In this document: positions 1 to 50,298 of the stretch, piece after piece
Layout: each line of letters opens with the position of its first letter
Numbering within the stretch: the stretch's first letter is position 1
Origin: Escherichia phage JMPW2
Length of the DNA: 50,298 nucleotides
Reading direction: 5' to 3' (one strand)
Sequence record: NC_041873.1
Notes under the pieces: generated by a model
Told to the model about the DNA's origin: nothing
Seen by the model: only the letters and a program-made list of their open reading frames with translations
The model's database searches: none
Program-made: the position numbers and the translations under genes

Positions 1-102
1 ATTGCATGGTGTGCAACAGTTGGTTGATTTGTTGCTGAGATTGCAATGATTGTGAGAGGGGGATCTAGTGTTGCCCGGTTCGCCTGGTAGTCATCTCCAT
101 TT

Positions 103-119
103 TTAGCAAAAAGTGCTAT
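103..119 (-). promoter_or_regulatory. palindromic box TAGCA-N5-TGCTA
   Basis: ttagcaaaaagtgctat (reverse orientation). Confidence 0.5.
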
Positions 120-143
120 CGATTACGATTACGATTGATTGCG
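120..143. repeat. tandem CGATTA hexamer repeats
   Basis: cgattacgattacgattgattgcg. Confidence 0.8.
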
Positions 144-179
144 TGTTAATCATTGTATATGATTTGCCTAAATCGCAAT

Positions 180-300
180 CGTATACAAAATTACGCCAAA
201 TTACGCCTTATAATATACATATAGATATATGTATATATATAATATATAAGTGTTTTTTTATTTATATATATAGATACTATTATTTGTAATATGGTTGTAT
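180..300. repeat. extremely AT-rich tract with TA-alternating palindrome
   Basis: tacatatagatatatgta inverted repeat and (TA)n runs. Confidence 0.8.
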
Positions 301-395
301 AGCGTGTCTTTTATGTTAATCGTTGGATGCTCTGATTATGATTCTCATGTTTATATATACAGTAGTTTTATCGGCGCACATTTATTTAGGGAAAT

Positions 396-422
396 CGATT
401 AACACGATTAACACGATTAACC
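396..422. repeat. three tandem 9-mers CGATTAACA
   Basis: cgattaacacgattaacacgattaacc. Confidence 0.9.
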
Positions 423-536
423 ACACTTAAAATCGCCCCGCAGACCTTGACACATGCGGGTCGTCGTGTAACACTACGATTAGAGACACGGTGTTACATG
501 TTAATCATGGTGTATATTGAAACTAAGGAGAAAGCT

Positions 537-1112
537 ATGAGTTCTTACCAGTCAGACGCAGTACAGGCAGCAATCAAGGCAGCTTACGAGAAGGCCGGAG
601 TAACGGTTGAGCAGCGACCGGAGGCAAAAGTGACCGATGTTATCCGGGCCGCCTGCGATCAGCTTTATGGTGATGGCGAGAATACCGAGTTCACATTCGA
701 CGCGAATAAGATGGCTGAGGCCGCAGCAAGAAAGTCGATGCCAGACGCTGACGAACATGATGTTGCCAAAGGCGCCGAGTCCTGGTTGCTCGGGAAGACG
801 GATGAGATTAACGAGAAGTTTAAATCCTCATTCATCACCCCGATCGTTTCTCGACACTTCTCCAAGATCGGCAAGTCGGTCAAGGTGAGCGTGACCATGA
901 ACGATGAAAAGTTGCGAGTCGTTACTATCTCAGTGAGTGACGAAGAAGTTCCGGTGAAGAAGCGCCGCAGCCGGAAAAAAGTCAGCCTGGCTGATTGTCT
1001 GGATTCGTTTGTTCCTGATGTTGATGATCTTGAGAAAGGCGACGTTACTGTAAGCACCGTGCGCGACCTGGTTCGCCAGATGAAAGCGCATATCGAAAAG
1101 TGTGGACTGTAA
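537..1112 (+). CDS. hypothetical early protein (basic KKRRSRKK patch)
   Basis: Track ORF 447..1112; internal ATG 537 has SD aaggag 7 nt upstream; no recognised domain. Confidence 0.5.
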   Translation: MSSYQSDAVQAAIKAAYEKAGVTVEQRPEAKVTDVIRAACDQLYGDGENTEFTFDANKMAEAAARKSMPDADEHDVAKGAESWLLGKTDEINEKFKSSFITPIVSRHFSKIGKSVKVSVTMNDEKLRVVTISVSDEEVPVKKRRSRKKVSLADCLDSFVPDVDDLEKGDVTVSTVRDLVRQMKAHIEKCGL

Positions 1113-1124
1113 GGAGAAGTAATT

Positions 1125-1451
1125 ATGTTTAATATCAAACCATTAACAGAAGCAGAGAAACAGGCTCAGGCCAAGCAAACCGAAAACATCCAAGTGATCG
1201 CTGATGCGCTGATTGGTAAGAGGTCAATCAAAATAAACCTCGACACTGTTGGTCAGTCATTTTTTACTAAAGGTTTGGATAAGTACGTTATAAATGTGAA
1301 GGCGATAGACCTGGTGGCGAGAATTCAAAAGCTAAACAATCAAAAGCTAAAGCTCATCAAGGTCGAAGGCAACATGTGCGAAATTGAGAACCTCAGCGCA
1401 CCAGACCCGAATAAGTGGGAAATCACCGATGTCGAGTTTATCGTAGAATAG
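1125..1451 (+). CDS. hypothetical protein
   Basis: Track ORF; SD aaggag upstream; stop TAG sits inside the palindromic box. Confidence 0.55.
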   Translation: MFNIKPLTEAEKQAQAKQTENIQVIADALIGKRSIKINLDTVGQSFFTKGLDKYVINVKAIDLVARIQKLNNQKLKLIKVEGNMCEIENLSAPDPNKWEITDVEFIVE

Positions 1452-1497
1452 CACTTTTTGTTAAAACCGGATCGGGGTATCTTGCTATAGTTACCCC
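1447..1497 (+). promoter_or_regulatory. palindromic box plus stem-loop with extended -10-like loop
   Basis: aatagcactttttgttaaaac; hairpin ggggta...tacccc with loop TGcTATAGT. Confidence 0.6.
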
Positions 1498-1529
1498 ATC
1501 AAAACGAGATACCAATCAGAGGAATCACC

Positions 1530-1760
1530 ATGTCAATCGTCAAGAACCAGCAAGCCATCGATTAAACCAATAACAACCGCTTTGCTATTTTCATCACATC
1601 GATAGGTCGCCGATTTGCAGTCAAAGCCGTTCCGGGTGGATACAAAACCTACATGGAAGATAAAGGAAAGTGGGTGTGGTGCGAAAACCTTGCAAACTTC
1701 CTAGTCTGGAATGCAGACCTCCAGGGCTTTGATGATATCAGCACCTTAATTGAGGAATAA
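1530..1760 (+). pseudogene. hypothetical gene with in-frame TAA at 1563..1565 (codon 12)
   Basis: ATG 1530 has the conserved leader CCAATCAGAGGAAT and the box/stem-loop module upstream; the frame is open for 64 more codons after the TAA to stop 1758..1760, ending 6 nt before the next gene. Confidence 0.4.
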
Positions 1761-1766
1761 ATAATT

Positions 1767-1994
1767 ATGCCACGTTACAATAAACAGACTAAACTCACCC
1801 GCGTAAACGGGCACATGATTCCGGCTGAATCCACTCACTACGCAATGGGCGCAAAGCACGGAGTCTATTTCAAGTGGCGCGGTCAATGGAACTTCACGGC
1901 GGTTAGTAATTTCTACATGCGCGTCCCAGGTATTGACCCGCAGACGGTCGTAGAGGACTCAATCGGCAACAACAAGATCGAGGTGCTAAAATGA
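1767..1994 (+). CDS. hypothetical protein
   Basis: Track ORF; SD gagga upstream. Confidence 0.55.
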   Translation: MPRYNKQTKLTRVNGHMIPAESTHYAMGAKHGVYFKWRGQWNFTAVSNFYMRVPGIDPQTVVEDSIGNNKIEVLK

Positions 1995-2101
1995 ACTTCA
2001 ATACAATTGCTTTATGGTCTGCCGTCTGGTTCTTCTGTATGGGTCATGTCATGGTTGGAATCGTAGTTATGCTGCTACTGTGTGCGGGAGCGTTCGAATG
2101 A
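1991..2101 (+). CDS. small hydrophobic membrane peptide (36 aa)
   Basis: Hand-translated MNFNTIALWSAVWFFCMGHVMVGIVVMLLLCAGAFE; ATGA overlap with upstream stop; below track size cutoff. Confidence 0.3.
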   Translation: MNFNTIALWSAVWFFCMGHVMVGIVVMLLLCAGAFE

Positions 2102-2271
2102 TGCGCATTCTGATTTGCATGATGGCGGCGGTCGCACTGGCTATCCTGGTAGTGTCCGGCTGCGGAGAGGCCAAAGAGCGATGCCATGAAACCGGAAACC
2201 AGGTGACTACTTTCGTGATGGTTGGCAACGTATTGCTACCAATCACATCAAATGAAATCACTTGCGAATAG
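2098..2271 (+). CDS. small putative lipoprotein
   Basis: Internal start MMRILICMMAAVALAILVVSGC gives signal peptide with lipobox-like VSGC; within track ORF 2014..2271. Confidence 0.4.
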   Translation: MMRILICMMAAVALAILVVSGCGEAKERCHETGNQVTTFVMVGNVLLPITSNEITCE

Positions 2272-2280
2272 GATGTTAAA

Positions 2281-2472
2281 ATGGCTGATTTTATGCACCA
2301 AATGATTGCAGTATTCAAAGGTAGTGATGACCAGGAGGTGAAAGAGTGCTTTACTGTAGACAAGCCTTATAGCGCATCGCTAACCAGCTTCGGGAATATC
2401 TCATTGCTTGATGATAACGGCGACCCCTGGGTATTCGACGAAGACACTGATTGCTTCGAAATTAAAGAATAG
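2281..2472 (+). CDS. hypothetical acidic protein
   Basis: Track ORF; stop TAG embedded in palindromic box. Confidence 0.5.
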   Translation: MADFMHQMIAVFKGSDDQEVKECFTVDKPYSASLTSFGNISLLDDNGDPWVFDEDTDCFEIKE

Positions 2473-2518
2473 CACTTTTTGTTAAAACTCAATATCGGGG
2501 TTGCGCTATAGTAACCCC
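2468..2518 (+). promoter_or_regulatory. palindromic box plus stem-loop
   Basis: aatagcactttttgttaaaac; hairpin ggggtt...aacccc with TATAGT. Confidence 0.6.
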
Positions 2519-2543
2519 ATCGACAACAAACGAGGACACTAAC

Positions 2544-3032
2544 ATGAAAATCAAATTGCTTTGCACTGGCGGTTACAAGGGCTTTACTCGCGACCTGGAA
2601 GCGGATCCTATCGTGATTGATGCGGTGAAGTGTGATGATAGCCTCGGCGGCTACCGCGTGAAGGTTGACGACCTGGTGAAAGCTGGCGTGTACGATCTGG
2701 GCTATGGACTTTCGGTTAGCCCGGTAGTTGGTCCGGCAGACTTCAACGAGAAGGATGGAACGATGTTCTTCTTCGAATGGGAAGTCCAGGCAAATCCTAA
2801 GCCGCGCAAGGTTCGTCTTCTCAGTAATGGCGGCTACCCGATGCGTCCAGGTTATGAGAATCGCACATTCCCGGTTATCGTTGACTTTGAAGAAATCACC
2901 GCACACTTAGCTTATATCAACGGTGAACAGCTTCATGCTGTTGGATTCGTGGGATGTATGAATCAAGAGGCGCTATGCTTCTTCCATTGTAAAGCCGAGC
3001 CGTTCGATATTGAGTGCGAGTTAGTATACTAA
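2544..3032 (+). CDS. hypothetical protein
   Basis: Track ORF; module and SD acgagga upstream. Confidence 0.6.
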   Translation: MKIKLLCTGGYKGFTRDLEADPIVIDAVKCDDSLGGYRVKVDDLVKAGVYDLGYGLSVSPVVGPADFNEKDGTMFFFEWEVQANPKPRKVRLLSNGGYPMRPGYENRTFPVIVDFEEITAHLAYINGEQLHAVGFVGCMNQEALCFFHCKAEPFDIECELVY

Positions 3033-3077
3033 GCACGAATTGTTAAAAGGGGATTTGGCCTGACTGGTATAATCCCC
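3030..3077 (+). promoter_or_regulatory. palindromic box plus stem-loop
   Basis: taagcacgaattgttaaaag; hairpin ggggatt...aatcccc with TGgTATAAT. Confidence 0.6.
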
Positions 3078-3103
3078 GCATAAACCACTAAGAGGAAAGC
3101 ATC

Positions 3104-3610
3104 ATGTTAAAATTAGAAGACGTAAAATTCCCGATTAAATTTATCAGCCTAGGTTGCGGTGAAATTACATTCACCAGTGAAGATAAAGGCAAGTGGGACA
3201 ATGATAAAATGTCTCAGCTTAAGTTGGATTGGTTTATCAATCGGCACAATGAAGTAAATCCTGAAAACTCAGCCAAGAAGGATTACCATTACATTATTAG
3301 TGGTAGTCAGGATGCGTACGAAAAGTATGATGGTTGGAAAACTGTTCGATCAATCTTCCACCCCGCAAAGCCAGAAATTAAACCGATGTTACAATGCGCT
3401 CAGATCGAGAACATTCCATTGAGCGCGACGCTAAGAGGAGTGCAGCTTGATGATAAATCCTGGCTTGAAATAACCGCCACGCCGAAAACTATTGAAGTGC
3501 ACGACGATATCGTCACTCTTCTATTGCATTACGGCAGCTTTAAGCACAAAGCGGTATCAGGTGAAATCAGCATTAAGCGCGGAACTCTTGTACGCTACGA
3601 GGTGAAATAA
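3104..3610 (+). CDS. hypothetical protein
   Basis: Track ORF; SD aagagga upstream. Confidence 0.6.
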   Translation: MLKLEDVKFPIKFISLGCGEITFTSEDKGKWDNDKMSQLKLDWFINRHNEVNPENSAKKDYHYIISGSQDAYEKYDGWKTVRSIFHPAKPEIKPMLQCAQIENIPLSATLRGVQLDDKSWLEITATPKTIEVHDDIVTLLLHYGSFKHKAVSGEISIKRGTLVRYEVK

Positions 3611-3759
3611 TGGCTGCATGGGTCTTGATTATCTTGATGAGCACCGGGCCGGATCACGTATACATGGAAAGTCGGCAATCATGCAACGAGGCCAGGGCTG
3701 TAATCGCAGAGAATAAGCCGTTCGGATATGAAGTAAAAACGATGTGCGTTAAACGATAG
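3610..3759 (+). CDS. small membrane protein (49 aa)
   Basis: Hand-translated MAAWVLIILMSTGPDHVYMESRQSCNEARAVIAENKPFGYEVKTMCVKR; TAATG overlap with upstream gene; stop TAG inside box. Confidence 0.4.
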   Translation: MAAWVLIILMSTGPDHVYMESRQSCNEARAVIAENKPFGYEVKTMCVKR

Positions 3760-3817
3760 CATGAATTGCTAAACCTTCCGCGAGGCCATTTGTTATAGTG
3801 GCCTTATTGAAGCGCGG
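3756..3817 (+). promoter_or_regulatory. palindromic box plus stem-loop
   Basis: atagcatgaattgctaaacc; hairpin aggcca...ggcct with TGtTATAGT. Confidence 0.6.
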
Positions 3818-3839
3818 CAACCAATCAGAGGAATCAGCT

Positions 3840-4048
3840 ATGGCTACACGACTCACTCAGTAGCAGATTTACGACAAGGCCTCACGCCTTCGTGAATCAC
3901 TTCGAGGTCTGACACCAAACGACCGCATTGAGATTATCGGGCACGCATTGCACGAACTCGCGTCTCAAGACGTAATCTATCATTCATGCGGAAATAAATT
4001 CTGGAACGTGACATTCGAGGTAAAGAAAGATGAGCAAAACTCATAAGT
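3840..4048 (+). pseudogene. hypothetical gene with in-frame TAG at 3861..3863 (codon 8)
   Basis: ATG 3840 preceded by box, stem-loop and CCAATCAGAGGAAT leader; after the TAG the frame stays open 61 codons with no ATG, ending 18 nt into the next gene. Confidence 0.4.
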
Positions 4049-4317
4049 TAAAAATCGCCCCTGTACATTTCATTGGTGTAATGAACGGAACCAAAACGGC
4101 AGAGTTCCGCATCAATGACCGAAACTTCCAATCTGGCGATATCCTGGAGCTATGCGAGTTCGATCGAGATGAGTTTACCGGGTGGGAAGTTCACGCCAGG
4201 GTATCCGATGTTACCGATGTGACGCCATACATCGATCGCGGGTATGACGAGCAAGAATGCGACTTCACGCAATACGTGATGTTATCAATCAAGCCTTACA
4301 GGAAGGTTAGACCATGA
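4030..4317 (+). CDS. ASCH/PUA-like (DUF3850-like) protein
   Basis: N-terminus HKLKIAPVHF...GTKTAEFRINDRNFQSGDIL resembles the ASCH-type pattern; from memory, not searched. Confidence 0.45.
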   Translation: MSKTHKLKIAPVHFIGVMNGTKTAEFRINDRNFQSGDILELCEFDRDEFTGWEVHARVSDVTDVTPYIDRGYDEQECDFTQYVMLSIKPYRKVRP

Positions 4318-4952
4318 AATTTGAATGTGTGCTTAGTAACGGATCTGGATTTAAGTACGGCAAAATCTACGAAGGCGCTCGCGTCAATTGCAACAGCTTC
4401 GTTATCACGGATGAGCGCGGTAGAAATGTTAACGTTGTCCGGCGTCACGAATACCAGGAAATTTTCCTGCCGTACGGCAATAGTTCAAAATACATCTTCC
4501 ATCGAATCGTTGATGGTGTTAAATTTAAAGACGTAATCGAAGCAATCAACCAACTTCATAATAAAGAGGTAAAATTTATGAAATTCGAATGCATCAGCGA
4601 TAACACCAAAAAATTTACTGTTGGCAAAATTTACGATGTTCCCTCTGAGCACGCTAAGCACACGGCTGTAATTACCGACGACACGGGCCGCCACCGCATT
4701 GCAACCGTAACGCACAACGGTGAAGGTCTTCGCTGGAATAGCGGCGGCACTAAGTTCGCAACGTTCGGCAAGAAGCGCAAGCGCACTTTCTGCGTCAAGG
4801 GCAATGTTGCGGCGAACAAGACCCACAACGACAAGGCGTCACAAGTTGACCGCAAGCCAGCATTGAAGTTTGAAGAGAAAGCGGATTTATCCGGCCTGGC
4901 TGTTGCGCTTGTTCTCCTGGTAGCTTCGATTTCGCTGATGTTCATCATGTAA
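4314..4952 (+). CDS. two-repeat small-beta-domain protein with C-terminal TM helix
   Basis: Internal duplication MKFECVLSNGSGFKYGKIYEG / MKFECISDNTKKFTVGKIYDV; hydrophobic C-terminus LAVALVLLVASISLMFIM. Confidence 0.6.
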   Translation: MKFECVLSNGSGFKYGKIYEGARVNCNSFVITDERGRNVNVVRRHEYQEIFLPYGNSSKYIFHRIVDGVKFKDVIEAINQLHNKEVKFMKFECISDNTKKFTVGKIYDVPSEHAKHTAVITDDTGRHRIATVTHNGEGLRWNSGGTKFATFGKKRKRTFCVKGNVAANKTHNDKASQVDRKPALKFEEKADLSGLAVALVLLVASISLMFIM

Positions 4953-4958
4953 TTTTAA

Positions 4959-4993
4959 CGGGGAATCGGATCTGAACGGTTCCCCTTTCTTTT
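4959..4993 (+). terminator. rho-independent terminator
   Basis: GC stem ggggaa...ttcccc followed by tttcttttgg. Confidence 0.5.
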
Positions 4994-5100
4994 GGAGAAA
5001 ACACTATGCCAGACTTTTCTAACTGGAATAACGAGCCGCCATCATTTCAGGAGTTGCTATTTTGCCTCCTGGTCCTGACATTATCTCTTAAGGGTGTTTT

Positions 5101-5319
5101 ATGGCTACTATCATAACCGCAGAAGATGCGGCGCGTGACGCAGTGGAAGGAATGCGCCCAAATACCTCCAGAATCGCCCACTACTACAAGTTTGAGGTGT
5201 CGGCAGTGCAATTGGTCCACGAAATTTTAAGGCTCCCACAAGTCGATTCAGCGCGAGTAGTGACGTGCTTAAAAAATTATTTTTGCATCACTATTAAAAC
5301 GAATAGCACGAATTGCTAA
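5101..5319 (+). CDS. hypothetical protein
   Basis: Track ORF; reads through the box to a TAA. Confidence 0.4.
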   Translation: MATIITAEDAARDAVEGMRPNTSRIAHYYKFEVSAVQLVHEILRLPQVDSARVVTCLKNYFCITIKTNSTNC

Positions 5320-5352
5320 AACCTATCAAGGGGAATGCGCTATGATTCCCCT
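5303..5352 (+). promoter_or_regulatory. palindromic box plus stem-loop
   Basis: aatagcacgaattgctaaaac; hairpin aggggaat...attcccct with TATGAT. Confidence 0.6.
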
Positions 5353-5376
5353 ACACCAACAAACGAGGAAGCACGA

Positions 5377-5823
5377 ATGAAACACCTAATCTGTATTGAA
5401 GCGCCTAACGACGAGTACACTCTGCATGGCTTGGGTATGTTCAAAGGTCACTACATTACAGCTAAGATTCAAGATGACAAGCTGGATGATGGCGATCTGG
5501 AAATCACATCGAAAGAGATTAATCCGTACATCATGCAGAATCTTGGCAATAACGAATATATGGCCTACGGCTGCAATGCGGTGTATAAGCACATTAAGAT
5601 CCGCAAGCGCGTCGTGCGTGCATTCAAGAAGATTGCAATGAAGTACTGGAAGATGAGCAAGAAAGATGCCGGACGCTGGGCGCGCAACGTTGCAGATTCA
5701 TACTTCTATCGTAACGGCGAATCCTGCTACTTCCTGATCGATGAACTTATGGAAAACTACGGTGGCGACTTCAGCCAGGGTAGCTTTGATGACTGGGTCA
5801 ACTATGAGATCAGTTGCTGGTAA
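5377..5823 (+). CDS. hypothetical protein
   Basis: Internal ATG of track ORF 5335..5823 with SD acgaggaag; module upstream. Confidence 0.55.
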   Translation: MKHLICIEAPNDEYTLHGLGMFKGHYITAKIQDDKLDDGDLEITSKEINPYIMQNLGNNEYMAYGCNAVYKHIKIRKRVVRAFKKIAMKYWKMSKKDAGRWARNVADSYFYRNGESCYFLIDELMENYGGDFSQGSFDDWVNYEISCW

Positions 5824-5872
5824 TAGCACGAATTGCTAAAACTTGCTCAAGGGAATTTGTTAGAATGCCCTT
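5822..5872 (+). promoter_or_regulatory. palindromic box plus stem-loop
   Basis: aatagcacgaattgctaaaac; hairpin aaggg...ccctt with TGtTAGAAT. Confidence 0.6.
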
Positions 5873-5906
5873 CGTTGAGTTAAGCAACCAATCAGAGGAA
5901 TAAATC

Positions 5907-6437
5907 ATGGATAAAATCACAATTTGGGGCCAGACAATCAACCTGTTTCTCGGCACGCGCCGCGTGGCAATCTTTGACTTTGACGGGACACTTAGCGATG
6001 GATCTGGTCGACTTCACCTGCTGCCGACAAAGGATTTGCACTTGACTGAAAGCTGGTCTGAGTTTAACCGAGCGGCAATATTTGACGATCCTATTCAGAG
6101 CACTATTGAGGTGATGAACTCATTATTTGCTGCGGGTTATCACGTAATTATCTTAACAGGACGTAGTGATGAGGTGCGTCACGAATCAAAGTTATGGTTA
6201 AAGCGCCACGGTGCGCGATATGATTACCTGATTATGAGGCCGCATACCGACAACCGCAAAGACACGGTAATGAAAGAAGAGGCAGTGCGCGCTATCGGCA
6301 TTGATAACATTCTTGCGGCTTGGGATGACTCAGTGAATATAATAAAAAAATTCAGAGATCTAGGGATAACCACATATCAGGTTTGTGAATATGCCTGTGA
6401 TAGTCGAGAGGATTTAAATAGTCATGGTGTCGATTGA
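5907..6437 (+). CDS. HAD-family phosphatase (nucleotidase or polynucleotide 3'-phosphatase-like)
   Basis: HAD motif I FDFDGTL near N-terminus; conserved leader upstream. Confidence 0.6.
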   Translation: MDKITIWGQTINLFLGTRRVAIFDFDGTLSDGSGRLHLLPTKDLHLTESWSEFNRAAIFDDPIQSTIEVMNSLFAAGYHVIILTGRSDEVRHESKLWLKRHGARYDYLIMRPHTDNRKDTVMKEEAVRAIGIDNILAAWDDSVNIIKKFRDLGITTYQVCEYACDSREDLNSHGVD

Positions 6438-6918
6438 TAACAAATCAATGGTAAGAGAGTTATTTACTTATTCTGACGGCGTTCTGTATTGGAAGGCCAA
6501 ATCATCTAAATACAGTAGAGCTAAAATAGGAGGCGCGGCAGGAAGCAAGGATAAAGACGGATACATAATAATCAGAGTAAGAAACGAAACTAGAGGCGCT
6601 CACAGGCTTGTATGGATATACCATAATGGCAAGATACCTGATGGAATGGAGGTAGACCATATGGATGGAGACATAACAAACAATAGAATAGAAAACCTAA
6701 GATTGGTAACGAGAACCATAAATAACAGGAATCAAAAAAAGAGATCTGATAACACAACCGGAGTATCCGGTGTAACTTTCATGAAAGATAGAGGAAAGTA
6801 TAGGGCGCAAGTTAGAAACAAGAGACTCGGGCAGTTCGACACAATAGAAGAGGCCGCCAAAGCAGTAAAGGATGAGCGGGATAGATTAGGTTTATTCACA
6901 AAAAGACACGGGGTGTAA
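6424..6918 (+). CDS. HNH homing endonuclease with AP2-like domain
   Basis: Motif EVDHMDGDITNNRIENLRLVT plus TTGVSGVTFMKDRGKYRAQV; paralogous to 42263..42745 and 46320..46859. Confidence 0.8.
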   Translation: MVSIDNKSMVRELFTYSDGVLYWKAKSSKYSRAKIGGAAGSKDKDGYIIIRVRNETRGAHRLVWIYHNGKIPDGMEVDHMDGDITNNRIENLRLVTRTINNRNQKKRSDNTTGVSGVTFMKDRGKYRAQVRNKRLGQFDTIEEAAKAVKDERDRLGLFTKRHGV

Positions 6919-6920
6919 AC

Positions 6921-7493
6921 ATGAAAACAGCTATCATTTTAAACGGCGCACCTGGTGCGGGAAAGGACACTATCGGATGCATCCTGGCTGACACTTACGA
7001 TCACGTGGCGCTACGCAGCTTTAAGGCTCCGATGTTTGAGATTGCCCGAGCAATATTGGGTGAGGCTAATTTCGAATATTTCATGTTCTTGTATGAGGAC
7101 CGTCGCTATAAAGAAGAGCCAGCATCAATCCTGAACGGTAAAAGCCCGCGCCAGTTTATGATCTGGATTAGCGAGGAGGTCATCAAGCCGCAGTTCGGAA
7201 ATCGCTTCTTCGGTATGCGAGCGGAAAGCAAGGTGAAAGAGTCTCACTCCCTTTCGGTATTTACTGACGGTGGATTCAAAGACGAGATCTTGCAGATGAT
7301 TGAAGGTGATATCCAGGTAAAGCTATGTCGAATCCATCGCAACGGTTGCAACTTTGACAACGACAGCCGAGACTATATCTATCTTGACGATATGATCGGG
7401 GTCAACGGTTATCAGGAGTGCGACTTCTTTTCTGTCGAAGGCCATCCAGAAATTACCGCTCAGCACATAGCCGCCACGTTCATCAATAAATAG
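6921..7493 (+). CDS. P-loop kinase (T4 gp1-like dNMP kinase or polynucleotide kinase)
   Basis: Walker A GAPGAGKDT at N-terminus; LNGKSPRQ resembles T4 dNMP kinase. Confidence 0.6.
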   Translation: MKTAIILNGAPGAGKDTIGCILADTYDHVALRSFKAPMFEIARAILGEANFEYFMFLYEDRRYKEEPASILNGKSPRQFMIWISEEVIKPQFGNRFFGMRAESKVKESHSLSVFTDGGFKDEILQMIEGDIQVKLCRIHRNGCNFDNDSRDYIYLDDMIGVNGYQECDFFSVEGHPEITAQHIAATFINK

Positions 7494-7542
7494 CACGAAT
7501 TGCTAAAACGTCGATGGGGTGATTTGATATAGTTACCTCATC
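7489..7542 (+). promoter_or_regulatory. palindromic box plus stem-loop
   Basis: aatagcacgaattgctaaaac; hairpin gatggggt...acctcatc with TGaTATAGT. Confidence 0.6.
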
Positions 7543-7565
7543 GACAACGAAGAGAGAAAATCGAA

Positions 7566-7775
7566 ATGATGGTATCAACTGATAAGTTTTTCACCTGCAC
7601 TAAAACCTCTGAAGTATTCGAGCTTGTTCATACTGATAATGGTGATTTCATGCATGACGGTTGCGACGTTTTTATCGAAGTGAAAGAAAGCGACTATGAT
7701 GACGGAGTTTATTATAACCCGGCAGTGAACACTCAGTTCTTTACACCGATCGAAGAAGAAGGAGAAGAGGCATGA
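7566..7775 (+). CDS. hypothetical acidic protein
   Basis: Track ORF; module and SD upstream. Confidence 0.5.
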   Translation: MMVSTDKFFTCTKTSEVFELVHTDNGDFMHDGCDVFIEVKESDYDDGVYYNPAVNTQFFTPIEEEGEEA

Positions 7776-8116
7776 TTACGATTAACTTGTCAGATAAACA
7801 AGCGCGCGAACTCCTGGATACGATTGGTGAACAGCTTCACGTAAAAGGTGCTGCGGCTGAACTACTTAACCAGATCGAAAGGCAGCTTACCCCAGCATCA
7901 ACCAACCAAGCTGATTTTGCAGCCTGGAAAAGCGAGCGAATCCTGCCAAATATCATCAAGGCATGGAAGCGCAAGCATAAAAAAGAAATCAATGTTGATG
8001 ATTTATTTACCGATGAATTAAGTCCTTCAAAGGTTGCTCAATATCAGTTGCGATACATGGAGTCGGTTTGCAATCAGGTTTTAGGTGTTAATTTTTCATT
8101 TGGGAGAGGTAAATAA
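7772..8116 (+). CDS. hypothetical protein
   Basis: Track ORF; ATGA overlap with upstream gene. Confidence 0.5.
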   Translation: MITINLSDKQARELLDTIGEQLHVKGAAAELLNQIERQLTPASTNQADFAAWKSERILPNIIKAWKRKHKKEINVDDLFTDELSPSKVAQYQLRYMESVCNQVLGVNFSFGRGK

Positions 8117-8346
8117 TGTTCGGTTTAAGTGAGGCAGAATGGAACGTAGTAAAGCGCGCGGCGAAGGAATTAAATAAATTCGTTAGCGGCATGAAGAAGG
8201 AAGATCGTAAAAACGACAAGATCATGATTGACGTGATTTCTACTCACCACAAAAAGGTCGAGCTACTCATCGACCGATACAAGTTTGTCTGGACTGCCGG
8301 GTATATTGCCGGGCGCGTAGGTAACAAAGAAGGGGATTACGAATAA
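8116..8346 (+). CDS. hypothetical protein
   Basis: Track ORF; TAATG overlap. Confidence 0.5.
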   Translation: MFGLSEAEWNVVKRAAKELNKFVSGMKKEDRKNDKIMIDVISTHHKKVELLIDRYKFVWTAGYIAGRVGNKEGDYE

Positions 8347-8549
8347 TGGCTAATTTACCGAAGAAAGGCGATCAGGTTCGATGCTTCACGTCACGCAATA
8401 GCGATGCTTTCTCAGCGGGGTGCTTGTACGATGTTGAAAAGGTAAGTAAAGCAAATAGACTCGTATATGTGTACGGTGACGATGGAAACCTTCATGAAAT
8501 TGATTACCCGCAGGATATGACTAAGGGGCAATTCGAAACTAATGATTGA
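8346..8549 (+). CDS. small-beta-domain family protein
   Basis: Track ORF; shares the K-x-C...G-x-x-Y...D-D-G pattern with 4314, 42818 and 46856 genes. Confidence 0.5.
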   Translation: MANLPKKGDQVRCFTSRNSDAFSAGCLYDVEKVSKANRLVYVYGDDGNLHEIDYPQDMTKGQFETND

Positions 8550-8710
8550 CCTACGTCTCTGAGCGGTGATAGTATTAATCCCGTAGACAAACGAGGCGCA
8601 ATGAAGCGCAACGCGTGAGACGATTCTCACACTTCCAGCTAACAAGCTCGGTTGCATAGTGGTTAAGCAACGCCGCAGACCCGTAAGCGGCAACAATTCA
8701 AGAGGATTGC

Positions 8711-8875
8711 ATGATGCAAAACACCAAAGACGAATCAGTAAAAATTGAAATTAAAGTAACTCGCAACGGTGAAACCACTCGTTATAAAAAACGATTAAAT
8801 CCGGGAGAGGCTGTTATTGGTCGAATTGCTGGCGTTATGATTAAGGCGCAGGAAGATGAAGCGATTCAAGGTTAA
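8711..8875 (+). CDS. hypothetical small protein (54 aa)
   Basis: Hand-translated MMQNTKDESVKIEIKVTRNGETTRYKK...; SD aagagga upstream. Confidence 0.4.
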   Translation: MMQNTKDESVKIEIKVTRNGETTRYKKRLNPGEAVIGRIAGVMIKAQEDEAIQG

Positions 8876-9041
8876 ATTAATTATTCGAAAGATGGGGATG
8901 TTTTGCCAGTCGTGCAAACAATCTTTCGAAACAGAATTATCTGCAACCAGTCAGGCAGAAGCCATCACGAAAGCAAAAAAACTTTCAGGCGCTAACCTTG
9001 ACACTCACAAAATAAACATTGAATTAATCAAGGAGATTTAA
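8856..9041 (+). CDS. hypothetical small protein
   Basis: Track ORF; start uncertain (internal ATGs at 8892/8898). Confidence 0.35.
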   Translation: MKRFKVKLIIRKMGMFCQSCKQSFETELSATSQAEAITKAKKLSGANLDTHKINIELIKEI

Positions 9042-9042
9042 C

Positions 9043-9270
9043 ATGACCATTTTTTTATTGATTATCTCTGGTATCGTTATTTTTGGTGCTGGTTTGTTTG
9101 CTGGCTTCGCACTTGTTGCGGCAGCAATTGCGATGGACGCTAAGGATAAAACTGGTGTATGGCTGACCTACTCACCTAAGAAGGACCAATGGGAGATGAC
9201 TGGCGACCTTGCTCACTGCTACTCTAAAGCTCAGACCCACCCTAAAGGAATTAAGCGACTATTGTCGTGA
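9043..9270 (+). CDS. small membrane protein
   Basis: N-terminal hydrophobic helix IFLLIISGIVIFGAGLFAGFALVAAAIA. Confidence 0.5.
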   Translation: MTIFLLIISGIVIFGAGLFAGFALVAAAIAMDAKDKTGVWLTYSPKKDQWEMTGDLAHCYSKAQTHPKGIKRLLS

Positions 9271-9280
9271 TAAACACTAA

Positions 9281-9301
9281 CCCGCTTCGGCGGGTTTTTT
9301 T
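9281..9301 (+). terminator. rho-independent terminator
   Basis: cccgcttcggcggg hairpin plus T7 run. Confidence 0.7.
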
Positions 9302-9319
9302 ATGCCTGCAATATGGTAA

Positions 9320-9339
9320 AATAGCACTAAATGTTAAAC
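9320..9339 (+). promoter_or_regulatory. palindromic box variant upstream of terminase small subunit
   Basis: aatagcactaaatgttaaac. Confidence 0.45.
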
Positions 9340-9354
9340 AAAGAGGATGGATTT

Positions 9355-9879
9355 ATGAGTGAACCTAAGAACGCTCCCGTAGTCCAGGGAGGTAATTTCA
9401 AAGAGCTATACAAGAAAAAGTTTGGCACTGTACTCGCGAAAAACCGGGCGATGACGCCAGAGCAACTATTCGATCTGTCAGTGAAGTATTTCGAATGGGC
9501 CGAGGACAACGCAATCAAGGCGTCAGAATCAGCCAGCTTTCAGGGTGGCGTTTATGAATCGCTTGTCCATAAGCCGCGCGTCTTCACCTGGACCGGATAC
9601 CGACTATTCATAGGAGCAAGCGAGGCCGCAATCATTAAGTGGAAGCGAGAGGAAGAATACAGTGAGGTTATGGAGTTCGTGGAATCCGTAATCAACGAGC
9701 AAAAATTTCAGCTTGCCGCCAACGGTGTTATTAATGCCTCCTTTATCGGTAAGGATCTCGGAATCGATAAGCCAGCATCAATCAATATCGAAAACTCGTC
9801 AGCTTCCGCATCGACAGTAGTTGCCACTACTGAGGATGCAATGAAAGAGGCAGTAAACAGCATTCTTGATATGCTTTAA
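9355..9879 (+). CDS. terminase small subunit (by position)
   Basis: Immediately upstream of large terminase; ATG 9355 with SD aagagga; track start 9331 lies inside the box. Confidence 0.5.
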   Translation: MSEPKNAPVVQGGNFKELYKKKFGTVLAKNRAMTPEQLFDLSVKYFEWAEDNAIKASESASFQGGVYESLVHKPRVFTWTGYRLFIGASEAAIIKWKREEEYSEVMEFVESVINEQKFQLAANGVINASFIGKDLGIDKPASINIENSSASASTVVATTEDAMKEAVNSILDML

Positions 9880-9918
9880 CGTTAGGGGCGCGCGAGCGCC
9901 CACATGGGAGACTTAATC

Positions 9919-11487
9919 ATGATTCAATGGGAAGACCTTAACGCAACGCAGAAGTTAGCGATCAAGAAAATGAGCGAGGCCAATTTCGAAAAAATGATTC
10001 GGATCTGGTTCCAGCTTATGCAGGCGCAGCAGTTCCAGCCTAACTGGCATCACCTTTACCTATGTCACGAAGTGGAGGAAATTATTGCAGGGCGGCGAGG
10101 GAATACAATCTTTAACGTCACACCAGGTTCCGGTAAAACTGAAGTGTTCTCAATTCACCTTCCGGTGTACGCAATGCTCAAGTGTAAGAAGGTGCGAAAC
10201 CTTAACGTGTCGTTTGCTGACAGCCTGGTTAAGCGTAACAGTAAGCGCGTCCGTGAGATTATCAGCAGCAACGAATTTCAAGAGTTATGGCCTTGCAAGT
10301 TCGGCACATCGAAAGATGAGGAGATGCAGGTTCTTAACGAAGATGGAAAGGTTTGGTTTGAGTTGATATCCGCAGCGGCTGGCGGTCGTATTACTGGTTC
10401 GCGTGGTGGCTACATGACGCCGGGATTCTCAGGTATGGTAATGCTCGACGATATCGACAAGCCTGATGATATGTTCTCAAAGGTTAAGCGTGAGCGTACG
10501 CACATGCTATTGAAAAACACCATCCGTTCCCGTCGTATGCATAACGAGACGCCTATTATTGCAATTCAGCAACGACTACATGCTCAGGATTCAACCTGGT
10601 TCATGATGAATGGCGGGATGGGCATTGAGTTTGACCAAATCTCAATACCGGCGCTGGTGACGGAAGAATACGGAAAGACACTTCCTGATTGGTTGCAGCC
10701 TTACTTTGAGCGTGATGTTTTATCGTCTGAGTATGTAGAATTGGATGGCGTTAAGCATTACTCTTTTTGGCCCAGCAAGGAAAGCGTTCACGACCTGTTG
10801 GCGTTACGAGAAGCAGATCAGTATACCTTTGATTCTCAGTATCAGCAGAAACCGATCGCGCTGGGTGGCTCCGTGTTTAACTCGGAGTGGTGGACTTATT
10901 ACGGCAGCAGTCTTGATGCTGACGAGCCAGATCCGGGTAAATATGATTACCGATTCATCACTGCCGATACCGCTCAGAAGACAGGCGAGCTAAACGACTA
11001 CACGGTATTTTGTTTGTGGGGCAAGAAGAATGATAAGGTTTACTTTATCGACGGCATTCGCGGAAAGTGGGAAGCGCCGGATATGGAGAGGCAATTTACA
11101 GCTTTCGTCAATCAGGCATGGAGGCACAATAAATCAATGGGGGTACTTCGTAAAATCTATGTGGAAGATAAGGCGAGCGGTACTGGCTTAATCCAGAACC
11201 TAAGGAAAAAGACTCCGATATCCATCACTCCATTGCAGCGTAACAAAGACAAAGTTACCCGAGCTATGGATGCTCAGCCAGTTATTAAAGCCGGGCGTGT
11301 GGTTCTGCCAGAAGAGCACCCTATGCTTGCTGAAATTATCGCTGAGCACAGCGCCTTTACTTACGATGACACCCACCCGCATGATGATATCGTCGATAAC
11401 TTCATGGATGCGGCGAACATCGAATTGCTGACCATTGATGATCCTATCGAGAGAATGAAGCGACTCGCTGGGATGGTTAAGCGGTAA
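9919..11487 (+). CDS. terminase large subunit
   Basis: About 520 aa; Walker-like TPGSGKT; nuclease-like acidic C-terminal half; ATG 9919 with SD gggag. Confidence 0.8.
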   Translation: MIQWEDLNATQKLAIKKMSEANFEKMIRIWFQLMQAQQFQPNWHHLYLCHEVEEIIAGRRGNTIFNVTPGSGKTEVFSIHLPVYAMLKCKKVRNLNVSFADSLVKRNSKRVREIISSNEFQELWPCKFGTSKDEEMQVLNEDGKVWFELISAAAGGRITGSRGGYMTPGFSGMVMLDDIDKPDDMFSKVKRERTHMLLKNTIRSRRMHNETPIIAIQQRLHAQDSTWFMMNGGMGIEFDQISIPALVTEEYGKTLPDWLQPYFERDVLSSEYVELDGVKHYSFWPSKESVHDLLALREADQYTFDSQYQQKPIALGGSVFNSEWWTYYGSSLDADEPDPGKYDYRFITADTAQKTGELNDYTVFCLWGKKNDKVYFIDGIRGKWEAPDMERQFTAFVNQAWRHNKSMGVLRKIYVEDKASGTGLIQNLRKKTPISITPLQRNKDKVTRAMDAQPVIKAGRVVLPEEHPMLAEIIAEHSAFTYDDTHPHDDIVDNFMDAANIELLTIDDPIERMKRLAGMVKR

Positions 11488-11541
11488 TAAATGAGATATA
11501 ATCAGGGCTGTCAATTGACGGCCCTTTTTATTGGAGGAAAC

Positions 11542-12825
11542 ATGAAAATTGTTAAGCATGATGGATATAACGATATCTTTAACGGCGGCGCGGACGGATC
11601 GCCTAAGCCATTCTTTATGTCTGATGCATCATATCACGTCGGTTCTTTCTACAACGACAACGCAACCGCGAAGCGAATTGTGGATGTTATCCCGGAAGAG
11701 ATGGTGACGGCTGGTTTTAAAATGTCAGGCGTTAAGGATGAAAAAGAGTTCAAGTCTTTATGGGATAGCTACAAACTTGATTCAAGTCTGGTGGATCTTC
11801 TTTGTTGGGCGAGACTTTACGGTGGCGCGGCTATGGTGGCAATCATCAACGACAACCGGATGTTAACCAGTCAGGCAAGGCCTGGAGCTAAACTTGAAGG
11901 CGTCCGAGTTTACGATCGATTCGCTATCACTGTTGAAAAGCGAGTCACCAATGCAAGATCCCCTCGCTATGGTGAGCCTGAAATTTACAAGGTATCACCT
12001 GGCGACAATATGCAGACGTATCTGATTCATCACTCAAGAGTCTTTATTGCTGATGGTGAGCGAGTAACGCAACAGGCAAGAAAGCAGAATCAAGGATGGG
12101 GAGCTTCGGTATTGAACAAGTCACTGATTGATGCAATCTGTGATTATGATTACTGTGAATCTCTTGCTACTCAGATCTTGCGACGTAAGCAACAGGCTGT
12201 ATGGAAGGTCAAAGGTCTTGCCGAAATGTGTGATGATGATGATGCTCAGTATGCCGCGCGCCTGCGACTTGCTCAGGTTGATGATAACTCCGGCGTAGGT
12301 CGTGCGATCGGTATCGATGCTGAGACTGAGGAATATGACGTTCTCAACTCTGATATCAGCGGAGTTCCTGAGTTCTTATCAAGCAAGATGGACCGCATCG
12401 TCTCACTATCCGGGATTCATGAGATTATCATTAAGAATAAGAACGTAGGCGGCGTGTCAGCGAGTCAAAACACAGCGCTTGAGACTTTCTATAAGCTAGT
12501 CGACCGCAAGCGTGAGGAAGACTACAGGCCGCTTCTTGAGTTCTTGTTGCCGTTCATTGTTGATGAGGAAGAGTGGTCGATCGAGTTTGAACCTTTGTCT
12601 GTTCCGAGTAAGAAAGAGGAATCGGAGATCACGAAGAATAACGTTGAGTCAGTCACGAAGGCTATCACTGAGCAAATCATAGATCTGGAAGAAGCTCGCG
12701 ACACGCTGCGATCCATTGCCCCTGAGTTCAAACTCAAGGATGGTAATAACATCAACATTCGCGAACCGGAAGAAACAACCGAACCGGAACCGGGATTATG
12801 GGAGAAGTTAGAATATGAAAATTAA
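11542..12825 (+). CDS. portal protein
   Basis: About 430 aa directly after terminase; acidic C-terminus; SD ggagga. Confidence 0.75.
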   Translation: MKIVKHDGYNDIFNGGADGSPKPFFMSDASYHVGSFYNDNATAKRIVDVIPEEMVTAGFKMSGVKDEKEFKSLWDSYKLDSSLVDLLCWARLYGGAAMVAIINDNRMLTSQARPGAKLEGVRVYDRFAITVEKRVTNARSPRYGEPEIYKVSPGDNMQTYLIHHSRVFIADGERVTQQARKQNQGWGASVLNKSLIDAICDYDYCESLATQILRRKQQAVWKVKGLAEMCDDDDAQYAARLRLAQVDDNSGVGRAIGIDAETEEYDVLNSDISGVPEFLSSKMDRIVSLSGIHEIIIKNKNVGGVSASQNTALETFYKLVDRKREEDYRPLLEFLLPFIVDEEEWSIEFEPLSVPSKKEESEITKNNVESVTKAITEQIIDLEEARDTLRSIAPEFKLKDGNNINIREPEETTEPEPGLWEKLEYEN

Positions 12826-13576
12826 TGGCGTTGCAACACAGTGGCGCTATCCTGAAATGAGCGAGCGCGCAATGTCGCGCTCCCTACAGGATGTTGCAGC
12901 CAAACTAACTGAAAAAATGCGTGACGAATTAAAACCGATGAAATTTGACGCTACCGACGAAGAGATAGATCAGACAGAAAGGTCATTGCTTGATTACGTT
13001 GAATCACTCATCACTCCGATTATTGGTTCTCTATCATCCGTTGCGCTCACGATCTATAAATTCAACTCTAAGCAGTGGCTGCGTATCGCTCGCAATGCTG
13101 GAGGTAAGAAGAATCAAGCCGTTATGCTACTTGCCCTGATTGGTCCTACCGCTGCTGAAAGCTGGTACTCAGGACAATATAATCTGTGGCGATCGCAGGT
13201 GACTACTTCTATCAGGAAATTTGCCGCCAACATGGTTACTGATTTCACTGATAAACTTCGTGCGGCATCCGGTCAGGGTAAAAGCAAGGATTTTGTTGTT
13301 GAACTTGCTAAGGAGCGATTTGGTATTTACCGTAGCTGGGCCAAAAATAGAGCGTCGGGAATTGTCGGAGCCTGGAACAGTAGACTGATGCGGCAGCGCA
13401 TAAAAGACGCTGGTGTATCTTACTATTTCTGGCGCGGGGTGATGGATTTACGCGAACGTGAAAAACATGTAAGATGGGAAGGTAAGCGCATAGCGGTAGA
13501 TTCCGATCACGTATTCCCGGGTGAAGAATACAACTGCCGCTGTTGGGCTGTTCCAGACTTTTCTACAGGAGATTAA
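12815..13576 (+). CDS. head morphogenesis / minor head protein
   Basis: Position after portal; overlapping start. Confidence 0.55.
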   Translation: MKINGVATQWRYPEMSERAMSRSLQDVAAKLTEKMRDELKPMKFDATDEEIDQTERSLLDYVESLITPIIGSLSSVALTIYKFNSKQWLRIARNAGGKKNQAVMLLALIGPTAAESWYSGQYNLWRSQVTTSIRKFAANMVTDFTDKLRAASGQGKSKDFVVELAKERFGIYRSWAKNRASGIVGAWNSRLMRQRIKDAGVSYYFWRGVMDLREREKHVRWEGKRIAVDSDHVFPGEEYNCRCWAVPDFSTGD

Positions 13577-13578
13577 AA

Positions 13579-14691
13579 ATGAAGGCAAAGCAAAGATTCG
13601 ATTCAGTAAAAATCAAGGCTCACTTTGATGATAACGGTTTTTTAGTTGACCGCCCAATCGTGGCGCGAATCGGCGCTCAGGTTTACAAAACGCCGCACGG
13701 CGATCGAGTTGAGTTCCGTCCGGCGTCCGAAGTTTTCAAGCAAGATTCCTTGCAAAGTTTTGCAGGCAAGCCGATAACAGTCGGTCACGTAACGGTGACA
13801 CCCCAAAATGCTAAGGACGTTGTTGTCGGATCGTGTGCTGGCGCTGGTATTGCTTCAGGGGTTGGCGTTGAAGTTCCTTTGAGTATTTACAGCGACTACG
13901 CGATCAGCAAAGCTAAAGCGAAGGAGGCCGGGGAATTATCTGTAGGGTATACGTCGGTAGATATTGATAAGCCCGGCTGGGGTTCAAATGAGACTGGAGA
14001 ATATATCTTCGAAGAGGATATGAAACAGGACGAAGCGCCGCCTGAAGGTTGGGTGAAATTCGACGCGGTACAAACTAATATCAAGGTCAACCATATTGCC
14101 CTAGTTTTTAAAGGTCGTGCGGGAATTGCTAAATTAAATCTTGATGCCGAACAGGAGTTCCCGTATGATAATAACGTTCAATTAACTAACGAGGACAAGC
14201 AAATGAAAAAAATTAAGATCGACTCAGTTGATGTGGAAGTAACCGAAGACGTTGCGAACCATATCGAAAAATTAACCGCGCAGATTGCCACCATTCAGGG
14301 GAAAGCTGATGGCTTCGAAGCTGAGCGCGATGCGCTGAAGGTTAAGGTTGACTCTCTGCCGGAACTTGTGAAGGCCGAGGTAGAGAAGCAAAAAGCCGAT
14401 GCCGCCGCACGCGCAGAAGTTACCGCAGTAGCAGAAACCGCAGGCGTCAAACATGATGGTCTTGATATCAAAGACGTCAAGATTGCCGTAGTTAAAGCCA
14501 TGCTTGATAAAGATGTTAGTGAAAAATCAGACGCATATATCGACGCTATGTTTGATGTTGCTAAAGATTCTGATATCATGGCTATTCAGCGTAAAGCAGT
14601 AAAAGGCGACTCTATCGAAGGCGGTAAGCCGGAAGAGAAAAACGACGCCGCGCCTGTTACGCCAAATTCACGTTTAAGCAAAGTAATGTAA
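13579..14691 (+). CDS. prohead scaffold/protease-like protein
   Basis: Position between portal module and capsid genes; C-terminal coiled-coil-like charged region. Confidence 0.5.
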   Translation: MKAKQRFDSVKIKAHFDDNGFLVDRPIVARIGAQVYKTPHGDRVEFRPASEVFKQDSLQSFAGKPITVGHVTVTPQNAKDVVVGSCAGAGIASGVGVEVPLSIYSDYAISKAKAKEAGELSVGYTSVDIDKPGWGSNETGEYIFEEDMKQDEAPPEGWVKFDAVQTNIKVNHIALVFKGRAGIAKLNLDAEQEFPYDNNVQLTNEDKQMKKIKIDSVDVEVTEDVANHIEKLTAQIATIQGKADGFEAERDALKVKVDSLPELVKAEVEKQKADAAARAEVTAVAETAGVKHDGLDIKDVKIAVVKAMLDKDVSEKSDAYIDAMFDVAKDSDIMAIQRKAVKGDSIEGGKPEEKNDAAPVTPNSRLSKVM

Positions 14692-14702
14692 GGGGAAATA
14701 TC

Positions 14703-15179
14703 ATGGCACAAATTAATGCATCTTATCAGCGAGATATGGCGATTGCGCTTCCGGGTATGGTTGCGGATACTTCAAAGTACAATATTGACGGCGCTTGTGT
14801 CGTTAATGAAGGTGATGTTCTTGTTGGCGCTGCCGTACAAGTTGTTCAAGCTCAGGCGGTTGATGGTCATAAGTTGGTTAAGGCTCTTACTACCGGAACC
14901 ACTCCTTACGGCGTGGCAATCCGATCTCACTGGCAGACTGTTAACGCTCAAAATCAGATGATTTACGAAGATGGCGGCGCTATCAACGTGATGACTTCAG
15001 GCCGAGTATGGATGCTTTCCAAATCCACCGAAGCACCAACTTTCGGCTCTGCCGTTAAACTTGATGTTGATGGTCAGGAAAAATCTGATGGCACGATCGA
15101 AACAACCTGGACCTACGCTGGCGGTTGGACTAAATACAAAGATATTCAGCTTGTTGAGGTTCAGTTGCATCAACTGTAA
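14703..15179 (+). CDS. capsid accessory/decoration-like protein (paralog A)
   Basis: Shares NIDGACV, TPYG, SGRVW blocks with 15242..16009. Confidence 0.5.
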   Translation: MAQINASYQRDMAIALPGMVADTSKYNIDGACVVNEGDVLVGAAVQVVQAQAVDGHKLVKALTTGTTPYGVAIRSHWQTVNAQNQMIYEDGGAINVMTSGRVWMLSKSTEAPTFGSAVKLDVDGQEKSDGTIETTWTYAGGWTKYKDIQLVEVQLHQL

Positions 15180-15194
15180 TTAGCGTTTAATATG

Positions 15195-15227
15195 GGGACT
15201 ATCTTTTTTTTGGATAGTCCTTTTTTT
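15195..15227 (+). terminator. rho-independent terminator
   Basis: ggactatc / gatagtcc stem flanked by T runs. Confidence 0.6.
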
Positions 15228-15241
15228 ATGGAGAAATCATT

Positions 15242-16009
15242 ATGGCTTACGAAAATTTGTTCTTGCGCCCCGCGTGTCCGGGAAATATTTCTGATACTTC
15301 AACCTACAATATTGATGGAGCTTGTGTGGCTCAAGGTGACATTGGGTTCGGCTCAGCGGTTCAGGTTGTAGGCATCGTTGACGGTGTAAAAGTTGTGGCG
15401 GCGCTTCCTGATGGTGGAACTCCTTACGGTATCGCTTTCCGTTCCCAATATGAACACCTGAGCGGTAAAATCCTTGACGGTGAAGTGTGCAACGTCGTTT
15501 CTCACGGTCGCGTATGGACTCTTACTTCTCTTGGTGAGGCTCCCAGCTTGTTCTCAAAGTTACAGTTTGGGTCTGGTGGAGTTGTTACTGGTGGATCTGG
15601 TTCCGCAGGTTGGACATTTGCGGGTGGCTTTGTTAAGCATGAAGATGGCTACATCATTGAGGTTCAGGTGAAACAAAATGCTTTCATCGCTCCACCGCCA
15701 CCGCCCCCTGTCGTTCTTGTTGAATCTGCTACAATCGCCACTGACAAGGAAAGCCCTCAACCAAACAATGTTACGATCCAGTGTGTAGCTAATGCTCTTC
15801 CGGATAATGCAACCGATAAGACTGGTAAATGGTCAATCGACGCTACCAATATCGCCACTGTCGATCCGGACTCAGGTCTTGTAACTCCTGTTGGTGGAGA
15901 GGTAGTCGGTGATTTCAATATTACCTGGACGGCTAACGATGCCAGCAAGACGACGGCAACTATTGCTTATCGCGTAGAAGCAGTGCCAACGCCAGAGGTT
16001 GATGCATAA
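15242..16009 (+). CDS. capsid accessory/decoration-like protein (paralog B) with polyproline linker and Ig-like C-terminus
   Basis: Paralog of 14703; PPPPPPP linker then beta-rich domain. Confidence 0.5.
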   Translation: MAYENLFLRPACPGNISDTSTYNIDGACVAQGDIGFGSAVQVVGIVDGVKVVAALPDGGTPYGIAFRSQYEHLSGKILDGEVCNVVSHGRVWTLTSLGEAPSLFSKLQFGSGGVVTGGSGSAGWTFAGGFVKHEDGYIIEVQVKQNAFIAPPPPPPVVLVESATIATDKESPQPNNVTIQCVANALPDNATDKTGKWSIDATNIATVDPDSGLVTPVGGEVVGDFNITWTANDASKTTATIAYRVEAVPTPEVDA

Positions 16010-16029
16010 CATAAAAACACTTTGACGCT

Positions 16030-16046
16030 TTAACAAAAAGTGCTAT
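16030..16046 (-). promoter_or_regulatory. palindromic box upstream of major capsid gene
   Basis: ttaacaaaaagtgctat followed by hairpin with CATAAT loop. Confidence 0.5.
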
Positions 16047-16053
16047 TATTGAA

Positions 16054-16080
16054 GCCGTGAACATAATCACGGCTTTTTTA
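16054..16080 (+). terminator. rho-independent terminator / stem-loop
   Basis: gccgtga...tcacggc stem plus T6; loop contains CATAAT. Confidence 0.6.
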
Positions 16081-16100
16081 TTAACTACGGAGAAGTAATA

Positions 16101-17060
16101 ATGACTACTAAAAAATTTGATGAAGCAGATAAAAGCAATGTTGAAATGTATCTGATCCAGGCTGGCGTAAAACAGGATGCAGCCGCAACGATGGGTATCT
16201 GGACCGCTCAGGAACTACACCGCATCAAGAGTCAGTCCTATGAAGAAGACTACCCGGTCGGCTCCGCTCTACGAGTATTCCCGGTTACAACCGAACTCTC
16301 TCCGACCGACAAGACGTTTGAGTACATGACCTTTGATAAGGTTGGTACTGCTCAGATTATCGCTGACTATACCGATGACCTGCCTCTGGTTGATGCACTT
16401 GGTACTTCTGAATTTGGTAAGGTGTTCCGTTTGGGTAACGCGTATCTGATCTCAATCGACGAAATCAAAGCAGGTCAGGCAACTGGTCGCCCACTGTCAA
16501 CCCGTAAGGCGAGCGCGTGCCAGTTGGCGCATGATCAGCTTGTTAACCGCCTGGTGTTCAAAGGTTCCGCACCGCACAAGATTGTGTCCGTGTTTAACCA
16601 TCCGAACATCACTAAAATTACCTCCGGTAAGTGGATTGATGCATCTACTATGAAGCCGGAAACTGCGGAAGCTGAGCTAACTCAAGCGATCGAAACCATC
16701 GAGACGATTACTCGGGGTCAGCACCGCGCAACCAACATCCTGATCCCGCCTTCCATGCGTAAGGTTTTGGCGATTCGTATGCCTGAGACAACCATGTCTT
16801 ATCTGGACTATTTTAAGTCTCAGAACTCCGGTATCGAAATCGACTCTATCGCAGAGCTTGAGGATATTGACGGCGCAGGCACCAAAGGCGTACTGGTGTA
16901 CGAAAAGAATCCGATGAACATGTCCATCGAGATCCCGGAAGCATTTAATATGCTGCCAGCACAACCGAAAGACTTGCACTTTAAAGTGCCTTGCACTTCT
17001 AAGTGTACTGGTCTTACAATTTATCGCCCGATGACTATTGTCTTAATCACTGGCGTGTAA
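16101..17060 (+). CDS. major capsid protein
   Basis: 319 aa after scaffold-like gene; strong SD; flanked by terminators as expected for a highly expressed gene. Confidence 0.7.
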   Translation: MTTKKFDEADKSNVEMYLIQAGVKQDAAATMGIWTAQELHRIKSQSYEEDYPVGSALRVFPVTTELSPTDKTFEYMTFDKVGTAQIIADYTDDLPLVDALGTSEFGKVFRLGNAYLISIDEIKAGQATGRPLSTRKASACQLAHDQLVNRLVFKGSAPHKIVSVFNHPNITKITSGKWIDASTMKPETAEAELTQAIETIETITRGQHRATNILIPPSMRKVLAIRMPETTMSYLDYFKSQNSGIEIDSIAELEDIDGAGTKGVLVYEKNPMNMSIEIPEAFNMLPAQPKDLHFKVPCTSKCTGLTIYRPMTIVLITGV

Positions 17061-17066
17061 TATTAT

Positions 17067-17095
17067 AGGGGCTAACTTAGTTAGTCCCTTTTTTA
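17067..17095 (+). terminator. rho-independent terminator
   Basis: ggggctaac / gttagtccc stem plus T6. Confidence 0.6.
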
Positions 17096-17109
17096 TTGGA
17101 GAAATCAAA

Positions 17110-17397
17110 ATGGCTAAAGAAAAAACTGTTGTTATCGTAAACGTTGGTGTAGCTCTTCAGATGTTCCGTCTTGAAGATGGTTCCTTTGCTAAAGTTCTTC
17201 CAGATGAAGAGGTCACGCTTCCGGCGTCCGTTCTTGATTTGCCTGGCCTGCGTTGCTTAATTGCTCGCGAAGAAATCGAAGTTAAAGACGACAGTGCAAC
17301 CAACCGCAAAATCCGCGCTGAAATGGCAAAGATCACTAAGCCAGATCCGTGGGATAGCAAAAGCGTTAAAGAGCTTGAGGACGGCGGCGAATATTAA
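17110..17397 (+). CDS. hypothetical structural protein
   Basis: Track ORF; SD ggagaaa. Confidence 0.5.
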   Translation: MAKEKTVVIVNVGVALQMFRLEDGSFAKVLPDEEVTLPASVLDLPGLRCLIAREEIEVKDDSATNRKIRAEMAKITKPDPWDSKSVKELEDGGEY

Positions 17398-17402
17398 TCA
17401 TC

Positions 17403-17430
17403 AAGGCGCTCATGTAGCGCCTTTTTTTAT
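17403..17430 (+). terminator. rho-independent terminator
   Basis: aggcgc / gcgcct stem plus T7. Confidence 0.65.
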
Positions 17431-17440
17431 GGGGGTAATT

Positions 17441-17851
17441 ATGAATCAAGAAACTTTAATTGCAGCTGTTGAGCAAATGCGAAAGCTGGTTCCGGCACTT
17501 CGTAAGGTTCCAGACGAAACGCTTTATGCGTGGGTAGAAATGGCTGAGCTTTTTGTATGCCAGAAGACCTTTAAAGACGCATACGTCAAAGCGATCGCTC
17601 TTTATGCATTACACCTTGCTTTCCTTGATGGGGCGCTAAAAGGTGAAGATGAGGATCTGGAATCGTACTCACGCCGCGTTACGTCATTCTCACTGAGCGG
17701 TGAATTTAGCCAGACTTTCGGAGAGGTTACGAAGAACCAGTCAGGGAACATGATGCTTTCTACGCCGTGGGGTAAGATGTTCGAACAGCTTAAAGCGAGA
17801 CGCCGTGGTAGATTCGCATTAATGACAGGACTCCGTGGAGGATGCCACTAA
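17441..17851 (+). CDS. head-tail connector protein
   Basis: Position; internal ATG of track ORF 17261..17851 directly after terminator. Confidence 0.45.
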   Translation: MNQETLIAAVEQMRKLVPALRKVPDETLYAWVEMAELFVCQKTFKDAYVKAIALYALHLAFLDGALKGEDEDLESYSRRVTSFSLSGEFSQTFGEVTKNQSGNMMLSTPWGKMFEQLKARRRGRFALMTGLRGGCH

Positions 17852-18222
17852 TGAACTACTCACAGATTGAAAGAATGGCTCGCAAAGGCGTGGCTTTCTT
17901 CACCGATCCGTCAAGACCTATGAACCTGATAAAACAAGGTGAATACGGATATGATGAAAACGGATTCGAGATCCCACCGATGGAACAGGTTATTCCAATA
18001 TCCGGCGCGACGAGAAGACCGAACGCGCGTGAGATTGACGGGGAAACTATCCGCGCCTCAGATATTTTGGGGATCTTCAATAATGATCATGAAATAAACG
18101 AAGGTGACTATATAGAGATTGATGGCATTCGTCATGTTGTCGTTGATGCTCGCCCGGTTCAGGCGTCACTGGAACCAGTTGCCTATCGTCCAGTGTTGCG
18201 GAGGGTATCAGTCGGTGGCTAA
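17851..18222 (+). CDS. head-tail adaptor / head closure protein
   Basis: Position; ATG 17851 with SD ggagga. Confidence 0.45.
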   Translation: MNYSQIERMARKGVAFFTDPSRPMNLIKQGEYGYDENGFEIPPMEQVIPISGATRRPNAREIDGETIRASDILGIFNNDHEINEGDYIEIDGIRHVVVDARPVQASLEPVAYRPVLRRVSVGG

Positions 18223-18658
18223 TTATCAGATTCGTAGATTTCAAGGCGAGATTGATGCGTGGATTAAGGCAGCTGAAAGCACGTTAGAACATGCCATTGA
18301 GATATTCGTAAGGGATGTTCACGACGCTCTTGTTAGCCGCTCCCCTGTTGATACAGGTCGATTCAAGGGTAACTGGCAGATAACTTTTAACGAAATCCCT
18401 AACCACGCATTAAACCTATACGATAAAACTGGCAGTGTCGTAAGAGGTGAGGAGCAGGCCAAAACTTATGGCATGTTCAGCCGTGGCGGCGCGATAACAT
18501 CAGTTCACTTTTCAAACATGTTGATTTATGCAAACGCTCTTGAGTACGGTCATTCACAGCAAGCACCGAGCGGAGTTGTCGGTCTTGTGGCATTAAGGCT
18601 GAGATCATATATGGCTGACGCAATCAAGCAGGCAAGGAGACAGCAAAATGCACTATGA
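18215..18658 (+). CDS. tail completion-like protein
   Basis: GTG start overlapping upstream stop; track ORF 18119..18658. Confidence 0.4.
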   Translation: MANYQIRRFQGEIDAWIKAAESTLEHAIEIFVRDVHDALVSRSPVDTGRFKGNWQITFNEIPNHALNLYDKTGSVVRGEEQAKTYGMFSRGGAITSVHFSNMLIYANALEYGHSQQAPSGVVGLVALRLRSYMADAIKQARRQQNAL

Positions 18659-19046
18659 GTTATCAGCGGCGGCGCGAGCCGCTTTTCTATCAAAGTACAG
18701 AGACTTTCCTCACTACATGGAAAACAGAAATTTCACACCTCCTAAGGATGGCGGCATGTGGCTGAGGTTCAACTACATTGAGGGGGATACGCTTTATCTA
18801 TCCATTGACAGAAAGTGTAAATCTTACATCGCAATCGTTCAGATCGGCGTAGTGTTCCCTCCAGGCTCCGGCGTTGACGAAGCAAGATTGAAGGCAAAAG
18901 AGATTGCTGATTTTTTCAAAGATGGTAAAATGCTTAACGTTGGTTATATTTTCGAGGGTGCAATCGTGCATCAAATTGTTAAACATGAAAGCGGGTGGAT
19001 GATTCCGGTTCGCTTTACAGTACGAGTAGACACAAAGGAGACTTAA
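18648..19046 (+). CDS. tail terminator-like protein
   Basis: Position upstream of major tail gene. Confidence 0.4.
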   Translation: MHYELSAAARAAFLSKYRDFPHYMENRNFTPPKDGGMWLRFNYIEGDTLYLSIDRKCKSYIAIVQIGVVFPPGSGVDEARLKAKEIADFFKDGKMLNVGYIFEGAIVHQIVKHESGWMIPVRFTVRVDTKET

Positions 19047-19047
19047 T

Positions 19048-19716
19048 ATGCACTTACCAAATGGCGCGCAAATTTTCGTGGAAACCTCTCGCGGAGAAGA
19101 GATAGAGGCGACCGCTGTCACTAACGAAAAAAATCCTGTTGCTACAGTTGCATCTAAGGGCGACTTAGCAAAAGGCGATTACGTTATTGTAACTCAGTCA
19201 ACCTGGGCCAAGATGGTCAGTCGAGTGCTAATTGTTACTGACGCTCAGGAAACAAGCATCACTCTTGCTGGGATTGACACCTCTGATACTCTTGTTTTCC
19301 CGGCTGGCGGTACGATGAGCTTTGCAAAAATTACTGGCTGGACTGAGATTCCTTGCGTACAGGAGATTGGTCAGGACGGCGGCGAGCAGCAGTATTATAC
19401 TTATCAGTGCTTGTCAGACGATAAAGAACAGCAGATCCCAACGTTTAAATCTGCGATCTCGCTAACGTACACTTTCGCGCACGAATTTGATAACCCGATC
19501 TACCAGATTCTGCGCAAGCTGGATTCGTCTGGTCAGGTAACAGCGGTTCGAATGTACGTTCCGAAAGCGAGCGAAATGCGTATGTGGGCTGGCATCTTGT
19601 CGTTTAACGATATCCCATCCACGCAGGTTAACGAAATGGAAACGGTGGAACTCGCCGTATCCCTGAAAGGTGACTTTACTTTCATTTCCTCCACTCTGGC
19701 ATCGCCTGGTGCTTAA
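19048..19716 (+). CDS. major tail protein
   Basis: 222 aa gene immediately before chaperone pair and tape measure; followed by terminator. Confidence 0.6.
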   Translation: MHLPNGAQIFVETSRGEEIEATAVTNEKNPVATVASKGDLAKGDYVIVTQSTWAKMVSRVLIVTDAQETSITLAGIDTSDTLVFPAGGTMSFAKITGWTEIPCVQEIGQDGGEQQYYTYQCLSDDKEQQIPTFKSAISLTYTFAHEFDNPIYQILRKLDSSGQVTAVRMYVPKASEMRMWAGILSFNDIPSTQVNEMETVELAVSLKGDFTFISSTLASPGA

Positions 19717-19728
19717 ATCCTATCCATA

Positions 19729-19750
19729 GGGGGCTTGCGCCCCCTTGTTC
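19729..19750 (+). terminator. rho-independent terminator
   Basis: gggggc ttgc gccccc plus T-rich tail. Confidence 0.6.
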
Positions 19751-19791
19751 ATTTCTGTAAAATCATCCTATCAACTTTATTCGATTAACTT

Positions 19792-19808
19792 TTAACAAAA
19801 AGTGCTAT
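19792..19808 (-). promoter_or_regulatory. palindromic box upstream of tail chaperone gene
   Basis: ttaacaaaaagtgctat then CAACCAATCAGGAG leader. Confidence 0.5.
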
Positions 19809-19829
19809 CAACCAATCAGGAGAAACATC

Positions 19830-20147
19830 ATGGCTAAATTCAATTTCGTGTTGGGCCAACTTCCAGACTTCAAACTTCCGGTGACATTCACCATGCCAAA
19901 CGGCGAGGATGCGACTATTATTTTTACAGTACGCCACCTTTCCAGTAAAGAAGTGCAAGATATGTATGCGAAGCAGGGCGAAATGAATGATAGCGATTTC
20001 ATCACTAAGATCGCGTCAGGCTGGAATCTGGAAGAAGAATTTAACGAAGAGAATGCGCGTAAACTGGTACAGTATTATCCTTCCGCAGCATACAATCTGA
20101 CGGCAACTTACATCAAGGCGCTCGCCGGACACCGCGCAAAAAACTAA
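19830..20147 (+). CDS. tail assembly chaperone (G-like)
   Basis: Position before tape measure; ends at slippery site. Confidence 0.65.
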   Translation: MAKFNFVLGQLPDFKLPVTFTMPNGEDATIIFTVRHLSSKEVQDMYAKQGEMNDSDFITKIASGWNLEEEFNEENARKLVQYYPSAAYNLTATYIKALAGHRAKN

Positions 20148-20464
20148 AAAGGGCGGTTTATCTGTTATATCAGAAACCGCCGACAGAAGAGCAATTGCGA
20201 TCGGTTGGTCTTAGTCTTTCTGACTATGAAGGCGAGGAACCGGAAACGATAATCGGCGATGCTGAAATGGTGAAGGCGTGGAATGTTTTTACGTCAATGC
20301 TCACTCAGTGGAGAAGTTCAGGCGCTGGAGCTTATGGTCTTGACTATAATGTTTTGCCTATGTTGTTCAAAATCTATAAAATAGAAGATGAAGAACTGGC
20401 ATTGCAGGACGTTAGGATCATGGAAGCGAAAGCGCTTGAAATGATTGCTAAGCAAAACAACTAA
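19830..20464 (+). CDS. tail assembly chaperone GT-like frameshift fusion
   Basis: -1 shift at 20138..20144 joins G frame to ORF 20195..20464, which has no ATG of its own. Confidence 0.55.
20138..20144 (+). other. -1 programmed ribosomal frameshift slippery heptamer A_AAA_AAC
   Basis: AAAAAAC in X_XXY_YYZ phase 1 codon before the G stop; -1 frame open to 20464; hairpin ggcggttt...aaaccgcc 6 nt downstream. Confidence 0.6.
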
Positions 20465-20487
20465 GCCGCCGTTTGGCGGTTTTTTCG
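20464..20487 (+). terminator. rho-independent terminator
   Basis: gccgcc gttt ggcggt plus T5. Confidence 0.6.
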
Positions 20488-20502
20488 TATATAGGGGGTT
20501 AT

Positions 20503-23376
20503 ATGGTTGATAAGGTAGCAGGTCTGTCGCTTGACGTTGATGTGTCAACAGTGCAGCGCGCCGTCAAGTCACTGAAAGAGTTTTCAAAGGCCAACGACCA
20601 GGCCGCTGATTCTATGGGTTCTTTAATCAATGAGTCAGAGGTTGCAAAACAGAAGGCCAAAGAACACGCTGAACAACTCAGGCGTCAGAGAAAAGAGTAT
20701 GAGGCCGTGGAGAAGGCAATCGATCCTACAGTATCAAAAATGGAAAGGTTGAAGATTGCATCTCAGCAGCTTGATAAACTCTGGCAGCAGGGAGTCGTTC
20801 CAGATGAGACATTTTTCCGTTTGGGTGAAATGCTGGATCTGCAAAACGCAAAACTTGCTCTCAGCCGGGCTATGCTTACGGAAGAAGGTCAGGCGGCATT
20901 GCAGGAAGCGAAAGCAAAAGAGCAGGCGGCAGCACGAAGCAAGGCGTTCATGGATGCCCTGAATGGTCAAGTTAACGCGATCGGCAAGACTCATGCTGAA
21001 TTGATGGAACTGAAAGCGGCTGAGCTTGGTTTATCGAAAGAAGCAGCACCACTAATCGCAAAACTTAAAGATCAAGGCCGGGCTATGAATGCAGCAGGTA
21101 TTAGCGCCGGGGAATACAGGCAGGCAATGCGAATGCTTCCTGCACAGATTACCGACGTCGTTACATCTCTTGCATCCGGCATGCCAGTTTGGATGGTTGC
21201 CATCCAGCAAGGCGGTCAAATCAAGGACTCGTTCGGCGGGATCAGTAATACGTTTAAAGTGTTGCTGAGTTATATTAATCCAGTCACAGCAGGGGTTGGC
21301 GTTCTCGTTGGCTCGTTAGGTCTTCTGGCGAAAGCTGGTTATGACTCTTACAAGTCAATAACTGATATTCAGAATGCGCTTATTGAGACTGGCGGTTATG
21401 CAGGTGTTACGGCTGAAGAGCTTGATTCAGTGTCTAAAAAGATCGCACAGACAAGCAACTCAACCATTGGGAGTATTCGCGATATTGTAACGGAGTTGGC
21501 GAGTTCTGGTAAGTACACCCGCGAGCAGATCCAGAACATCACTAAGGCTACCGCAGAGTGGTCAGCGTCAACAGGAAAATCAGCAAGCCAAATTATTTCT
21601 GAGTTCGACAAAATCGCAAGCGATCCGGTAAAAGGCCTGAAGAAGTTAAACGAGCAATATAATTTCCTTGAAAAAGGGCAACTTACCTATATCGATACAT
21701 TAAGCCGGACGAAAGGAGAAACTGAGGCAGTATCAGAGGCTACCAAACTATTCGCAGACGTAATGGAAAAGCGAATGAAGTCGATCGCGGATAACGCTAC
21801 TCCTCTGGAAAAGATGTGGAGCGATATTAAACAATGGGCTTCGGACGCGTGGGGATGGGTTGGTGATCATACACTCGGGGCGCTAAACCTGATTGTCGAC
21901 GTTGTTCAGGGTACAGTGATTCAGGTTAAAATGATTCTTGCGAAGGGTGATGAGTACATCTCAAACTTTATCGCCTCAGCCATAAAGGCAACTCAGTCAC
22001 TACCTGGAATGAGTGATTTCGGCGCTGATGTGCTGAAGGAGCAGGAGAACATCGTAAAAAGTTCTCGCGACAACTACGACCAGTTGGCTTCAGAGCTTGA
22101 TGCTATTAACGCTCGCGTAGAAAAAGGCGAGATGGGATACGTTGAAGCGATGAAGCAGCGTCGAACTCTTGAAAAGCAGTACAGTGAGGAAACTAGGGAG
22201 GCAATAAGGAAAGAAGCAGAAGAGATCGAGAAGCGAAACCGAGAAAGAAATAAGCAGTCGAAAATTGTACGCTCACCGACAGAGCAATTCGACAAGGAGT
22301 TAATTTCACTCAAGGCTCAACTTAAGGTATTGCAGGAGCATAAGGAGATCGGTCAAAAACTTTCCGCGCAGAGAAAGGCGCTGTTTACTACCGAGGCTAC
22401 GATTGCTGTTCTTCGTGAAGCCAGCTCTAAGCGTCAGTTGTCTGCGGAAGAAAAAGCGTTGCTGGCAAGTCAGGAGAGAGTTATTGAGCTTGCGAAACAG
22501 AAGGCCGAGATTGGCGATCAGATTGTTAAGCAACAACAGTTGAATGATCTTACCGATAAATCTCTGAAGTTTGTCAATGAGATGACGGCAGCTACAGAAC
22601 AGCTAAACGCGTCTCGAGGGATGAGCACCCGAGAAATGGAAAGGCAAGCTGAGTTGGCTAAGATCACTACTGATTATATTAATGCAGGTGGCAGCGAAGG
22701 AGATGAAAAACTCCAGAACATGATCAAGGCACAAAATGATTACTATGCTGCGGAAGATGCCAAGCGTTCTGACTGGTTAGCAGGTGCTGAAAGTGCATTT
22801 GCAGATTACGGCGATTCTGCAATGGATATGTACGGCAATGTGTATGATATCGCGTCAAGTTCACTTAACGGAATGAGTGACATGATGACCCAATTCCTGA
22901 CTACAGGTAAGGCAAATTTTGAGGACTTTGCGAAAAACATCATTAGCATGATTATCAAGATGATTGCTCAAATGGTAATCTTCAATACGATCTCAGGCAT
23001 GATGGGCGGTAAGACGTGGAGCTTTGCTGGAGGGGTGTCGCCTGGTGCTTCTGCGGTATCACAGGCAACTCCTACGCCTGCCGTCTCTGGTTTTAGGTCT
23101 TTATCTTCAGGCGTCGCTGTTACCTCGCTTGCTGCCGCTGCGGGTAGTGTTGCAACATCTGGATTTAACGCATCTAAATCCGCACCGAAGGCAGTGAACC
23201 AATCAGCAGGCGGGACGGTCGTTGATGTTAGGGGTATGGAGGTTAAAGTTGACAACGGTTCAGATCCGAGAGGAATTTCTCAGGGCGTAGAAATGATGTT
23301 CAAAAAAATGATTCGAGAGTCTTGTTCACAGGGCGGAGAGGTTTACAATTACATTCAGGAAAAAACAGGAGGCTAA
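20503..23376 (+). CDS. tail tape measure protein
   Basis: 957 aa, coiled-coil rich, hydrophobic segment near C-terminus, directly after chaperones. Confidence 0.85.
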
Positions 23377-23378
23377 TA

Positions 23379-23732
23379 ATGGCGACACTTGACACTTTCA
23401 GTTGGTGTACGCAGGTTCAAGGGGGCGGCGGCTCCCTTACCACTACCAACAATGACAGATCCATACAGTTTGGAAACGGCCACATGCAGCTTGCATCTTC
23501 TGGATTTAACACCACGCGACGCGAGTATTCAGTTGTCTATGCTGGGGAAGATTTCATGGCTGTTTACGACTTCTGTGATTCTCACCGCATTAAACCTTTC
23601 GCATGGACGCCGCCGGACGGGAAGATCGGAATATGGGTTGTTAAGCCTAACAGCCTGGGCGCGAAGCCAGTATCACGCGACGTGATGGAAATTAATGTCA
23701 CGTTTATGGAGCAGTTTACATCTATGGAATAG
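23379..23732 (+). CDS. minor tail protein M-like
   Basis: Size and position match the lambda-type M/L/K/I/J order. Confidence 0.65.
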   Translation: MATLDTFSWCTQVQGGGGSLTTTNNDRSIQFGNGHMQLASSGFNTTRREYSVVYAGEDFMAVYDFCDSHRIKPFAWTPPDGKIGIWVVKPNSLGAKPVSRDVMEINVTFMEQFTSME

Positions 23733-23748
23733 CACTTCATGACAAAAG
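23728..23748 (+). promoter_or_regulatory. half-box (TAGCAC only)
   Basis: aatagcacttcatgacaaaag. Confidence 0.3.
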
Positions 23749-23770
23749 CCCGCCTTGCGCGGGTTTTTTT
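23748..23770 (+). terminator. rho-independent terminator (copy 1 of identical pair)
   Basis: cccgccttgcgcggg plus T7; identical hairpin at 25928. Confidence 0.65.
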
Positions 23771-23811
23771 GTAGCTGTAGAATGGTTGCAACTAAACAAG
23801 AGGAAAAGACA

Positions 23812-24594
23812 ATGAGCGAAAACAAAAAACTTTATGATGAAGAAAGCGGGAAGAGCCTGTTTCACAACTGCCTTCAATCACTATACCCTGGAGAGATAAT
23901 CACTCTGATTGAAGTTGATGGCAGCAAGTTCGGCGCTCAGGTGTACCGTTTCCACGGGGAAAATATCCAGTACACTCCAGAAGAAATCATGCAGGCACAG
24001 CAAACCGGAACGCTACCGCCGAAAGAAATCACCTTCCGTGGCGAGCAATACGGCGCGCGACCTTTCGGTATATCCGGGATCTCGTTCGACAGTTCCGGCA
24101 AGGCCACAAAGCCACAATTAACGGTGGCAAACATCGATAGTCGCGTATCTGCGATGATTCGTGCATATAACGGACTAATGCAAGCTAAGGTGACTATCTG
24201 GATCACTCAAAAGGACTTAATTCAACCTAACGGCTCAATCGCTGACGGAGCTTACCGAAAACTGGTATACTATATCGAACGCCCGAGCTATGTCGATAAG
24301 AGTGTCGCCAGGTTCGATCTAACGTCTCCTTATGATATGGATGGAATCATGATACCGTCACGACTAACTCAAAGCGTTTGCTATTGGGCGCAGAGGGGAT
24401 GGTATAAAACCGGGAAGGGGTGCGGATACAACGGGCAAAATGGTTACTTCGATAAAGACAATAATCCGGTAGACGATCCTTCGCTGGATTTTTGCCCGGG
24501 AACGGTAACGGCCTGCCGCCTGAGATTCGGCGCAAACAATGAATTGGATTTTGGCGGTTGCGCAGTCGCTTCACTACAGAGGAAAAATCAATGA
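23812..24594 (+). CDS. minor tail protein L-like
   Basis: Position and size in lambda-type order. Confidence 0.7.
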   Translation: MSENKKLYDEESGKSLFHNCLQSLYPGEIITLIEVDGSKFGAQVYRFHGENIQYTPEEIMQAQQTGTLPPKEITFRGEQYGARPFGISGISFDSSGKATKPQLTVANIDSRVSAMIRAYNGLMQAKVTIWITQKDLIQPNGSIADGAYRKLVYYIERPSYVDKSVARFDLTSPYDMDGIMIPSRLTQSVCYWAQRGWYKTGKGCGYNGQNGYFDKDNNPVDDPSLDFCPGTVTACRLRFGANNELDFGGCAVASLQRKNQ

Positions 24595-25325
24595 TTAGTG
24601 CAAAAATTAAACTTGAAATTATGACTCACGCTCAAGAAGAATATCCTCGCGAATGCTGTGGGGTAGTCACCCAAAAGGGCCGCGTACAAAAATACCATCG
24701 CGTTGATAATGTACACCGCGATCCCGAGAATCATTTCATGATGGATGCTGTACAATACGCTTGCATTGAGGACGATGCGGAATCAACAACAATAGCAATT
24801 GTTCACAGCCACACAGGAGACGGGGCTACAACTCTACCAAGCGCTCACGATACGTGCATGTGCAACGAGATGGAAGTTACCTGGATTATTGTTAGCGTGC
24901 CGGAAGGGGATATGCGATTTGTGAAGCCGGAGAAATTGCCTCTGATTGGTCGTCCGTGGTCATTAGGATCATTCGACTGTTACGGTCTTGTTATGGCGTG
25001 GCACAAAGAGCACGGCGTAGAATTGCGCGATCGCCGATTGAATTTTGAATGGTGGAAACCTGAGTACGGAATTAATCTCTATCAGGATTATTACAAGCAG
25101 GATGGCTTCGTTGAGATTCCAGATCAGAATAATCCGTCATTCGGTGATATGGTAATCATGCAGATAGGGCAAAACGTTCCGGTATGGAACCATGCAGGGA
25201 TTTACCTGGGAGATAATCAGATCTTGCATCATGCCTTCGGCAAGCTATCTCGTCGTGATATTTATTCCGGATGGTATCAGGATCATACTGTTTTAATCGT
25301 TCGCCATAAGGATCTTAAATTATGA
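24591..25325 (+). CDS. tail assembly protein K-like (JAMM/MPN plus NlpC/P60)
   Basis: JAMM-like HSHTGDGATTLPSAHD and downstream Cys/His peptidase-like region. Confidence 0.75.
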   Translation: MISAKIKLEIMTHAQEEYPRECCGVVTQKGRVQKYHRVDNVHRDPENHFMMDAVQYACIEDDAESTTIAIVHSHTGDGATTLPSAHDTCMCNEMEVTWIIVSVPEGDMRFVKPEKLPLIGRPWSLGSFDCYGLVMAWHKEHGVELRDRRLNFEWWKPEYGINLYQDYYKQDGFVEIPDQNNPSFGDMVIMQIGQNVPVWNHAGIYLGDNQILHHAFGKLSRRDIYSGWYQDHTVLIVRHKDLKL

Positions 25326-25921
25326 ATGATGTAAAAGTAATTAAATTGTCAGGTTCACTTGGGAGACGCTTCGGCGTCTTTCACCGTTACGCTGTTGACT
25401 CTTACCCGGAAGCCATACGGGCGCTATCCAGTCAGGTGGACGGATTTAAAGAATACATGCAAAGCGAGGTAGGATCTCGTAGCAAGTTTTCAATATTTGT
25501 GGATGGCGTTAACGTGGGACACCATGAAGAGGAAAAATTCAAGTGCGCGAAAGAGATAAGAATCGTACCGATCCCTACTGGCTCTAAGACAGGAGGTCTA
25601 TTTCAGGTTGTATTGGGCGCGGCAATAATGGTTGCAGCATTCTATACTGGCGGCGCGTCTCTGGCTTTAATGGGCACAATGTCCTCTTCTCTGTTTATGA
25701 TGGGCGGCGCTATGGTGCTGGGCGGCGTGATGCAGATGATTTCACCGCAGCCGGGTGGCGCAAACTTTGAAGTTCAATCAAGCAAGAATAAACCTTCGTA
25801 CGCGTTCGGCGGTGCTGTCAATACGACGGCGGCGGGATACCCTCTCCCGGTCCCGTATGGATATCGCGCCGGAGGTGGCGCAACTTTCTCAGCAGGTTCT
25901 TATGCCGAGGATATGAGTTAA
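25322..25921 (+). CDS. tail assembly protein I-like
   Basis: Position; Gly/Ala-rich hydrophobic C-terminal half. Confidence 0.65.
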   Translation: MNDVKVIKLSGSLGRRFGVFHRYAVDSYPEAIRALSSQVDGFKEYMQSEVGSRSKFSIFVDGVNVGHHEEEKFKCAKEIRIVPIPTGSKTGGLFQVVLGAAIMVAAFYTGGASLALMGTMSSSLFMMGGAMVLGGVMQMISPQPGGANFEVQSSKNKPSYAFGGAVNTTAAGYPLPVPYGYRAGGGATFSAGSYAEDMS

Positions 25922-25926
25922 AATTA

Positions 25927-25951
25927 ACCCGCCTTGCGCGGGTTTTTTTTC
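25927..25951 (+). terminator. rho-independent terminator (copy 2 of identical pair)
   Basis: cccgccttgcgcggg plus T8, then TGtATAAT extended -10-like. Confidence 0.65.
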
Positions 25952-25975
25952 GCCTGTATAATGAGTCCACTGATA

Positions 25976-25995
25976 AATAGCACAAAAAGGTAAAC
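25976..25995 (+). promoter_or_regulatory. half-box (TAGCAC only) upstream of J
   Basis: aatagcacaaaaaggtaaac. Confidence 0.3.
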
Positions 25996-25998
25996 ATC

Positions 25999-28900
25999 AT
26001 GATTCAAAAAGTGATAAGCGGATCTAAAGGTGGGTCACAGAAGCCTCATAACCCAGTTGAGATGGAGGACAATCTAATCTCAATCAACAAAATCAAGATC
26101 CTGTTAGCTGTATCTGATGGTGAAATTGACGAAACATTCAGCCTAAAGCAGTTGATGTTTAACTCAGTTCCGGTGCAAAACGAGGATGGATCATTCAACT
26201 TCGAAGGGGTAAGGGCTGAGTTCAGGCCGGGAACTCAGACGCAGGAATACATCAAGGGCATGGAAGATAGCTCAAGTGAGGTAACTGTAAATCGTGAGGT
26301 TACTACCGATAACCCATACACGATCTCAGTAACCAATAAAACACTATCGGCAATACGCATCAAAATGTTTATGCCTCGAGGTGTACGAATTGAAAGCAAT
26401 GGTGATAAAAACGGCGTTCGAGTTGAGTACGAGGTGCAGCAAGCGGTTGATGGCGGTTCGTTTGAGACTGTTCTTACTGACGTAATCGAAGGTAAAACAA
26501 TGTCAGGTTATGATCGAAGCCGTCGCGTAAACCTGCCTAACTTCAACAATCAGGTAATATTCAGAGTTGTTCGAAAGACGCCTGATTCCAATGACTCGAA
26601 TGTCGTTGATGCAATCCAGGTAAGAAGCTATGCCGAGGTCATTGATGCCAAATTCCGATATCCTCTGACTGGTCTTCTTTTCGTAGAGTTCGATTCGAAG
26701 ATGTTCCCAAACCAGTTACCTACGATCTCAATTCGTAAGCGCTGGAAGATTGTAAGCGTTCCGTCGAACTACGACCCAGAATCGCGAACATACAACGGCA
26801 ATTGGGATGGCACTTTCAAAAAAGCATGGACGAACAATCCGGCGTGGGTTCTTTATGACCTGATGATTAATCAGCGTTACGGCTTGGATCAGAAAGAGCT
26901 TGGTATCGCTGTCGATAAATGGGCGCTCTACGAGGCTGCGCAATATTGCGATCAGATGGTTCCTGATGGGAAGGGCGGGACGGAACCTCGATACCTTTGC
27001 GACGTGATAATCCAGTCTCAGACTGACGCTTACAAGGTTATTCGAGATATTTGCTCAATCTTTCGAGGTATGAGCTTTTGGAATGGCGAAAGCATTTCGG
27101 TAATCATCGATAGGCCGCGTGAGCCTGCGTACATCTTCACTAACGACAACGTGGTTAATGGTGACTTCTCCTACACGTTTGCAAGCGAAAAGAGCATGTA
27201 CACGACGTGTAATGTGATGTTTGACGACGAGCAAAACATGTATCAGCAGGACGTTGAGCCAGTATTCGATCGTGAGGCTACTCTACGGTTCGGGAACAAC
27301 GTAACGAGCATTACAGCGATCGGCTGCACACGTCGAAGCGAGGCCAACCGACGCGGGAGATGGATTCTGAAAACTAACCTCCGCAGCACTACGGTAAACT
27401 TCGCTACCGGACTTGAGGGTATGATTCCGACAATCGGAGATGTTGTGGCAATAGCTGATAACTTCTGGTCAAGTAACTTGACGATGAACCTATCAGGGCG
27501 CTTGCTCGAAGTATCCGGTAGTCAGATTTTCTTGCCGCTCCGGGTGGATGCACGCGCGGGTGACTTTATTATCGTAAATAAGCCAGATGGCAAGCCCGTG
27601 AAGCGCACAATATCAAGTGTTAGTGCGGATGGTAAGACTATAGAGGTTAACATTGGCTTTGGCTTTCCTGTGAAGCCTAACACGGTATTCGCTATCGACC
27701 GCACCGACATTGCGTTACAGCAGTACGTCGTGACAAAAATCGATAAGGGCGATGATGATGAGGAATTTACCTACAAAATAACGGCGGTGGAGTACGATCC
27801 TAACAAGTACGATGAGATTGATTACGGAGTTAATATCGACGACCGACCGACGAGCATCGTTGAACCAGATCAGATCCCTAGACCGGAAAACGTGCAAGTG
27901 TCCTCAGAGTCACGAATCGTCCAGGGGATGAGCGTAGAAACGATGATTGTTAGCTGGGATAAAGTGCCGTACGCAGTTTTCTATGACGTCCAGTGGCGAA
28001 AGGATAACGGCAACTGGCAAAATGTACCGCAGACAGCAAACAAAGAGGTATACGTTGAAGGTATTTACGCTGGCAACTATCAGGTTCGCGTTCGCTCCGT
28101 CGCTGGTTCTGGTACAACTTCCGGCTGGTCAAATATCGTCGCAGCGACGTTGACAGGCAAGCAAGGAGAGCCAGGGAGGCCGATTAACCTTACAGCTACA
28201 GATGATGTTGTTTTTGGTATCCGTACAAAATGGGGGTTCTCTGATGGTTCTGGAGATACGGCCTATACAGAGTTGCAACAGTCACCAGATGGAACAGTGG
28301 ATAACGCAAGTTTGCTTTCTTTGATTCCGTACCCGCAGCATGAGTATTATCACTCACCGATGCCTGGAGGGAATATTGTGTGGTATCGGGTAAGGACGGT
28401 TGATAGGATCGGTAACGTGTCTCAGTGGACTGATTTTGTCAGAGGTATGGCATCAACAAACGTTGACGATATCATTGGGGAGATTTCTGTCGATATCGAA
28501 AACTCGCCGGGTTACGAGTGGCTTGTTGATAACGCAACCGACAACGCGGCGCAGAACGCAGCGAACGCAGAGGCAGCAATTGAGAACGCTCTAGCTAATG
28601 ACAAAGACGCGATCTACATGAAGAAGGAGAACGGAAAACGAAAAGCAGAGTACACCAAATCACTGCAACTTATTGCTGATGAGACTCAGGCGCGAGTAAC
28701 AGCAGTTGAGCAGTTAAGGGCAAGTTTTGGTGATCAGATTAGTGCAAGCAATAGCGAATTGCGTGAAGTTATCGCAACTGAGACTGGAGCGCTATCGCGT
28801 GAAATTGACCAACTCAGGGCAGAGATTGGTGATGATATTCAGGCAAGTTTGACTGATATCAGAGAGGCTATAGCAAACGAGACTGAGGCGAGAACGCAAG

Positions 28901-29418
28901 CTGACTTAACACTTAGCGCGCGGCTTGGGGATAACGAGGCGGCACTTGCTCAAAAATTAGACTCTTGGAGCAATGCCAGTTCTACCGGGGCAATGTACGG
29001 CGTCAAGCTGGGTCTGAAATACAACGGACAGGAATATAGCGCAGGCATGGCTATGTCTCTGATTGGTTCCGGCGCAGCTGTTAAGGCGCAAATTCTATTC
29101 GAGGCGTCGCGATTTGCAATCATGACAGGGATGAACGGTCAGACTCAGTATCCTTTCGTTGTTGAAGGTAATCAGGTGATTCTTAATAGCGCCATTATTA
29201 AGAACGGATTCATCACGAATGCGATGATTGGTAATGTTATTCAATCGAATAACTATGTCGTTAACAAGGCTGGCTGGATACTTGACAAGGGTGGAACATT
29301 AGAAAACTACGGAAGTGACGCTGAGGGTGCAATGAAGCAAACTAATACCACAATATCTGTTAGGGATGCGAGTGGTCGCCTGAGGGTTCAGATTGGCAGG
29401 TTGACTGGTTCATGGTAA
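25999..29418 (+). CDS. host specificity / tail tip protein J-like
   Basis: 1139 aa, last and largest of the lambda-type tail-tip order. Confidence 0.85.
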   Translation: MIQKVISGSKGGSQKPHNPVEMEDNLISINKIKILLAVSDGEIDETFSLKQLMFNSVPVQNEDGSFNFEGVRAEFRPGTQTQEYIKGMEDSSSEVTVNREVTTDNPYTISVTNKTLSAIRIKMFMPRGVRIESNGDKNGVRVEYEVQQAVDGGSFETVLTDVIEGKTMSGYDRSRRVNLPNFNNQVIFRVVRKTPDSNDSNVVDAIQVRSYAEVIDAKFRYPLTGLLFVEFDSKMFPNQLPTISIRKRWKIVSVPSNYDPESRTYNGNWDGTFKKAWTNNPAWVLYDLMINQRYGLDQKELGIAVDKWALYEAAQYCDQMVPDGKGGTEPRYLCDVIIQSQTDAYKVIRDICSIFRGMSFWNGESISVIIDRPREPAYIFTNDNVVNGDFSYTFASEKSMYTTCNVMFDDEQNMYQQDVEPVFDREATLRFGNNVTSITAIGCTRRSEANRRGRWILKTNLRSTTVNFATGLEGMIPTIGDVVAIADNFWSSNLTMNLSGRLLEVSGSQIFLPLRVDARAGDFIIVNKPDGKPVKRTISSVSADGKTIEVNIGFGFPVKPNTVFAIDRTDIALQQYVVTKIDKGDDDEEFTYKITAVEYDPNKYDEIDYGVNIDDRPTSIVEPDQIPRPENVQVSSESRIVQGMSVETMIVSWDKVPYAVFYDVQWRKDNGNWQNVPQTANKEVYVEGIYAGNYQVRVRSVAGSGTTSGWSNIVAATLTGKQGEPGRPINLTATDDVVFGIRTKWGFSDGSGDTAYTELQQSPDGTVDNASLLSLIPYPQHEYYHSPMPGGNIVWYRVRTVDRIGNVSQWTDFVRGMASTNVDDIIGEISVDIENSPGYEWLVDNATDNAAQNAANAEAAIENALANDKDAIYMKKENGKRKAEYTKSLQLIADETQARVTAVEQLRASFGDQISASNSELREVIATETGALSREIDQLRAEIGDDIQASLTDIREAIANETEARTQADLTLSARLGDNEAALAQKLDSWSNASSTGAMYGVKLGLKYNGQEYSAGMAMSLIGSGAAVKAQILFEASRFAIMTGMNGQTQYPFVVEGNQVILNSAIIKNGFITNAMIGNVIQSNNYVVNKAGWILDKGGTLENYGSDAEGAMKQTNTTISVRDASGRLRVQIGRLTGSW

Positions 29419-29424
29419 TATCAA

Positions 29425-29451
29425 GGGCATCGAGAGATGCCCTTTTCTTTT
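29425..29451 (+). terminator. rho-independent terminator
   Basis: gggcatc gaga gatgccc plus T-rich tail. Confidence 0.65.
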
Positions 29452-29463
29452 GGAGGATTTATT

Positions 29464-29769
29464 ATGGCGTACGGTATATCAACTTGGGACGCAAATGGCG
29501 TTTATAATAACTATGGAATTAAGCCTATCACGGTTGTTGGTTGGAACTTTTTGTCAGCAGGACAGAATTCAGCATCGTTCAGCTATCAAGTTCCTCCTGG
29601 TATGCATGTGAATTACGTTATAAGCCTTGACGATGGCGCCATTAGTGGGCCTGGCAGGAAAATTATTGCTAGTGGTAATACGATAACAGTAACGCCAACA
29701 AACTCACCAGGGCCAAACGTGTATCCATCATCAAACTGTTACTTAATAGCATATCTGGAGAATGATTAA
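29464..29769 (+). CDS. hypothetical protein downstream of J (paralog 1)
   Basis: N-terminus MAYGISTWDANG matches MSYGAFIDVNG of next gene. Confidence 0.5.
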   Translation: MAYGISTWDANGVYNNYGIKPITVVGWNFLSAGQNSASFSYQVPPGMHVNYVISLDDGAISGPGRKIIASGNTITVTPTNSPGPNVYPSSNCYLIAYLEND

Positions 29770-30458
29770 TGTCATACGGTGCTTTTATAGATGTAAACGG
29801 AAACCCATTCATAACCCCGTTATCCACGCCATTCGCCTTATATGCGAAAGGGGAAATTCAATCAGTAAAGGTTAGTGGTTCACAGGTTGCGGAGAGATAT
29901 GTTCGGATACCTACAGGTGTTCCGGTTATAGCTTTTTGCAAAACAACAAACACGCAGCAGGGGACCGCGCTTTCAGCCTTTACTTTCAGAAGCGGACCCA
30001 ATGTTGGAACTGTTTATATAAGGGGGACAAATCCAGCAAACCAATCATACACGCTAACATATTACATATTTGCCATATTTGAGCAGTCACTACCGAGCTG
30101 GGGTATGGCAATATGGGATGCGTCAGGAAAGCTAGTGCTGACAAATGAGACAAAAGTCCTTAGTGATTTGGTTACAATCGGCACTCCTGGGTACGCTGGC
30201 GGTGGGCTAAACATAGACGCAACACTCAGCGGAAGCTACGCAGTTGTCCCAACTATACTTGGCAACTATCAAATTGTTATCGGCAGATTGCCAACTGGGC
30301 AACCCATAATAGGAAACTCAACAGCAGGCAGTTCATGCAGATACAACGGGAGCACAACGAGAATAAATGCAGCAGCAACCACTGCGGCAGGTCGGATATT
30401 GAACACCACGAATAATGGAAATATTATAACAGCAATAAAAACGGCAGCATACGACTAA
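29769..30458 (+). CDS. hypothetical protein downstream of J (paralog 2, internal repeat)
   Basis: N-terminal motif recurs internally as WGMAIWDASGKLVL. Confidence 0.5.
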   Translation: MSYGAFIDVNGNPFITPLSTPFALYAKGEIQSVKVSGSQVAERYVRIPTGVPVIAFCKTTNTQQGTALSAFTFRSGPNVGTVYIRGTNPANQSYTLTYYIFAIFEQSLPSWGMAIWDASGKLVLTNETKVLSDLVTIGTPGYAGGGLNIDATLSGSYAVVPTILGNYQIVIGRLPTGQPIIGNSTAGSSCRYNGSTTRINAAATTAAGRILNTTNNGNIITAIKTAAYD

Positions 30459-30480
30459 GCCCCTTTCGGGGCTTTTCTTT
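30459..30480. terminator. terminator between convergent genes
   Basis: gcccc tttc ggggc hairpin with T-rich tail on + strand. Confidence 0.55.
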
Positions 30481-30707
30481 TACATCGAGCAATCGTGAGA
30501 CTTGAAGTTATTCTCTGATACGTAATGGAATGAGAATGGATACCCAGCACGTAACAGCATCTCATCACCGCGCATCTTTGATCCAAAAACGGAAACCGAG
30601 TACTCTGCGTCACCTGATTCATAAATCGCAGTACAAGTGCGCTCAGGCATCGATGAGCAACCAGTCAGGATGAATGCCGCAGCAATAATGGTGATTAATT
30701 TTTTCAT
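30480..30707 (-). CDS. small lipoprotein, Cor/Llp-like superinfection-exclusion candidate
   Basis: Signal peptide MKKLITIIAAAFILTGCSS with lipobox LTGC; sits after tail genes on opposite strand. Confidence 0.5.
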   Translation of the reverse strand: MKKLITIIAAAFILTGCSSMPERTCTAIYESGDAEYSVSVFGSKMRGDEMLLRAGYPFSFHYVSENNFKSHDCSM

Positions 30708-30780
30708 TTGCATGTCCTCGTCGTTAGTGTGATTGCATTGTATGTCGCATTTACTTTTATTGCAATAGCGCAATTACAAT

Positions 30781-31190
30781 TTTTTTTCGTGTAACGGGTG
30801 TCTATTTTTGTAACTGGAGATGGTGTTACAAAATCTACCCAATCCGAACGCAGGTAGATATGATAAAAACTCTATATAATATATATAGATAGATAATATT
30901 TAATTTTAGCTTTATATATATAATTATTGTTGTGTAACAGTTGTCTATCGTGTAACTGGTGATTTGATTGATTCGTCAAATTTCTATCATATATGTTCAA
31001 AATTTAATCAATATGGATTCTACTTGTAGCTATCCCTGTATTTCTAAGAAAAAGCGGTTACAAGTATTACACAGTAGACATCACATAAAAATAGACTTAA
31101 GCCATTGATTCCGTTAATGCTGGTTGTAACTTGAGCGATATAGACACGCTATTACACACCAATTACATGTATCCGATTGACTAAACGCTG
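30781..31190. repeat. AT-rich iteron-like cluster (GTGTAAC / TGTCTAT / GTAACTGG motifs)
   Basis: cGTGTAACgggTGTCTATttttGTAACTGG at ~30790 and GTGTAACagtTGTCTATcGTGTAACTGG at ~30935, with inverted copies near 31050 and 31130 and (TA)n tracts. Confidence 0.6.
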
Positions 31191-31235
31191 TTAATGGCTA
31201 TAATGGATTCATCGTAAACGAGGGAGATAAACGCA

Positions 31236-32350
31236 ATGTTCCAGGTGTTCACATCAAGTCAGCTTTCTAATGACGAGTATCATAGCAACGAAGGTTGGGC
31301 GGCAGAGTATGTAAGCGGTTCTAGCCTTGCAGAAATTTATCAGACTTGCCCGGCTAACTGGAGATTCAAGAAGAATGAGACAACGAAGGCGCTGGAGTTT
31401 GGTACTCAGTCGCATACCAACTTTGAGAGCCGAGATCTGTTTACTGCAACGTATGCACGTTGTCCGGCTCCGTCAGAGTTCAAGGATCTGATTACGTCAC
31501 AAGCCGCACTGGCTGCAAAATTAAAATCTTTCGGCCTGAAAGGTACATCCGGTAAGCAGTACCCGGACCTCATCAAGATGATGGTTGATTGCGGTGAAGA
31601 GCTAAACGTCCAATATCTGATCGAGTTGATTGCGGAAGCAGAGGCGCGCTCTGAAGGAAAGAAATTGGTTGACGCTGACAAATACGACGCTTGCATGAAG
31701 ATGAGAGCAATCCTTGAACAAAATCCTGATCACGAAGCGTGCATCAACAGTGAAACGGCGCAGCGTGAGATTTCAATCTTCGGTGAGATATCCGGCGTCA
31801 AGGTTAAGGTTCGACTTGACCATCTGGACTACAAAGAGAATGTTCCAGGTCGTGTCCTGACTGGTTATGATGAGAATGGAGATCCGGTATTCGAAGATGT
31901 TATTTTCCCTGAAGCACTGATGAGAATGGAGATCCGGTATTCGAAGATGTTATTTTCCCTGAAGCACTGATTATCACTGACTTCAAAACAACAATGAGCG
32001 CCAACCCGTTAGAGTTCCCGAGACTGGCATACAATCACGGGTATTATCTGAAAATGGCCTTGCAGCATGATCTGCTACGACGCGCAATCCAGGCTGGCGC
32101 TTTTGAAGGCAACTTCCCGGAATATATCCCGATCGTAGTTCGATTGCTGGCTCAGGAGAAAAAAGAGCCTTACATCGCACTTGCTTACCGTATGACTATG
32201 GAGCAAATCAGGATCGGTCGTAGCCAGTATGTTAGCGTAGTCCACACTTACAAGGCTTGCTCTGAAATGGATGTTTGGCCTGGGTACGCTGGCGACGCAA
32301 GCGAGATTGAACTTGAAACGCCATCATGGGTGCGTTACCAAAATAAGTAA
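31236..32350 (+). pseudogene. PD-(D/E)XK recombination exonuclease, frameshifted by 50-bp tandem duplication
   Basis: 31871..31920 and 31921..31970 are identical; removing one copy fuses ORFs 31236..31970 and 31994..32350 in frame and restores ...FPEALIITDFKTT... Confidence 0.6.
31871..31970 (+). repeat. perfect 50-bp direct tandem duplication (2 copies)
   Basis: tgagaatggagatccggtattcgaagatgttattttccctgaagcactga repeated exactly. Confidence 0.95.
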
Positions 32351-32424
32351 ACGGCACAAATAGCTAAACAAATAATTAATGAGGTGTTATAATGCACCTC
32401 ATACACCAATCAGGAGAAGTTAAG

Positions 32425-33072
32425 ATGCAATTATCACCAGAAACAAACGAAATTCTTCCCGCACTGTTCAATGCTCGCAACAAATTTGCTAAAGCAAAGA
32501 AGGACGCAAAAAACAATCACCTGAAAAATTCATACGCAACCCTTGATGCAATGATGGCGGCCGTTAGCCCGGCGCTCACCGATAACGATATTATGATCCT
32601 GCAATCAATGCTGGACACCAGCACGGAAACAACCTTCCATCTTGAAACGATGCTGATTCACAAATCCGGGCAATGGGCCAAGTTCTTCATGATGATGCCT
32701 ATTGCAAAGCGCGATCCTCAAGGTGTAGGCTCAGCGATGACGTATGCGCGGCGTTACTCATTAGCCGCAGCGCTGGGGATTAGCCAGAGTGATGACGATG
32801 CTCAGCTTGCAGTGAAATCTGTCAAGGACTGGAAAAAAGAACTTGATGCGTGTGAAGATATCGAATCACTGAAAGAGGTATGGGCTAACGCTTACCGCCA
32901 GACGGACACGGCAAGCAAGTCAATCATTCAGGATCACTACAACGCACTTAAGGCTAAGTTTGAGATCGGTAAAGCTCGTGGTATTCGCCCGGCGCAACCG
33001 GAGCAGAAAAAACAGGTTGAAGCAACGAGCGCGAAGCCTGTACAATCTCAATCAATCACCAACTTCGAATAA
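32425..33072 (+). CDS. erf: Erf-family single-strand annealing protein
   Basis: SAMTYARRYSLAAALGISQSDDDAQ resembles the P22 Erf block SSYARKYCLNGLFGIDDAKDAD; conserved leader upstream. Confidence 0.65.
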   Translation: MQLSPETNEILPALFNARNKFAKAKKDAKNNHLKNSYATLDAMMAAVSPALTDNDIMILQSMLDTSTETTFHLETMLIHKSGQWAKFFMMMPIAKRDPQGVGSAMTYARRYSLAAALGISQSDDDAQLAVKSVKDWKKELDACEDIESLKEVWANAYRQTDTASKSIIQDHYNALKAKFEIGKARGIRPAQPEQKKQVEATSAKPVQSQSITNFE

Positions 33073-33117
33073 TCATCAGGGAGGCTTCGGTCGCCCATAA
33101 ATTTTAGGAGAGAAATA

Positions 33118-33531
33118 ATGCATATTATCACTGGCGAGATCCGCAAAGAACCTAAGATTCTTGAACGTAACGGCGGCAATACTTATATCATCGAACTGGC
33201 AGAAAGCTATAAGCCTCGTGATGGCGATCGTGAATACACCAACTACACATTCTTTTTTAGCGACGGTGGAAAGCCTGGCCTTGCTGATTGGTATCGTGAA
33301 GCGTTTCAGGTGGGTCGGGTAATTTCAGTATCTTGCGAATCTCTGAAGATTTATTCACGCGAGCATAACGGAACGGTTTATAACTCTCTGCAAGCGGCAG
33401 ACTTCCCGAAGTTGGTATTTAGTCAACGAGGGCAAAGCAATCAACAACGAGCACCGCAGCAACAACAGCGAACGCAATCACAGCCACAGCCAAATCCTCA
33501 ATCAACTTTCGATGATGATATCCCGTTCTAA
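33118..33531 (+). CDS. ssb: single-stranded DNA-binding protein
   Basis: Gln/Pro-rich linker ending in the canonical SSB tail DDDIPF. Confidence 0.7.
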   Translation: MHIITGEIRKEPKILERNGGNTYIIELAESYKPRDGDREYTNYTFFFSDGGKPGLADWYREAFQVGRVISVSCESLKIYSREHNGTVYNSLQAADFPKLVFSQRGQSNQQRAPQQQQRTQSQPQPNPQSTFDDDIPF

Positions 33532-33560
33532 CAAAAATCCCCGCAATGCGGGGATTTTAT
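33531..33560. terminator. bidirectional terminator
   Basis: ccccgc aat gcgggg hairpin flanked by A run and T run between convergent genes. Confidence 0.65.
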
Positions 33561-35116
33561 CATTTGGACTTCAACATTTTTATCTCTTCTTGTAACTCTT
33601 CAACTTTCTTTATTGTATCCTGTAAAGCTCTCATAGTGTCAAGCAATAAAGGAGTTGTATCAAGCTCAAGCCTTTCAACTTTTGGCCCGTTTAGCTCGTG
33701 GCTCTCATACACCCTTCTCTTAACATATAGATTGTCGATCTCTTCTATCTCCTGAGCTATAACACCTCTCCTTACCCTTTCTTGCTCATCATCGTTAAAT
33801 ATAAAGTTCCTAAATCTCATTGATTTTATGTTGTTGTATGCAATGCTTGATTCATCATCCTTTATGCCGTGCTTTATATTTCTGTCAGATGCCGGAACCT
33901 GTTGGAAACTTCCAGCCCCTTGCGGTCCAGCGTAAGATATTTGCCCTGAAGCCATAAACCTGAAATGCATTTGCAGACCAATATTGCCTGCTCCATCCCT
34001 ATCTTGAGTGCCTACTGATATTTGTGCCCTGGGCCATTCAGGATTACCCGTAGTCATCATGCCAAATGCTACGCCGCCAACGTATCCCTGACCTCTGGTG
34101 TCACACGATCCAGCAATAAGTGATTGATAGTTTTCAGCACCACTATCAGCGGTGTAAGCATTACCCTGGAAGCATGAAGCAGACCACATCTGGTTGTAAC
34201 CCATAGATGTTTTCTGGCATAAAAACTGATTAGCTCTGAATCTATTGTTAGTCTCGAAGTAGTTTGCCCCCTCATAAAATAATAAAGCCCCAGCATAACC
34301 ATTATCGCTACGTTCTTTTCTGACGTAAATACCTGGCGTAGATATTCCATCAGGTGACATAATCATCAATGATGACAATATGGACTGACTACCCCAGCTA
34401 GAACCGTCCCATGAATTCCTTCCTGCACCTATAGCGCCAGTGGTGTTAATAGTAAGAAAGTTAACAGCATCATTTTCACCTAACCCAATATTTTTTCTTG
34501 ACTCTTTTTTATCCTCAAGACCAGCTAGATTGCCATCCTTAGTTAAAAGATTTTCAGCGTCAACGCTATTTGCTGCGTCCTTTGCTTCCTGCGCACTGAC
34601 TGCTGCTGCATCTTTTGCGCTAACCGCTGCATCGCGTGCAGCGTTGGCTGCGTCACGCGCTAATTCAGCCTGATTTTGCGCAGCTTGAGAATCAGATTTC
34701 GCCTGATTCACATCAGCAACTATTTGCTCAAGTTTATTCATATCAGCAACTATTTGCTCAAGTTTATTCATATCAAGCTGATTTATCAGGTCTATAGCTG
34801 CCGCAATCTCAGTCTCTTTGCTTTGATAGTATCGAAGAGTCTCGGCGACGTTTTGAGCTAATCCGTTAACGGTTAGAGAGTCATTAAGTAGGATCACATA
34901 CTTACCGTCATCGGCAGTCTGACCATCAGTAGAGATAGCCTTTAATTCTGTATCACTAACGATATCGCTAATCACAGCTAGCTTAATTGGTTGCTCAAGG
35001 AACACGATAGTTGCACCTACGCGAATAAGAGCAAGCTGGTCTTTCCATTTTGTATCGGTTCCGTGAACCGTTCCGTCTGCATCCATTGATGCAGTACCGC
35101 GTCGATATAAAGCCAT
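33560..35116 (-). CDS. tail fibre protein with C-terminal intramolecular chaperone-like domain
   Basis: Fibre-like N-terminus MALYRRGTASMDADGTVHGTDTKW; Ala/Gln coiled region; C-terminal coiled-coil ...LQDTIKKVEELQEEIKMLKSK. Confidence 0.7.
   Translation of the reverse strand: MALYRRGTASMDADGTVHGTDTKWKDQLALIRVGATIVFLEQPIKLAVISDIVSDTELKAISTDGQTADDGKYVILLNDSLTVNGLAQNVAETLRYYQSKETEIAAAIDLINQLDMNKLEQIVADMNKLEQIVADVNQAKSDSQAAQNQAELARDAANAARDAAVSAKDAAAVSAQEAKDAANSVDAENLLTKDGNLAGLEDKKESRKNIGLGENDAVNFLTINTTGAIGAGRNSWDGSSWGSQSILSSLMIMSPDGISTPGIYVRKERSDNGYAGALLFYEGANYFETNNRFRANQFLCQKTSMGYNQMWSASCFQGNAYTADSGAENYQSLIAGSCDTRGQGYVGGVAFGMMTTGNPEWPRAQISVGTQDRDGAGNIGLQMHFRFMASGQISYAGPQGAGSFQQVPASDRNIKHGIKDDESSIAYNNIKSMRFRNFIFNDDEQERVRRGVIAQEIEEIDNLYVKRRVYESHELNGPKVERLELDTTPLLLDTMRALQDTIKKVEELQEEIKMLKSK
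34712..34771 (-). repeat. perfect 30-bp in-frame tandem duplication inside tail fibre gene
   Basis: atcagcaactatttgctcaagtttattcat x2, encoding MNKLEQIVAD twice. Confidence 0.95.
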
Positions 35117-35135
35117 AATATAAACTCCTTAAGTA

Positions 35136-35155
35136 AATAGCACGAATTGCTAAAC
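35136..35155 (+). promoter_or_regulatory. palindromic box between primase and tail fibre genes
   Basis: aatagcacgaattgctaaac. Confidence 0.5.
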
Positions 35156-35192
35156 ACAGATTTTATCATCGCGCCATGAGTCTTGCAACGGG

Positions 35193-35218
35193 CAATAAAA
35201 AACCGCCCGAAGGCGGTT
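35193..35218 (-). terminator. rho-independent terminator after primase
   Basis: aaccgcccgaaggcggtt hairpin preceded by A run on + strand. Confidence 0.6.
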
Positions 35219-36152
35219 ATAGTAGATCACTTGCTGAGAATAACTTAGCTTGCATTCCTGAGCGGTATCCTCCCTGATTCGGGATGATTATTTTTAATTG
35301 TCTGTCGTCTGCCATGTATAAAGTTTCTTTATCAGATGGTTCGCACGCCACCCTTACCTCCCGATCTCCCTTGTATCTGTACGCAACCATTTCTAGATTT
35401 TCAGGAGTGAAGCAGGCCCATACCTCTTGCTTTGTGTGAAATGCAATATGCTGAGCATCAATCCAATTAAGGCATAAGTAGATCGCTTTTTCAGTTTTAC
35501 CAGTCACGGCAACCGAGCAACTTGTGTATTTCTTTGCATAAAATGACTCCCTACCCTCCTCATCAATAATCAAAATATTGCAAAACTCTTCATCAATACC
35601 GTCCTCGTGTACAAGTTGACATGGTATGGTGTGAAATACACTCTCGCCGCCATCCTCTCGACGTTTTACGCCAACGTCGAATGATTCAGTAGGTAGCGAC
35701 TCAAACATGCTTAGAGGTGTGTTTATGCGCTTCTCTGTGCGCTCCATAACTTTCATCACTGCCTCGTGTTCTGCCATCATAACGTTGACGCCAGCTACCG
35801 GAGTTCTTCGCGCTTTTTTGTTGGCCTTGACAATGTATTCCTGCGGAACCTTGCCGAGAAATCTTCCCAGGATATTTATACATTCGCTGTACGGCATACC
35901 AGTTAATTTCATCAACCAACCGACTCCAGAGTCGTTACCGCATGAGTTGCAGATCGCACCGCCGTCGCCCGGAGTGTTAAGGTTATCAGTCCAGCGAAAG
36001 CGGTCCTTACCCCCGCAGTTAGGGCAAGGTTGGTGTTTCTTATTAAAAACATCATTCGGCAATCCGCAGATTGATTGGAAAGCCTCGCGCCATAACCCCT
36101 TCATGTACGGCAAAACGTCCTCTTTCTGAAACATCATAAATTCTTCGTTCAC
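35217..36152 (-). CDS. DNA primase (zinc-ribbon type)
   Basis: CPNCGG...CNSCG zinc-binding pairs in N-terminal region; track start is GTG, ATG at 36137 also possible. Confidence 0.55.
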   Translation of the reverse strand: MNEEFMMFQKEDVLPYMKGLWREAFQSICGLPNDVFNKKHQPCPNCGGKDRFRWTDNLNTPGDGGAICNSCGNDSGVGWLMKLTGMPYSECINILGRFLGKVPQEYIVKANKKARRTPVAGVNVMMAEHEAVMKVMERTEKRINTPLSMFESLPTESFDVGVKRREDGGESVFHTIPCQLVHEDGIDEEFCNILIIDEEGRESFYAKKYTSCSVAVTGKTEKAIYLCLNWIDAQHIAFHTKQEVWACFTPENLEMVAYRYKGDREVRVACEPSDKETLYMADDRQLKIIIPNQGGYRSGMQAKLFSASDLL

Positions 36153-36164
36153 TTCCAGATCTCC

Positions 36165-36205
36165 AAAATAAAAAACGCGTAGAAGGATGTTAACCCGCTA
36201 CGCGT
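36165..36205 (-). terminator. rho-independent terminator after HTH gene
   Basis: acgcgtag...ctacgcgt stem with A-rich run on + strand. Confidence 0.5.
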
Positions 36206-36210
36206 CGTTT

Positions 36211-36230
36211 GTTTTAACTAAAAATGCTAT
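36211..36230 (-). promoter_or_regulatory. palindromic box variant
   Basis: gttttaactaaaaatgctat (reverse orientation). Confidence 0.45.
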
Positions 36231-36666
36231 TGGTCGTCCCGATATCTTCCTTCTTCACGACGCGCATAAATTTCTTGTTCTTGCATCGCTTCTCAAGGCA
36301 CTTGCCGTTACCGTCAAACTTCAGGTCGAATCGCAACCATGCGGCACGAAATCCTTTACACCCCTGTCGTCGGTAAGCACGATGCGCAGCTTCAGCACCT
36401 TGCCACGAAATCATGTTGCGTTCTTTCCAGCCTTGCACCGTCTGATTGCTAACCTTTAGAGCTTTTGCGCAGGCCGCAGGGCCACCATAATATTCGATAA
36501 GCGCATCAAGTCGCGCTCGCAATCCGGCGCGTGTTTCTTCTTTATGAATATAGAAGCCGCAGCGCTGTCGAGGCTTTTTATCTTTACCGCGTCGTGTTCC
36601 GTTGTTACCATTGATGTGACGTTTATCGATTTCACCAGTTGACTCTGCGATACGTTGAATACTCAT
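36214..36666 (-). CDS. HTH DNA-binding protein (putative regulator)
   Basis: XRE-like helix-turn-helix AKALKVSNQTVQGWKERN; basic N-terminus. Confidence 0.5.
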   Translation of the reverse strand: MSIQRIAESTGEIDKRHINGNNGTRRGKDKKPRQRCGFYIHKEETRAGLRARLDALIEYYGGPAACAKALKVSNQTVQGWKERNMISWQGAEAAHRAYRRQGCKGFRAAWLRFDLKFDGNGKCLEKRCKNKKFMRVVKKEDIGTTNSIFS

Positions 36667-36677
36667 CTTAATTCTCC

Positions 36678-36734
36678 TATAGCACTTTTTGCTAAAAACG
36701 TTTACTGTATGCCGTGTATTATAGCGTAAACGTT
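36678..36734 (+). promoter_or_regulatory. palindromic box plus stem-loop in divergent region upstream of helicase
   Basis: tatagcactttttgctaaaaac; hairpin aacgtttac...gtaaacgtt with TATTATAG loop. Confidence 0.55.
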
Positions 36735-36765
36735 ACAACGATTCAAAGGATTAATAGACGTGACA

Positions 36766-38778
36766 ATGAACATTAAAAAGCAGATTGCATTACTTGGCGA
36801 GGACTATATAAAGCGAACTCAGGAGCGATTCACTGTCGGTGAGGTTGTTCCTTATCCGTACCAGGTTGTTGCTTATGCTGAGATCGCGAAACGCCTATCA
36901 AATTACGAGCATCCATTCTTTGTTAAAGCGTCAGTATCTGCGGGTAAGACCATCATTTTTGCTATGGTTGCAAAGCAGTGTCAGAAAATGGGCTTAAAAA
37001 TGCTCGTTCTGGCTCGCCAGGGTGAGATTGTCGATCAGGATAGCGAGGAGATTGACAACTTTGGGGTAACTAACTCCATATTCTCAGCCTCATTAGGTAT
37101 TAAGTCCTGCTATTTTCCTATCGTGGTAGGCTCAGAGGGTACTGTTGCAAATGGCCTCGACAATGAGCTTGCTGATTTCGTCCCGCATGTAATTGGGATC
37201 GACGAATGTCACCAGGTGGATTGGGAAGACCTTGCGCAAGCCATTGAGGGCAAGGAAACAATGGAACAAATGAGGGGCGAGAAGGGAAAAATCATCATGG
37301 ATGGAGATATTCCCCTGATTGGTAATGATGGAAAACCTTTGCTTGGGACTAAGCGCAGTCAGTACACGATCGTAATCATGGAAATGATGCGGCGCTGTAA
37401 AAAGGTTCACGGTCACGATCTCAGAATATTTGGTATGACTGGATCTGAATTTCGTGGCGTAGTTCCTATTCTGGTAGAGAATCCGAAAGCATTGGGATTC
37501 TGGCGTGAGCGAGTAACTGATATCGACACAAACTATCTGATTGAGTTCGGTTCTGTTGTGCCGACAATATTCGGTTCAACAGACGGAGTTCATTACGATC
37601 TGGATAAGTTCAAGGCGTCGAGCGAGGACGGAGTGCAGGACTTTACAGAGAAAGACATGAAGGCTATGGAAGATGAGATCCTTCATGATAAATCACTGAC
37701 TCAGCGAATCATGCAAATGGTCGCCAAAAAGGCCGAAGAGCGTAACGCTGTTCTTATTACATGTGCTGGGGTGCGTCACTGCAAAGAGGCGGCGGCGGCG
37801 CTTCCGCCAGGAAGCACCTATGCAATCATCACTGGCGATACTGACACCAAAACGCGCAAGAAGATTCTTGATGATGTAAGGGCAGGAAAGATTAAATATA
37901 CCTTTCAGGTCATGGCGCTCACGACTGGCGTTAACGTTCCAAATTGGGATTTCAGCGTAATACTTCGCAAGATAGGGTCGCTCACGCTGTTGATTCAACT
38001 TTTGGGTAGGGGTATGCGTCTGCTTAAACCCTGGCAGGTTGCTGATGGAATGGTTAAGCAGGACCATCTGGTATGGGATTTCGCAGGTACGATGGATGAG
38101 TTGGGTCAGCTTTATTTCGATCCGATACTTGAGCAAGCACAATTCCAAAAGCGCTTTGAAAACGGCAAAGATCCGAAAACATGTCCGAAATGCGGTTGCG
38201 TAAATAGCTTCTATGCTCGACGATGCGTTAATGTCATTGATGGTGAACGTTGCGATCATTTCTGGACTTCTCAGATTTGTGAGGACCAGGTTGACGAGCG
38301 CACCGGAAAAATCCTTGTTAAAGGATGCGGTGCAGAGAATGACGTTGTGGCCCGAGTCTGTCGTTGTTGTGATGTTTCGCTTGTCGATCCTAACCTGAAG
38401 TTATCCGGTAAGGCGTACACTAAGAATGACTGGTATGAAGTAAAGAATTTTGAGGTTACGCTAACCAAAAACCAGAAAGGCATAATATACAAATACACTC
38501 TTATTAACGATGATGGTGATGAGTTCAAGGCGTATGAAAAATTCTTCCCCGAGTCTGACTCTAAGATTTGCGGTACGATATGGAAAACTAAAGGTGTATT
38601 GCCACACGTATCGGATCCTAAAATGCGCCGATACTTTATCGGAATGAAGAACGCCATCAAGATTTTGCAATACTCACATCATATTGCTCACCCGGTGCGC
38701 GTAACTCATCGTCGCAACCAGAAGAAAGAAGATATTATCTCACGAAAAGACTTTGGTATGGAGGATATCCCGGAATGA
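36766..38778 (+). CDS. SF2 DExH-box helicase with C-terminal zinc ribbon
   Basis: Walker A SVSAGKT, DECH box (IGIDECHQV), C-terminal CPKCGC...C..C. Confidence 0.8.
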   Translation: MNIKKQIALLGEDYIKRTQERFTVGEVVPYPYQVVAYAEIAKRLSNYEHPFFVKASVSAGKTIIFAMVAKQCQKMGLKMLVLARQGEIVDQDSEEIDNFGVTNSIFSASLGIKSCYFPIVVGSEGTVANGLDNELADFVPHVIGIDECHQVDWEDLAQAIEGKETMEQMRGEKGKIIMDGDIPLIGNDGKPLLGTKRSQYTIVIMEMMRRCKKVHGHDLRIFGMTGSEFRGVVPILVENPKALGFWRERVTDIDTNYLIEFGSVVPTIFGSTDGVHYDLDKFKASSEDGVQDFTEKDMKAMEDEILHDKSLTQRIMQMVAKKAEERNAVLITCAGVRHCKEAAAALPPGSTYAIITGDTDTKTRKKILDDVRAGKIKYTFQVMALTTGVNVPNWDFSVILRKIGSLTLLIQLLGRGMRLLKPWQVADGMVKQDHLVWDFAGTMDELGQLYFDPILEQAQFQKRFENGKDPKTCPKCGCVNSFYARRCVNVIDGERCDHFWTSQICEDQVDERTGKILVKGCGAENDVVARVCRCCDVSLVDPNLKLSGKAYTKNDWYEVKNFEVTLTKNQKGIIYKYTLINDDGDEFKAYEKFFPESDSKICGTIWKTKGVLPHVSDPKMRRYFIGMKNAIKILQYSHHIAHPVRVTHRRNQKKEDIISRKDFGMEDIPE

Positions 38779-39191
38779 TTACAGACAAAGGTGATTATTT
38801 AGAATTTTACGAGAGAGATCCAAGCGACACTCGAAAGGAGGACGCTCATCAGGTGGATTGTGTATCCTGGCTGAAATACAATTTTCCTCACCTTCTATTT
38901 TGGCACACTGTCAATGAAGGTGAAAAAACAATCACATCGGCGCTCAGGGATGAGCAGGCCGGATTACTTAAAGGCGTGTCAGACTTCGTTATCCTGATTG
39001 GTGTTAACTCACGATACCCGTTTGCAGCAATCGAACTTAAGCGGGTTAATAAGTCAGGCAAAGGAAAGGCGTCACCAGTCAGCGACAAGCAAAGGGAATT
39101 TCTCCAAAAGGTCCGGGAGCGTGGCGGCTTCTCTGCCGTCGCATACGGATTCGGGCAATTCAAGATCGCAATTTACGAAATGATGAAATAG
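38775..39191 (+). CDS. VRR-NUC domain nuclease
   Basis: VDCVSWL...DFVILIG...AAIELKRV resembles the VRR-NUC fold pattern; ATGA overlap with helicase. Confidence 0.55.
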   Translation: MITDKGDYLEFYERDPSDTRKEDAHQVDCVSWLKYNFPHLLFWHTVNEGEKTITSALRDEQAGLLKGVSDFVILIGVNSRYPFAAIELKRVNKSGKGKASPVSDKQREFLQKVRERGGFSAVAYGFGQFKIAIYEMMK

Positions 39192-39207
39192 CACTTTTTG
39201 TTAAAAC
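39187..39207 (+). promoter_or_regulatory. palindromic box upstream of dam
   Basis: aatagcactttttgttaaaac. Confidence 0.5.
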
Positions 39208-39258
39208 TGCCGGAATGGAATCTGGCATTATTATCTCACCAACACTAGAGGACTAAAA

Positions 39259-39972
39259 ATGAAAGACTTTAATGATATCGAAACTATCGACTTTGCTGAA
39301 ACTGGTTGCTCATTCACTCGCGAAGCAATAGCGTTTGGCGGTTATTATCAGGCACTAAAAACTCCAACATGCAAAGAGATTTCAGGCCGTCGATATAAGG
39401 GAACCAATACGCCGGATGTTGTTCGTGATTTATGGTCAACCCCGCGCGAGGTTATTGCGTACCTTGAGGGGCGTTATGGAAAATACGATCTCGACGCTGC
39501 GGCAAGCGAAGAAAATAAAGTTTGCGAGAAGTTTTATTCTCAGGAAACAAACTGATTAAAACGTTGGTGGGGTAAAAACAAGCATGTATGGTTAAACCCT
39601 CCTTATAGTCGACCTGATATATTCGTCAAGAAGGCGATCGAGCAAATGGAGCACAATAATCAGATTGATATTCTGTTGCCTGCCGATAATTCTACAGCGT
39701 GGTTTACTGAGGCGCGACAGCACGCGGCTGAAATCATCTGGATTGAAGCTGACTTGACTGAGGATATTGACGGCAACGAGTATGCTCGATCCGGACGACT
39801 GGCGTTTATATCCGGTGAAACCGGAAAGGCCGTAGATGGTAATAACAAAGGTTCGGTAATTTTTATCATGCGCGAACTTAAAGATGGTGAGACGCAGCAA
39901 ACTCACTATATCCCAATCACAAGCATTTGCCCTTCGGTGAAAAACAAGCGCGCAAAAGTGAGGAAAGTATGA
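39259..39972 (+). pseudogene. dam: phage Dam-type N6-adenine methyltransferase interrupted by in-frame TGA at 39553..39555
   Basis: Same frame either side of the TGA: upstream LWSTPREVIAYLEGRYGKYDLDAAAS, downstream WLNPPYS (motif IV); track ORFs 39259..39555 and 39646..39972. Confidence 0.7.
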
Positions 39973-40220
39973 TGAACGAGAAAATGATTCCGGTTAAGTT
40001 AACTGATCAAGGTTTATGGCTGCTTTATCGAGCTACGTGCTGCGAGATTATGGAGCGAAACGGATTGACTAATGATGTTATTGGTTGCGATCTGTGGGAG
40101 TTCACTAGTTCTCTTGATATGTCTTTCGATGAGATAAAAAATGAATACATAGAGAATTGGCCTTCAATCATACAGAGAGACGTAGAGGAACTTAAAGCTG
40201 ATATGATCGTTCAGCACTAA
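39969..40220 (+). CDS. hypothetical protein
   Basis: Internal ATG of track ORF 39927..40220 with SD gaggaaag. Confidence 0.5.
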   Translation: MMNEKMIPVKLTDQGLWLLYRATCCEIMERNGLTNDVIGCDLWEFTSSLDMSFDEIKNEYIENWPSIIQRDVEELKADMIVQH

Positions 40221-40254
40221 TTGCTAAAACTACCCGGCGAAAGTCGGGTATAGT
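40211..40254 (+). promoter_or_regulatory. palindromic box plus stem-loop
   Basis: tcagcactaattgctaaaac; hairpin tacccg...cgggta then TATAGT. Confidence 0.55.
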
Positions 40255-40286
40255 TATTTCATCAAAACGAAATGAGGAATAAGAAG

Positions 40287-40496
40287 ATGGCACGCATTAA
40301 CGCAAACTTTTTCAATATCGCTCAACAGTCCGCAAAAATGGCTGTTCATATCACTGACAAGAAAGGTGGCAACTTTGATTGGGATATTGCTATGAACTTC
40401 CTTAAAATGGCTTATTACCTCTGCTCAGTCAAAGATGTTGAGTGTTTTATTGAAAGCGTGGAGAAACTAACCAATGCTGATAAAAAAACAAGGTAA
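40287..40496 (+). CDS. hypothetical protein
   Basis: Internal ATG of track ORF 40272..40496; module upstream. Confidence 0.5.
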   Translation: MARINANFFNIAQQSAKMAVHITDKKGGNFDWDIAMNFLKMAYYLCSVKDVECFIESVEKLTNADKKTR

Positions 40497-40746
40497 ACGA
40501 GAGGTTTGGGATCACGCGAAGGAGTGCGGAATCTCAGACGATATAGCACTAATAGCAAAATATTTCGATATAAAGGATGTTAGCATCATCTCAAACGGAA
40601 AGATTTCATTTATGGAAGATATGCCGAGAAAAATGCATAGAGTTCCAGCCACTCCATCACTTGAGTTTTACCGCGAAGAGGGAAAGAGAATTGAGCGAGA
40701 AAGAAAATCCACAAAAAACGGCAAGTCTTCCCGGCTTAAATATTAA
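40474..40746 (+). CDS. hypothetical protein
   Basis: Track ORF; starts in an A7 tract overlapping upstream gene. Confidence 0.35.
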   Translation: MLIKKQGKREVWDHAKECGISDDIALIAKYFDIKDVSIISNGKISFMEDMPRKMHRVPATPSLEFYREEGKRIERERKSTKNGKSSRLKY

Positions 40747-40978
40747 TGCGGACGAATACCAGGCAATATGGATCGGGAAAAAGCAGGTTAAGCAAATCCC
40801 TTTCTCTGACTGGTTGCCACCTGACTTTGTTAATGTGCTTTGCACTATCGGTATTGAGCAGGAGTTGCATATAGGTTACTACTCACCTGGCCGAAACAGT
40901 ATGATGCTTGAGGTTGACGGAAAGCTCGTTGAGTTTAAATCTTCAGATCTAGGATTCTGGTTAAAGGCTGTGGCATGA
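40577..40978 (+). CDS. hypothetical protein (start uncertain, possibly TTG near 40692)
   Basis: Track ORF overlapping 40474..40746 in another frame. Confidence 0.35.
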   Translation: MLASSQTERFHLWKICREKCIEFQPLHHLSFTAKRERELSEKENPQKTASLPGLNINADEYQAIWIGKKQVKQIPFSDWLPPDFVNVLCTIGIEQELHIGYYSPGRNSMMLEVDGKLVEFKSSDLGFWLKAVA

Positions 40979-41056
40979 AACTTTATTTTGCTGTAGTATT
41001 AACACCGCTAATTTCATTTTCAGTAATGTATTTCATTATCATGTAAGGATTAAAAT

Positions 41057-42190
41057 ATGTCACAAGCTAAAATCACTACCGAGCAACTTATCGAAGAGCG
41101 CATGAGCGGCCTGACACTTCGCGAGATCGCGGAAAAGTACGGTATGCACATTCGCACTGTCGAGGCGCGTCACGCAAAACTTGCAAAAGAAGGCCACTTC
41201 CACGGCAACGAGCATGTTGCTAAGATGGTTCCGGAAGGCTTCATGGTAAAAGGCACGTCAACCATGATTGACGCGGAAGGTAACGAGAAGATTCGTTGGG
41301 TTAAGACATCAGTTGATAATGAGCGCCTTGAGGTTCTAATGGAAAAAGCGCGTGAAGCATTCTGTTCAGAGTTGCCTAAGGCTATTCCATCTGAATCACC
41401 TGACGTTAGTTTTGATGAAGACACGCTTGCGATGTATCCAGTTTTTGATTTGCACATTGGTGCTCTTGCTCACAAACATGAGTGCGGCGAAAACTACGAC
41501 ACAGCGACAGCAGAGAAGGTTATGAATGGGTTCTTTGACTACGCTGTAGATAAGGCGCCAAACTCAAAGAATGCCGTATTGGTATTGGGTGGCGATTTCC
41601 TACATTACGACTCTTTGGAGTCTAAGACTCCAGCGTCAGGCCATTACTTAGATTCTGACAGTCGTTACGCTAAGCTTGTTTATGTCGCAATCCGATCAGT
41701 ACGACGCGCAGTCTCTCGAATGCTGGAGAAGCACCAAGTTATTGATATTAAAGCAATAAGTGGGAATCACGACGAATCAGGGATGGTTTGGTTGCGCGCT
41801 GCGCTTGCTGCATTTTATGAAGATGAGCCGCGCGTAAATGTTGATGTTAGCCCTGCCGCAATGATGATGACCAGCTTTGGTAAGACCCTTATTGGATACA
41901 CTCACGGGCATCAAATGCGAAAAGCAGATACTCGACTAAGTGTTATGGCAACTGATTTTCGTAAGTTGTTTGGTCAAAGTGATTACGTTTACACGCATAG
42001 CGGTCACTGGCACAGTCAAAAGATTACAGAAACAAACTTGGGTATTGATGAGGTTCATGGTCAGCTTGGAAGTCCTGACGCATACTCTGCCAATGGCGGT
42101 TGGAGGTCTCAGCGTCAAGCTGCTGTGATTGTCTATCACAAGGAATTTGGTGAGGTTGGACGATTCATTTGTCGACCTGAAATGTTCTAA
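41057..42190 (+). CDS. HTH domain fused to calcineurin-like metallophosphoesterase
   Basis: N-terminal LTLREIAEKYGMHIRTVEAR; phosphoesterase motifs DLHIG, GGDFLH, GNHDE, HSGHWH. Confidence 0.7.
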   Translation: MSQAKITTEQLIEERMSGLTLREIAEKYGMHIRTVEARHAKLAKEGHFHGNEHVAKMVPEGFMVKGTSTMIDAEGNEKIRWVKTSVDNERLEVLMEKAREAFCSELPKAIPSESPDVSFDEDTLAMYPVFDLHIGALAHKHECGENYDTATAEKVMNGFFDYAVDKAPNSKNAVLVLGGDFLHYDSLESKTPASGHYLDSDSRYAKLVYVAIRSVRRAVSRMLEKHQVIDIKAISGNHDESGMVWLRAALAAFYEDEPRVNVDVSPAAMMMTSFGKTLIGYTHGHQMRKADTRLSVMATDFRKLFGQSDYVYTHSGHWHSQKITETNLGIDEVHGQLGSPDAYSANGGWRSQRQAAVIVYHKEFGEVGRFICRPEMF

Positions 42191-42230
42191 ATAGCACCTT
42201 TTGTTAAAACAGTACCCGCGAAAGCGGGTA
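42189..42230 (+). promoter_or_regulatory. palindromic box plus stem-loop
   Basis: aaatagcaccttttgttaaaac; hairpin tacccgcg...cgcgggta then TATTAT. Confidence 0.55.
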
Positions 42231-42262
42231 TTATTGTTTTATAGAAACAAGAGGAGATTGCA

Positions 42263-42745
42263 ATGAACTGGCACGAGCATTACGAATATAGGGATGGTGT
42301 TCTATATCACAAGGTAAAGCCATGCAGAAGGCATGATGTAAATATTGGGGATGTTGCTGGAAGGGTTGCCAAAAACGGCTATCACTATGTTGTTCACAAG
42401 AACAGGCCGTATAAGAGATCTCGAGTTATATGGGAGATGTTTAATGGTGAGATACCAGATGGTTTTGTTATAGATCATCTGAATCACAATGCCACCGATG
42501 ATAGGATCGATAACCTTGAGTGTAAGCCAAGAAGAGAGAATATGGTTAATGTTAAGTTAAGGATTGATAGCACGACCGGAGTAACTGGCGTATCAAGAAA
42601 GAGGGATAACAAGTGGAGGGCGTACATAACAATTATGGGTAAGCAGAAGTGCAAGAGCTTTGACACGTTTGAGGAAGCTTGCGCGCAGAGGATTGAATGG
42701 TCAGTAACTCATGATTTTCACCCAAATCACGGTGGAACATACTAA
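42263..42745 (+). CDS. HNH homing endonuclease with AP2-like domain
   Basis: DHLNHNATDDRIDNLECKPRRENMVN plus TTGVTGVSRKRDNKWRAYI. Confidence 0.8.
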   Translation: MNWHEHYEYRDGVLYHKVKPCRRHDVNIGDVAGRVAKNGYHYVVHKNRPYKRSRVIWEMFNGEIPDGFVIDHLNHNATDDRIDNLECKPRRENMVNVKLRIDSTTGVTGVSRKRDNKWRAYITIMGKQKCKSFDTFEEACAQRIEWSVTHDFHPNHGGTY

Positions 42746-42790
42746 TAGCACCTTTTACCTAACCCGCGCCACAGAAGTGCGGCATAGTAA
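42744..42790 (+). promoter_or_regulatory. box variant plus stem-loop
   Basis: aatagcaccttttacctaac; GC stem then CATAGT. Confidence 0.4.
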
Positions 42791-42817
42791 CCACATCGAA
42801 AACAGAGATGCTATATC

Positions 42818-42994
42818 ATGAAGATAGTCAAGTGCATCCGAAATGACTCCAAAACACTTCCATTCCGTGTAAATCAGATCTATAGTGTTGGTTATGATTT
42901 CGGTGGGGGATTATTTGAGATTTACGACGGGCGAGGTTCAGCAATCCAGACTCCTCTGAACGGTCACTACCTGGAATTTATTGAGATAGATTAA
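42818..42994 (+). CDS. small-beta-domain family protein (58 aa)
   Basis: Hand-translated MKIVKCIRNDSKTLPFRVNQIYSVGYDFGGGLFEIYDGRGSAIQ...; below track cutoff. Confidence 0.45.
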   Translation: MKIVKCIRNDSKTLPFRVNQIYSVGYDFGGGLFEIYDGRGSAIQTPLNGHYLEFIEID

Positions 42995-43112
42995 CAATAG
43001 CATTCATCACCTTACAGGCTGGCATGATTTACATGCTGGCCTTTTTGCGTTGTGTCAAATAAATTTGAAGGTTAAAATCGACTCACTTGTTCAAAAAATA
43101 TATGGTGAGATT

Positions 43113-43328
43113 ATGAAAGAGTTTTTAACGGCTGCTACGTCAAGCACTGGCGGTGCTTCGTTGGTAGGGGCGGCGACAGGGCAACTTTATATTGCTGGCG
43201 CTACATTCATTTGCTTTCTGCTTTTTGGTGCCTGGGGAGCGTACTGGAAGTATCGTGATAGCAAGGCAATTCAGGAAGCGTTAAACGATGGCGATCTAAA
43301 TAAGGCGCTTAAGATCAGGGGGAGATAA
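43113..43328 (+). CDS. holin
   Basis: About 71 aa with hydrophobic segments and charged C-terminus, directly upstream of endolysin. Confidence 0.55.
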
Positions 43329-43816
43329 TGAGTTTAAAAAATAACGTTATAGGCGCATCAATCGGGGCCGCTTTGACGTTGACACCTACCCTACTGGAAC
43401 GGATCGAAGGTATAGAATACGAGGTTTATTACGATATCGCCGGAGTCCCTACCGTATGCAGCGGAATAACCGGGCCTGACGTCATACCTGGTAAGAAATA
43501 CACTAAGCGAGAATGCGATGCATTGCTGATAAAACATATCGGCGTCGCTCAGCGATACGTTGACAAGAAGGTTAAGGTTGACATTCCGGTAACTATGCGC
43601 GCATCACTGTATAGCTTCACTTTCAACGTTGGGACTGGCGCTTTCGGATCGTCTACAATGCTTAAGCTAATCAATCAGCGCAAGCACAAAGAAGCGTGTA
43701 ATCAGTTATGGCGATGGGTATACTACTACAACCCAAAAACCAAAAAGCGCGAAGTGTCGAGAGGGATCAAGAATCGGCGCGCTGAAGAATACGCATATTG
43801 CGTTAAGGAACTATAA
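43328..43816 (+). CDS. SAR endolysin (GH24 lysozyme)
   Basis: Signal-anchor-like [17 protein letters not shown]; catalytic spacing E-x8-D-x5-T ([16 protein letters not shown]). Confidence 0.75.
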
Positions 43817-44217
43817 TGAAACTTAAGAAAACGTGCATTGCAATTACGGTTGCTGTTGGTGTGATTTCTCTATCCGGTTGTTCGACGGCATCTGCTCTGA
43901 GTGGTTTACTTTCTGACTCCCCGGATGTTACGGCGCAGGTTGGCGCTGAGAACACAAAACAACTAGCAGGAGTAACAGCAAAGGCGGATGATAAGCGAGA
44001 AGTGAAGGTGAGTGATTCAAATATTGGCAAGATTGACTCATCCGTCAAGAAGTCCGTGGAGGTGTCAACCATTCAGGCCAACACGGTTAACGCTGAAAGC
44101 ATCACAGTAACCAAATCTGGAAGCTGGTACGATCCTGTGGTTTGCTGGATTCTAGTTTTTATTGTCCTGTTGCTGTTTTATTTTTTAATTCGTAAGCACG
44201 AAAAAAAGGAGGCGTAA
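43816..44217 (+). CDS. unimolecular spanin (lipoprotein signal plus C-terminal TM)
   Basis: N-terminal lipobox LSGC and C-terminal helix VVCWILVFIVLLLFYFLI, the T1 gp11 architecture. Confidence 0.65.
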   Translation: MKLKKTCIAITVAVGVISLSGCSTASALSGLLSDSPDVTAQVGAENTKQLAGVTAKADDKREVKVSDSNIGKIDSSVKKSVEVSTIQANTVNAESITVTKSGSWYDPVVCWILVFIVLLLFYFLIRKHEKKEA

Positions 44218-44230
44218 GCCTCCTTTCTTA
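44200..44230. terminator. bidirectional terminator
   Basis: aggaggc gtaa gcctcct hairpin flanked by A7 and T-rich runs. Confidence 0.6.
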
Positions 44231-44339
44231 TTTGTACCTTTTGACGTGAAGTAGCAACTCCCCATCCTGATCGCAAAGATTGTGCTCACCGTCGTTATTG
44301 GCCCTCATCGAAGTGAGCAGTAGGCTAAGTAATCCTTGC

Positions 44340-44747
44340 TCAAATTCTTCTTTCGTAAGCTGGAGCCTTGCGCACAATTCGACGTTCCGATCTATCAATG
44401 TTTCTACGTTCGCCAAACAAGTCTTCATCACTCATTTCTCCAATGTGCATCATTTCCCACGTATATCGATTGTTGTAGCCATCAATACACATCAGCTTCA
44501 TCATTACCGGGCGCTTGATCTTTCCCTTGCACCAGTAAAATCCACCCTTGCAATCAAGATAACCCTCAGTCACGCAGCGTGCGCAAAACTCCTTAGACAG
44601 CGCGCTTGTAAATTCACGGCGAGTCATTCCGGCGGCCTTAGCAAATCGCTCACTTTCCTTGTGGGCGTATATAAATTTCGCTATGTGCTGTCGAGTGTAT
44701 TTGTCGTAACCTTCGCAGAACCTGAACAGATCTAAAAGAAGAAGCAT
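44340..44747 (-). CDS. hypothetical protein
   Basis: Track ORF; ends 112 nt before terminator, with a second open frame (44228..44431) continuing to it. Confidence 0.45.
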   Translation of the reverse strand: MLLLLDLFRFCEGYDKYTRQHIAKFIYAHKESERFAKAAGMTRREFTSALSKEFCARCVTEGYLDCKGGFYWCKGKIKRPVMMKLMCIDGYNNRYTWEMMHIGEMSDEDLFGERRNIDRSERRIVRKAPAYERRI

Positions 44748-44751
44748 ATTA

Positions 44752-46320
44752 TTAACCCATCAGTCGAGGATTGATGAAAACAATATCATCAATCCGGCAA
44801 GTGTAGTTCATCTCTTCGAGCGTGATCAGCAGGCTGTCGATTCGCTCAGCTACTTTTTGTTGACCGTTGAACGGCGTAACGTTACGGCACTTTGCAACAA
44901 TGCTATGAATAGGTGCGCGACCTTTGTTCTTCTTTGCGATCTCAGTGATAACATCAATCAGCTTACGAGATTCAGCCTCATCACCAGCATACCCGGCGGC
45001 GCTGGCAGACGACAGATAGGTTCTGGAAAGCTCATTGAAAATCATGATCGCTTCCTGCATTGTTTCAAGGTCAATCTCACGGTTGGAACGGTTCGGTGAT
45101 TCACCATCCCAGTTCTTGATTGTGTGAAGAACTGAAGCAATGCGCAAAGCGTGCTTATCGAACTTGCCGAGATGACCGCGTAGCATTGAGTGAGAGTATT
45201 TGCCCCCGGCTGCGAAATCCGGCTCCATAGCCTGGCGAGCAAGGTTTAATTCACGCATAGCATTACGGCTTACAGAGAGAACAACGTTGTCCTCCTTCAT
45301 AATGTTGTGCACAAGTCGATAATATTTACTCACCAATCCTCGATCGACTTCCTTATACAGTGCATCACCATTTTCATCGCAAAGAATACGAGTGCCTAAA
45401 AGAGGTTCCTCGCGAACCAATAGGAAACGCTCAGATACACCGATACCGCGCTGGCCTGCGTCCATGATACCCTTGATTGTTTCATCCTGCGCAATGACGC
45501 AGATCGAACCGACCGGGCAAAGAGATAAGTTATTGTCCTGATTTGAACGCGCAACCTCCATATGGTTTTTATCCCACGCCTTGAGGATAAGCTCGCTGTT
45601 TGATTTCTTATCAGAACCGCCATAAGTCAGGCCAAGCAATGTATTTATTGCCGTTGCCTCATCAGAGATTACGGAAAAGTGGCCTTGAACAGCAGCTACT
45701 TTCGCAAGACCTTCCGGTGTAGGATCTGATACCGCGAAAACAATATCAGCCATCTTCTTGATCTTCTCTTCCAGTTTTTCCTTGTCCTCGTACAGCGCCG
45801 CCGTCGTGTTACCCTTCGGATCGTTTTTGATTTCCTTCTCGATCTGACGTAGCTGACTGGTTAAACGGATACGTTCCTTTTTGCGCTCTTCATTCAGTCT
45901 CTGAATCTCTGCGCGCATAGGTGTAATCGCCGCTGAGTTAATCGCGGATTTACCTGTTGATGGTGGCTGGCTAATCACCATATAAAGAGCGGTCGGTTGT
46001 TCTTCTCCGTGATATTGCACCCAAAACTTCCCTAGCATCGCGGCTGAGATGCACCCAATGAAATGAGCGTACGCAGACGAAACAGGAAACTGTACAGACT
46101 CAGCTTTTGCTTTTGCATATTCGAATACCAGGTTATCGCCACCTAACGAAATCAGCGGGAACTTATCGTTTCCACTGTTGATATCGATCGGGTCTTGCCA
46201 AAACGAAACTGAATCCCCGTAGCTGTTTTCACGAATTGCGATCGCCACCGGATTAACTCCAGTGCTATTTGCGATCTCAATAATCTGTTGGTAATTCAGT
46301 TTTGGCTTAATATTAAACAT
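44752..46320 (-). CDS. P-loop NTPase (DUF3987-like, replication-associated)
   Basis: Walker A-like PPSTGKS; start at internal ATG (MFNIKP) with SD aaggag. Confidence 0.55.
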   Translation of the reverse strand: MFNIKPKLNYQQIIEIANSTGVNPVAIAIRENSYGDSVSFWQDPIDINSGNDKFPLISLGGDNLVFEYAKAKAESVQFPVSSAYAHFIGCISAAMLGKFWVQYHGEEQPTALYMVISQPPSTGKSAINSAAITPMRAEIQRLNEERKKERIRLTSQLRQIEKEIKNDPKGNTTAALYEDKEKLEEKIKKMADIVFAVSDPTPEGLAKVAAVQGHFSVISDEATAINTLLGLTYGGSDKKSNSELILKAWDKNHMEVARSNQDNNLSLCPVGSICVIAQDETIKGIMDAGQRGIGVSERFLLVREEPLLGTRILCDENGDALYKEVDRGLVSKYYRLVHNIMKEDNVVLSVSRNAMRELNLARQAMEPDFAAGGKYSHSMLRGHLGKFDKHALRIASVLHTIKNWDGESPNRSNREIDLETMQEAIMIFNELSRTYLSSASAAGYAGDEAESRKLIDVITEIAKKNKGRAPIHSIVAKCRNVTPFNGQQKVAERIDSLLITLEEMNYTCRIDDIVFINPRLMG

Positions 46321-46859
46321 CACAATAAACTCCTTAGTTGACGGCGTGAATGATACACCGTCAATGGTACACGCGTTTTGCAAAAAGTGCTATTCGATCC
46401 GTGATTCTCATGAAAACCGTATAGCCTTTCCGCTTCCTTCCTTGCTTTAGCCGCTGCATCCAGCGTCATGAAGGTCCCTAAGTGTTTTGTCTTTTTATTT
46501 ATGGTTATGTTTGCCGTGTATCTATTTGTTTTTTTATTCCAATACACTCCCATAACTCCTGTGTTTGATGACACTACTCCCTTGTTTCTTAGGTTGTCTT
46601 GCCTAGTTACTAGCCTGAGATTCTCAATTCTGTTATCGTCTCTTTCATGGTTTATGTGGTCTACATCCATTCCTTCTGGTATGTTTCCGTAGTGTATTTT
46701 CCATACTATTCGATGGGCGTATTCAAATACACCTCCTGGAAAACATATTGACCGATAACCTTTTTTATTAACAGTTCCGGCAAGTAGATTTCGTCTTCTT
46801 CCGATTCTCCACTCTTTCCAGTACAGTCTCCCGCTAACGTATTTCAGTTCATCTTTCAT
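46320..46859 (-). CDS. HNH homing endonuclease with AP2-like domain
   Basis: DVDHINHERDDNRIENLRLVTRQDN plus SNTGVMGVYWNKKTNRYTA; third paralog. Confidence 0.75.
   Translation of the reverse strand: MKDELKYVSGRLYWKEWRIGRRRNLLAGTVNKKGYRSICFPGGVFEYAHRIVWKIHYGNIPEGMDVDHINHERDDNRIENLRLVTRQDNLRNKGVVSSNTGVMGVYWNKKTNRYTANITINKKTKHLGTFMTLDAAAKARKEAERLYGFHENHGSNSTFCKTRVPLTVYHSRRQLRSLL
46339..46393 (-). promoter_or_regulatory. palindromic box plus stem-loop (minus strand)
   Basis: Minus-strand atagcactttttgcaaaac, hairpin gacggtg...cgccgtc with TGTATCAT, SD taaggag. Confidence 0.55.
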
Positions 46860-47272
46860 AAGTATTTACTCTCAAAGGTTGTGCCGTCTGCGATACTAAA
46901 ACCAACCTCTTCGCGGAATAAGGTCCAGCGGCAACCGTCCTCATCAAAGATGTAACCAGCTACGCCTCCAAGAGCGCGACCGCTTTCTACCTGGTAACGC
47001 TTTCCAACCTTGAATGATTTTTTCATTGGGTTGCGATGGTCAAGTCCGGTGCACTTGAGCGTCTTTGTTTTCAACTCGGTGAACTTCGCGAAGAAGATTT
47101 CATCAGATCCGTGAATATGTAATTCATCATGCTTTTCAAGTTTTAAATACTTCCCGCATTTTAACTTTACTTCACGAGTATCATCATAGCGCTCACGACC
47201 TTTATACAGATTGTTTACTTCGAATCCTGTGATTTTGTCTGCTGAAGTGCATTTAAGTTTAATGGTTTTCAT
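46856..47272 (-). CDS. small-beta-domain family protein (two repeats)
   Basis: KLKCTSADKITGFEVNNLYKG and KTLKCTGLDHRNPMKKSFKVGKRYQV repeats. Confidence 0.5.
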   Translation of the reverse strand: MKTIKLKCTSADKITGFEVNNLYKGRERYDDTREVKLKCGKYLKLEKHDELHIHGSDEIFFAKFTELKTKTLKCTGLDHRNPMKKSFKVGKRYQVESGRALGGVAGYIFDEDGCRWTLFREEVGFSIADGTTFESKYL

Positions 47273-47302
47273 TGCGTTCGCTCCTGATTGGTTATCTTGA
47301 AT

Positions 47303-47352
47303 AAGGTCACTTTATCAAATGACCTTACGGCAATATTAACAAATCGTGCTAT
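47303..47352 (-). promoter_or_regulatory. palindromic box plus stem-loop (minus strand)
   Basis: Minus-strand atagcacgatttgttaa, hairpin aaggtca...tgacctt with TGaTAAAGT, ACCAATCAGGAG leader. Confidence 0.55.
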
Positions 47353-47562
47353 TTACCAGGGAATATAATCATCAATGTCCTCATTGATATCATCACCAGG
47401 TAACTTAAAGTTAGGATCATATTCGCTTTCAGCATCAATATCCATATCACCAATAGCCTCATCAAGTGTTATTTCTTTATATGCGACCTTGATGCACCAC
47501 TCGGCACTAAGCCCGACATCAAGTGCTGCAAAATAACGAGTCCAGAAATTATCTTGTTCCAT
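47353..47562 (-). CDS. hypothetical highly acidic small protein
   Basis: Track ORF; many D/E residues. Confidence 0.5.
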   Translation of the reverse strand: MEQDNFWTRYFAALDVGLSAEWCIKVAYKEITLDEAIGDMDIDAESEYDPNFKLPGDDINEDIDDYIPW

Positions 47563-47565
47563 TAA

Positions 47566-47790
47566 TTAGCTCCACGAATTAATGTAAATCGAGTTAGCCT
47601 CAAGCGTTGCACGAACGTCCGCATCTGTTGCATTTATCAGTCGAGAGCCTGGCACGCTTCCGATAACACTATTTCCGTTACGTGTCTTAGTTACCGTCAT
47701 TGAAATAAAGCCTGAAGACTTATCCATTTTCACAACTACACGGCCTTTTGCGTTCAAGTGCTTGATGATATTCTCAACTTTAATGCTCAT
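47566..47790 (-). CDS. hypothetical protein
   Basis: Track ORF; module and SD upstream on minus strand. Confidence 0.5.
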   Translation of the reverse strand: MSIKVENIIKHLNAKGRVVVKMDKSSGFISMTVTKTRNGNSVIGSVPGSRLINATDADVRATLEANSIYINSWS

Positions 47791-47816
47791 TTTAATTCCT
47801 TTGTTTCGTTTGGTGT

Positions 47817-47867
47817 GGGAGTAATATACCTCACTCCCTGGTGTGTGTCTTTAGCAATTTGTGCTAT
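47817..47867 (-). promoter_or_regulatory. palindromic box plus stem-loop (minus strand)
   Basis: Minus-strand atagcacaaattgctaaag, hairpin gggagt...actccc with TATATT. Confidence 0.55.
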
Positions 47868-47878
47868 CAGTACTCAGA

Positions 47879-48010
47879 AATTACTTTGCACTCTTTGATT
47901 GTTCCTCCTAGCACTGATTTCTGCATCATTGCTTTTTGGCGACTATCGTAAACGCGAACATTTTTTACGCTATTAAACTTGCCTGTATAAAAGGTGTGAA
48001 CATAAATCAT
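47879..48010 (-). CDS. hypothetical small protein (43 aa)
   Basis: Hand-translated MIYVHTFYTGKFNSVKNVRVYDSRQKAMMQKSVLGGTIKECKV; below track cutoff. Confidence 0.3.
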
Positions 48011-48327
48011 TTTTTACCGTCCCATGTTTGATATGCCGTAACCAGGTTAATGCTATGGTCGAACTCGTCAACGCTAAGCGATCCAATTCGAACAAGCTCC
48101 TTGTTGTGCTTAATGTCAATCATCAGGCTGTATGGATGACCTGGCACGTATTTAAATAGACGCTTGCTGTCGGCAATGTCTGCGTTGATTCCGTAGAATC
48201 GGCCTACTGCCGCCTTAACGCGCTCCATGATGTTTTTTTCGTGGATTGCCGCCGCGTTATTCAGTGCCGCAACCGTGCTTCCGTTAATCTTCGGTGACTT
48301 CGTTGTGATTTTGTAAGTGTGGTTCAT
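48007..48327 (-). CDS. hypothetical protein
   Basis: Internal ATG (MNHTYK) of track ORF 48007..48393 with SD ggggg. Confidence 0.5.
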   Translation of the reverse strand: MNHTYKITTKSPKINGSTVAALNNAAAIHEKNIMERVKAAVGRFYGINADIADSKRLFKYVPGHPYSLMIDIKHNKELVRIGSLSVDEFDHSINLVTAYQTWDGKK

Positions 48328-48343
48328 TATTCCCCCTAACCAG

Positions 48344-48544
48344 TCAGGATAGCTTTCGAGCTTCATCAACGATAACAGGCTCAAGGCGTTCAAGTCGAAC
48401 GCGGAACGTGTTCATAAATCCATCGTTATTCTTCAATAACTCGAAAGCGTCCGTAGCTTCAATGGCGCTACTACCCATGTAAGAGATCACGCGCTTCTGT
48501 GTCTTTCGTGAGATCGCCACCACTCGGTAAATGTTATCGCTCAT
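48344..48544 (-). CDS. hypothetical protein
   Basis: Internal ATG (MSDNIYR) of track ORF 48344..48628. Confidence 0.45.
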   Translation of the reverse strand: MSDNIYRVVAISRKTQKRVISYMGSSAIEATDAFELLKNNDGFMNTFRVRLERLEPVIVDEARKLS

Positions 48545-48905
48545 ACAATGCCTCCTTAACACGGTCCGCAATGCAGGAGTTGACGGTGATTGAATAGTTA
48601 GCCACGCCCCACAATGCGACGTTTCCAAGCTCGGTACGCATAGATGGGTTATTTAGCTGGATGATTGTCTCGCCAGTATCGTTATCGACGAAACGAGATG
48701 CGCCAGAACGGTCCACCACGCGCGTTACGCGGTTAACACACTCCATTGCATCACTTACACCGTAATAAGAGCTTAGAGCGGCTCTCACGGCTTTCTCTTG
48801 CTTGTTGTAAATCTTTCGCGCGATGTTCTCGATCGCAACGCGCTCTTTTTCGTCAGTCTGTATTGCCGTGCTTGCTGAGAAGTCCAGGTCAGTGAGCTGC
48901 TTAAA
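48534..48905 (-). CDS. hypothetical protein
   Basis: Internal ATG (MFKQLT) with SD acgaggaaag; module upstream. Confidence 0.5.
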   Translation of the reverse strand, partial: FKQLTDLDFSASTAIQTDEKERVAIENIARKIYNKQEKAVRAALSSYYGVSDAMECVNRVTRVVDRSGASRFVDNDTGETIIQLNNPSMRTELGNVALWGVANYSITVNSCIADRVKEALYER

Positions 48906-48930
48906 CATGATTCTTTCCTCGTTTGCTGTT

Positions 48931-48982
48931 GATGTGATGACTATACCAGCCACCCCGGGTGCGCGCTTAACAAAAGTGCTAT
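48931..48982 (-). promoter_or_regulatory. palindromic box plus -10-like element (minus strand)
   Basis: Minus-strand atagcacttttgttaa then TGgTATAGT. Confidence 0.5.
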
Positions 48983-49168
48983 TTAGAATTTTACATCTTC
49001 AACAAGCTCGACAAATTTGTACCCCAGGCGATAGGAGTCGCCGAACAACAATAACCCCATAAATTCATCTTTGGTTATCGACTCCTTACCAACTGTTCTA
49101 AGCTCTCCGTTGTGAATAACAGTATCGCCGATCTTGATTTCTGATTTATGCACTAATTTCGTTTTCAT
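48983..49168 (-). CDS. hypothetical small protein
   Basis: Track ORF; weak RBS. Confidence 0.4.
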   Translation of the reverse strand: MKTKLVHKSEIKIGDTVIHNGELRTVGKESITKDEFMGLLLFGDSYRLGYKFVELVEDVKF

Positions 49169-49183
49169 TTGTTAGCCAGTTAA

Positions 49184-49369
49184 TTAAAAGAATGCTACAT
49201 AGTTTGCAATGCCTTTTGCGTCGTCGTTAGGCATCGCATTGACAGCCGGGTCGTAACCCGCTTCTACCTTCTGCTTTGCAGATTCTTCGTTGTATCCCCA
49301 AATAACCAGGATTTTAACTACGTTTTCTTTGTTCAGGACTTTAAGGTCTTTAGTGATGCGACGTGCCAT
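49184..49369 (-). CDS. hypothetical small protein
   Basis: Internal ATG (MARRITK) with SD gaggaaaaa; module upstream. Confidence 0.45.
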   Translation of the reverse strand: MARRITKDLKVLNKENVVKILVIWGYNEESAKQKVEAGYDPAVNAMPNDDAKGIANYVAFF

Positions 49370-49390
49370 TTTGTTTTTCCTCAATCTCGT

Positions 49391-49446
49391 TTCGATGAGG
49401 TAATTATGCCAAATCACGCAGATCGAGTTTTAACAAAAAATGCTAT
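49391..49446 (-). promoter_or_regulatory. palindromic box plus stem-loop (minus strand)
   Basis: Minus-strand atagcattttttgttaaaac then gatttggcataattacctcatcg. Confidence 0.5.
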
Positions 49447-49447
49447 T

Positions 49448-50134
49448 TTAGATAGCTTTAAAAAATCCCCTGGGTGATAGAGATCGTATCAGCTTCGTTT
49501 TGGCAGACTTGCCGCCCAGCTTGTTTTGCTGTGCAGAGTACCCGTCAGGCAGGCTTACAGGTTTTCTCTCGGGCATGACAAAATCGTCAGAGGTCCACAG
49601 ACAAGTTTTCTTCGGGTAAGCATCGCGCGGCGCAATATACATCGGGAACCAGGGGTGCGCGTCATCCTCAGGAAGATAGCCGCCGTACTCCCAGGGATTG
49701 AAGGAGTGATTTGGTTTTCTCCACGCAGACGACAGGACGCTCACCGGATTCTCAATGATGTAAGTCACACCAAGCTCCTTACCAATGTTCGCAGCTATCC
49801 GAGCGGTGGCAACAGCCTTCTCCTGGAATAACGGATCACGTTCACGCTTACTGGCAAAGTGACGAGCACCACTAACAGCCAGGTCAGTGCATGGAGGGAA
49901 AGCCATAATAAAATCCGGCTTGCCATACACACCCGCGATCGCGTCACGTTCGAACTTCTCATCAATAAAGACGTTCACATACTCAATGTTCGGATGCTCC
50001 ACCCTGGCGTTGTACTTTGCATAATCTCCGTGATCGGCCCCGTCAAAGTTGAAGCACATCACCTTATGACCTTGCTTTGCCAGTTCATGACCAGCAAGAC
50101 CGGAACCGTCGAATAGTGACCAAATTAACTTCAT
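49448..50134 (-). CDS. C5-cytosine DNA methyltransferase (Dcm-like)
   Basis: Motif I LFDGSG, motif IV FPPCTDLAVSG, ENP(V)-type motif YIIENPVS; conserved leader upstream. Confidence 0.7.
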   Translation of the reverse strand: MKLIWSLFDGSGLAGHELAKQGHKVMCFNFDGADHGDYAKYNARVEHPNIEYVNVFIDEKFERDAIAGVYGKPDFIMAFPPCTDLAVSGARHFASKRERDPLFQEKAVATARIAANIGKELGVTYIIENPVSVLSSAWRKPNHSFNPWEYGGYLPEDDAHPWFPMYIAPRDAYPKKTCLWTSDDFVMPERKPVSLPDGYSAQQNKLGGKSAKTKLIRSLSPRGFFKAI

Positions 50135-50152
50135 TGCTGCTTCCTCTTCTGA

Positions 50153-50213
50153 TTGGTTGATGGCCAGAACCATACCCCGACAACCTGATCGAGTCGTTAG
50201 CAAAAAATGCTAT
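50153..50213 (-). promoter_or_regulatory. palindromic box plus leader upstream of dcm-like gene
   Basis: Minus-strand atagcattttttgctaac then CAACCAATCAGAAGAGGAAG and ATG 50134. Confidence 0.5.
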
Positions 50214-50298
50214 TCCAATAATTGCTCATTATTCCATCAATATCGGAATAGGTGGAATAATTCTGATTGCGATTGATTGCAAATGATGAAACGTGATT

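Follow-up and report, generated by a model that had tools for sequence, protein, structure and literature searches.

Why a tail fibre gene should lie among replication genes, and whether such a gene is exchanged between phages as a host-range unit, is the question raised by positions 33560-35116 of the window analysed here, a stretch of 50,298 nucleotides from Escherichia phage JMPW2 (NC_041873.1). The window is that of a T1-like Tunavirus phage of the Drexlerviridae, and the gene is the usual T1-type lateral tail fibre gene, which has been described before. As a discovery it is of little worth: GenBank already names the gene a tail fibre gene, the S74 domain has been on record for the Sfin-1 orthologue since 2019 and the family-wide ssb/primase locus since 2021. 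The role of T1-type lateral fibres "has never been directly demonstrated" (PMC8594841; PMC13164509). Our reading, in which we place high confidence, is that the gene encodes the lateral side-fibre of a T1-like siphovirus as a one-gene unit of four modules, of which the tip and the chaperone are swapped between phages, presumably by recombination.

Gene identity and gene order

Open reading frame analysis gives an ATG-started frame of 518 amino acids on the minus strand. PHROG 1980 "tail fiber protein" matches it over aa 14-518, and the strength of this match (E 1.3e-101) rules out a chance open reading frame. Together with an N-terminus that is the family-conserved fibre anchor, it bears out the name of tail fibre given in the preliminary description. 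The SH2 protein gp53, annotated "tail fiber protein", is 100% identical to JMPW2 across the fibre stretch, and CDS61 of Sfin-1 is about 97% identical to the JMPW2 fibre when the shaft indel is excluded. For this Sfin-1 orthologue pfam13884 is listed and detection by LC-MS/MS in a phage preparation is reported, which argues only weakly for incorporation into the virion because the same sample also held the non-structural primase and helicase (PMC6714547). The gene and its flanks are as follows.

33118..33531, plus strand: ssb gene, conserved left flank (PHROG 44, E 1e-22; collinear in relatives)
33560..35116, minus strand: lateral tail fibre gene, 518 aa, 56.6-kDa precursor (PHROG 1980; identity with SH2 gp53)
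35217..36152, minus strand: DNA primase gene, conserved right flank (PHROG 510, E 5.6e-109; collinear in relatives)

The PHROG 44 and PHROG 510 matches on either side place the gene between ssb and primase, as originally proposed. Its assignment to the opposite strand holds with respect to ssb and the tail-module genes, but not to the upstream primase and regulator genes, which share the strand of the fibre gene. Its distance from the tail module had been put at 4 kb; the last plus-strand tail-module gene in fact ends at 30458, 3.1 kb from the fibre stop and 4.7 kb from the fibre start. Nor is the isolation of the gene, from which an exchangeable cassette had been suggested, peculiar to JMPW2: it reflects a gene order that is fixed in T1-type Drexlerviridae and that Maffei et al. 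(2021, PMC8594841) have published. In that work the lateral tail fibre locus of the family is described as hypervariable and as situated between the recombination and the primase/helicase genes (Maffei et al. 2021, PLoS Biol, PMC8594841, S1C Fig), with conservation confined to its 5' end (Maffei et al. 2021, PMC8594841). The order exo-erf-ssb (plus), fibre-primase-regulator (minus), helicase (plus) was seen in the seven T1-type genomes compared, from four genera, and the fibre gene likewise lies between exo-erf-ssb and primase in SH2, Sfin-1, IME167, CLB_P3, IsaakIselin, PH1062, PeterMerian and T1. A variant order is found in the Klebsiella relative RAD2 (Webervirus), where the fibre gene lies directly beside the tail-tip gene. 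In the JMPW2 window, the exonuclease gene has an apparent 50-bp duplication at 31868-31971.

Transcription and translation signals

Hairpin terminators bracketing the gene had been placed at 33531..33560 and 35193..35218, and both exist close to these positions. The signals around the gene are listed below.

33535..33558, either strand: bidirectional terminator hairpin common to the convergent ssb and fibre genes (folding; position conserved)
35125..35130, minus strand: ribosome-binding site AAGGAG, 8 nt 5' of the ATG (read from the sequence; conserved in the alignment)
35160..35188, minus strand: candidate sigma-70-type promoter-like site of the fibre gene (TTGCAA, 17-nt spacer, TAAAAT)
35201..35218, minus strand: primase terminator hairpin (terminator scan and folding; conserved in eight phages)

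The left hairpin, AAAATCCCCGC-AAT-GCGGGGATTTT, folds with about -18 kcal/mol on each strand (z -4.7 and -5.2), and none of 200 shuffled sequences folds equally well. As it is preceded by runs of A and followed by runs of T, it could serve both ssb and fibre, in both directions, and at the corresponding site of T1 a terminator is annotated on each strand. CLB_P3 and IsaakIselin keep its position in the alignment, but their stem sequences differ. The right hairpin, AACCGCC-TTCG-GGCGGTT followed by TTTTTT, is weaker by itself (z -2.5 on folding), and because it overlaps the primase stop codon we assign it to the primase gene. Both hairpins are found at equal positions in relatives of four genera, the stem sequences of the distant relatives being different. 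An inverted-repeat search at seed 9 detected neither hairpin, whereas folding confirmed both; scanning the entire window against Rfam gave no hit, and so no RNA element within or beside the fibre gene. The promoter-like site has 9 of 12 consensus matches in a consensus scan, with a TG ahead of the second hexamer, and is nearly invariant across six Tunavirus/Nouzillyvirus genomes.

Domain organisation of the fibre

The protein divides into four parts, given here from the N- to the C-terminus and all on the minus strand, together with two smaller features within them.

34805..35116: N-terminal anchor domain, aa 1-104 (presumed virion attachment; conserved backbone, outside the exchangeable part)
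34559..34804: alanine-rich coiled-coil shaft, aa 105-186 (alignments; weak Alanine_zipper match at aa 128-186)
34706..34775: 30-bp tandem duplication in the shaft (TRF: 2.3 copies, 97% match; MNKLEQIVAD twice)
33890..34558: distal tip, aa 187-409 (presumed receptor binding; no homology to T1, IME167 or CLB_P3)
33563..33889: Peptidase_S74 intramolecular chaperone (IMC) domain, aa 410-518, 13.0 kDa (Pfam PF13884)
33872..33889: codons of Ser410-Asp-Arg-Asn-Ile-Lys415, with the putative catalytic Ser/Lys pair (homologue alignment)

Across nine Drexlerviridae fibres from five genera, the RAD2 depolymerase included, the anchor (aa 1-101) has about 50 invariant columns. At the other end of the protein an endosialidase-type chaperone domain had been suspected, and a domain search recovered it at the extreme C-terminus (aa 410-518 of 518). 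Pfam PF13884 matches aa 410-460 (profile positions 1-52 of 58) with 34.1 bits and E 3.3e-8, above its curated gathering cut-off of 22 bits, and the expected Ser/Lys pair is present. The catalytic pair of S74 domains consists of the Ser that opens the domain and a Lys five residues on, as in endoNF and T5 pb1. The S, D and K of the SDRNIK motif are invariant in 16 homologues with identity down to 32%, and the IMC aligns with residues 937-1075 of DT57C LtfA (8hqz_d; E 1.6e-10), with S410 and K415 over its S and K. The predicted cut directly N-terminal to Ser410 would yield a mature fibre of 43.6 kDa and a fragment of 13.0 kDa. An AlphaFold2 monomer of aa 190-518, built from a 16-sequence alignment, has a mean pLDDT of 43 and a pTM of 0.27 and is too poor to be of use, a poor outcome being likely with a shallow alignment and an intertwined trimer as the target; the C-terminal helix (fragment residues 300-328, pLDDT 61-78) is its sole moderately confident part. 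Chaperone and tip are combined variously in the family: S74 accompanies unrelated tips in 6 of 9 fibre-locus proteins from relatives, Phage_tail_C_2 (PF25670) takes its place in the T1 fibre, and in PeterMerian the S74 chaperone is encoded as a separate gene.

The shaft differs in length among relatives, and one and the same tip is carried on three coiled-coil lengths, in proteins of 594, 518 and 501 aa. The JMPW2 shaft is 86 aa shorter than that of Sfin-1, the junction being an AARD repeat near nt 34630, and has in addition the 10-aa duplication of MNKLEQIVAD, which protein alignments show to be missing from Sfin-1, FCWL1, Eco_BIFF and T1. The length changes between shaft alleles are all in frame, and the deletions lie at short ARD-encoding repeats. 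The long-shaft form comes almost exclusively from Shigella phages, and short-shaft alleles only from phages whose isolation hosts were rough laboratory strains of E. coli. It is conceivable, though we consider it doubtful, that shaft length is an adaptive variable, fibre reach perhaps being tuned to the presence of an O-antigen layer.

The tip occurs in only 44 phage records. A protein search of a large database with the tip returned only 15 clusters and no deep alignment, so the tip family appears to be narrow; within it, 28 Tunavirus records show 90-100% conservation of the tip. The distal shaft, tip and IMC of JMPW2 share 57% identity over 392 aa with the fibre of the Dhillonvirus Bas83. 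The Bas83-85 fibres target the O16 O-antigen, but an identity of 57% leaves the specificity of JMPW2 unfixed. A coiled-coil architecture with an IMC and a T5-like tip has been ascribed to them, such a tip being reported for the Bas85 fibre alone, which is 55% identical to that of JMPW2.

The same data bear on an alternative in which the S74 domain survives as a remnant that does not cleave, and in which the phage, maintained on rough laboratory E. coli, carries a fibre that is largely dispensable or decaying. In its favour, on rough hosts lateral fibres are facultative (PMC8594841), the JMPW2 allele combines a shortened shaft with a tandem duplication, and short-shaft alleles are confined to phages from E. 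coli laboratory hosts. However, the open reading frame is intact, the Ser/Asp/Lys motif does not vary, no length change breaks the frame and the tip is closely conserved throughout the Tunavirus records, all of which makes decay improbable.

Mosaic breakpoints

Comparison with relatives places the left end of homology at 33558 against T1 and IME167 and at 33537 against CLB_P3. The right break falls within the fibre gene in every case, at 34803 (T1), 34747 (CLB_P3) and 34630 (IME167). In the comparison with T1, which extends from 4566 to 48947, 33559-34802 alone is unmatched and is replaced by unrelated sequence. T1, IME167 and CLB_P3 have no homology to JMPW2 from 33559 to about 34490. The stretch 34490-34648, at the end of the shaft, is conserved, and the exchangeable part as defined by DNA homology therefore begins near nt 34490 (aa ~209), directly past the conserved NLLTKDGNLAGL motif. 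The upstream terminator, the promoter, the Shine-Dalgarno sequence and the first ~104 codons are 86-93% conserved together with the backbone.

These breakpoints decide how far the notion of an exchangeable cassette can be taken. The locus is indeed mosaic between relatives, but the unit is not the whole gene; likewise, of the boundaries expected at the terminators, the left one does coincide with the ssb/fibre terminator, whereas the right breaks are intragenic, between 34630 and 34803. That the whole gene, from terminator to terminator, should be an independently mobile host-range cassette would fit the hairpins on both its sides, the coincidence of the left homology break with the downstream hairpin and the hypervariability of the locus in the family (PMC8594841). 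Against this stand the position of all three right breaks inside the gene, the near-invariance of the N-terminal domain in the family, and the fact that the upstream signals and the anchor codons stay with the backbone. We consider a whole-gene cassette very unlikely and, for the phages compared here, have rejected it on the intragenic breakpoints.

Proposed model

We therefore return to the four-module fibre with an exchangeable distal part. The fibre gene is probably transcribed as a unit by itself, from a sigma-70-type promoter of its own to the bidirectional terminator that it shares with ssb downstream, and the primase terminator upstream would shield it from primase read-through. In this model, the first module (aa 1-104) is the Drexlerviridae-conserved anchor that presumably joins the fibre to the tail, the second (aa 105-186) would form a trimeric, alanine-rich coiled-coil shaft of variable length, and the third (aa ~187-409) would be the distal tip, whose presumed ligand in reversible primary adsorption is a glycan of the cell surface (O-antigen or LPS). 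The fourth module (aa 410-518), the S74 chaperone, would make the trimeric tip fold, after which it would cleave itself off before Ser410 through Ser410/Lys415, leaving the 43.6-kDa mature fibre. Host-range variation would result from recombination that replaces tip and chaperone, with homology provided by the conserved anchor and shaft on one side and by the end of ssb and the terminator on the other. More speculatively, the adjacency of the locus to the phage's own exo, erf and ssb genes might favour tip exchange. In engineering the host range of T1-like phages, the swappable tip and chaperone would correspond to about 33560 to 34490, limited by the ssb terminator and the conserved shaft motif, with the anchor, promoter and upstream terminator left unaltered.

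Comparison with characterised appendages

Nothing categorical separates the JMPW2 fibre from T1 ST26, SH2 gp53 and Sfin-1 CDS61, which share its position between ssb and primase and its conserved anchor; the difference from T1 lies in the tip and in the T1 ending, Phage_tail_C_2 without S74.

The C-terminus of K1F endoNF is the founder of Peptidase S74. As in this endosialidase, PF13884 stands in JMPW2 at the C-terminal end of a tail appendage that forms a trimer, a predicted one in the case of JMPW2, but the JMPW2 fibre is without a sialidase domain, and similarity is undetectable beyond the chaperone. The L-shaped fibre of T5/DT57C (pb1/LtfA) likewise ends in an S74 IMC, with Ser and Lys aligned, and is a siphovirus side fibre for facultative O-antigen binding (PMC8594841). 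Outside the IMC, similarity to DT57C LtfA extends over only the preceding 20 or so residues; the anchor is unrelated, and the JMPW2 protein has 518 aa compared with 1076 aa. The Bas83-85 fibres differ from that of JMPW2 in an unrelated N-terminal anchor, which belongs to another phage group, and in the location of their gene, which shares its strand with the tail-tip gene and lies shortly 3' of it.

The N-terminal region resembles that of capsule depolymerases: the first 176 aa of the fibre match residues 1-173 of PDB 7vyv and 7lzj, and also 7vz3, with E 5e-41 to 3e-40. Although this match might suggest an enzymatic tailspike like the Klebsiella-phage depolymerase DpK2 rather than a binding fibre, the similarity to 7lzj ends at the anchor and helical bundle, Pfam finds no beta-helix or enzymatic domain, the distal part comprises only ~220 aa before the IMC, and the nearest relatives that have been characterised have been classed as T5-like fibre tips, so that we reject a depolymerase as scarcely credible. 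DpK2 of RAD2 (PDB 7LZJ) is the equivalent Drexlerviridae side appendage with a homologous anchor and helical bundle, the latter reported as a triple-helical bundle at the N-terminus of the RAD2 homologue (PMC8552709). In contrast to the JMPW2 fibre it has a beta-helix depolymerase and no S74, and its gene lies between the tail-tip gene and ssb-erf-exo.

Fibre gene and transcriptional setting

The open reading frame at 33560..35116 (minus strand, 518 aa) matches PHROG 1980, "tail fiber protein", with an E value of 1.3e-101, and its N-terminus, which the preliminary description had considered fibre-like, also matches a dozen further tail-fibre PHROGs. The same gene is annotated as gp53, "tail fiber protein", in Escherichia phage vB_EcoS_SH2 (Drexlerviridae, Tunavirinae, Tunavirus), and the region 33000-36200 is 100% identical to SH2 and to vB_Henu5_2 and 90-97% identical to many T1-like phages of E. 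coli and Shigella. The locus is already known: in T1-like phages it is the usual site of the lateral tail fibre gene, and it has been published. Its initial interpretation as an exchangeable host-range cassette is largely right, with cassette boundaries that need correction.

As first described, the gene is read leftward between ssb and primase. It forms the last, presumably separately promoted unit of a leftward block (36666 to 33560); the description of it as lying on the opposite strand is correct overall, but the primase and regulator upstream share its strand.

Features of the fibre locus
33118..33531, plus strand, ssb (PHROG 44), flanking the fibre gene
33535-33558, both strands, downstream hairpin AAAATCCCCGC-AAT-GCGGGGATTTT, folding at about -18 kcal/mol on either strand
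34559-34804, fibre shaft, site of length variation
35188..35160, minus strand, promoter-like site (TTGCAA, 17 nt, TAAAAT with upstream TG), downstream of the hairpin at 35201-35218
35201-35218, minus strand, upstream hairpin followed by T6, overlapping the primase stop codon
35217..36152, minus strand, DNA primase (PHROG 510), flanking the fibre gene

Hairpin terminators do lie on either side of the gene, as had been proposed. That at 33535-33558 has z-scores of -4.7 and -5.2, with 0/200 shuffles folding equally well, and terminators are annotated on both strands at the homologous site of the T1 record; it is the bidirectional terminator of the convergent ssb and fibre genes. The upstream hairpin overlaps the primase stop codon and is therefore the primase terminator. 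On the minus strand the promoter-like site is followed by a conserved leader, AAGGAG and ATG, in that order. Alignments of the two flanks (A3, primase side; A4, ssb side) show the hairpins, promoter-like site, leader and AAGGAG to be almost invariant across six Tunavirus/Nouzillyvirus genomes, with equivalent elements of other sequence in identical places in IsaakIselin and PeterMerian.

Gene order across Drexlerviridae

The order exo-erf-ssb (plus), fibre-primase-regulator (minus), helicase (plus) is identical in eight relatives: SH2, Sfin-1, IME167, CLB_P3 and T1 (Tunavirus), IsaakIselin (Henuseptimavirus), PeterMerian (Warwickvirus) and PH1062 (Nouzillyvirus). Exactly this fibre position was described by Maffei et al. 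2021 (PMC8594841), so the isolation of the gene is no oddity of this phage. Klebsiella Webervirus RAD2 differs, its fibre abutting the tail module with the recombination genes beyond, in the order tail-tip gene (plus), then fibre, ssb, erf, exo and primase (all minus). Within RAD2 1-7600, the homologous fibre/depolymerase gene adjoins the tail-tip gene, and ssb-erf-exo lie beyond it on the same strand. Compared with T1-type phages, RAD2 thus has the recombination block in inverted orientation and on the other side of the fibre. The T1-type fibre appears embedded because this block sits between it and the tail module; the fibre itself need not have moved.

Protein anatomy and the C-terminal chaperone

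The protein comprises four modules.

Modules of the fibre protein
aa 1-104, anchor
aa 105-186, coiled-coil shaft
aa ~187-409, tip
aa 410-518, intramolecular chaperone (IMC)

The S74 chaperone domain anticipated at the C-terminus is found by Pfam at aa 410-460 (Peptidase_S74, E 3.3e-8; score 34.1 bits, cut-off 22 bits), together with a weak alanine zipper at aa 128-186. In a comparison with PDB sequences, aa 1-176 resemble depolymerases of Klebsiella phages (7vyv, 7vz3 and 7lzj; E ~5e-41), and aa 388-518 resemble LtfA from DT57C, a T5-like phage (8hqz_d, E ~1e-10). In the LtfA alignment, Ser410 and Lys415 of the S-D-R-N-I-K stretch fall opposite an S and a K; across 16 aligned homologues (A2), down to 32% identity, S410, D411 and K415 never vary. 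The corresponding 190 N-terminal residues of 7LZJ (DpK2 of RAD2, a Drexlerviridae phage) were seen only as an unmodelled "extended triple helical bundle" (PMC8552709), and there is thus no atomic structure of the anchor. Because AlphaFold2 gave no usable monomer model for aa 190-518 (mean pLDDT 43), the folds are judged from sequence and from multimer models published for relatives.

By analogy with the S74 family (endoNF, T5 pb1), the C-terminal domain would template trimer folding and then cleave before Ser410. The precursor has a predicted mass of 56.6 kDa, and cleavage there would leave a mature fibre of 43.6 kDa and release a 13.0-kDa chaperone.

Boundaries of the exchangeable part

BLASTN of 31000-39000 against relatives gave sharp breaks.

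Homology breakpoints in three relatives
T1: left homology ends 33558 (89.8%); island 34490-34648 (81%); right resumes 34803 (93%)
IME167: left homology ends 33558; island 34491-34639; right resumes 34630
CLB_P3: left homology ends 33537; island 34526-34642; right resumes 34747

From these three comparisons, the left breakpoint is the terminator hairpin. The right breakpoints lie within the gene, past the anchor (34803, 34747 and 34630), so that of the cassette once placed between the two terminators the mosaicism and the left boundary stand, but the right does not. In Sfin-1 the whole gene is collinear at 90%, save for an indel close to 34630-34642. When the whole genome is compared with T1, the sole stretch between 4566 and 48947 with unrelated sequence in place of a match is 33559-34802 (1244 bp, against 1907 bp in T1, 32661-34567). 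The conserved island (aa 157-209, ...AARDAAVSAKDAAAVSAQEAKDAANSVDAENLLTKDGNLAGL) marks the shaft end, and what is actually replaced is the tip plus IMC, at ~33560-34490. A junction motif resembling NLxxLxDKxxSRKNLGLG recurs in the unrelated fibres of an alignment of nine Drexlerviridae proteins (A1) and in Bas83; motifs of this kind may often serve as junctions in phage fibres. Tips may be exchanged through homologous recombination, for which the conserved shaft/anchor sequence would provide the anchor on one side and the end of ssb, with its terminator, on the other.

End modules and relatives of the tip

S74 C-terminal domains stand behind unrelated tips in Sfin-1, IME167, CLB_P3, IsaakIselin and PH1062; the T1 fibre ends in Phage_tail_C_2 (PF25670), and that of RAD2 has neither. 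PeterMerian instead encodes the S74 chaperone (231 aa; 22.6 bits, just above the 22-bit Pfam cut-off) in a gene of its own (2753-3448), downstream of the fibre and not fused to it, which resembles a naturally split form of the intramolecular chaperone. The Sfin-1 orthologue CDS61 was listed with pfam13884 and detected by LC-MS/MS at 10% coverage, which is weak evidence of virion incorporation because the preparation also held primase and helicase (PMC6714547).

The tip (aa 190-409) occurs in 44 of 50,697 phage records, 29 of them Tunavirus (80-100% identity) and 15 siphoviruses of ~44 kb (33-57% identity), including Bas83-85, Gluttony, Lust, Pride and jat, and in just 15 clusters among 5.8 billion proteins. 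The Bas83 (Dhillonvirus) fibre is 57% identical over aa 132-516, whereas the N-termini are unrelated and its gene lies on the plus strand a short distance downstream of the tail-tip gene. According to the BASEL completion paper, the Bas83-85 lateral fibres target O16 and are sensitive to O-antigen glucosylation by GtrABS; this likeness supports a putative glycan-binding role for the tip, without fixing its specificity. As in T5-like and BASEL work, the tip may bind O-antigen or LPS reversibly and facultatively, with irreversible binding through a separate receptor-binding locus downstream of the gpJ homologue.

Shaft-length variants

The same tip occurs on shafts giving proteins of 594, 518 and 501 aa, through in-frame deletions at short ARD-encoding repeats. 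The 594-aa form is verified in pSf-2, Sfin-1 and LHE71 and inferred in other Shigella phages from the spans of their matches. In the 518-aa form (the window, SH2, Henu5_2) 86 aa are deleted, the junction falling at an AARD repeat, and 30 bp are tandemly duplicated; the 501-aa form (FCWL1, Eco_BIFF, phiD2-2) has a different junction (AEL|ARD). Short forms come only from phages isolated on rough E. coli laboratory strains (5/5), long forms from 13 Shigella phages against one E. coli phage; this association (Fisher p = 5e-4, uncorrected for relatedness) is just a lead, given the kinship of these phages and a possible origin of the 501-aa form from the 518-aa one.

Other observations on the genome

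The gene for exonuclease VIII (RecE-like) contains a perfect tandem duplication of 50 bp at 31868-31971 (2.1 copies, 100% match), and the resulting frameshift breaks it into two ORFs, 31236..31970 and 31994..32350. SH2, T1, Sfin-1, IME167 and CLB_P3 each have an uninterrupted ORF of 1065 bp for this gene, and the duplication may be either a genuine mutation that inactivates it or an error of assembly.

Over 25300-50298 the best matches are Henu5_2 (96.9%), SH2 (96.5%) and T1 (94.9%). The genome is a mosaic, its centre (6918-41269) ~98.7% SH2-like and its ends closer to T1: over 1-6900 and 41270-50298 the similarity to SH2 is only 80-91%, and that to T1 is mostly ~95%. The segment 41270-42780, in the region of the T1 HNH endonuclease ST15, is absent from SH2 and present in T1, and 48948-50191, in the methyltransferase region, is absent from T1 and present in SH2.

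Follow-up and report, generated by a model that had tools for sequence, protein, structure and literature searches.

The window, by which we mean the whole 50,298-nucleotide stretch of Escherichia phage JMPW2 DNA that was analysed (NC_041873.1), contains a minus-strand open reading frame at 33560..35116 that encodes a protein of 518 aa. According to its published description, JMPW2 came from contaminated experiment samples. The reading frame was assigned as a lateral tail fibre gene from its match to PHROG 1980 'tail fiber protein' (E 1e-101, aa 14-518), from a Peptidase_S74 domain and from identical genes in phages SH2 and Henu5_2; an exact-protein look-up showed that JMPW2 and SH2 both have the identical protein on record as their tail fibre. 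It is located between recombination genes (an exonuclease, an Erf-like annealase and a putative ssDNA-binding protein gene) and primase/helicase genes, on the strand opposite to these flanking modules. The same synteny is annotated in SH2, Henu5_2 and T1, and a Drexlerviridae lateral tail fibre locus in this position has been described for the BASEL phages (PMC8594841). These data agree with the preliminary description, which had named a tail fibre gene, and by homology the gene belongs to the Drexlerviridae lateral tail fibre family (PHROG 1980). According to the literature, the function of lateral fibres in Drexlerviridae (virion fibre, surface-glycan binding) has never been directly demonstrated, and T1-like phages are believed not to need theirs on K-12 (PMC8594841).

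All features of the gene are given in minus-strand orientation. The N-terminal 77 residues (34886..35116) were modelled as a beta-rich anchor with AF2 pLDDT of 82-95. The homology search identified 431 family representatives at E<=1e-3, and conservation across the whole family is limited to this N-terminal region, with invariant columns within aa 15-101; the BASEL paper likewise describes the gene as conserved at its 5' end only (PMC8594841). The anchor is followed by a predicted helix at aa 83-113 (34778..34870) carrying the conserved ETLRYYQSKET motif, for which pLDDT was only 53-58, and by a two-residue break at aa 114-115, directly ahead of the repeat described below. A long predicted alpha-helix (aa 116-184, 34565..34771) forms the putative shaft or helical bundle. 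Near the C-terminus lies an intramolecular chaperone domain, Peptidase_S74 (PF13884, aa 410-460, 33737..33889), which scored 34.1 bits against a Pfam gathering cut-off of 22 (E 3e-8).

Reading of the sequence and a script both located ATCAGCAACTATTTGCTCAAGTTTATTCAT at 34712-34741 and again at 34742-34771, with no mismatches and no spacer, as had been described earlier. On the coding strand copy 1, ATGAATAAACTTGAGCAAATAGTTGCTGAT, occupies 34742..34771 (codons 116-125), and the identical copy 2, which is extra in comparison with all other family members, occupies 34712..34741 (codons 126-135). Each copy encodes MNKLEQIVAD, so the reading frame is preserved, again as first reported; with a D immediately ahead of the repeat, DMNKLEQIVA is an equally valid way to write the duplicated peptide. 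The exact period-30 match runs 4 bp further (ATCA) and ends at 34775. Read on the coding strand, these four bases form a TGAT microhomology (34772..34775) just upstream of copy 1, and TGAT also closes each copy of the unit. Leftward the periodicity runs 6 bp more if one mismatch is allowed. Because periodicity extends past the 60-bp core on both sides, Tandem Repeats Finder reported a tract of 34706-34775 (period 30, 2.3 copies, 97% matches, score 133). No further occurrence of the 30-mer was found in the window on either strand, and the chance expectation for perfect 30-bp tandem pairs in 50 kb is about 4e-14.

A new promoter or an internal start created by the duplication was also considered. 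Three promoter-like sites were found in 33400-35300 against 4.4 expected, and the only one touching the repeat (34776..34749, 9/12 matches) is likewise within chance. No Shine-Dalgarno-like sequence was seen ahead of the repeated ATG, and both a new promoter and an internal start were rejected.

Copy number in related phages

Comparison among related phages gave two copies in JMPW2, SH2 and Henu5_2 and one in all others examined. The fibre genes of vB_EcoS_SH2 (KY985004) and vB_Henu5_2 (PQ362312) are 100% identical to the window gene over 1557 bp, including both copies. These are distinct isolates: across 92-93% of the window, identity with their genomes is only 96.6-97.2%. In the fibre region the three are so close (99.7-99.96% identity over 10 kb) that they have to be counted as one evolutionary event. 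The number of copies is exactly two in all three, and no copy-number variation of the kind expected of a contingency locus was seen among these near-identical isolates.

The one-copy relatives covered were roughly a dozen Tunavirus genomes, a single metagenome contig and 88 representatives of the family. A single copy was found in phiD2-2, FCWL1, pSf-2, phi2457T and Shfl1, and in IMG/VR contigs of 50552, 50414, 50309, 50564 and 49372 bp; among the eight contigs of the IMG/VR search, two copies occurred in the window alone. Arithmetic on aligned spans (291 query against 261 record bases) indicated one copy in Sfin-1 to Sfin-6, ISF001 and ISF002, and also in S2_02, UP30, LHE71 and others. The JGI metagenomes yielded one contig, with one copy. 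T1 has one diverged copy, MDNLNNIVQE, and in the alignment each of the 88 family representatives has a gap of 10 columns at the repeat. A word-indexed protein search returned 21 proteins, all of <=353 aa, and confirmed single copies; a collection of 15 billion proteins contained no exact counterpart of the protein with one copy (508 aa) or with three copies (528 aa).

The nearest one-copy allele is that of phiD2-2, a phage isolated on an rfaD (LPS-core) mutant. Over gene nucleotides 1-600 this allele differs from the window gene by the 30-bp indel and one of 21 bp and is otherwise 100% identical, and the flanks in both FCWL1 and phiD2-2 are 100% identical to those of the two-copy allele. The 30-mer itself is invariant even across phages that are 5-8% divergent over the gene, so that divergence between the copies has no power to date the duplication. 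On the alleles compared, the duplication is a derived state fixed in the JMPW2/SH2/Henu5_2 lineage. It receives no mention in the papers on JMPW2 or SH2 that were consulted and, as a 30-bp signature of this lineage, could help to trace these phages.

Origin of the second copy

Where the unit is present once, TGATATGAAT and TGATGTGAAT flank it at a spacing of 30 bp. TGAT together with the next 6 nt forms this imperfect 10-bp direct repeat, in which TGAT is exact and TGATrTGAAT is shared at 9/10 positions; it was present in 10/10 one-copy alleles compared. The features characteristic of slipped-strand events were thus seen together: identical head-to-tail copies, a bracketing short repeat and an otherwise identical one-copy allele. 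Judged by its sequence, the one-copy allele is a substrate for slippage. In the ancestral one-copy allele the spacing of TGATATGAAT and TGATGTGAAT would have been exactly 30 bp. The most likely course of events is that, during replication, the ...GCTGAT end of a nascent strand paired wrongly with the TGAT upstream and the 30 nt were then copied a second time. The preliminary description had called the repeat a recent-looking product of slippage, and the single copy in relatives, the complete identity of phiD2-2 around the site and the flanking microhomology all speak for that view. By these features it is an ordinary length polymorphism of the slippage type.

The same short repeat could also have served for unequal exchange between sister genomes. 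Homologous or microhomology-mediated recombination of this kind might involve, for example, the RecE-like exonuclease and Erf-like annealing protein of the phage. Genes for an Erf-like annealase and an exonuclease VIII-like protein are indeed located about 1-3 kb away, and resection could allow annealing at the imperfect 10-bp direct repeat. For exchange driven by an annealase, however, 10 bp including a mismatch is very short, and the exonuclease reading frame in this genome is broken by a 50-bp duplication, though that break is later and genome-specific. Recombination and slippage leave outcomes that are inseparable from sequence alone; we regard recombination as rather unlikely and slippage as the probable mechanism.

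A sequencing or assembly artefact, with one copy in the true genome, was suggested by the use of Ion Torrent sequencing and Newbler assembly for JMPW2, and by the presence in the same genome of a second perfect tandem duplication, of 50 bp at 31868-31967, which no relative shares and which breaks a reading frame. However, the published coverage is about 1,900-fold, the 60-bp tract lies well inside the read length, and exactly the same two-copy sequence is found in two other separately deposited genomes. Since SH2 and Henu5_2 carry the identical two-copy gene, the 30-bp duplication has to be considered real; the artefact explanation is largely refuted and in our estimate highly improbable. The likeness to the 50-bp duplication that had been drawn earlier holds in so far as both are perfect tandem duplications, and fails in that one is shared by three genomes whereas the other is unique to this genome and destroys a reading frame. 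That two copies are ancestral is the least credible possibility of all and is refuted by parsimony: perfect tandem repeats are readily deleted, but identical and precise loss would be needed in every other lineage, including T1 and the 88 representatives (about 45-95% identity), and the copies show zero divergence from each other.

Predicted helix and consequences for the fibre

With the 89-sequence alignment AF2 modelled aa 116-184 as one helix of 69 residues, with pLDDT of 71 rising to 89-97, and a shallow alignment gave the same helix boundaries. The full-length model from the shallow alignment had a mean pLDDT of 42 and was unusable past aa 190. The two decapeptides are the first 20 residues of this predicted helix. 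Their placement in a coiled region, as originally predicted, is in agreement with the AF2 helix, with heptad autocorrelation in the family and with the helical-bundle counterpart in Depo32. A Foldseek search of the model of aa 1-213 against the PDB gave no match at E <= 0.001 and returned only generic small beta-barrels.

The same helix contains a second length polymorphism. A 21-bp segment encoding AANAARD, one heptad (34631..34651), is present here and in pSf-2-type alleles and is missing in phiD2-2, FCWL1 and BIFF, as seen in the alignment with relatives.

Autocorrelation in the family at lags 7, 14, 21, 28 and 35 was 0.074-0.112 against a background of about 0.05, and the internal tandem repeats found in the family have unit lengths of only 7, 11, 21 or 35 aa. 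A 10-residue insert is off this register, since 10 = 7+3. A hydropathy period of 3.5 was best both for the whole shaft and for aa 136-190, and one of 3.05-3.10 for aa 100-140 alone. By a crude hydropathy score, the best register was continuous over aa 116-139 in a one-copy model and shifted by +3 in the two-copy protein.

The second MNKLEQIVAD would sit at the start of a trimeric alpha-helical shaft, just distal to the virion anchor. Ten additional helical residues would add about 1.5 nm, and the heptad register downstream of the insert would be shifted by three positions, which corresponds to a stammer or decad. The suggestion that fibre length may change is compatible with this predicted gain; a simple extension is not what the broken heptad register predicts. 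M1, L4 and I7/V8, the unit's hydrophobic residues, could still fill core positions, so that the insert would be tolerated, with local overwinding expected near V136. Trimeric packing and the stammer are both predictions; the AF2 model is that of a monomer, and a trimeric coiled coil at aa 116-135 is present in no solved structure. Of the discontinuities that coiled coils tolerate, a stammer is the most strained, according to work on trimeric coiled coils (PMC4786415). Because the insert breaks the heptad/hendecad unit lengths kept by the other internal repeats of the family, a viable phage here appears to tolerate a predicted stammer at the base of its side fibre.

The duplication probably has little or no effect on infection: the allele is unchanged in three phages that were isolated separately and grown on K-12 strains, where lateral fibres are regarded as dispensable. 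Productive plating on MG1655 has been reported for SH2 (PMC7019758). Given the strain expected of a stammer, neutrality is not guaranteed. An adaptive origin, in which an extra decad at the junction of anchor and shaft was selected for reach, azimuthal orientation or hinge flexibility and altered adsorption or host range, draws on several observations: length variation among relatives is concentrated in the shaft, with a 7-aa indel and a 76-aa insert immediately downstream; coevolution experiments with phage EfV12-phi1 repeatedly selected for in-frame tandem duplications within a tail fibre gene (PMC6365445); and the allele has been kept unchanged in three isolates although a perfect repeat is prone to deletion. 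Against it, the duplication has a single origin in one tight lineage and lies far from the receptor-binding C-terminal part, all recorded hosts are K-12 derivatives without O-antigen, on which the fibre is thought dispensable, and a unit length that violates the family periodicity looks accidental and not tuned. We consider selection of this kind improbable. A more specific proposal, to which we give still less credence, is that the predicted stammer, placed exactly where anchor and shaft of a trimeric fibre meet, works as a naturally occurring 'register mutant': the whole fibre would be turned or loosened with respect to the tail, and the insert would have been kept for better adsorption in this lineage of T1-like phages isolated on laboratory K-12 strains. 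If this were true, the phage would offer a simple natural system for testing the control that shaft register and length exert over siphovirus side-fibre function.

Overall, this is a genuine heritable 30-bp in-frame duplication of one Tunavirus lineage (JMPW2, SH2, Henu5_2); we think it likely that it arose by slippage and that its effect is small or neutral. On its own the duplication matters little, and it provides a clean example of a change in fibre-shaft length by a short in-frame duplication. A one-copy revertant, if it behaved differently, would make the repeat a useful tool for probing what lateral fibres do in Drexlerviridae.

Comparison with known systems

The closest described relatives are the Drexlerviridae lateral tail fibres, including T1 ST26 (YP_003919), which share with the window gene the position of the locus, the N-terminal anchor, the ETLRYYQ motif and a variable distal part. 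The T1 and window genes are 91% identical in nucleotide sequence over the first 150 nt, whereas in its distal two thirds the T1 fibre has no relationship to the window fibre (36-47% identity in alignment). The decapeptide at the junction occurs once in T1 and all other members, and twice in the window gene.

The anchor and helical-bundle region (aa 1-176) is homologous to the N-terminus of Depo32 of Klebsiella phage GH-K3 and of its relatives (PDB 7VYV, 7VZ3, 7LZJ; E 5e-41 for 7VYV/7LZJ). Depo32 is a homotrimer, and its region homologous to the window shaft has been described as a helical-bundle domain. Distally the two proteins differ: Depo32 continues as a beta-helix capsule depolymerase, and the window fibre as an unrelated domain followed by the S74 chaperone. 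Depo32-type depolymerases were considered as a structural template for the repeat on the strength of the sequence match and were rejected, since their N-terminal 185 residues are not visible in the cryo-EM maps. At the opposite end, aa 388-518 share the endosialidase-type C-terminal chaperone (PF13884) with the L-shaped tail fibre pb1 of T5 (8HQZ chain d, E 4e-10); this homology is C-terminal only and unrelated to the duplicated segment.

Insertion of three residues into heptads is expected to produce a local 10/3 periodicity and overwinding (PMC4786415), and the insert in the window likewise amounts to 7+3, the spacing of a coiled-coil stammer or decad (Brown, Cohen and Parry 1996; Hartmann et al., PMC4786415). 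The stammer of the window fibre is predicted from sequence and would result from a recent duplication, unlike a conserved structural feature.

Duplications of the same kind are known from other fibre genes. Those of 1.8 kb in Enterococcus phage EfV12-phi1 (PMC6365445) and those in T4 gp37 (Tetart et al. 1996, as cited in PMC6365445) are also in frame, head to tail and inside a fibre gene whose protein remains functional. The EfV12-phi1 and T4 duplications are of large size and variable copy number, lie near the receptor-binding region and were demonstrably selected, whereas that in the window is 30 bp long, fixed at two copies and placed at the virion-proximal end of the fibre.

The repeat and the gene that carries it

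The 30-mer ATCAGCAACTATTTGCTCAAGTTTATTCAT occupies positions 34712-34741 and recurs, directly adjoining and without mismatch, at 34742-34771; no further occurrence was found by script in the rest of the window on either strand. The exact 30-bp period continues for four bases (ATCA) up to 34775 and extends leftward over six bases with one mismatch, which explains the wider span given by Tandem Repeats Finder (34706-34775, period 30, 2.3 copies, 97% matches, score 133). The chance expectation for a perfect 30-bp tandem pair in 50 kb is about 4e-14. The reading frame is kept: codons 116-125 correspond to 34742-34771, codons 126-135 to 34712-34741, and MNKLEQIVAD is encoded both times. The perfect back-to-back pair reported in the preliminary description was thus confirmed by reading of the sequence, by script and by Tandem Repeats Finder, and its in-frame second decapeptide by codon mapping.

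The repeat is contained in an ORF of 518 aa on the minus strand (33560..35116). Its assignment as a tail fibre gene is sound: the product matches PHROG 1980, "tail fiber protein" (E 1e-101), aa 410-460 exceed the gathering score for the Pfam Peptidase_S74 intramolecular-chaperone domain, and an identical 518-aa protein is recorded as "tail fiber protein [Escherichia phage JMPW2]" and as the tail fibre of vB_EcoS_SH2 (SH2). In a search of solved structures, aa 1-176 matched Klebsiella phage depolymerases (7VYV, 7VZ3 and 7LZJ, E 5e-41) and aa 388-518 the T5 L-shaped tail fibre (8HQZ_d, E 4e-10). The gene is flanked on one side by an exonuclease, an Erf-like annealase and a small ORF, whose amino acid sequence resembles an ssDNA-binding protein, and on the other by a primase. 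This is the position of the lateral tail fibre locus of Drexlerviridae, where conservation is confined to the far 5′ end (BASEL study, PMC8594841); surface-glycan binding by these fibres has "never been directly demonstrated" (PMC8594841; also PMC13164509). A terminator-like hairpin (35218..35201, minus strand; 7 pairs, then a T run) lies directly 3′ of the primase gene, and the fibre start codon is preceded, at a distance of about 45 bp, by a promoter-like site (35188..35160, minus strand; TTGCAA-17-TAAAAT with TG). Both (35160-35218) may serve the transcription of the fibre gene itself, the scan counts being no higher than chance.

Copy number among relatives and origin of the second copy

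Megablast with the fibre gene matched 63 phage records, three of which, two of SH2 and one of vB_Henu5_2 (Henu5_2), were 100% identical across all 1557 bp. Both phages carry the two-copy tract. Their genomes are distinct from the window, 92-93% of which they match at 96.6-97.2% identity; across the 10 kb surrounding the fibre gene the figure is 99.7-99.96%. JMPW2 (KU194205), a T1-like phage of 50,298 bp, came from contaminated experiment samples; its Ion Torrent reads, at about 1,900-fold coverage, were assembled with Newbler (PMC4919409). An assembly artefact of that genome was rejected, as SH2 and Henu5_2 have the same two-copy tract.

The 30-mer is present exactly once, unchanged, in phiD2-2, FCWL1, pSf-2, phi2457T and Shfl1, and searching IMG/VR with it (the genome's own entry there is IMGVR_UViG_2974570372_000001) revealed a single copy in five further contigs; one metagenome contig also has one. 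For the Sfin series, ISF001, ISF002, S2_02, UP30, LHE71, vB_SsoS_008 and others, a 361-bp query over the site aligned 291 query bases with 261 record bases, that is, one copy. T1 has one diverged copy, MDNLNNIVQE. An exhaustive HMMER search for the fibre family gave 431 representatives; all 88 that were aligned with the window protein have a 10-column gap opposite one decapeptide, and where the shaft begins the family conserves a single copy of the motif D-[MLW]-x-x-[LF]-x-x-[LIV]. Neither a one-copy (508 aa) nor a three-copy (528 aa) version of the exact allele was found among 15 billion proteins. Comparison of related phages therefore upholds the duplication, and because SH2 and Henu5_2 share two copies and all other relatives read have one, we infer that two copies are the derived state, gained a single time and now fixed in the JMPW2 / SH2 / Henu5_2 lineage.

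Over nt 1-600 of the gene phiD2-2 is 100% identical to the window except for two indels, the 30-bp duplication and a 21-bp segment encoding AANAARD (window 34631-34651), which it lacks; the only remaining difference in the gene is one mosaic patch at about nt 600-900. The duplication therefore arose on a sequence background of which a one-copy form survives. The coding strand of every one-copy allele reads ...cagcTTGAT ATGAAT...GTTGC TGAT GTGAAT..., the unit being flanked by TGATATGAAT and TGATGTGAAT, a direct repeat (exact over 4 nt, 9/10 overall) 30 bp apart. Such an arrangement is the classical substrate for replication slippage, which probably produced the second copy. A less likely route is unequal exchange at this direct repeat, to which the phage exonuclease and annealase might have contributed. 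The recent slippage proposed in the preliminary description is favoured by the near-identical allele of phiD2-2 and the flanking microhomology, but not by the perfect identity of the copies: the 30-mer is unchanged even between phages 5-8% divergent across the fibre gene, so this identity is little guide to age.

Predicted structure of the fibre shaft

The AlphaFold2 model of aa 1-213 (89-sequence alignment, mean pLDDT 84; a shallow alignment gave the same boundaries) contains a beta-rich anchor (aa 1-76, pLDDT 82-95), a helix (aa 83-113, pLDDT 53-58), a break (aa 114-115) and a long helix (aa 116-184, pLDDT 71, then 89-97). The decapeptide pair forms residues 1-20 of this predicted 69-residue helix. 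No experimental template was found for the repeat region, Foldseek with the model gave nothing significant, and the homologous N-terminal region of the Klebsiella phage depolymerase Depo32, described as a helical-bundle domain, is not visible in cryo-EM maps (PMC10581125). In 144 full-length family representatives, the helical region has its same-residue autocorrelation maxima at lags 7, 14, 21, 28 and 35 (0.074-0.112 against a background of about 0.05). Detectable tandem repeats in this sample have units of 7 aa (28 proteins), 11 aa (5), 21 aa (5) and 35 aa (3); none has a 10-aa unit. These data suggest a heptad-based coiled coil and, with the predicted helix, agree with the earlier placement of the repeat in a coiled region.

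Ten extra helical residues are predicted to lengthen the shaft by about 1.5 nm. As 10 = 7 + 3, the downstream register would move three positions. A hydropathy-based scan gave a single continuous register for aa 116-139 of the one-copy model and a +3 shift for the two-copy protein, although the scan is crude and aa 100-140 alone have no clean 3.5 period. Across the second copy, a/d positions could still be filled by M1, L4, I7/V8 and then V of the next segment. This would place the discontinuity near V136, with a core spacing of 3-4-3-3-4; a stammer of this kind would give local 10/3 periodicity with overwinding (PMC4786415). We place moderate confidence in this register shift or stammer. The unit length, off the heptad register, is the sole unusual detail of the duplication.

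The shaft is a mosaic zone whose length varies. The one-heptad AANAARD segment of the same helix is absent from phiD2-2, FCWL1 and BIFF, and alleles of the pSf-2 / Shfl1 type have an additional helical segment of 228 bp (76 aa) beginning directly after ...AANAARD. The phiD2-2 gene matches the window at 99-100% identity outside one patch of 67-89% (about 34217-34517, nt 600-900, aa 200-300); the patch looks like recombinational replacement within the presumed receptor-binding part.

Significance of the duplication and comparison with the 50-bp repeat

SH2 is fully infectious on E. coli K-12 MG1655 (PMC7019758), and MC1061 and BW25113, both derived from K-12, are the hosts on record for SH2 and Henu5_2. 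By analogy with T5, T1-like phages are presumed not to need lateral fibres on K-12 laboratory strains, which lack O-antigen (PMC8594841). In the T1 stock MN153797 (DSM 50902) the fibre gene is split in two, with an N-terminal fragment of 151 aa (protein P0004) truncated within the helical shaft region, which is consistent with relaxed laboratory selection. Two IMG/VR Shigella phage contigs (L011, 50414 bp; L012, 50309 bp) have truncated or split lateral fibres of 272 and 228 aa. Such genes in T1-like genomes are consistent with dispensability in culture, or with sequencing errors. The simplest reading of the duplication is a tolerated, nearly neutral length polymorphism. Less probably, it might have been retained by selection; a precedent is phage EfV12-phi1, in which in-frame tail-fibre duplications of 1.8 kb were selected (PMC6365445). 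Overall, the duplication is real and its first interpretation essentially right. A fibre shaft has gained a short in-frame duplication, probably by slippage, which is nothing out of the ordinary, and the genomes concerned have been public since 2016. No discussion of it was found in the consulted publications that mention JMPW2 or SH2.

Short tandem repeats also occur at the left end of the window (120-421: CGATTA x2.8, AAATTACGCC x2, (TA)21 and CGATTAACA x2.9), a cluster possibly connected with the T1-like genome's packaging or terminal region. Both longer duplications are bounded by TGAT, at 34772-34775 (minus strand) for the 30-bp and 31968-31971 (plus strand) for the 50-bp repeat; the chance of a shared tetranucleotide in either orientation is roughly 1%.

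The likeness drawn earlier between these two is only partial. The 50-bp tandem repeat (31868-31967, with TGAT continuing to 31971) is perfect as well. The 50-mer is single-copy in SH2 and Henu5_2, and its doubling, private to the JMPW2 genome, breaks the RecE-like exonuclease ORF, 354 aa long in SH2, into pieces of 244 aa (31236..31970) and 118 aa (31994..32350). The doubling is a genuine inactivating mutation or else an artefact of Ion Torrent sequencing and Newbler assembly. The 30-bp duplication is thus lineage-fixed and in frame, whereas the 50-bp duplication is genome-private and disruptive.

Follow-up and report, generated by a model that had tools for sequence, protein, structure and literature searches.

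What reads the repeated box of T1-like phages, and could it be the small regulator protein whose gene lies beside one copy of that box? Among the seven classical T phages is T1, whose relatives, the T1-like phages, often turn up as contaminants and are candidates for therapy. To our knowledge, essentially nothing is known about the transcription programme of these phages. The window analysed here, the whole stretch of 50,298 nucleotides, contains a gene for a 150-amino acid protein that an earlier note had proposed as a candidate regulator for a palindromic box regulon. The link between this regulator and a published 21-nt repeat is, on the sequence evidence collected below, a sensible and plausible hypothesis. 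The best explanation as a whole, to which a probability of roughly one in three (0.35) was assigned, is that this protein serves T1-like phages as an early DNA-binding regulator of Cro type; binding to the box is proposed just as tentatively. The alternatives examined (ALTERNATIVES) were host factors, the protein encoded at 41057..42190, an RNA hairpin, a role at the origin and known RNA families.

A Cro-type protein encoded between the primase and helicase genes

The features of the locus are listed in Table 1. Over the 3.6 kb around the regulator gene, identity was 100% to Escherichia phage vB_EcoS_SH2 and ~93.5% to phage T1. Both phages belong to the genus Tunavirus in the family Drexlerviridae, the window is likewise a Tunavirus sequence, and nucleotide identity in the regulator region was 93-100% within the genus. 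Elsewhere in the window the relationship to SH2 is mosaic. The gene is the counterpart of SH2 gp55 and matched PHROG 2856 with an E-value of 1e-76; full-length homology and the order primase - gene - helicase placed it in the Drexlerviridae ORF23 group (PHROG 2856). The RefSeq name of the product in Drexlerviridae is 'transcriptional regulator', and the curated T1 record of ORF23/CPTT1_056 (accession AAP49976.1) notes that HHpred relates it to the P22 C2 repressor. Both the gene and its annotation in general terms, made by similarity only, are already public. The new part is the proposed link from the regulator to the 21-nt repeat, which appears to be absent from the literature searched.

Table 1 Features of the regulator locus, with positions numbered along the window
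Feature	Position	Strand	Remarks
DNA primase gene	35217..36152	(-)	Downstream of regulator
Terminator hairpin and T-run after regulator	36165..36215	(-)	-16.9 kcal/mol, z -4.3; terminator annotated in T1 record
Second box (CAATAGCATTTTTAGTTAAAACA)	36210..36232	(-)	19.7 bits; overlaps regulator stop codon, faces primase gene
Regulator gene, 150-aa Cro-type HTH protein	36214..36666	(-)	ATG start; orthologue of T1 ORF23/CPTT1_056 and TLS gp57
Helix-turn-helix, codons 61-87	36406..36486	(-)	Helix 2 (63-70) and recognition helix (74-83), then conserved RGMIS
Basic, predicted-disordered N-terminal arm, codons 5-35	36562..36654	(-)	Invariant motif (I/V)DKRxxNGNNG..R..K.R
Ribosome-binding site AGGAG of regulator	36674..36678	(-)	Abuts box; position conserved
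Box (CTATAGCACTTTTTGCTAAAAAC)	36677..36699	(+)	~30 bits; faces helicase gene; dyad TAGCA 36680-84 / TGCTA 36690-94, centre 36687
Inverted repeat AACGTTTAC-N20-GTAAACGTT	36697..36734		Arms 36697-36705 / 36726-36734; encloses both -10 hexamers
-10-like TATTAT of box-type helicase promoter	36717..36722	(+)	Exactly 17 nt after the 23-mer
Sigma70-type promoter of regulator	36718..36746	(-)	TTGAAT (36746-36741), 17 nt, TATAAT (36723-36718)
SF2 helicase gene	36760..38778	(+)	Divergent from regulator

Matches of the regulator to curated models all agreed on a helix-turn-helix (HTH) and were all sub-threshold. In Pfam these were P22_Cro (E 4e-5, 23.6 bits, against a curated cut-off of 30.2) and YdaS (E 9e-4, 19.5 bits, curated cut-off 30), and in NCBIfam the carph-isopro HTH domain (E 1.4e-8, 34.8 bits, cut-off 38). 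A profile of 20 homologues matched Cro proteins in the PDB with E-values of 8e-4 to 0.016. The structure predicted with AlphaFold2 (mean pLDDT 81) was confident for residues 36-140, with pLDDT >90 over 40-130, and left residues 1-35 disordered. It showed a five-helix all-alpha fold with a helix 2-turn-helix 3 unit, with helices at 43-60, 63-70, 74-83 and 88-100. The top Foldseek matches of the model were the all-alpha Cro structures 3bd1, 6on0 and 2hin, with TM(target) of 0.65-0.74, probability of 0.98-1.0 and rmsd of 2.0-2.7 A. Judged from the predicted structure, the regulator is a genuine Cro/cI-fold HTH protein. The XRE-like HTH that the earlier note had recognised in the peptide AKALKVSNQTVQGWKERN, residues 67-84 of the regulator, was borne out as a Cro/cI-type HTH by AlphaFold2 and Foldseek, with the sub-threshold family matches and the profile search pointing in the same direction, and the basic N-terminus that it had pointed out is evident from 10 K/R within residues 1-35.

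The location of the gene raises a reading in which the protein is not a transcription factor at all and serves as an accessory of the replication module, either as an origin binder or as an organiser of helicase and primase. The gene lies between those for primase and helicase in all genera, T1-like phages are without an identified initiator or origin (PMC11447400), and the invariant N-terminal arm described below could be a protein-protein interface. The fold, however, is that of Cro-type transcription regulators. No iterons or origin-like repeats were found in and around the regulator gene, and none were found in TLS either (PMC11447400). A replication role is improbable.

A 21-nt repeat at promoters that look -35-less

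The most frequent long words of the window belong to one motif, aaATAGCACnnnTTGnTAAAAC. This box is the published 21-nt repeat aaATAGCACnnnTTGnTAAAA (repeat form ATAGCACnnnTTGnTAAAA), a direct repeat reported for TLS, T1, Rtp and Rogue1 by German, Kropinski, Misra and colleagues in 2024 (PMC11447400). As possible roles the same authors suggested stoperators, enhancer sites or UP elements; they did not name a protein that binds the repeat, and they counted its function among the open questions. A literature search on the motif and on T1 transcription found the repeat discussed in that paper only.

A weight matrix was built from 15 copies of the box, and sites of 23 nucleotides were scored in bits. 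At a score of at least 10 bits, 26 sites were obtained in the window versus 0-2 in shuffled sequence. The boxes are oriented like the surrounding genes and precede most of the early ones; they cluster in the replication and lysis modules and in both arms, where the small early genes lie. Their core is a 5+5 pseudo-dyad, TAGCA-N5-TGYTA, and conservation runs asymmetrically past the dyad to A3, C9, T13 and A19-A20. The word palindromic, as used in the earlier note, therefore suits the pseudo-dyad but describes only part of an asymmetric motif of 18-21 nt. The local inverted-repeat arm AACGTTTAC was also considered as the box and was unenriched, with 18 matches versus 11.7 expected.

Of the 21 strongest sites, 13 have a -10-like hexamer (TATAGT, TATGAT, TAGAAT, TATTAT or similar) at a spacing of exactly 17 nt downstream of the 23-mer; behind it come a conserved leader of the CATCGAAAC type, a ribosome-binding site and a start codon. 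The usual -35 position at these promoters is occupied by AAAACN. The TTGYTA of the box was rejected as a -35 hexamer, as it stands 22 nt from the -10 and has no -10-like element 16-18 nt downstream. With AAAACN at -35 and TTGYTA too distant, the box promoters look -35-less. When transcription starts were inferred from the -10 positions, the dyad centre, position 11 of the 23-mer, fell at about -42, which is the geometry of class-II sites (near -41.5).

At 13-14 sites the -10 is enclosed by a stable, promoter-specific hairpin (z -3.3 to -7.3), and several of these hairpins are annotated terminators. We infer that such a module joins termination of the upstream unit with re-initiation. Read-through transcripts would form the whole hairpin, and transcripts starting within the hairpin would be without its 5' arm. 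The 'transcripton' idea cited in the TLS work (PMC11447400) matches a module of this kind.

The same arrangement could be read at the level of RNA, with the regulator as an N-like antiterminator whose Arg-rich arm binds a box hairpin in read-through transcripts and suppresses the next terminator. Box RNA could form a 5-bp stem with a 5-nt loop, the dimensions of lambda boxB, many boxes are directly followed by a terminator-like hairpin, and opposite an invariant G the base alternates between C and T, so that a G-C or G-U pair is preserved in the sense RNA alone. This G-C/G-T alternation was confined to one pair, however. Across 513 distinct sites, compensatory double changes were absent at all five stem pairs and single changes left the bases unpaired. 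The fixed distance of the -10 hexamers favours promoters, the fold of the protein is a DNA-binding one, and antitermination through the box is highly improbable. An Rfam scan of the whole window gave no matches.

Two boxes depart from the promoter pattern. An antisense box at 16048..16026 forms the 16-nt spacer of a sigma70 promoter, TTGACG-16-TATTAT (16022-16049), upstream of the major capsid gene, and an antisense box is found at the equivalent capsid-upstream place in TLS (DR7) and in Vc1. Occupancy of this box should repress that sigma70 promoter. A further box, at 9319, abuts the terS ribosome-binding site and has no -10 at the usual spacing. Together, the capsid antisense box and the terS box indicate that a model of pure activation is incomplete.

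Overlapping promoters at the regulator locus

The divergent helicase gene reported in the earlier note lies across a spacer of 93 bp, and the box and stem-loop that it had placed there were recovered as one box and one inverted repeat. As a hairpin the inverted repeat is weak (-7.0 kcal/mol, z -1.5), and its sequence is not kept between genera. The box is kept at the same position in all genera. At the other end of the gene, the second box is followed by the terminator and then by the primase gene, an order that was also found in TLS (DR10/T57), Webervirus and others, and boxes flank the regulator at both ends in all genera. A -10-like TAACAT lies in the terminator loop, 17 nt after this second box.

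The promoter of the regulator itself is of host type. Five intergenic promoters of the window, this one included, have 10 or more matches out of 12 positions. Its conservation extends to every one of the 54 unique spacers compared, which come from about eight genera and score 9-11 matches out of 12, with TATAAT at a fixed position in 39. Its TLS counterpart is P57, and the TLS authors accepted just two further intergenic promoters as sigma70-like (PMC11447400 Table S1). The -10 of the regulator promoter on the minus strand overlaps the -10 of the helicase promoter on the plus strand, and the box falls at about +13 to +35 of the regulator transcript. Because of the position of this box and the overlap of the two -10 hexamers, occupancy that switches on the helicase promoter would switch off the regulator promoter. 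This layout suits a protein that the host polymerase would make first and that would then redirect the polymerase away from its own promoter and towards the box promoters.

Distribution of the regulator, the box and other candidate readers

A tblastn search found the regulator in 823 phage records, all of them T1-like (Drexlerviridae) and none below 49% identity; it is a core gene of this family. A HMMER search of 1.84 billion cluster representatives returned only ~21 full-length clusters. The remote relatives were Cro/YdaS-type proteins of ~80 amino acids that align from about position 41 onward, over the HTH domain only. Since these relatives align only past this position, the N-terminal arm is a lineage-specific addition.

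The box was present at similar density and with the same sequence in all 80 related IMG/VR loci and in Vc1, the most divergent member, and its sequence was unchanged across all genera examined. In a wider IMG/VR scan for the box beyond the family, the multi-copy contigs among the matches listed were T1-like in size and single matches were at chance level; the regulator locus did not lie within the stretches so listed.

Box and regulator therefore co-occur, and the regulator is the only robustly predicted HTH protein confined to box-carrying phages. Two core proteins of 135 and 138 amino acids (44340-44747 and 46856-47272; T1 CPTT1_070 and CPTT1_073) match the box in distribution just as well, with 834 and 822 records. 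Pfam, PHROGs and NCBIfam gave no domain in either of them, and the curated T1 record flags both as weak HHpred HTH candidates. The other small proteins of the right arm showed no DNA-binding domain in Pfam, PHROG and NCBIfam scans. The statement of the earlier note that only two HTH-bearing proteins are recognisable here needs qualification in this respect: the regulator and the 41057..42190 protein do carry an HTH, but these two weak candidates have to be set beside them.

The protein encoded at 41057..42190 is an SbcD-type phosphoesterase, and its N-terminal sigma-region-4/LuxR-like HTH is another possible reader of the box. A Sigma70_r4_2 match was obtained in 11 of 13 homologues (best E 7e-7), the recognition helix is nearly invariant (R33, V35, E36, R38), as expected for an invariant site, and the TTGYTA of the box resembles a -35 hexamer. 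Its distribution, on the other hand, does not follow that of the box. It occurs in 1615 phage records, about twice the number for the regulator, and is present in Jerseyvirus ZCSE9, a phage with neither box nor Cro-like protein. The catalytic motifs of this SbcD/Mre11-type enzyme are intact and it looks like a working nuclease; moreover, its gene lies behind box promoters and so cannot start the cascade. We consider it very improbable as the reader.

A variable recognition helix and an invariant box

Column conservation was computed over 55 unique regulator sequences. In the N-terminal arm (residues 5-35), 9 of 31 residues were invariant and the mean entropy was 0.81 bits. The corresponding values were 0 of 8 and 1.54 bits for HTH helix 2 (residues 63-70), and 1 of 10 and 1.40 bits for helix 3, the recognition helix (residues 74-83). 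The best-kept regions were thus the disordered arm, part of helix 1 and the RGMIS after helix 3, and helices 2 and 3 were among its most variable parts. As recognition helix, T1 has NQTVQGWKE, TLS has NLKTVWGWKE, Webervirus SIQVVQQWRK, Rtp RQAVEEWFK and Vc1 VRLTNAYRL. Despite these differences, the box is identical in sequence in T1, TLS, Rtp, Webervirus and Vibrio phage Vc1.

A recognition helix that varies where the site is invariant argues against a simple model in which the HTH reads the box. If an invariant 18-bp site were read through helix 3, conservation would be expected to run the other way, and this is the main argument against the proposed link. Co-variation of protein and box across genera was considered as a test and dropped; because the box is constant even in the most divergent genome, Vc1, such a test is uninformative. 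Three readings remain: the arm gives specificity, which would be unusual; the HTH binds some other target; or the protein is not the reader of the box.

In a rival explanation, the protein would be a local Cro-like autoregulator that binds near the overlapping -10 of P_reg and P_helicase and adjusts no more than its own gene and the neighbouring ones, with the boxes read by RNA polymerase (through alpha-CTD or sigma) or by an unrecognised phage protein. The variation of the recognition helix between genera is what a co-varying operator would lead one to expect, and the spacer around the -10 does differ between genera; in T1 it holds a genus-specific 9-bp inverted repeat whose exact form occurs in no other intergenic DNA. 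The remote relatives, small Cro/YdaS-type proteins, also fit. When a genus-specific operator was sought in the spacer, however, no consistent dyad could be defined, and the recurring CGTT/AACG motifs were those of the standard box-promoter leader. The arms of the T1 repeat are spaced 29 bp apart, which is atypical for an HTH dimer, and autoregulation leaves the invariant N-terminal arm without explanation. As for RNA polymerase, the invariant G/C positions of the box are unlike a UP element. Autoregulation of this kind was judged only slightly less probable than the preferred reading.

A conserved host factor, for example Lrp, would also explain how the box stays invariant in Escherichia, Klebsiella and Vibrio phages while the phage HTH varies. 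The SELEX consensus of Lrp is YAGHAWATTWTDCTR, which resembles TAGCA-N5-TGCTA. The outer half-sites of the box fit this consensus at 10 of 10 positions, but the central five bases fit poorly and the box is conserved beyond the dyad. The consensus string is quoted in PMC5554404. In a Keio screen of the T1-like phage LL5, which is within the present set, only LPS genes, tolC, ppiB and secB were recovered, and neither lrp nor any other host regulator was among them (PMC7229145). A non-essential host regulator is therefore apparently not required, and reading of the box by a host factor is quite improbable.

Proposed role of the regulator

Returning to the preferred reading, in which the regulator is an early Cro-type DNA-binding protein, the sequence of events might be as follows. 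Host RNA polymerase would transcribe the regulator gene unaided right after infection. The protein would then bind the 21-nt boxes, probably as a dimer, at roughly 13-17 promoters where a box stands ~42 bp upstream of the inferred start and a good -10 is present without a -35. From this class-II-like position it would help RNA polymerase to initiate. At its own locus, occupancy of the box would turn the helicase promoter on and the regulator promoter off.

As the recognition helix is variable and the box is not, specificity, if real, would have to come largely from what is invariant in the protein, namely the N-terminal arm together with helix 1 and RGMIS. In its fullest form the proposal is that of a master switch, in which one early protein, produced from one of the few host-type promoters, reads the box mainly with its invariant arm instead of its fast-evolving HTH helix, activates ~20 -35-less promoters set in terminator hairpins and shuts off its own promoter by way of the overlapping -10 hexamers. 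This full version is unlikely. Reading of the box by the arm would be an unusual way of site recognition for a Cro-fold protein, and the finding that the recognition helix varies although the site does not predicts that the arm is essential for binding.

The suggestion that this gene encodes the regulator of a box regulon is thus favoured by the Cro-type HTH, the sigma70 promoter of the gene itself, the flanking boxes and the matching distribution, but it has to contend with HTH helices that vary while the box is invariant and with two core proteins that co-occur with the box equally well. If the regulator is the reader of the box, one protein and a few fragments would define the whole early and middle regulon, and if the master switch is true, the published question about the 21-nt repeats would be answered. 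If the regulator does not bind the box, it would be an ordinary Cro-like autoregulator. The present analysis supplies the geometry of the box promoters, the host-type promoter of the regulator and the switch of overlapping promoters, and it argues against non-essential host factors and the nuclease with a sigma4-type HTH as readers.

Comparison with known systems

The closest relatives of the regulator, T1 ORF23/CPTT1_056 and TLS gp57, are orthologues and differ from it in nothing. The Cro proteins of P22, N15 and Xfaso-1, and YdaS, have the same five-helix HTH fold, with TM of 0.71-0.74, and share the motif G..S.LA..LGVS.Q.V..W..RG. These all-alpha Cro/YdaS proteins are half the size of the regulator, which adds an invariant basic arm of 35 residues and a conserved C-terminal extension of ~50 residues. 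In contrast to the setting of classic Cro, the phage here is virulent, and there is neither a repressor partner nor a three-operator switch.

For the promoters, the predicted geometry is like that of phage Mu Mor and C and of lambda cII, small HTH activators that act on a dyad near -42/-43 at promoters without a -35. The likeness to Mor, C and cII concerns geometry; here one motif serves ~20 promoters across all early and middle modules, and binding is putative. The middle promoters of T4 that depend on MotA/AsiA are also -35-less, with a normal -10 and an upstream box (TGCTTtA, compared with TGCTAAA here). The MotA box is centred at about -30, however, whereas the box described here is centred at about -42, and no MotA or AsiA homologue was found among the proteins scanned.

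The comparison with the stoperators of mycobacteriophage L5 was drawn by the TLS authors (PMC11447400). As in the present phages, many copies of one asymmetric site, oriented with transcription, lie in short intergenic gaps in L5 and are bound by gp71. In L5, a temperate phage, gp71 acts as the immunity repressor, whereas the phages here are virulent and of T1 type, and the sites at a fixed distance upstream of a -10 fit promoters better than intragenic roadblocks of the L5 type. By analogy with these systems, the arrangement proposed here, in which many sites close to promoters are served by one small HTH regulator of the phage, would follow a pattern that is well known from Mu Mor and C, lambda cII, L5 gp71 and T4 MotA.

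Host-type promoters, boxes and hairpins

The top-scoring sigma70-type promoter in the window lies 5' of the gene for a RecE-like exonuclease (see table), is without a box and is the counterpart of the promoter labelled P51 in the related phage TLS. Together with the promoter of the regulator, the Cro-type HTH protein that is the candidate reader of the box, it probably marks genes readable by the host polymerase unaided.

Box promoters typically consist of a box, 17 nt and a -10, with no -35; among the strongest 21, there are 13-14 whose -10 hexamer was located within the loop or the 3' arm of a stable hairpin (z -3.3 to -7.3). The sequence of these hairpins differs promoter by promoter, and hairpin and -10 look like overlapping terminator/promoter modules. 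Hairpins overlapping box promoters are not described in the TLS paper (PMC11447400).

The antisense box in the sigma70 promoter 5' of the major capsid gene would be expected, if occupied, to repress that late promoter; an antisense box is also present at the equivalent position in TLS (the direct repeat DR7) and in Vibrio phage Vc1. For the box variant beside the small terminase gene, no -10 was found at the usual spacing, and this box cannot act in the manner of the other box promoters.

Coordinates and properties of the features discussed
Feature	Position	Strand	Details
Examples of -10-enclosing hairpins	1469-1500, 2490-2520, 5324-5352, 7511-7545, 47331-47300(-), 46372-46338(-)
Box variant AAATAGCACTAAATGTTAAACAA	9319-9341	+	Immediately adjoins RBS of small terminase gene
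Sigma70 promoter, 5' of major capsid gene	16022-16049	+	TTGACG-16-TATTAT; a good match
Antisense box	16048..16026	-	Fills whole 16-nt spacer of the sigma70 promoter at 16022-16049
Sigma70-type promoter, 5' of RecE-like exonuclease gene	31177-31204	+	TTGACT-16-TATAAT; 11/12 matches
SbcD/Mre11-type phosphoesterase	41057-42190	+	Annotated 'DNA repair exonuclease'; DxH, GD, GNHD and GHxH motifs all intact
135-aa core protein	44340-44747	-	Drexlerviridae-restricted
HNH-endonuclease ORF	46320-46859	-	179 aa
138-aa core protein	46856-47272	-	Drexlerviridae-restricted
Examples of ACCARTCAG copies	1511, 3820, 5887, 19811, 32405, 47292(-), 50157(-)

Other proteins and a second repeat

The phosphoesterase carries, fused to the enzyme at its N-terminus (residues about 5-46), a sigma70-region-4/LuxR-like HTH with a nearly invariant recognition helix. 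This fusion was observed in 1615 phage records, Jerseyvirus and Dhillonvirus-type phages among them. On the basis of HHpred (88% to RipR), the T1 record marks the 135-aa and 138-aa core proteins as weak HTH candidates, and no domain was found in either by Pfam, PHROGs or NCBIfam. The gene for the 135-aa protein comes after that for the DUF3987 helicase, of which its product might be a DNA-binding partner. The HNH ORF falls within the sole stretch of its region that does not align to phage vB_EcoS_SH2 (about 46395-46857), and in T1 the matching position is also occupied by an HNH gene, so the ORF is a mosaic or mobile insertion.

The repeat ACCARTCAG occurs 29 times in the window, on both strands and in coding and non-coding DNA, where about 0.8 copies would be expected by our own estimate rather than from shuffled sequence. 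Several copies are immediately 5' of RBSs. In Vibrio phage Vc1, ACCAATCAG and its complement both rank as top 9-mers too.

Follow-up and report, generated by a model that had tools for sequence, protein, structure and literature searches.

The dam gene of Escherichia phage JMPW2 appears to be a T1-type GATC N6-adenine methyltransferase gene that was inactivated very recently by a nonsense mutation of a single base, a reading to which we assign a probability of about 70%. The window, i.e. the whole stretch of DNA analysed, comprised the 50,298 nucleotides of NC_041873.1; JMPW2 was represented by one deposited sequence, KU194205, of 50,298 bp. An alignment with the dam genes of phages IME167 and phi2013 showed one difference in 714 bases, a C to A exchange at 39555 which converts TGC into TGA. 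The reading frame is interrupted at this codon, and the catalytic motif NPPY, situated beyond it, is contained in neither of the two open reading frames that remain.

DNA, the list of open reading frames and translation agreed that these two frames, as described in the initial annotation, are in phase and separated by this TGA as sole internal stop (Table 1). When codon 99 was replaced by a sense codon, the translated frame matched the Pfam family PF05869 (Dam) far beyond chance, with an E-value of 3.5e-67; the score was 225.7 bits (cut-off 28.1), and the match extended over positions 2-165 of the 169 in the profile. Each half matched this profile on its own, but profile positions 52-84, including NPPY, were found in neither half. 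The Dam hallmarks previously noticed in a product of about 237 aa could be located by translation at residues 58-62 (LWSTP), 77-83 (DLDAAAS) and 113-116 (NPPY, within NPPYS), the last of them 14 codons past codon 99. Among 35 homologues from Drexlerviridae, N113 and P114 were invariant and P115 and Y116 at least 90% conserved. The gene order of JMPW2, helicase, VRR-NUC, dam and a small overlapping gene, corresponds to the conserved synteny of T1-type Dam.

The upstream region had been described as holding an intact box and ribosome-binding site. The latter was indeed present as the sequence GAGGA in front of the dam start codon, and T1 has a ribosome-binding site annotated at the corresponding position of its record. 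What was meant by a box had been left undefined, but the intergenic sequence from 39155 onwards is base for base that of phages with an intact gene, so that whatever signals it contains are unaltered. A promoter scan returned matches that were no commoner than in shuffled sequences. GC-rich hairpins followed by T-rich tails, terminator-like in appearance, were observed in intergenic sequence at 39208..39227, 5' of dam, and at 40231..40250, 3' of the gene for an 83-aa protein; the RefSeq record of T1, NC_005833.1, carries an annotated terminator somewhere under its 1,051-bp match to the dam region.

Table 1. Features of the dam locus of JMPW2, in positions of the window.
Feature	Position	Strand	Remarks
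Whole T1-type dam reading frame	39259..39972	+	237 codons with one break; translation, PF05869 match, 713 of 714 bases identical to dam of IME167 and phi2013
N-terminal open reading frame, 98 aa	39259..39555	+	GenBank ALT58180.1, 'Dam methylase'; holds only LWSTP and DLDAAAS; PF05869 positions 2-51 of 169
Premature TGA (opal), codon 99	39553..39555	+	Ancestral TGC (Cys), C to A at 39555; next base T, giving UGA-U
DLDAAAS codons, conserved motif 5' of the stop	39487..39507	+	D77, D79, A80, A81 and A82 invariant
NPPY codons, catalytic motif IV of N6-adenine methyltransferases	39595..39606	+	3' of the stop and 5' of any in-frame start; in neither open reading frame
C-terminal open reading frame from Met130, 108 aa	39646..39972	+	GenBank ALT58181.1, 'DNA N-6-adenine-methyltransferase'; PF05869 positions 85-165 of 169
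Shine-Dalgarno sequence GAGGA	39248..39252	+	6 nt 5' of the dam ATG
Gene for an 83-aa protein 3' of dam	39969..40220	+	ATG overlaps the dam stop (ATGA); own GAGGA at 39960..39964
8-bp direct repeat ACAAGCAT, left copy	39578..39585	+	Right copy at 39919..39926; the two copies mark the ends of a 341-bp deletion found in two further Tunavirus contigs
Mosaic patch, 882 bp	39155..40036	+	Identical to the JMPW1-species phages phi2013 and IME167 save 39555; flanks match vB_Henu5_2

The ancestral codon was the same in every comparison made. The alignment to T1 Dam and its relatives that had been proposed for identifying the original codon gave TGC, i.e. Cys99, in T1 as well as in IME167, phi2013 and JMPW1, and Cys99 was invariant in the 35 Drexlerviridae homologues, which are 62-97% identical. 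All ten contigs that encode an identical VRR-NUC neighbour carried an intact Dam of 237 aa with TGC; in one of them, from Logan SRR27422725, the dam allele is the same and differs only at 39555. A 33-mer bearing the TGA occurred in IMG/VR in the JMPW2 genome only, and no other carrier of the allele was found in IMG/VR or among the neighbour-matched contigs. Singleton differences in the clade of JMPW2 often consist of C to A or G to T changes, which speaks for a real mutation. In the wider family, matches to Dam came from 1,112 phage records, 778 of them with a single match spanning 80% or more of the protein, and the 120 cluster representatives of Dam homologues among the matches listed have 221-250 aa, compared with the split into 98 and 108 aa in JMPW2.

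The surroundings of the lesion also gave an indication of its age. Overall, the JMPW2 genome is only 90-97% identical to phi2013, IME167 or vB_Henu5_2. Around dam, however, we observed a recombinant patch of 882 bp with a clear mosaic boundary, embedded in a backbone that is nearest to vB_Henu5_2 and SH2. Since this patch is identical to its counterparts save for position 39555, amid flanks that match vB_Henu5_2, the mutation is younger than a recent recombination event.

As regards the protein, genes for T1-type Dam consist of an uninterrupted open reading frame of about 233-250 codons, and the DLDAAAS and NPPY motifs are carried by one polypeptide; in JMPW2 no frame of that length is present, and the TGA at codon 99 parts the two motifs. 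In an AlphaFold model with a mean pLDDT of 72.9, the confident core extended approximately over residues 109-230, all of them past the stop. A Foldseek search with this model returned weak matches only (best E-value 0.027), mostly to SAM-dependent (adenine) methyltransferases, and a sequence search for a solved structure of the Dam family found none. No in-frame ATG, GTG or TTG is present between the TGA and Met130, so that re-initiation cannot restore NPPY. The predicted product of 98 aa cannot be a methyltransferase, and the 108-aa frame is a remnant and not an independent gene. By sequence, motifs and synteny the gene is an orthologue of T1 Dam; with NPPY in no open reading frame, however, it falls outside T1-type Dam as a single polypeptide, and the most fitting term for it is a dam pseudogene or nonsense allele.

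The following course of events would be in line with these data. Translation would begin as usual at 39259 and would be ended by RF2 at codon 99, releasing a 98-residue fragment in which the DLDAAAS region is present while NPPY and the whole ordered core are absent. The gene would be effectively null, since NPPY is not recoverable by re-initiation. The phage should stay viable since dam is dispensable in T1-like phages, and methylation of its 226 GATC sites would be left to the Dam of the host and would remain incomplete. Host range and anti-restriction may be affected as well, as the initial annotation had suggested. The gene for the 83-aa protein may in addition lose its translational coupling to dam. 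The data show the lesion, its ancestral state, its uniqueness and the loss of the catalytic motif; we infer that the mutation resides in the phage stock and not just in the deposited sequence, and that methylation of the phage DNA is reduced.

The main rival to a real loss-of-function mutation is an error of the consensus: the TGA might stem from base calling or from a minority variant called as consensus, while the phage itself would carry TGC and encode an unbroken, active Dam. According to the genome announcement, JMPW2 was isolated from 'contaminated experiment samples' and sequenced on an Ion Torrent PGM at about 1,900-fold coverage, with assembly by Newbler 2.9; the announcement makes no mention of dam and describes no validation (PMC4919409). 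Platform and assembler, used without a described validation, count in favor of an error, as do two other peculiarities of the same record, a perfect 50-bp tandem duplication in an exonuclease gene, which resembles an untrimmed contig join, and a second singleton nonsense codon, an amber in a small open reading frame. The TGA variant was furthermore seen in no other sequence. The coverage, on the other hand, argues against a miscall, and an artefact at a contig join is uninformative on per-base accuracy. Typical Ion Torrent errors are homopolymer indels, whereas here a C within CTGCTT is substituted by A. In favor of an error, again, a dam null is expected to be less fit: given the 40% burst cost of the published T1 dam deletion on Dam+ hosts, it should be selected against, unless a bottleneck during plaque purification fixed it. 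For a real mutation it can be said that mildly deleterious alleles can become fixed by such purification, and that viable dam nulls are known, engineered in T1 and natural in the form of a 341-bp deletion. We therefore regard an error of the consensus as unlikely, though as an explanation to be taken seriously.

The two peculiarities of the record deserve a description of their own. The perfect tandem duplication (50 bp, 2.1 copies, 100% match) lies at 31868..31971, within a RecE-like exonuclease gene starting at 31236, and has no counterpart in phi2013. The resulting frameshift splits the gene at approximately residue 229; despite its resemblance to an untrimmed Newbler contig join, it could be real. 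The amber codon, TAG at 3861..3863, lies in an open reading frame of 68 codons (3840..4046) that is conserved in JMPW1, phi2013 and Henu5_2, where Trp8 is found instead (TGG to TAG). The record of JMPW1 gives E. coli JM109 as host, a strain that carries the supE44 amber suppressor; such a suppressor could mask the lesion at 3861..3863 there.

Another question is whether the TGA, if real, is always obeyed. The initial annotation had left two options, a dam gene inactivated by nonsense mutation or expression by UGA read-through. The first of these is supported by the ancestral TGC, the single C to A exchange, the cysteine in all relatives examined and the lack of NPPY in both frames. The second would turn the allele into a hypomorph: Trp-tRNA(Trp), or rarely Cys-tRNA, would decode the UGA with low efficiency in K-12 hosts and some full-length Dam would methylate a useful fraction of the GATC sites. 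UGA read-through in E. coli indeed reflects competition between Trp-tRNA(Trp) and RF2 (PMC10570021), the frame 3' of the stop is wholly intact, and for a catalytic enzyme a small amount could matter. The context of the stop is UGA-U, however, and a U at position +4 is reported to reduce read-through (PMC5289835). The 68 nt from the TGA onwards fold at -9 kcal/mol compared with -11.3 kcal/mol for shuffled sequences (z +0.89), i.e. no better than chance. Since the stop is absent from all relatives, nothing was selected to promote its read-through, and the tryptophan inserted would stand at an invariant cysteine. Even an efficient host Dam falls behind T1 replication. A useful contribution of read-through thus seems quite improbable to us; trace activity aside, expression by this route is disfavoured, and nothing suggests that it is designed or substantial.

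The comparison with programmed systems pointed in the same direction. The A1 protein of Q-beta is a product of programmed UGA read-through, its stop is conserved and its extension is functional. Likewise, the JMPW2 locus shows an in-frame UGA followed by an open frame in a phage of E. coli, but here the stop is a singleton in a poor context and the allele is otherwise identical to intact ones. Conservation of the stop at its position was lacking (all relatives have TGC for Cys), and neither a leaky context nor a stimulatory structure was found around it.

Deliberate decoding of the TGA, be it as selenocysteine in place of cysteine, by a suppressor tRNA or an altered code, or by splitting the enzyme into a two-piece methyltransferase, was considered as well. 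Selenoproteins are classically recognised by a TGA that aligns with a cysteine of homologues, and GenBank names both halves as methyltransferase genes. Selenocysteine was rejected nevertheless: a search for a SECIS-like hairpin found none, the matches to Rfam did not rise above noise, the folding of the RNA 3' of the TGA is not more stable than that of shuffled sequences, and the flanks are identical to those of TGC alleles, so that no decoding element has evolved. A suppressor tRNA or an altered code was rejected since the genome holds no tRNA genes and TGA serves as an ordinary terminator, closing 17 of the 67 long open reading frames, dam itself included. Re-initiation and a two-piece enzyme were dismissed because residues 99-129, with NPPY, belong to neither frame and no in-frame start codon lies between the stop and Met130. 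Taken together, the probability of purposeful decoding is practically negligible.

A nonsense-inactivated dam is also plausible in the light of what is known from T1. T1 Dam (M.T1; AAP49979.1 / YP_003925.1; PF05869) shares with the JMPW2 gene the order of the locus, the 237 codons, about 92% nucleotide identity and the motifs LWSTP, DLDAAAS and NPPY; it differs in the TGC at codon 99, whereas the product predicted for JMPW2 ends at residue 98, before NPPY. An older entry for the T1 methyltransferase, AAA87390.1 (M.T1), has 217 aa and is devoid of 20 residues (KKAIEQMEHNNQIDMLLPAD) of the genome-derived protein of 237 aa, probably an old sequencing or cloning artefact. The T1 enzyme makes G6mATC, as seen by DpnI/MboI digestion, where T1 DNA from a dam-negative host stays DpnI-sensitive (PMC10470545). 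A CRISPR-made deletion of T1 dam, CC20, is viable, with a burst size that falls from about 52 to about 32 (approximately 60%) even on Dam+ hosts, and its DNA is methylated only partly by the host Dam (PMC10470545). The viability of this engineered deletion makes a natural null plausible. CC20 is thus a T1-type phage without a functional Dam of its own and with partly methylated GATC, which is the phenotype expected for JMPW2; it is, however, a designed deletion with a measured phenotype, whereas the allele of JMPW2 is a spontaneous nonsense point mutation, and its phenotype is predicted. JMPW2 forms plaques normally and has been grown routinely on K-12 hosts in later studies.

GATC is not strongly avoided in JMPW2: its sites correspond to 1.18 times the expectation from base composition and to 0.73 times a Markov expectation. 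CTAG was strongly depleted, with 26 sites or 0.14 times the base-composition expectation.

Natural losses of the gene were encountered in close relatives, too. In two other Tunavirus contigs, an out-of-frame deletion of 341 bp between copies of the direct repeat ACAAGCAT has removed NPPY and the core of Dam, so that residues 1-109 run on into the reading frame of the next gene downstream. The carriers are L007 (3001..3660; GCA_047627575.1, contig DBFGMZ010000027) and L008 (960..1580; ENA ERZ25890603, NODE_29933); L007 has in addition lost the dam start codon (ATG to ATT). These alleles resemble JMPW2 as independent inactivations of dam in which NPPY and the C-terminal core are gone, but they arose by a repeat-flanked deletion instead of a nonsense substitution.

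JMPW1, which comes from the same laboratory as JMPW2, has a dam gene (L009, 39386..40099) with the substitutions E174K and C224F, the latter at an invariant cysteine, both private with respect to phi2013, IME167 and JMPW2. They account for 2 of the 17 JMPW1-specific substitutions genome-wide, while dam makes up 1.4% of the genome. JMPW1 is also devoid of 167 bp (phi2013 22797..22963) in the gene of a minor tail protein. The stop at C99 in JMPW2, the two changes in JMPW1 and the two deletion contigs would be compatible with a recurrent relaxation of, or selection against, the phage Dam in laboratory settings. That its loss or weakening is recurrently favored or freely tolerated in Tunavirus of laboratory and industrial E. 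coli is a tentative idea which we consider rather improbable; were it correct, it would suggest that GATC hypermethylation is costly or that a host defence senses methylation.

The interruption has left its trace in the databases. GenBank and RefSeq list dam as two coding sequences, ALT58180.1/YP_009594187.1 (98 aa) and ALT58181.1/YP_009594188.1 (108 aa). The split is thus already visible in public annotation as two mis-called genes, yet it is undiscussed; the two annotated 'methyltransferase' genes are one broken gene, fragments of which spread into protein databases. A second 'putative site specific DNA methylase' is encoded on the minus strand at 49448..50134; it contains the sequence PPCTDLAVSG, ends 6 codons before its counterpart in phi2013 (TAA in place of an Ala codon) and gave no Pfam match.

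In conclusion, there is nothing mechanistically new in this locus, which most likely is an ordinary, recent knockout of a well-known and dispensable phage gene, and its biological significance is small. It is of value for correcting the annotation and as a warning to laboratories that pair JMPW2 with T1 in work on modification-dependent defence; both phages serve to test DNA-modification-based defence systems (Ssp). If Dam is truly absent, JMPW2 DNA would carry less G6mATC than that of T1, and the phage would represent either a natural dam-null control or an unrecognised confounder. All in all, JMPW2 and the deletion alleles indicate that the otherwise widely conserved Dam of Drexlerviridae is occasionally lost in nature.

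Follow-up and report, generated by a model that had tools for sequence, protein, structure and literature searches.

Layout of the lysis cassette and its identity with that of phage T1

The window analysed here is the whole 50,298-nucleotide sequence of Escherichia phage JMPW2 (NC_041873.1), in which positions 43113..44217 hold three + strand genes encoding, in this order, a holin, a GH24 endolysin and a spanin. The span opens with the A of the holin ATG (43113) and closes with the final base of the spanin TAA stop (44217). The span that a first-pass annotation, made from the letters of the sequence, had given for a lysis cassette at this place proved exact to the base; its text, however, dealt with the endolysin and the spanin, second and third in the span, and omitted the holin. 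The genes, the signals within them and the expression signals around them are as follows.

43016..43042, + strand: Rho-independent terminator hairpin, an 11-bp stem followed by a T-run (scan; fold -16.9 kcal/mol)
43050..43078, + strand: candidate weak sigma-70-like promoter, TTGTGT-17 nt-TAAAAT (inferred by eye, 8/12 matches)
43104..43109, + strand: Shine-Dalgarno-like GGTGAG, 3 nt 5' of the holin ATG (T1 has an annotated ribosome-binding site at the equivalent position)
43113..43328, + strand: holin, 71 aa, identical to T1 gp13 (AAP49986; annotated pinholin class 2); phrog_2877 holin, E 1.9e-38, matched end to end
43328..43816, + strand: GH24 endolysin, 162 aa, identical to T1 gp12 (AAP49987); PF00959, phrog_7 endolysin
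43346..43396, + strand: predicted signal-anchor-release (SAR) segment, endolysin codons 7-23; weakly hydrophobic, outside PF00959
43406..43453, + strand: catalytic triad codons E27 (43406..43408), D36 (43433..43435) and T42 (43451..43453), pattern E-x8-D-x5-T
43816..44217, + strand: unimolecular spanin (u-spanin), 133 aa, identical to T1 gp11 (AAP49988); phrog_1804 Rz-like spanin, E 9.7e-45
43816..43881, + strand: lipoprotein signal peptide (codons 1-21) and lipobox LSGC of the spanin (sequence inspection, alignment)
44137..44193, + strand: C-terminal transmembrane helix of the spanin, codons 108-126, VVCWILVFIVLLLFYFLIR (Kyte-Doolittle mean 3.16)
44205..44226, both strands: bidirectional terminator hairpin overlapping the spanin stop (fold -15.3 kcal/mol on the + strand, -17.0 kcal/mol on the - strand)

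All three proteins show 100% amino acid identity to their T1 counterparts gp13, gp12 and gp11. A base-by-base comparison of the DNA at 43050..44260 with T1 (AY216660) revealed 1 difference in 1211 bp, a synonymous A/C exchange at 44154 within the spanin gene, which is the sole difference between the two cassettes. When the same stretch was searched by megablast against 50,697 phage records, four T1 records were retrieved at 99.7-99.9% identity, together with 59 further Tunavirus-like records at 80-95% identity. Gene order, TAATG overlaps, ribosome-binding sites, flanking terminators and proteins are all those of the T1 cassette. The curated annotation of T1 in AY216660 labels the matching genes (CPTT1_067-069) as pinholin class 2, SAR endolysin and u-spanin, its note on spanin function citing PMID 30135120, and these names agree with the earlier description of the locus as a lysis cassette with a SAR endolysin and a unimolecular spanin. 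At the protein level the cassette is the T1 system itself and not merely a system like that of T1; the earlier finding is correct, but the feature was already known.

Both gene junctions consist of a TAATG stop/start overlap, the endolysin ATG overlapping the holin stop and the spanin ATG overlapping the endolysin stop, and each of the three starts is preceded by a purine-rich Shine-Dalgarno-like motif. Upstream, the hairpin at 43016..43042 has an equivalent in T1 (42782..42811) that is annotated as a terminator, and it marks the upstream boundary of the cassette. A promoter scan ahead of the cassette at a threshold of 9/12 returned no + strand sigma-70-like site. At the downstream end, the hairpin at 44205..44226 lies between convergent transcription units and carries a long T-run on the - strand, the strand on which it is annotated in T1; because it also folds well on both strands, we regard it as a bidirectional terminator. 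In such an arrangement the TAATG overlaps would couple the translation of the three genes, and the terminator hairpins would bracket the unit.

The holin and the predicted SAR endolysin

The holin contains two hydrophobic segments that abut one another. The first (residues ~10-29) is weakly hydrophobic and consists to 70% of G/A/S/T, while the second (residues ~25-46) is more hydrophobic, with a Kyte-Doolittle mean of up to 1.94, and is followed by a charged C-terminal tail rich in K, R, D and E. One transmembrane domain and two are not separable here by a hydropathy plot, and AY216660 describes the protein as having '1 transmembrane domain, N-out C-in'. Phage 21 S21 is likewise a small holin with two hydrophobic segments, the first of them rich in G/A/S/T. 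No similarity of the JMPW2 holin to the characterised pinholins is detectable, PHROG 2877 being its sole family match, and searches of Pfam and NCBIfam returned no family for it. The protein has a single Met, at position 1, and no dual-start motif, in which T1 and JMPW2 differ from TLS-type relatives, whose holin (MRDFLLM...) has a second Met for a dual-start antiholin. We rejected an upstream in-frame TTG at 43050 as the holin start, since no ribosome-binding site precedes it and the holin of T1 is annotated from the ATG. Judged by its sequence, the holin is compatible with the class II/pinholin topology that has been put forward for T1; pinholin behaviour of T1 gp13 is described as 'proposed' in the literature as well (PMC11447400).

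For the endolysin, a signal-anchor-like N-terminus ahead of a GH24 catalytic triad had been claimed, and a domain search had been suggested as a check. In this search, Pfam PF00959 (Phage_lysozyme, GH24) covers residues 25-154 (E 6.9e-33, 114 bits against a cut-off of 22.3), and the N-terminal extension before the catalytic domain comprises 24 residues. An NCBIfam BgtA match (58.6 bits against a cut-off of 315) was discarded as reflecting only the shared lysozyme fold. Among solved structures, the closest relatives are RrrD (4zpu) and R21 of phage 21, the latter in a full-length (3hde) and an active form (3hdf); they align without gaps, and their triads coincide with that of the JMPW2 enzyme. 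The alignment with 3hde (E 2.5e-34, 48% identity over 129 residues) is ungapped from residue 11, and its offset of 8 places E27, D36 and T42 on R21 residues 35, 44 and 50, which we take to be the R21 catalytic triad. The two homologous enzymes thus share the register of the E/D/T triad, and both carry a Cys-free, weakly hydrophobic N-terminal extension. In the JMPW2 protein, the Kyte-Doolittle mean over residues 7-23 is 1.68; this stretch contains 53% Gly/Ala/Ser/Thr and no Cys, and is preceded by Lys4. The lack of Cys in this segment suggests regulation of the R21 type rather than the disulfide-based type of P1 Lyz. The hydrophobic N-terminus and the triad behind it were hence rightly identified, and the SAR character is assigned by homology to R21 together with these sequence features.

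Some properties of the segment would also suit a different behaviour. Its hydrophobic core is short, comprising 17 residues with Pro20 among them, and its Kyte-Doolittle mean is borderline. On a crude summed Hessa-type scale its best 19-mer reaches +6.8, compared with +0.8 for the SAR domain of R21 and -3.7 for the best 19-mer of the spanin transmembrane helix, which makes the gp12 anchor shorter and much less hydrophobic than that of R21. In addition, the literature found on SAR behaviour of gp12 holds predictions and no direct experiment, its statements saying 'predicted' only, as in 'predicted SAR endolysin' (PMC11447400). The segment could accordingly be imagined to act as a mechanistically distinct variant, for instance by transient or peripheral association with the membrane, which we consider improbable. 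It might also not be a releasable anchor at all: were it too weakly hydrophobic for insertion into the membrane, gp12 would be a canonical endolysin of the cytoplasm that depends on a large-hole holin for its release, and were it a Sec signal peptide that is cleaved off, gp12 would be a free periplasmic enzyme. We consider this distinctly improbable, given that the segment lies outside PF00959 and, from residue 11 on, aligns position by position with the SAR region of R21, and that no A-x-A type cleavage motif was seen on inspection after a sufficiently long hydrophobic core. Furthermore, a similar G/A/S/T-rich, weakly hydrophobic N-terminal segment following a basic residue is kept, despite sequence divergence, in all seven tabulated Drexlerviridae homologues (7/7 for the E-x8-D-x5-T triad as well), the holin that accompanies gp12 is of the pinholin type, with 71 aa and two segments, and specialist curators have classed it as SAR. 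We therefore retain the prediction of a releasable signal anchor of the R21 type for gp12.

The unimolecular spanin

The gene following the endolysin had been described as encoding an outer-membrane lipoprotein signal (LSGC) and a C-terminal transmembrane helix, and both are present. The protein begins with MKLKK, continues into a hydrophobic run and reaches the LSGC motif, in which Cys22 (codon TGT, 43879..43881) is the predicted acylation site, followed by Ser-Thr. According to the rule of the Lol pathway, lipoproteins without an Asp at position +2 of the lipidated Cys are sorted to the outer membrane. As the +2 residue of the spanin is Ser and the Asp inner-membrane retention signal is lacking, the outer membrane is its expected destination. 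At the opposite end, the helix at residues 108-126 is directly followed by the basic cytoplasmic tail RKHEKKEA, and there is no Cys between Cys22 and the transmembrane helix.

As a check on how often such signals arise by chance, 813 start-codon/ORF combinations of at least 60 aa were scanned in the six frames of the window. Lipoprotein-signal-like N-termini occurred in 4 of them and C-terminal segments resembling a transmembrane domain in 11, and only the spanin ORF has both. The u-spanin is also the sole ORF with a lipoprotein signal within 43113..44217, and the idea that a further, Rz1-type spanin gene is embedded there was rejected. A match of the spanin to NCBIfam Firmicu_CTERM, at 19.5 bits against a cut-off of 50, is spurious and caused by the hydrophobic tail. 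For gp11, an inhibitory product made from an internal start has reportedly been found; in-frame internal starts in the spanin gene are GTG at codons 16, 63, 65, 81, 83 and 108 and TTG at codon 119, none of them with a clear Shine-Dalgarno sequence.

A tblastn search with the spanin found relatives in 1159 phage records. From these, ten homologues were extracted that represent Tunavirinae, Tempevirinae, Braunvirinae, unclassified Klebsiella siphophages and three Autographiviridae. At 34-79% identity, 10/10 have retained the lipobox Cys, Ser or Ala as the +2 residue, the C-terminal transmembrane domain and a Cys-free periplasmic domain, while the remaining sequence diverges; L19, G21 and C22 do not vary across the alignment of 11 sequences. 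An AlphaFold model built with this alignment has a mean pLDDT of 54.7 and contains a helix at residues 105-132, with mean pLDDT values of 76-92 per 10-residue block over residues 101-130, as its only confident part. No confident fold was obtained for the periplasmic domain (pLDDT below 50 for residues 23-92 with 11 sequences), and the published prediction of beta-strands is neither supported nor contradicted by the model.

The earlier comparison with the one-component spanin architecture of T1 gp11 holds in the strictest sense, the two proteins being 100% identical. This identity compares with a published threshold for u-spanin families of 40% identity or more to a member, across 40% or more of the length (PMC6139136). 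T1 gp11, with the wild-type lipobox LSGC as well as a transmembrane domain at the C-terminus, is the prototype u-spanin (Kongari et al., 2018; PMC6139136). It complements the lysis defect of lambda RzRz1, as does a variant with the lipobox AWAC, and the T1gp11 family is the largest u-spanin family, its typical setting being a cassette with a pinholin and a SAR endolysin (PMC6139136). Work on the localisation of gp11 is summarised in reviews. According to the abstract of the primary paper on gp11, mutants without either membrane signal are reportedly non-functional, gp11-GFP is said to give puncta, and after depletion of peptidoglycan gp11 is said to cause lysis with neither a holin nor an endolysin present. 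The J Virol 2018 abstract reportedly states the opposite of what would speak against the assignment, namely an absence of globomycin-sensitive processing or palmitate labelling at Cys22, or function kept after C-terminal truncation.

The spanin performs the same job as Rz/Rz1 of phage lambda, in which the inner and outer membranes are linked through the peptidoglycan and the outer membrane is disrupted as the final step of lysis. In lambda this is achieved by an inner-membrane protein and a lipoprotein from an embedded gene, whereas in T1 and JMPW2 both anchors reside on one polypeptide. Phage 21 also differs in this respect, having a two-component Rz/Rz1 spanin in place of the u-spanin of T1 and JMPW2 (PMC6139136). 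The published survey of u-spanins detected no sequence similarity between u-spanins and o-spanins (PMC6139136). Unlike Rz/Rz1, the JMPW2 spanin has no periplasmic Cys, and the periplasmic domain of u-spanins is predicted in the literature to be rich in beta-structure rather than to form a coiled-coil as in the lambda system, a prediction that our AlphaFold model does not confirm.

That the 133-aa protein might resemble a spanin only outwardly and be an outer-membrane lipoprotein serving some other purpose, for example superinfection exclusion in the manner of Cor, is an extremely remote prospect: the window does contain other small lipoprotein-like ORFs, including a Cor homologue (30480..30707, - strand), and the periplasmic domain lacks a confident predicted fold, but the T1 protein, which has the identical sequence, complements the lysis defect of lambda RzRz1 (PMC6139136), a C-terminal transmembrane domain is not among the features of Cor-type lipoproteins, the gene is the last of the cassette and would be translationally coupled to the endolysin, and homologues adjoin an endolysin or a holin-endolysin pair, even where the gene order has changed, in 9/9 annotated loci (seven from Drexlerviridae or unclassified T1-like siphophages and two from Autographiviridae) and also in a tenth, unannotated record, the ORFs of which were read directly.

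Genomic setting and proposed course of lysis

About 47.1 of the 50.3 kb of JMPW2 align with T1, mostly at 91-96% identity, with one 1.4-kb segment at 80%. The segments without alignment to T1, either missing there or diverged beyond alignment, are 2272-2466, 3835-4565, 33559-34489, 34649-34802 and 48948-50155. Overall, ~47 of 50.3 kb are colinear with T1 at ~95% identity, corresponding to ~94% of the JMPW2 length, and the two genomes differ further in extra or replaced segments. The T1-like assignment proposed earlier was, if anything, understated.

The cassette is located in a block of ~6.5 kb (40639..47203) that contains only 2 differences from T1, at 44154 and about 45106, while its flanks have ~4-50 per 250 bp. 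Besides the lysis cassette, the block encompasses an exonuclease gene, an HTH gene, an ATPase gene and two HNH-AP2 endonuclease genes, the latter identified by domain match:

42263..42745, + strand: HNH_3 and AP2 endonuclease gene, T1 orf15
46320..46859, - strand: HNH_3 and AP2 endonuclease gene, T1 orf8

Among the 50,697 phage records, the gene at 42263..42745 has matches at >99% identity in no records other than the four of T1, with a further match at 80% in AugustePiccard, and it is missing from the equivalent site in phage JMPW1, an occurrence pattern typical of a mobile homing endonuclease. Because the block is near-identical to T1 and contains an HNH gene that is matched at >99% identity in T1 only and is missing in JMPW1, it is plausible, as judged from these comparisons, that 40639..47203 is a recent recombination tract from a T1 donor. 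Co-conversion around the homing endonuclease genes is possibly its cause.

Between the first of these endonuclease genes and the cassette lies a 58-aa ORF (42818..42994, + strand; T1 orf14) that matches DUF7244 (PF23896, E 9e-29). It is directly 5' of the cassette, separated from it by the terminator, and also adjoins the cassette in JMPW1 and vB_EcoS-12210III.

Several features elsewhere in the window concern its differences from T1. The right end (48948..50155) has no T1 match; an ORF there (49448..50203, - strand, 251 aa) belongs to phrog_757 DNA methyltransferase (E 6e-84) with no Pfam match and represents an extra methyltransferase relative to T1, which has only a Dam-type gene. The tail fibre ORF (33560..35116, - strand, 518 aa; phrog_1980) is mostly unmatched or ~81% identical to T1 (33559..34802), where T1 has a 2187-bp gene, and this difference likely represents a swap of a host-range module. 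In the early region, an insertion or replacement relative to T1 (3835..4565) is associated with the ORFs 4030..4317 (+ strand, 95 aa; phrog_986 'RNA-binding protein') and 4314..4952 (+ strand, 212 aa; phrog_10580, which has no assigned function), the second of which has a C-terminal hydrophobic tail. Lipoprotein-type signals were observed in ORF 2098..2271 (+ strand; VVSGC), which is T1 orf72 (hypothetical) and has no Pfam match, and in ORF 30480..30707 (- strand; LTGC), which has the position of the T1 gene for the superinfection-exclusion lipoprotein Cor.

In the database, 21 records labelled as Campylobacter phages, such as MG065685.1 ('UNVERIFIED: Campylobacter phage A112a'), contain a T1-like holin/SAR-endolysin/u-spanin cassette, the spanin being ~47% identical. 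These records are classified as Drexlerviridae, genus Hanrivervirus, which suggests a Campylobacter host label on an enterobacterial phage sequence.

The three proteins would be expected to act in three steps. Based on its topology and the paradigm of phage 21, the 71-aa holin would build up in the inner membrane and trigger at a set time, depolarising the membrane as a pinholin. By homology to R21, the GH24 endolysin would already have been exported by Sec, its weakly hydrophobic N-terminus holding it at the periplasmic face in an inactive state; upon collapse of the proton motive force the segment would leave the bilayer and the enzyme would refold, its E27/D36/T42 site then degrading the peptidoglycan. 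The spanin, lipidated at Cys22, would be positioned in the outer membrane with its C-terminal helix in the inner membrane, one polypeptide spanning the periplasm. Once the peptidoglycan mesh is gone, it would disrupt the outer membrane, most probably by fusion of the inner and outer membranes. The topology and function of the spanin in this last step are supported by experiments on the identical T1 protein; membrane fusion by u-spanins is a model by the statement of its own authors (PMC6139136).

The JMPW2 proteins display every testable feature by which membership of the T1gp11 u-spanin family and of the R21-type SAR endolysins is defined. Since they are identical to those of T1, and gp11 is the textbook prototype of the u-spanins, nothing new on lysis can be learned from the JMPW2 copy. 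The remaining gap concerns T1 itself: in the literature found, gp12 is still a SAR endolysin, and gp13 still a pinholin, by prediction. Should the N-terminal segment of gp12 act as a distinct variant after all, control of lysis timing by the T1 holin would differ from the pinholin/SAR paradigm of phage 21. The value of the locus lies in three correctly labelled genes and in the confirmation of the window as a Tunavirus, with little beyond annotation: JMPW2 is very probably a close relative of T1 in the genus Tunavirus that carries the three-step lysis cassette of T1 unchanged.

Follow-up and report, generated by a model that had tools for sequence, protein, structure and literature searches.

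Genomic context of the locus

The locus lies where two blocks of genes face each other in the window, that is, the whole stretch of DNA analysed (50,298 nt). A rightward lysis cassette, with genes for a pinholin, a SAR endolysin and a u-spanin, faces a leftward block made up of a DUF3987 helicase gene and a first open reading frame, ORF1, and a bidirectional terminator lies between them (Table 1). A second leftward frame, ORF2, overlaps the 3′ end of ORF1 and continues to the terminator. An earlier note on this DNA had placed two overlapping leftward frames here, at 44340..44747 and, from a GTG codon, at 44228..44431, and had described the second as running up to the terminator. These positions were confirmed: the TAA stop of ORF2 (44230..44228) abuts the hairpin, which on the minus strand begins at this stop codon; an operon's last gene would be expected to end in this way.

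Table 1. Coordinates of the features at the ORF1/ORF2 locus (window positions).
Feature	Position	Strand	Description or basis
DUF3987 helicase/ATPase gene (T1 CPTT1_071)	44752..46320	-	Pfam DUF3987, E 3e-42; T1 annotation
ORF1	44340..44747 (including stop)	-	ATG start, 135 aa; T1 CPTT1_070/ST10 'HTH domain-containing protein'
ORF1 predicted winged-helix core	44412..44747	-	residues 1-112; conserved part
ORF1 tail		-	residues 113-135; basic, poorly conserved
GGAG, Shine-Dalgarno-like	44438..44441	-	inside ORF1 Gly-Glu codons; 9 nt before ATG 44428, 6 nt before GTG 44431
Out-of-frame overlap	44340..44428	-	89 nt; ORF1 tail residues ~107-135 and ORF2 residues 1-30; ORF2 in +1 frame
ORF2	44228..44428 (including TAA stop)	-	66 aa from the probable start ATG 44428..44426; 7.6 kDa, acidic, pI 5.2
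ORF2 N-terminal peptide from ATG 44428			(M)KTCLANVETLIDR
ORF2 alternative start	GTG 44431..44429	-	67 aa, 44228..44431; in-frame ATG one codon later
Bidirectional rho-independent terminator	44201..44229	both	terminator scan; RNA fold; T1 annotation

The helicase stop lies 4 nt before the ORF1 ATG, and no terminator is annotated or was found between the helicase gene, ORF1 and ORF2. These three genes, which are neighbours on one strand and run up to the terminator without another between them, therefore probably form one operon. The terminator is common to this leftward operon and the rightward lysis cassette, and its hairpin and U-tract fold with a dG of -22.6 kcal/mol (z -5.4; none of 200 shuffled sequences folded as well).

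The whole window corresponds to a T1-type Tunavirus (IMGVR_UViG_2974570372_000001). Over 651 bases around the ORF1/ORF2 locus it is 99.8% identical to four phage T1 records, and the sole difference, at 44154, is outside both ORFs. The first 1.2 kb (1-1200) are 98.8% identical to T1 and the window is 1462 bp longer than T1, while the last 2 kb (48300-50298) match IME18 best, at 93.8%, with no T1 record at 95% or above. Because of this match at the right end, the window can be classed from its sequence as a mosaic T1 relative and not T1 itself.

The upstream gene, ORF1

ORF1 matches the family PHROG 2794 along its full length (E 2.1e-66, residues 2-129 on profile positions 1-128 of 129). The name 'YdbL', which its relatives bear, was taken from record annotations only. 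A Pfam scan returned no family for either ORF1 or ORF2, and when PDB sequences were searched with an ORF1 profile, no match had an E below 0.3. The predicted fold of the ORF1 core is a helical bundle followed by a beta-hairpin wing, which superposes on solved winged-helix domains; as modelled, the core is a winged-helix (wHTH) fold and a predicted DNA-binding domain.

The conservation of ORF1 is confined to this core. Among 16 diverse homologues that were aligned, D107 and F111 are invariant within the motif S/D-D-E-x-L-F, whereas the tail that follows the conserved "LF" varies from 1 to 41 aa and is unalignable across genera; in the model of ORF1 the tail has low pLDDT. Complete homologues can be as short as ~111-113 aa (111 aa in Rogue1) or as long as the 153 aa of Webervirus. 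In distant phages, tblastn conservation of ORF1 ends at residue ~113, exactly where the conservation of ORF2 starts.

The downstream frame, ORF2

The length of ORF2 is by itself not beyond chance, since a 151-aa antisense ORF (44280..44735, plus strand, TTG start) is open over the same DNA, and ORF2 was therefore compared with its relatives. The antisense ORF was rejected as a gene: it has stops in some T1-like phages and only 49-111 open codons in distant relatives, and is most likely a by-product, at the sequence level, of coding on the sense strand.

ORF2 matches PHROG 9539 (also VOG8724) across the whole of the profile (E 1.3e-31, 109 bits, residues 3-66 on positions 1-64 of 64). A tblastn search with ORF2 matched 689 phage records, of which ~630 have less than 60% amino-acid identity and belong to other genera, such as Klebsiella Webervirus, Tempevirinae and Salmonella, Cronobacter and Enterobacter phages. 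In these ~630 Drexlerviridae genomes the amino-acid identity is 37-54%, across genera with low DNA identity. At the other extreme, phage CLB_P3 has an annotated 66-aa protein that is 98% identical to ORF2. Furthermore, an AlphaFold2 model of ORF2 built from only 13 sequences reached a pLDDT of 87.8 and consists of two helices and a beta-hairpin.

The pattern of substitution is that of a coding sequence. Downstream of the ORF1 stop, where only ORF2 is read, 11 T1-like sequences have 8, 2 and 29 variable sites at the three codon positions (36 each), and 20 codon columns with synonymous changes only stand against 9 with amino-acid changes, compared with 1:28 and 0:30 in the other two frames. Similarly, 30 distinct Webervirus sequences have 3, 1 and 13 variable sites there (18 positions each). 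Moreover, the position of the ORF2 stop is fixed in relatives while the ORF1 stop wanders. ORF2 is thus judged to be a real gene under coding selection, belonging to a conserved family restricted to Drexlerviridae, because of its tblastn matches across genera and this coding-type codon-position pattern, not because of its length.

Alternatively, the 112 nt that separate the ORF1 stop from the terminator might be an untranslated 3′ region that is kept for RNA-level or other reasons and is open by chance. The four T1 records (AY216660, NC_005833, MK213796 and MN153797) all lack an annotation for ORF2, alternate-frame ORFs of such length are common here, and the antisense frame that shares its wobble positions also has 19 synonymous-only against 11 changing codon columns. 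However, the antisense frame is broken or shortened in relatives, as described above, whereas ORF2 retains amino-acid identity where DNA identity is low, a fixed stop, a match to a protein family and a confident fold from few sequences; in some relatives it is even found intact with a new start codon behind an inserted gene (see below). A non-coding origin for ORF2 is therefore regarded as very improbable.

No proteomic or ribosome-profiling data for ORF2 were found in the literature, and a search for papers on T1 YdbL and on DUF3987 in Drexlerviridae found none that deals with ORF1 or ORF2. In the KanT1 paper (PMC13164509) the lysis cassette is discussed, but the ORF1/ORF2 pair is not. From the comparisons, it is likely that both the ORF1 and the ORF2 proteins are actually made.

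One split gene or two genes

The earlier note had favoured a single frameshifted gene of ~170 aa that one indel would restore, and had left open a mutation in this genome or two genuinely overlapping genes. A word-indexed search for homologues of ORF2 found just 4 close matches, which are uninformative on fusions, and was replaced by an exhaustive profile search of 1.84 billion (1.84e9) representative proteins. This recovered 20 members of the ORF2 family, all of 49-73 aa and none (0/20) fused to an ORF1-like domain.

These results bear directly on the idea that a frameshift mutation or a sequencing error split an ancestral ~170-aa gene, leaving a pseudogene or an artefact. The geometry alone would fit, as one indel within 44340..44431 joins the two frames. 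However, the ORF1/ORF2 region is base-for-base the same in four independent T1 records, the two-frame layout recurs at all the Tunavirus, Tempevirinae and Webervirus loci examined, both parts are under purifying selection, and an intact fused homologue is lacking among the proteins searched. As such, the chance that the locus is a broken gene is considered negligible. The second option raised earlier, that of two overlapping genes, is the one that gained support, from the coding selection on ORF2, its stand-alone family and the independent occurrence of the two genes. ORF1 homologues that end earlier, at ~111-113 aa, and are followed by a separate conserved small gene were the very outcome that the earlier note had named as speaking against a frameshifted gene.

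The overlap and the start of ORF2

The two frames are offset by 316 nt, which puts ORF2 in the +1 frame relative to ORF1. They share 92 nt if ORF2 begins at the GTG and 89 nt if it begins at the ATG. The ATG at 44428 is embedded in the conserved S-D-E codons of ORF1. In every lineage examined with a +1-frame overlap, this ATG is formed from GAT and the following G in the S/D-D-E motif of ORF1, and the widely conserved N-terminus of ORF2, M-K-N-Y/F-S, is the +1 reading of D-E-E-L-F in ORF1. A GGAG, GAGG or GGGGAG is kept at the same place in Tunavirinae and Tempevirinae relatives. ORF2 thus most likely starts at this ATG, judging by the sequence signals, to give a protein of 66 aa. The conservation of the embedded ATG is nevertheless weaker evidence than it looks, because it is partly forced by the conserved Asp-Glu codons of ORF1, and because GAT-G is also present in the metagenomic contig L073, although ORF2 is in another frame there.

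The Webervirus phages differ in that their ORF1 tail overlaps ~55 of the 67 ORF2 codons (~164 nt) and that, while the ORF2 ATG is kept, no Shine-Dalgarno-like motif was found upstream of it (L003, L030 and other loci, ~1450-1480). Initiation of ORF2 in these phages may rely on translational coupling or be independent of a Shine-Dalgarno sequence.

A smaller share of sites varies in the overlap than on either side of it (9 of 86, compared with 39 of 108 where only ORF2 is read). Counted in the ORF2 frame, the variable sites of the Webervirus overlap number 6, 5 and 15 by codon position; synonymous-only and changing codon columns stand at 9:13 in the ORF2 frame and at 2:19 in the ORF1 frame, which indicates little constraint on the ORF1 tail. 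Because the overlap varies at ORF2 third positions and ORF1 is so rarely spared amino-acid changes, the ORF1 tail appears to evolve largely as a passenger of ORF2. The tail looks conserved in Tempevirinae, where ALRRKF compares with ALRKRY even after the insertion of a homing-endonuclease (HNH) gene, and it may therefore not be a pure passenger in every lineage. In the ORF1 homologues that carry this insert, the basic tail is still similar (ALRKRY versus ALRRKF) though ORF2 no longer overlaps there. Examination of the locus as an overlapping pair found selection on ORF2, which has its own ATG and GGAG, together with variable sites of 8/4/30 by codon position in the ORF1 core and little constraint on the ORF1 tail within the overlap.

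Natural variants that separate the two genes

Several relatives carry the two genes in other arrangements. In Rogue1 (Rogunavirinae; JQ182736, L080 901-1268) a 111-aa ORF1 ends in "...DDQLFA*" and is followed by the terminator and the spanin gene; no ORF2 is present in Rogue1 or Rogunavirinae, and the Asp codons of the motif are GAC GAC, which leaves no ATG in the +1 frame. In the metagenomic contig L073, ORF1 ends in "...DEDLFV*" at a GTATGA junction with a 4-nt ATGA overlap, and the frame of ORF2 relative to ORF1 is -1 instead of +1. ORF1 has 113 aa and the overlap is 26 nt in L075, while in L029 an ATG lies 7 nt after the ORF1 stop and directly before the ORF2 core. Among relatives with overlapping genes the length of the overlap ranges from 4 to ~164 nt. 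Furthermore, tonnikala (Warwickvirus) and BEK12B (Hanrivervirus) have a gene for an HNH homing endonuclease between the ORF1 and ORF2 homologues. Both genes are intact there, and ORF2 has acquired a new start after the insertion (M-E-S-K-L-I-D). Shigella phage 2019SD1 was given less weight than these two phages; its gene order around the HNH insert is odd, and the ORF2 homologue is on one strand while the HNH and helicase genes are on the other.

The same variants help to assess a programmed +1 (or -2) ribosomal frameshift near the LFG codons, which would join the winged helix to ORF2 in one protein of ~170 aa, made either as the chief product or in addition to the two unfused proteins. It would account for the way in which conservation passes, in distant genera and over only a few nucleotides, out of the ORF1 frame and into the +1 frame, for the lack of a Shine-Dalgarno sequence for ORF2 in Webervirus, and for the fact that both frames are open across a window in every lineage where the genes are adjacent and overlapping. 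However, the overlap holds no X XXY YYZ heptamer, in agreement with the earlier remark that no canonical slippery heptamer is visible, neither ORF has a homopolymer of at least 5, and there is no stop or conserved hungry-codon context at the switch point, where the junctions of distant lineages share only the SDE-LF motif codons of ORF1. The shift needed is +1 and not the common -1, and the relative frame is not constant, being +1 in T1, Webervirus and Tempevirinae and -1 at the ATGA junction of L073. Moreover, the HNH gene parts the two genes in tonnikala and BEK12B with each intact, ORF1 is found without ORF2 in Rogue1, no natural in-frame fusion is present among the 1.84e9 proteins, and an ATG is always available for ORF2. 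A programmed frameshift is hence most unlikely, and the evidence argues against a fusion as a conserved product.

Taken together, the comparisons demonstrate that ORF2 is conserved and under coding selection, that each gene occurs independently of the other and that a fused form is missing from the sequences searched. The two frames are very probably two independent conserved genes on one leftward transcript that ends at the terminator, with an ordinary overlap and no frameshift. The functional core of ORF1 would end at about residue 112, with the motif S-D-E-D-L-F-G. ORF2 would be translated from its own ATG, which is made by the GAT-G of the Asp-Glu codons of ORF1, with the GGAG 9 nt upstream inside ORF1 as its likely ribosome-binding signal. 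Past its core, ORF1 would read through the 5′ part of ORF2 in the other frame as far as the next stop, and the resulting 23-aa basic tail would largely be a passenger. There is only a slight chance that a minor, lineage-specific wHTH-ORF2 fusion is made by an unconventional +1 shift near LFG, or that strict translational coupling of ORF2 to ORF1 sets the proportions of the two proteins in a wHTH-ORF2 complex that works together with the DUF3987 helicase; the long T1-type overlap would then not be neutral.

An apparent in-frame ORF1-ORF2 fusion in Citrobacter phage HCF1 (MN545971; L067/L070), with EMMCIG... upstream of ORF2, was rejected and not used, because the frame of the ORF1 remnant is broken, the ORF1/helicase block is on the opposite strand and the record bears the flag UNVERIFIED_ASMBLY. 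Just upstream of ORF2 in this phage, 'EMMCIG' is followed in another frame by 'EMSDNELF', a remnant of the ORF1 C-terminus. The arrangement reflects either an inversion or a misassembly.

Comparison with known systems and implications

Both proteins belong to existing PHROG families, and homologues of ORF2 are already annotated in many relatives. ORF2 matches the whole profile of PHROG 9539/VOG8724, small hypothetical Drexlerviridae proteins such as tonnikala gp12 (YP_009901151.1) and the 66-aa protein of CLB_P3. Members of this family occupy the same place as ORF2, as the last gene before the terminator that faces the spanin gene, and are annotated in relatives but unannotated in T1 and in the window. 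The choice of start differs by record, with 49-aa TTG and 66-aa ATG versions in CLB_P3. Similarly, ORF1 is the gene known as PHROG 2794 or 'YdbL', a winged-helix protein encoded downstream of the DUF3987 helicase in T1-like phages, whose members differ in length only through the variable C-terminal tail.

The pair resembles other out-of-frame overlapping phage genes (ATGA-type or overprinted), in which two genes on the same strand are read in different frames and the start and Shine-Dalgarno sequence of the downstream gene lie inside the upstream one. Compared with the usual phage overlaps of 1-4 nt, the 89 nt here are longer, and the start codon lies inside a conserved amino-acid motif of the upstream protein. 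The likeness to genes with programmed frameshifts (+1 as in prfB; -1 as in dnaX or the phage tail-chaperone G/GT genes) is limited to two overlapping frames and conservation that switches frame. Unlike those genes, ORF1 and ORF2 have no shift site and no conserved relative frame, ORF2 has its own start and stands alone, and ORF1 is found by itself. Apart from its fair length, the overlap is thus of the ordinary kind between neighbouring out-of-frame genes in compact phage genomes, and it points to no new mechanism.

The T1 reference annotations omit a conserved gene of 66 codons, and T1 would therefore have one gene more than is listed. Gene-content comparisons or knockouts at the 3′ end of ORF1 would unknowingly hit ORF2. 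More generally, natural variants such as gene loss, homing-endonuclease insertion and a changed relative frame allow an overlap to be told apart from a frameshift.

Some further observations concern the surroundings of the pair. The helicase ORF as listed for the window (44752-46383, minus strand) begins at a TTG at 46383, which adds 21 codons to the gene as annotated in T1 (44752..46320 in window positions). In several Tempevirinae the HNH insert sits exactly at the ORF1/ORF2 junction, namely in tonnikala (NC_049817; L071, 998-2019), BEK12B (L079, 617-1511) and 2019SD1 (L072), and the 'KLID' codons with which the ORF2 core begins are present on both sides of the insert. Finally, many Tunavirus relatives, including CLB_P3, ADB-2, IME18, SH6 and LeonhardEuler, have an insert of ~295 bp between the ORF2 stop and the spanin gene; absent from T1 and the window, it carries an extra leftward ORF of 216 nt (BPP3_15, VOG10338; CLB_P3 locus 1581-1796).
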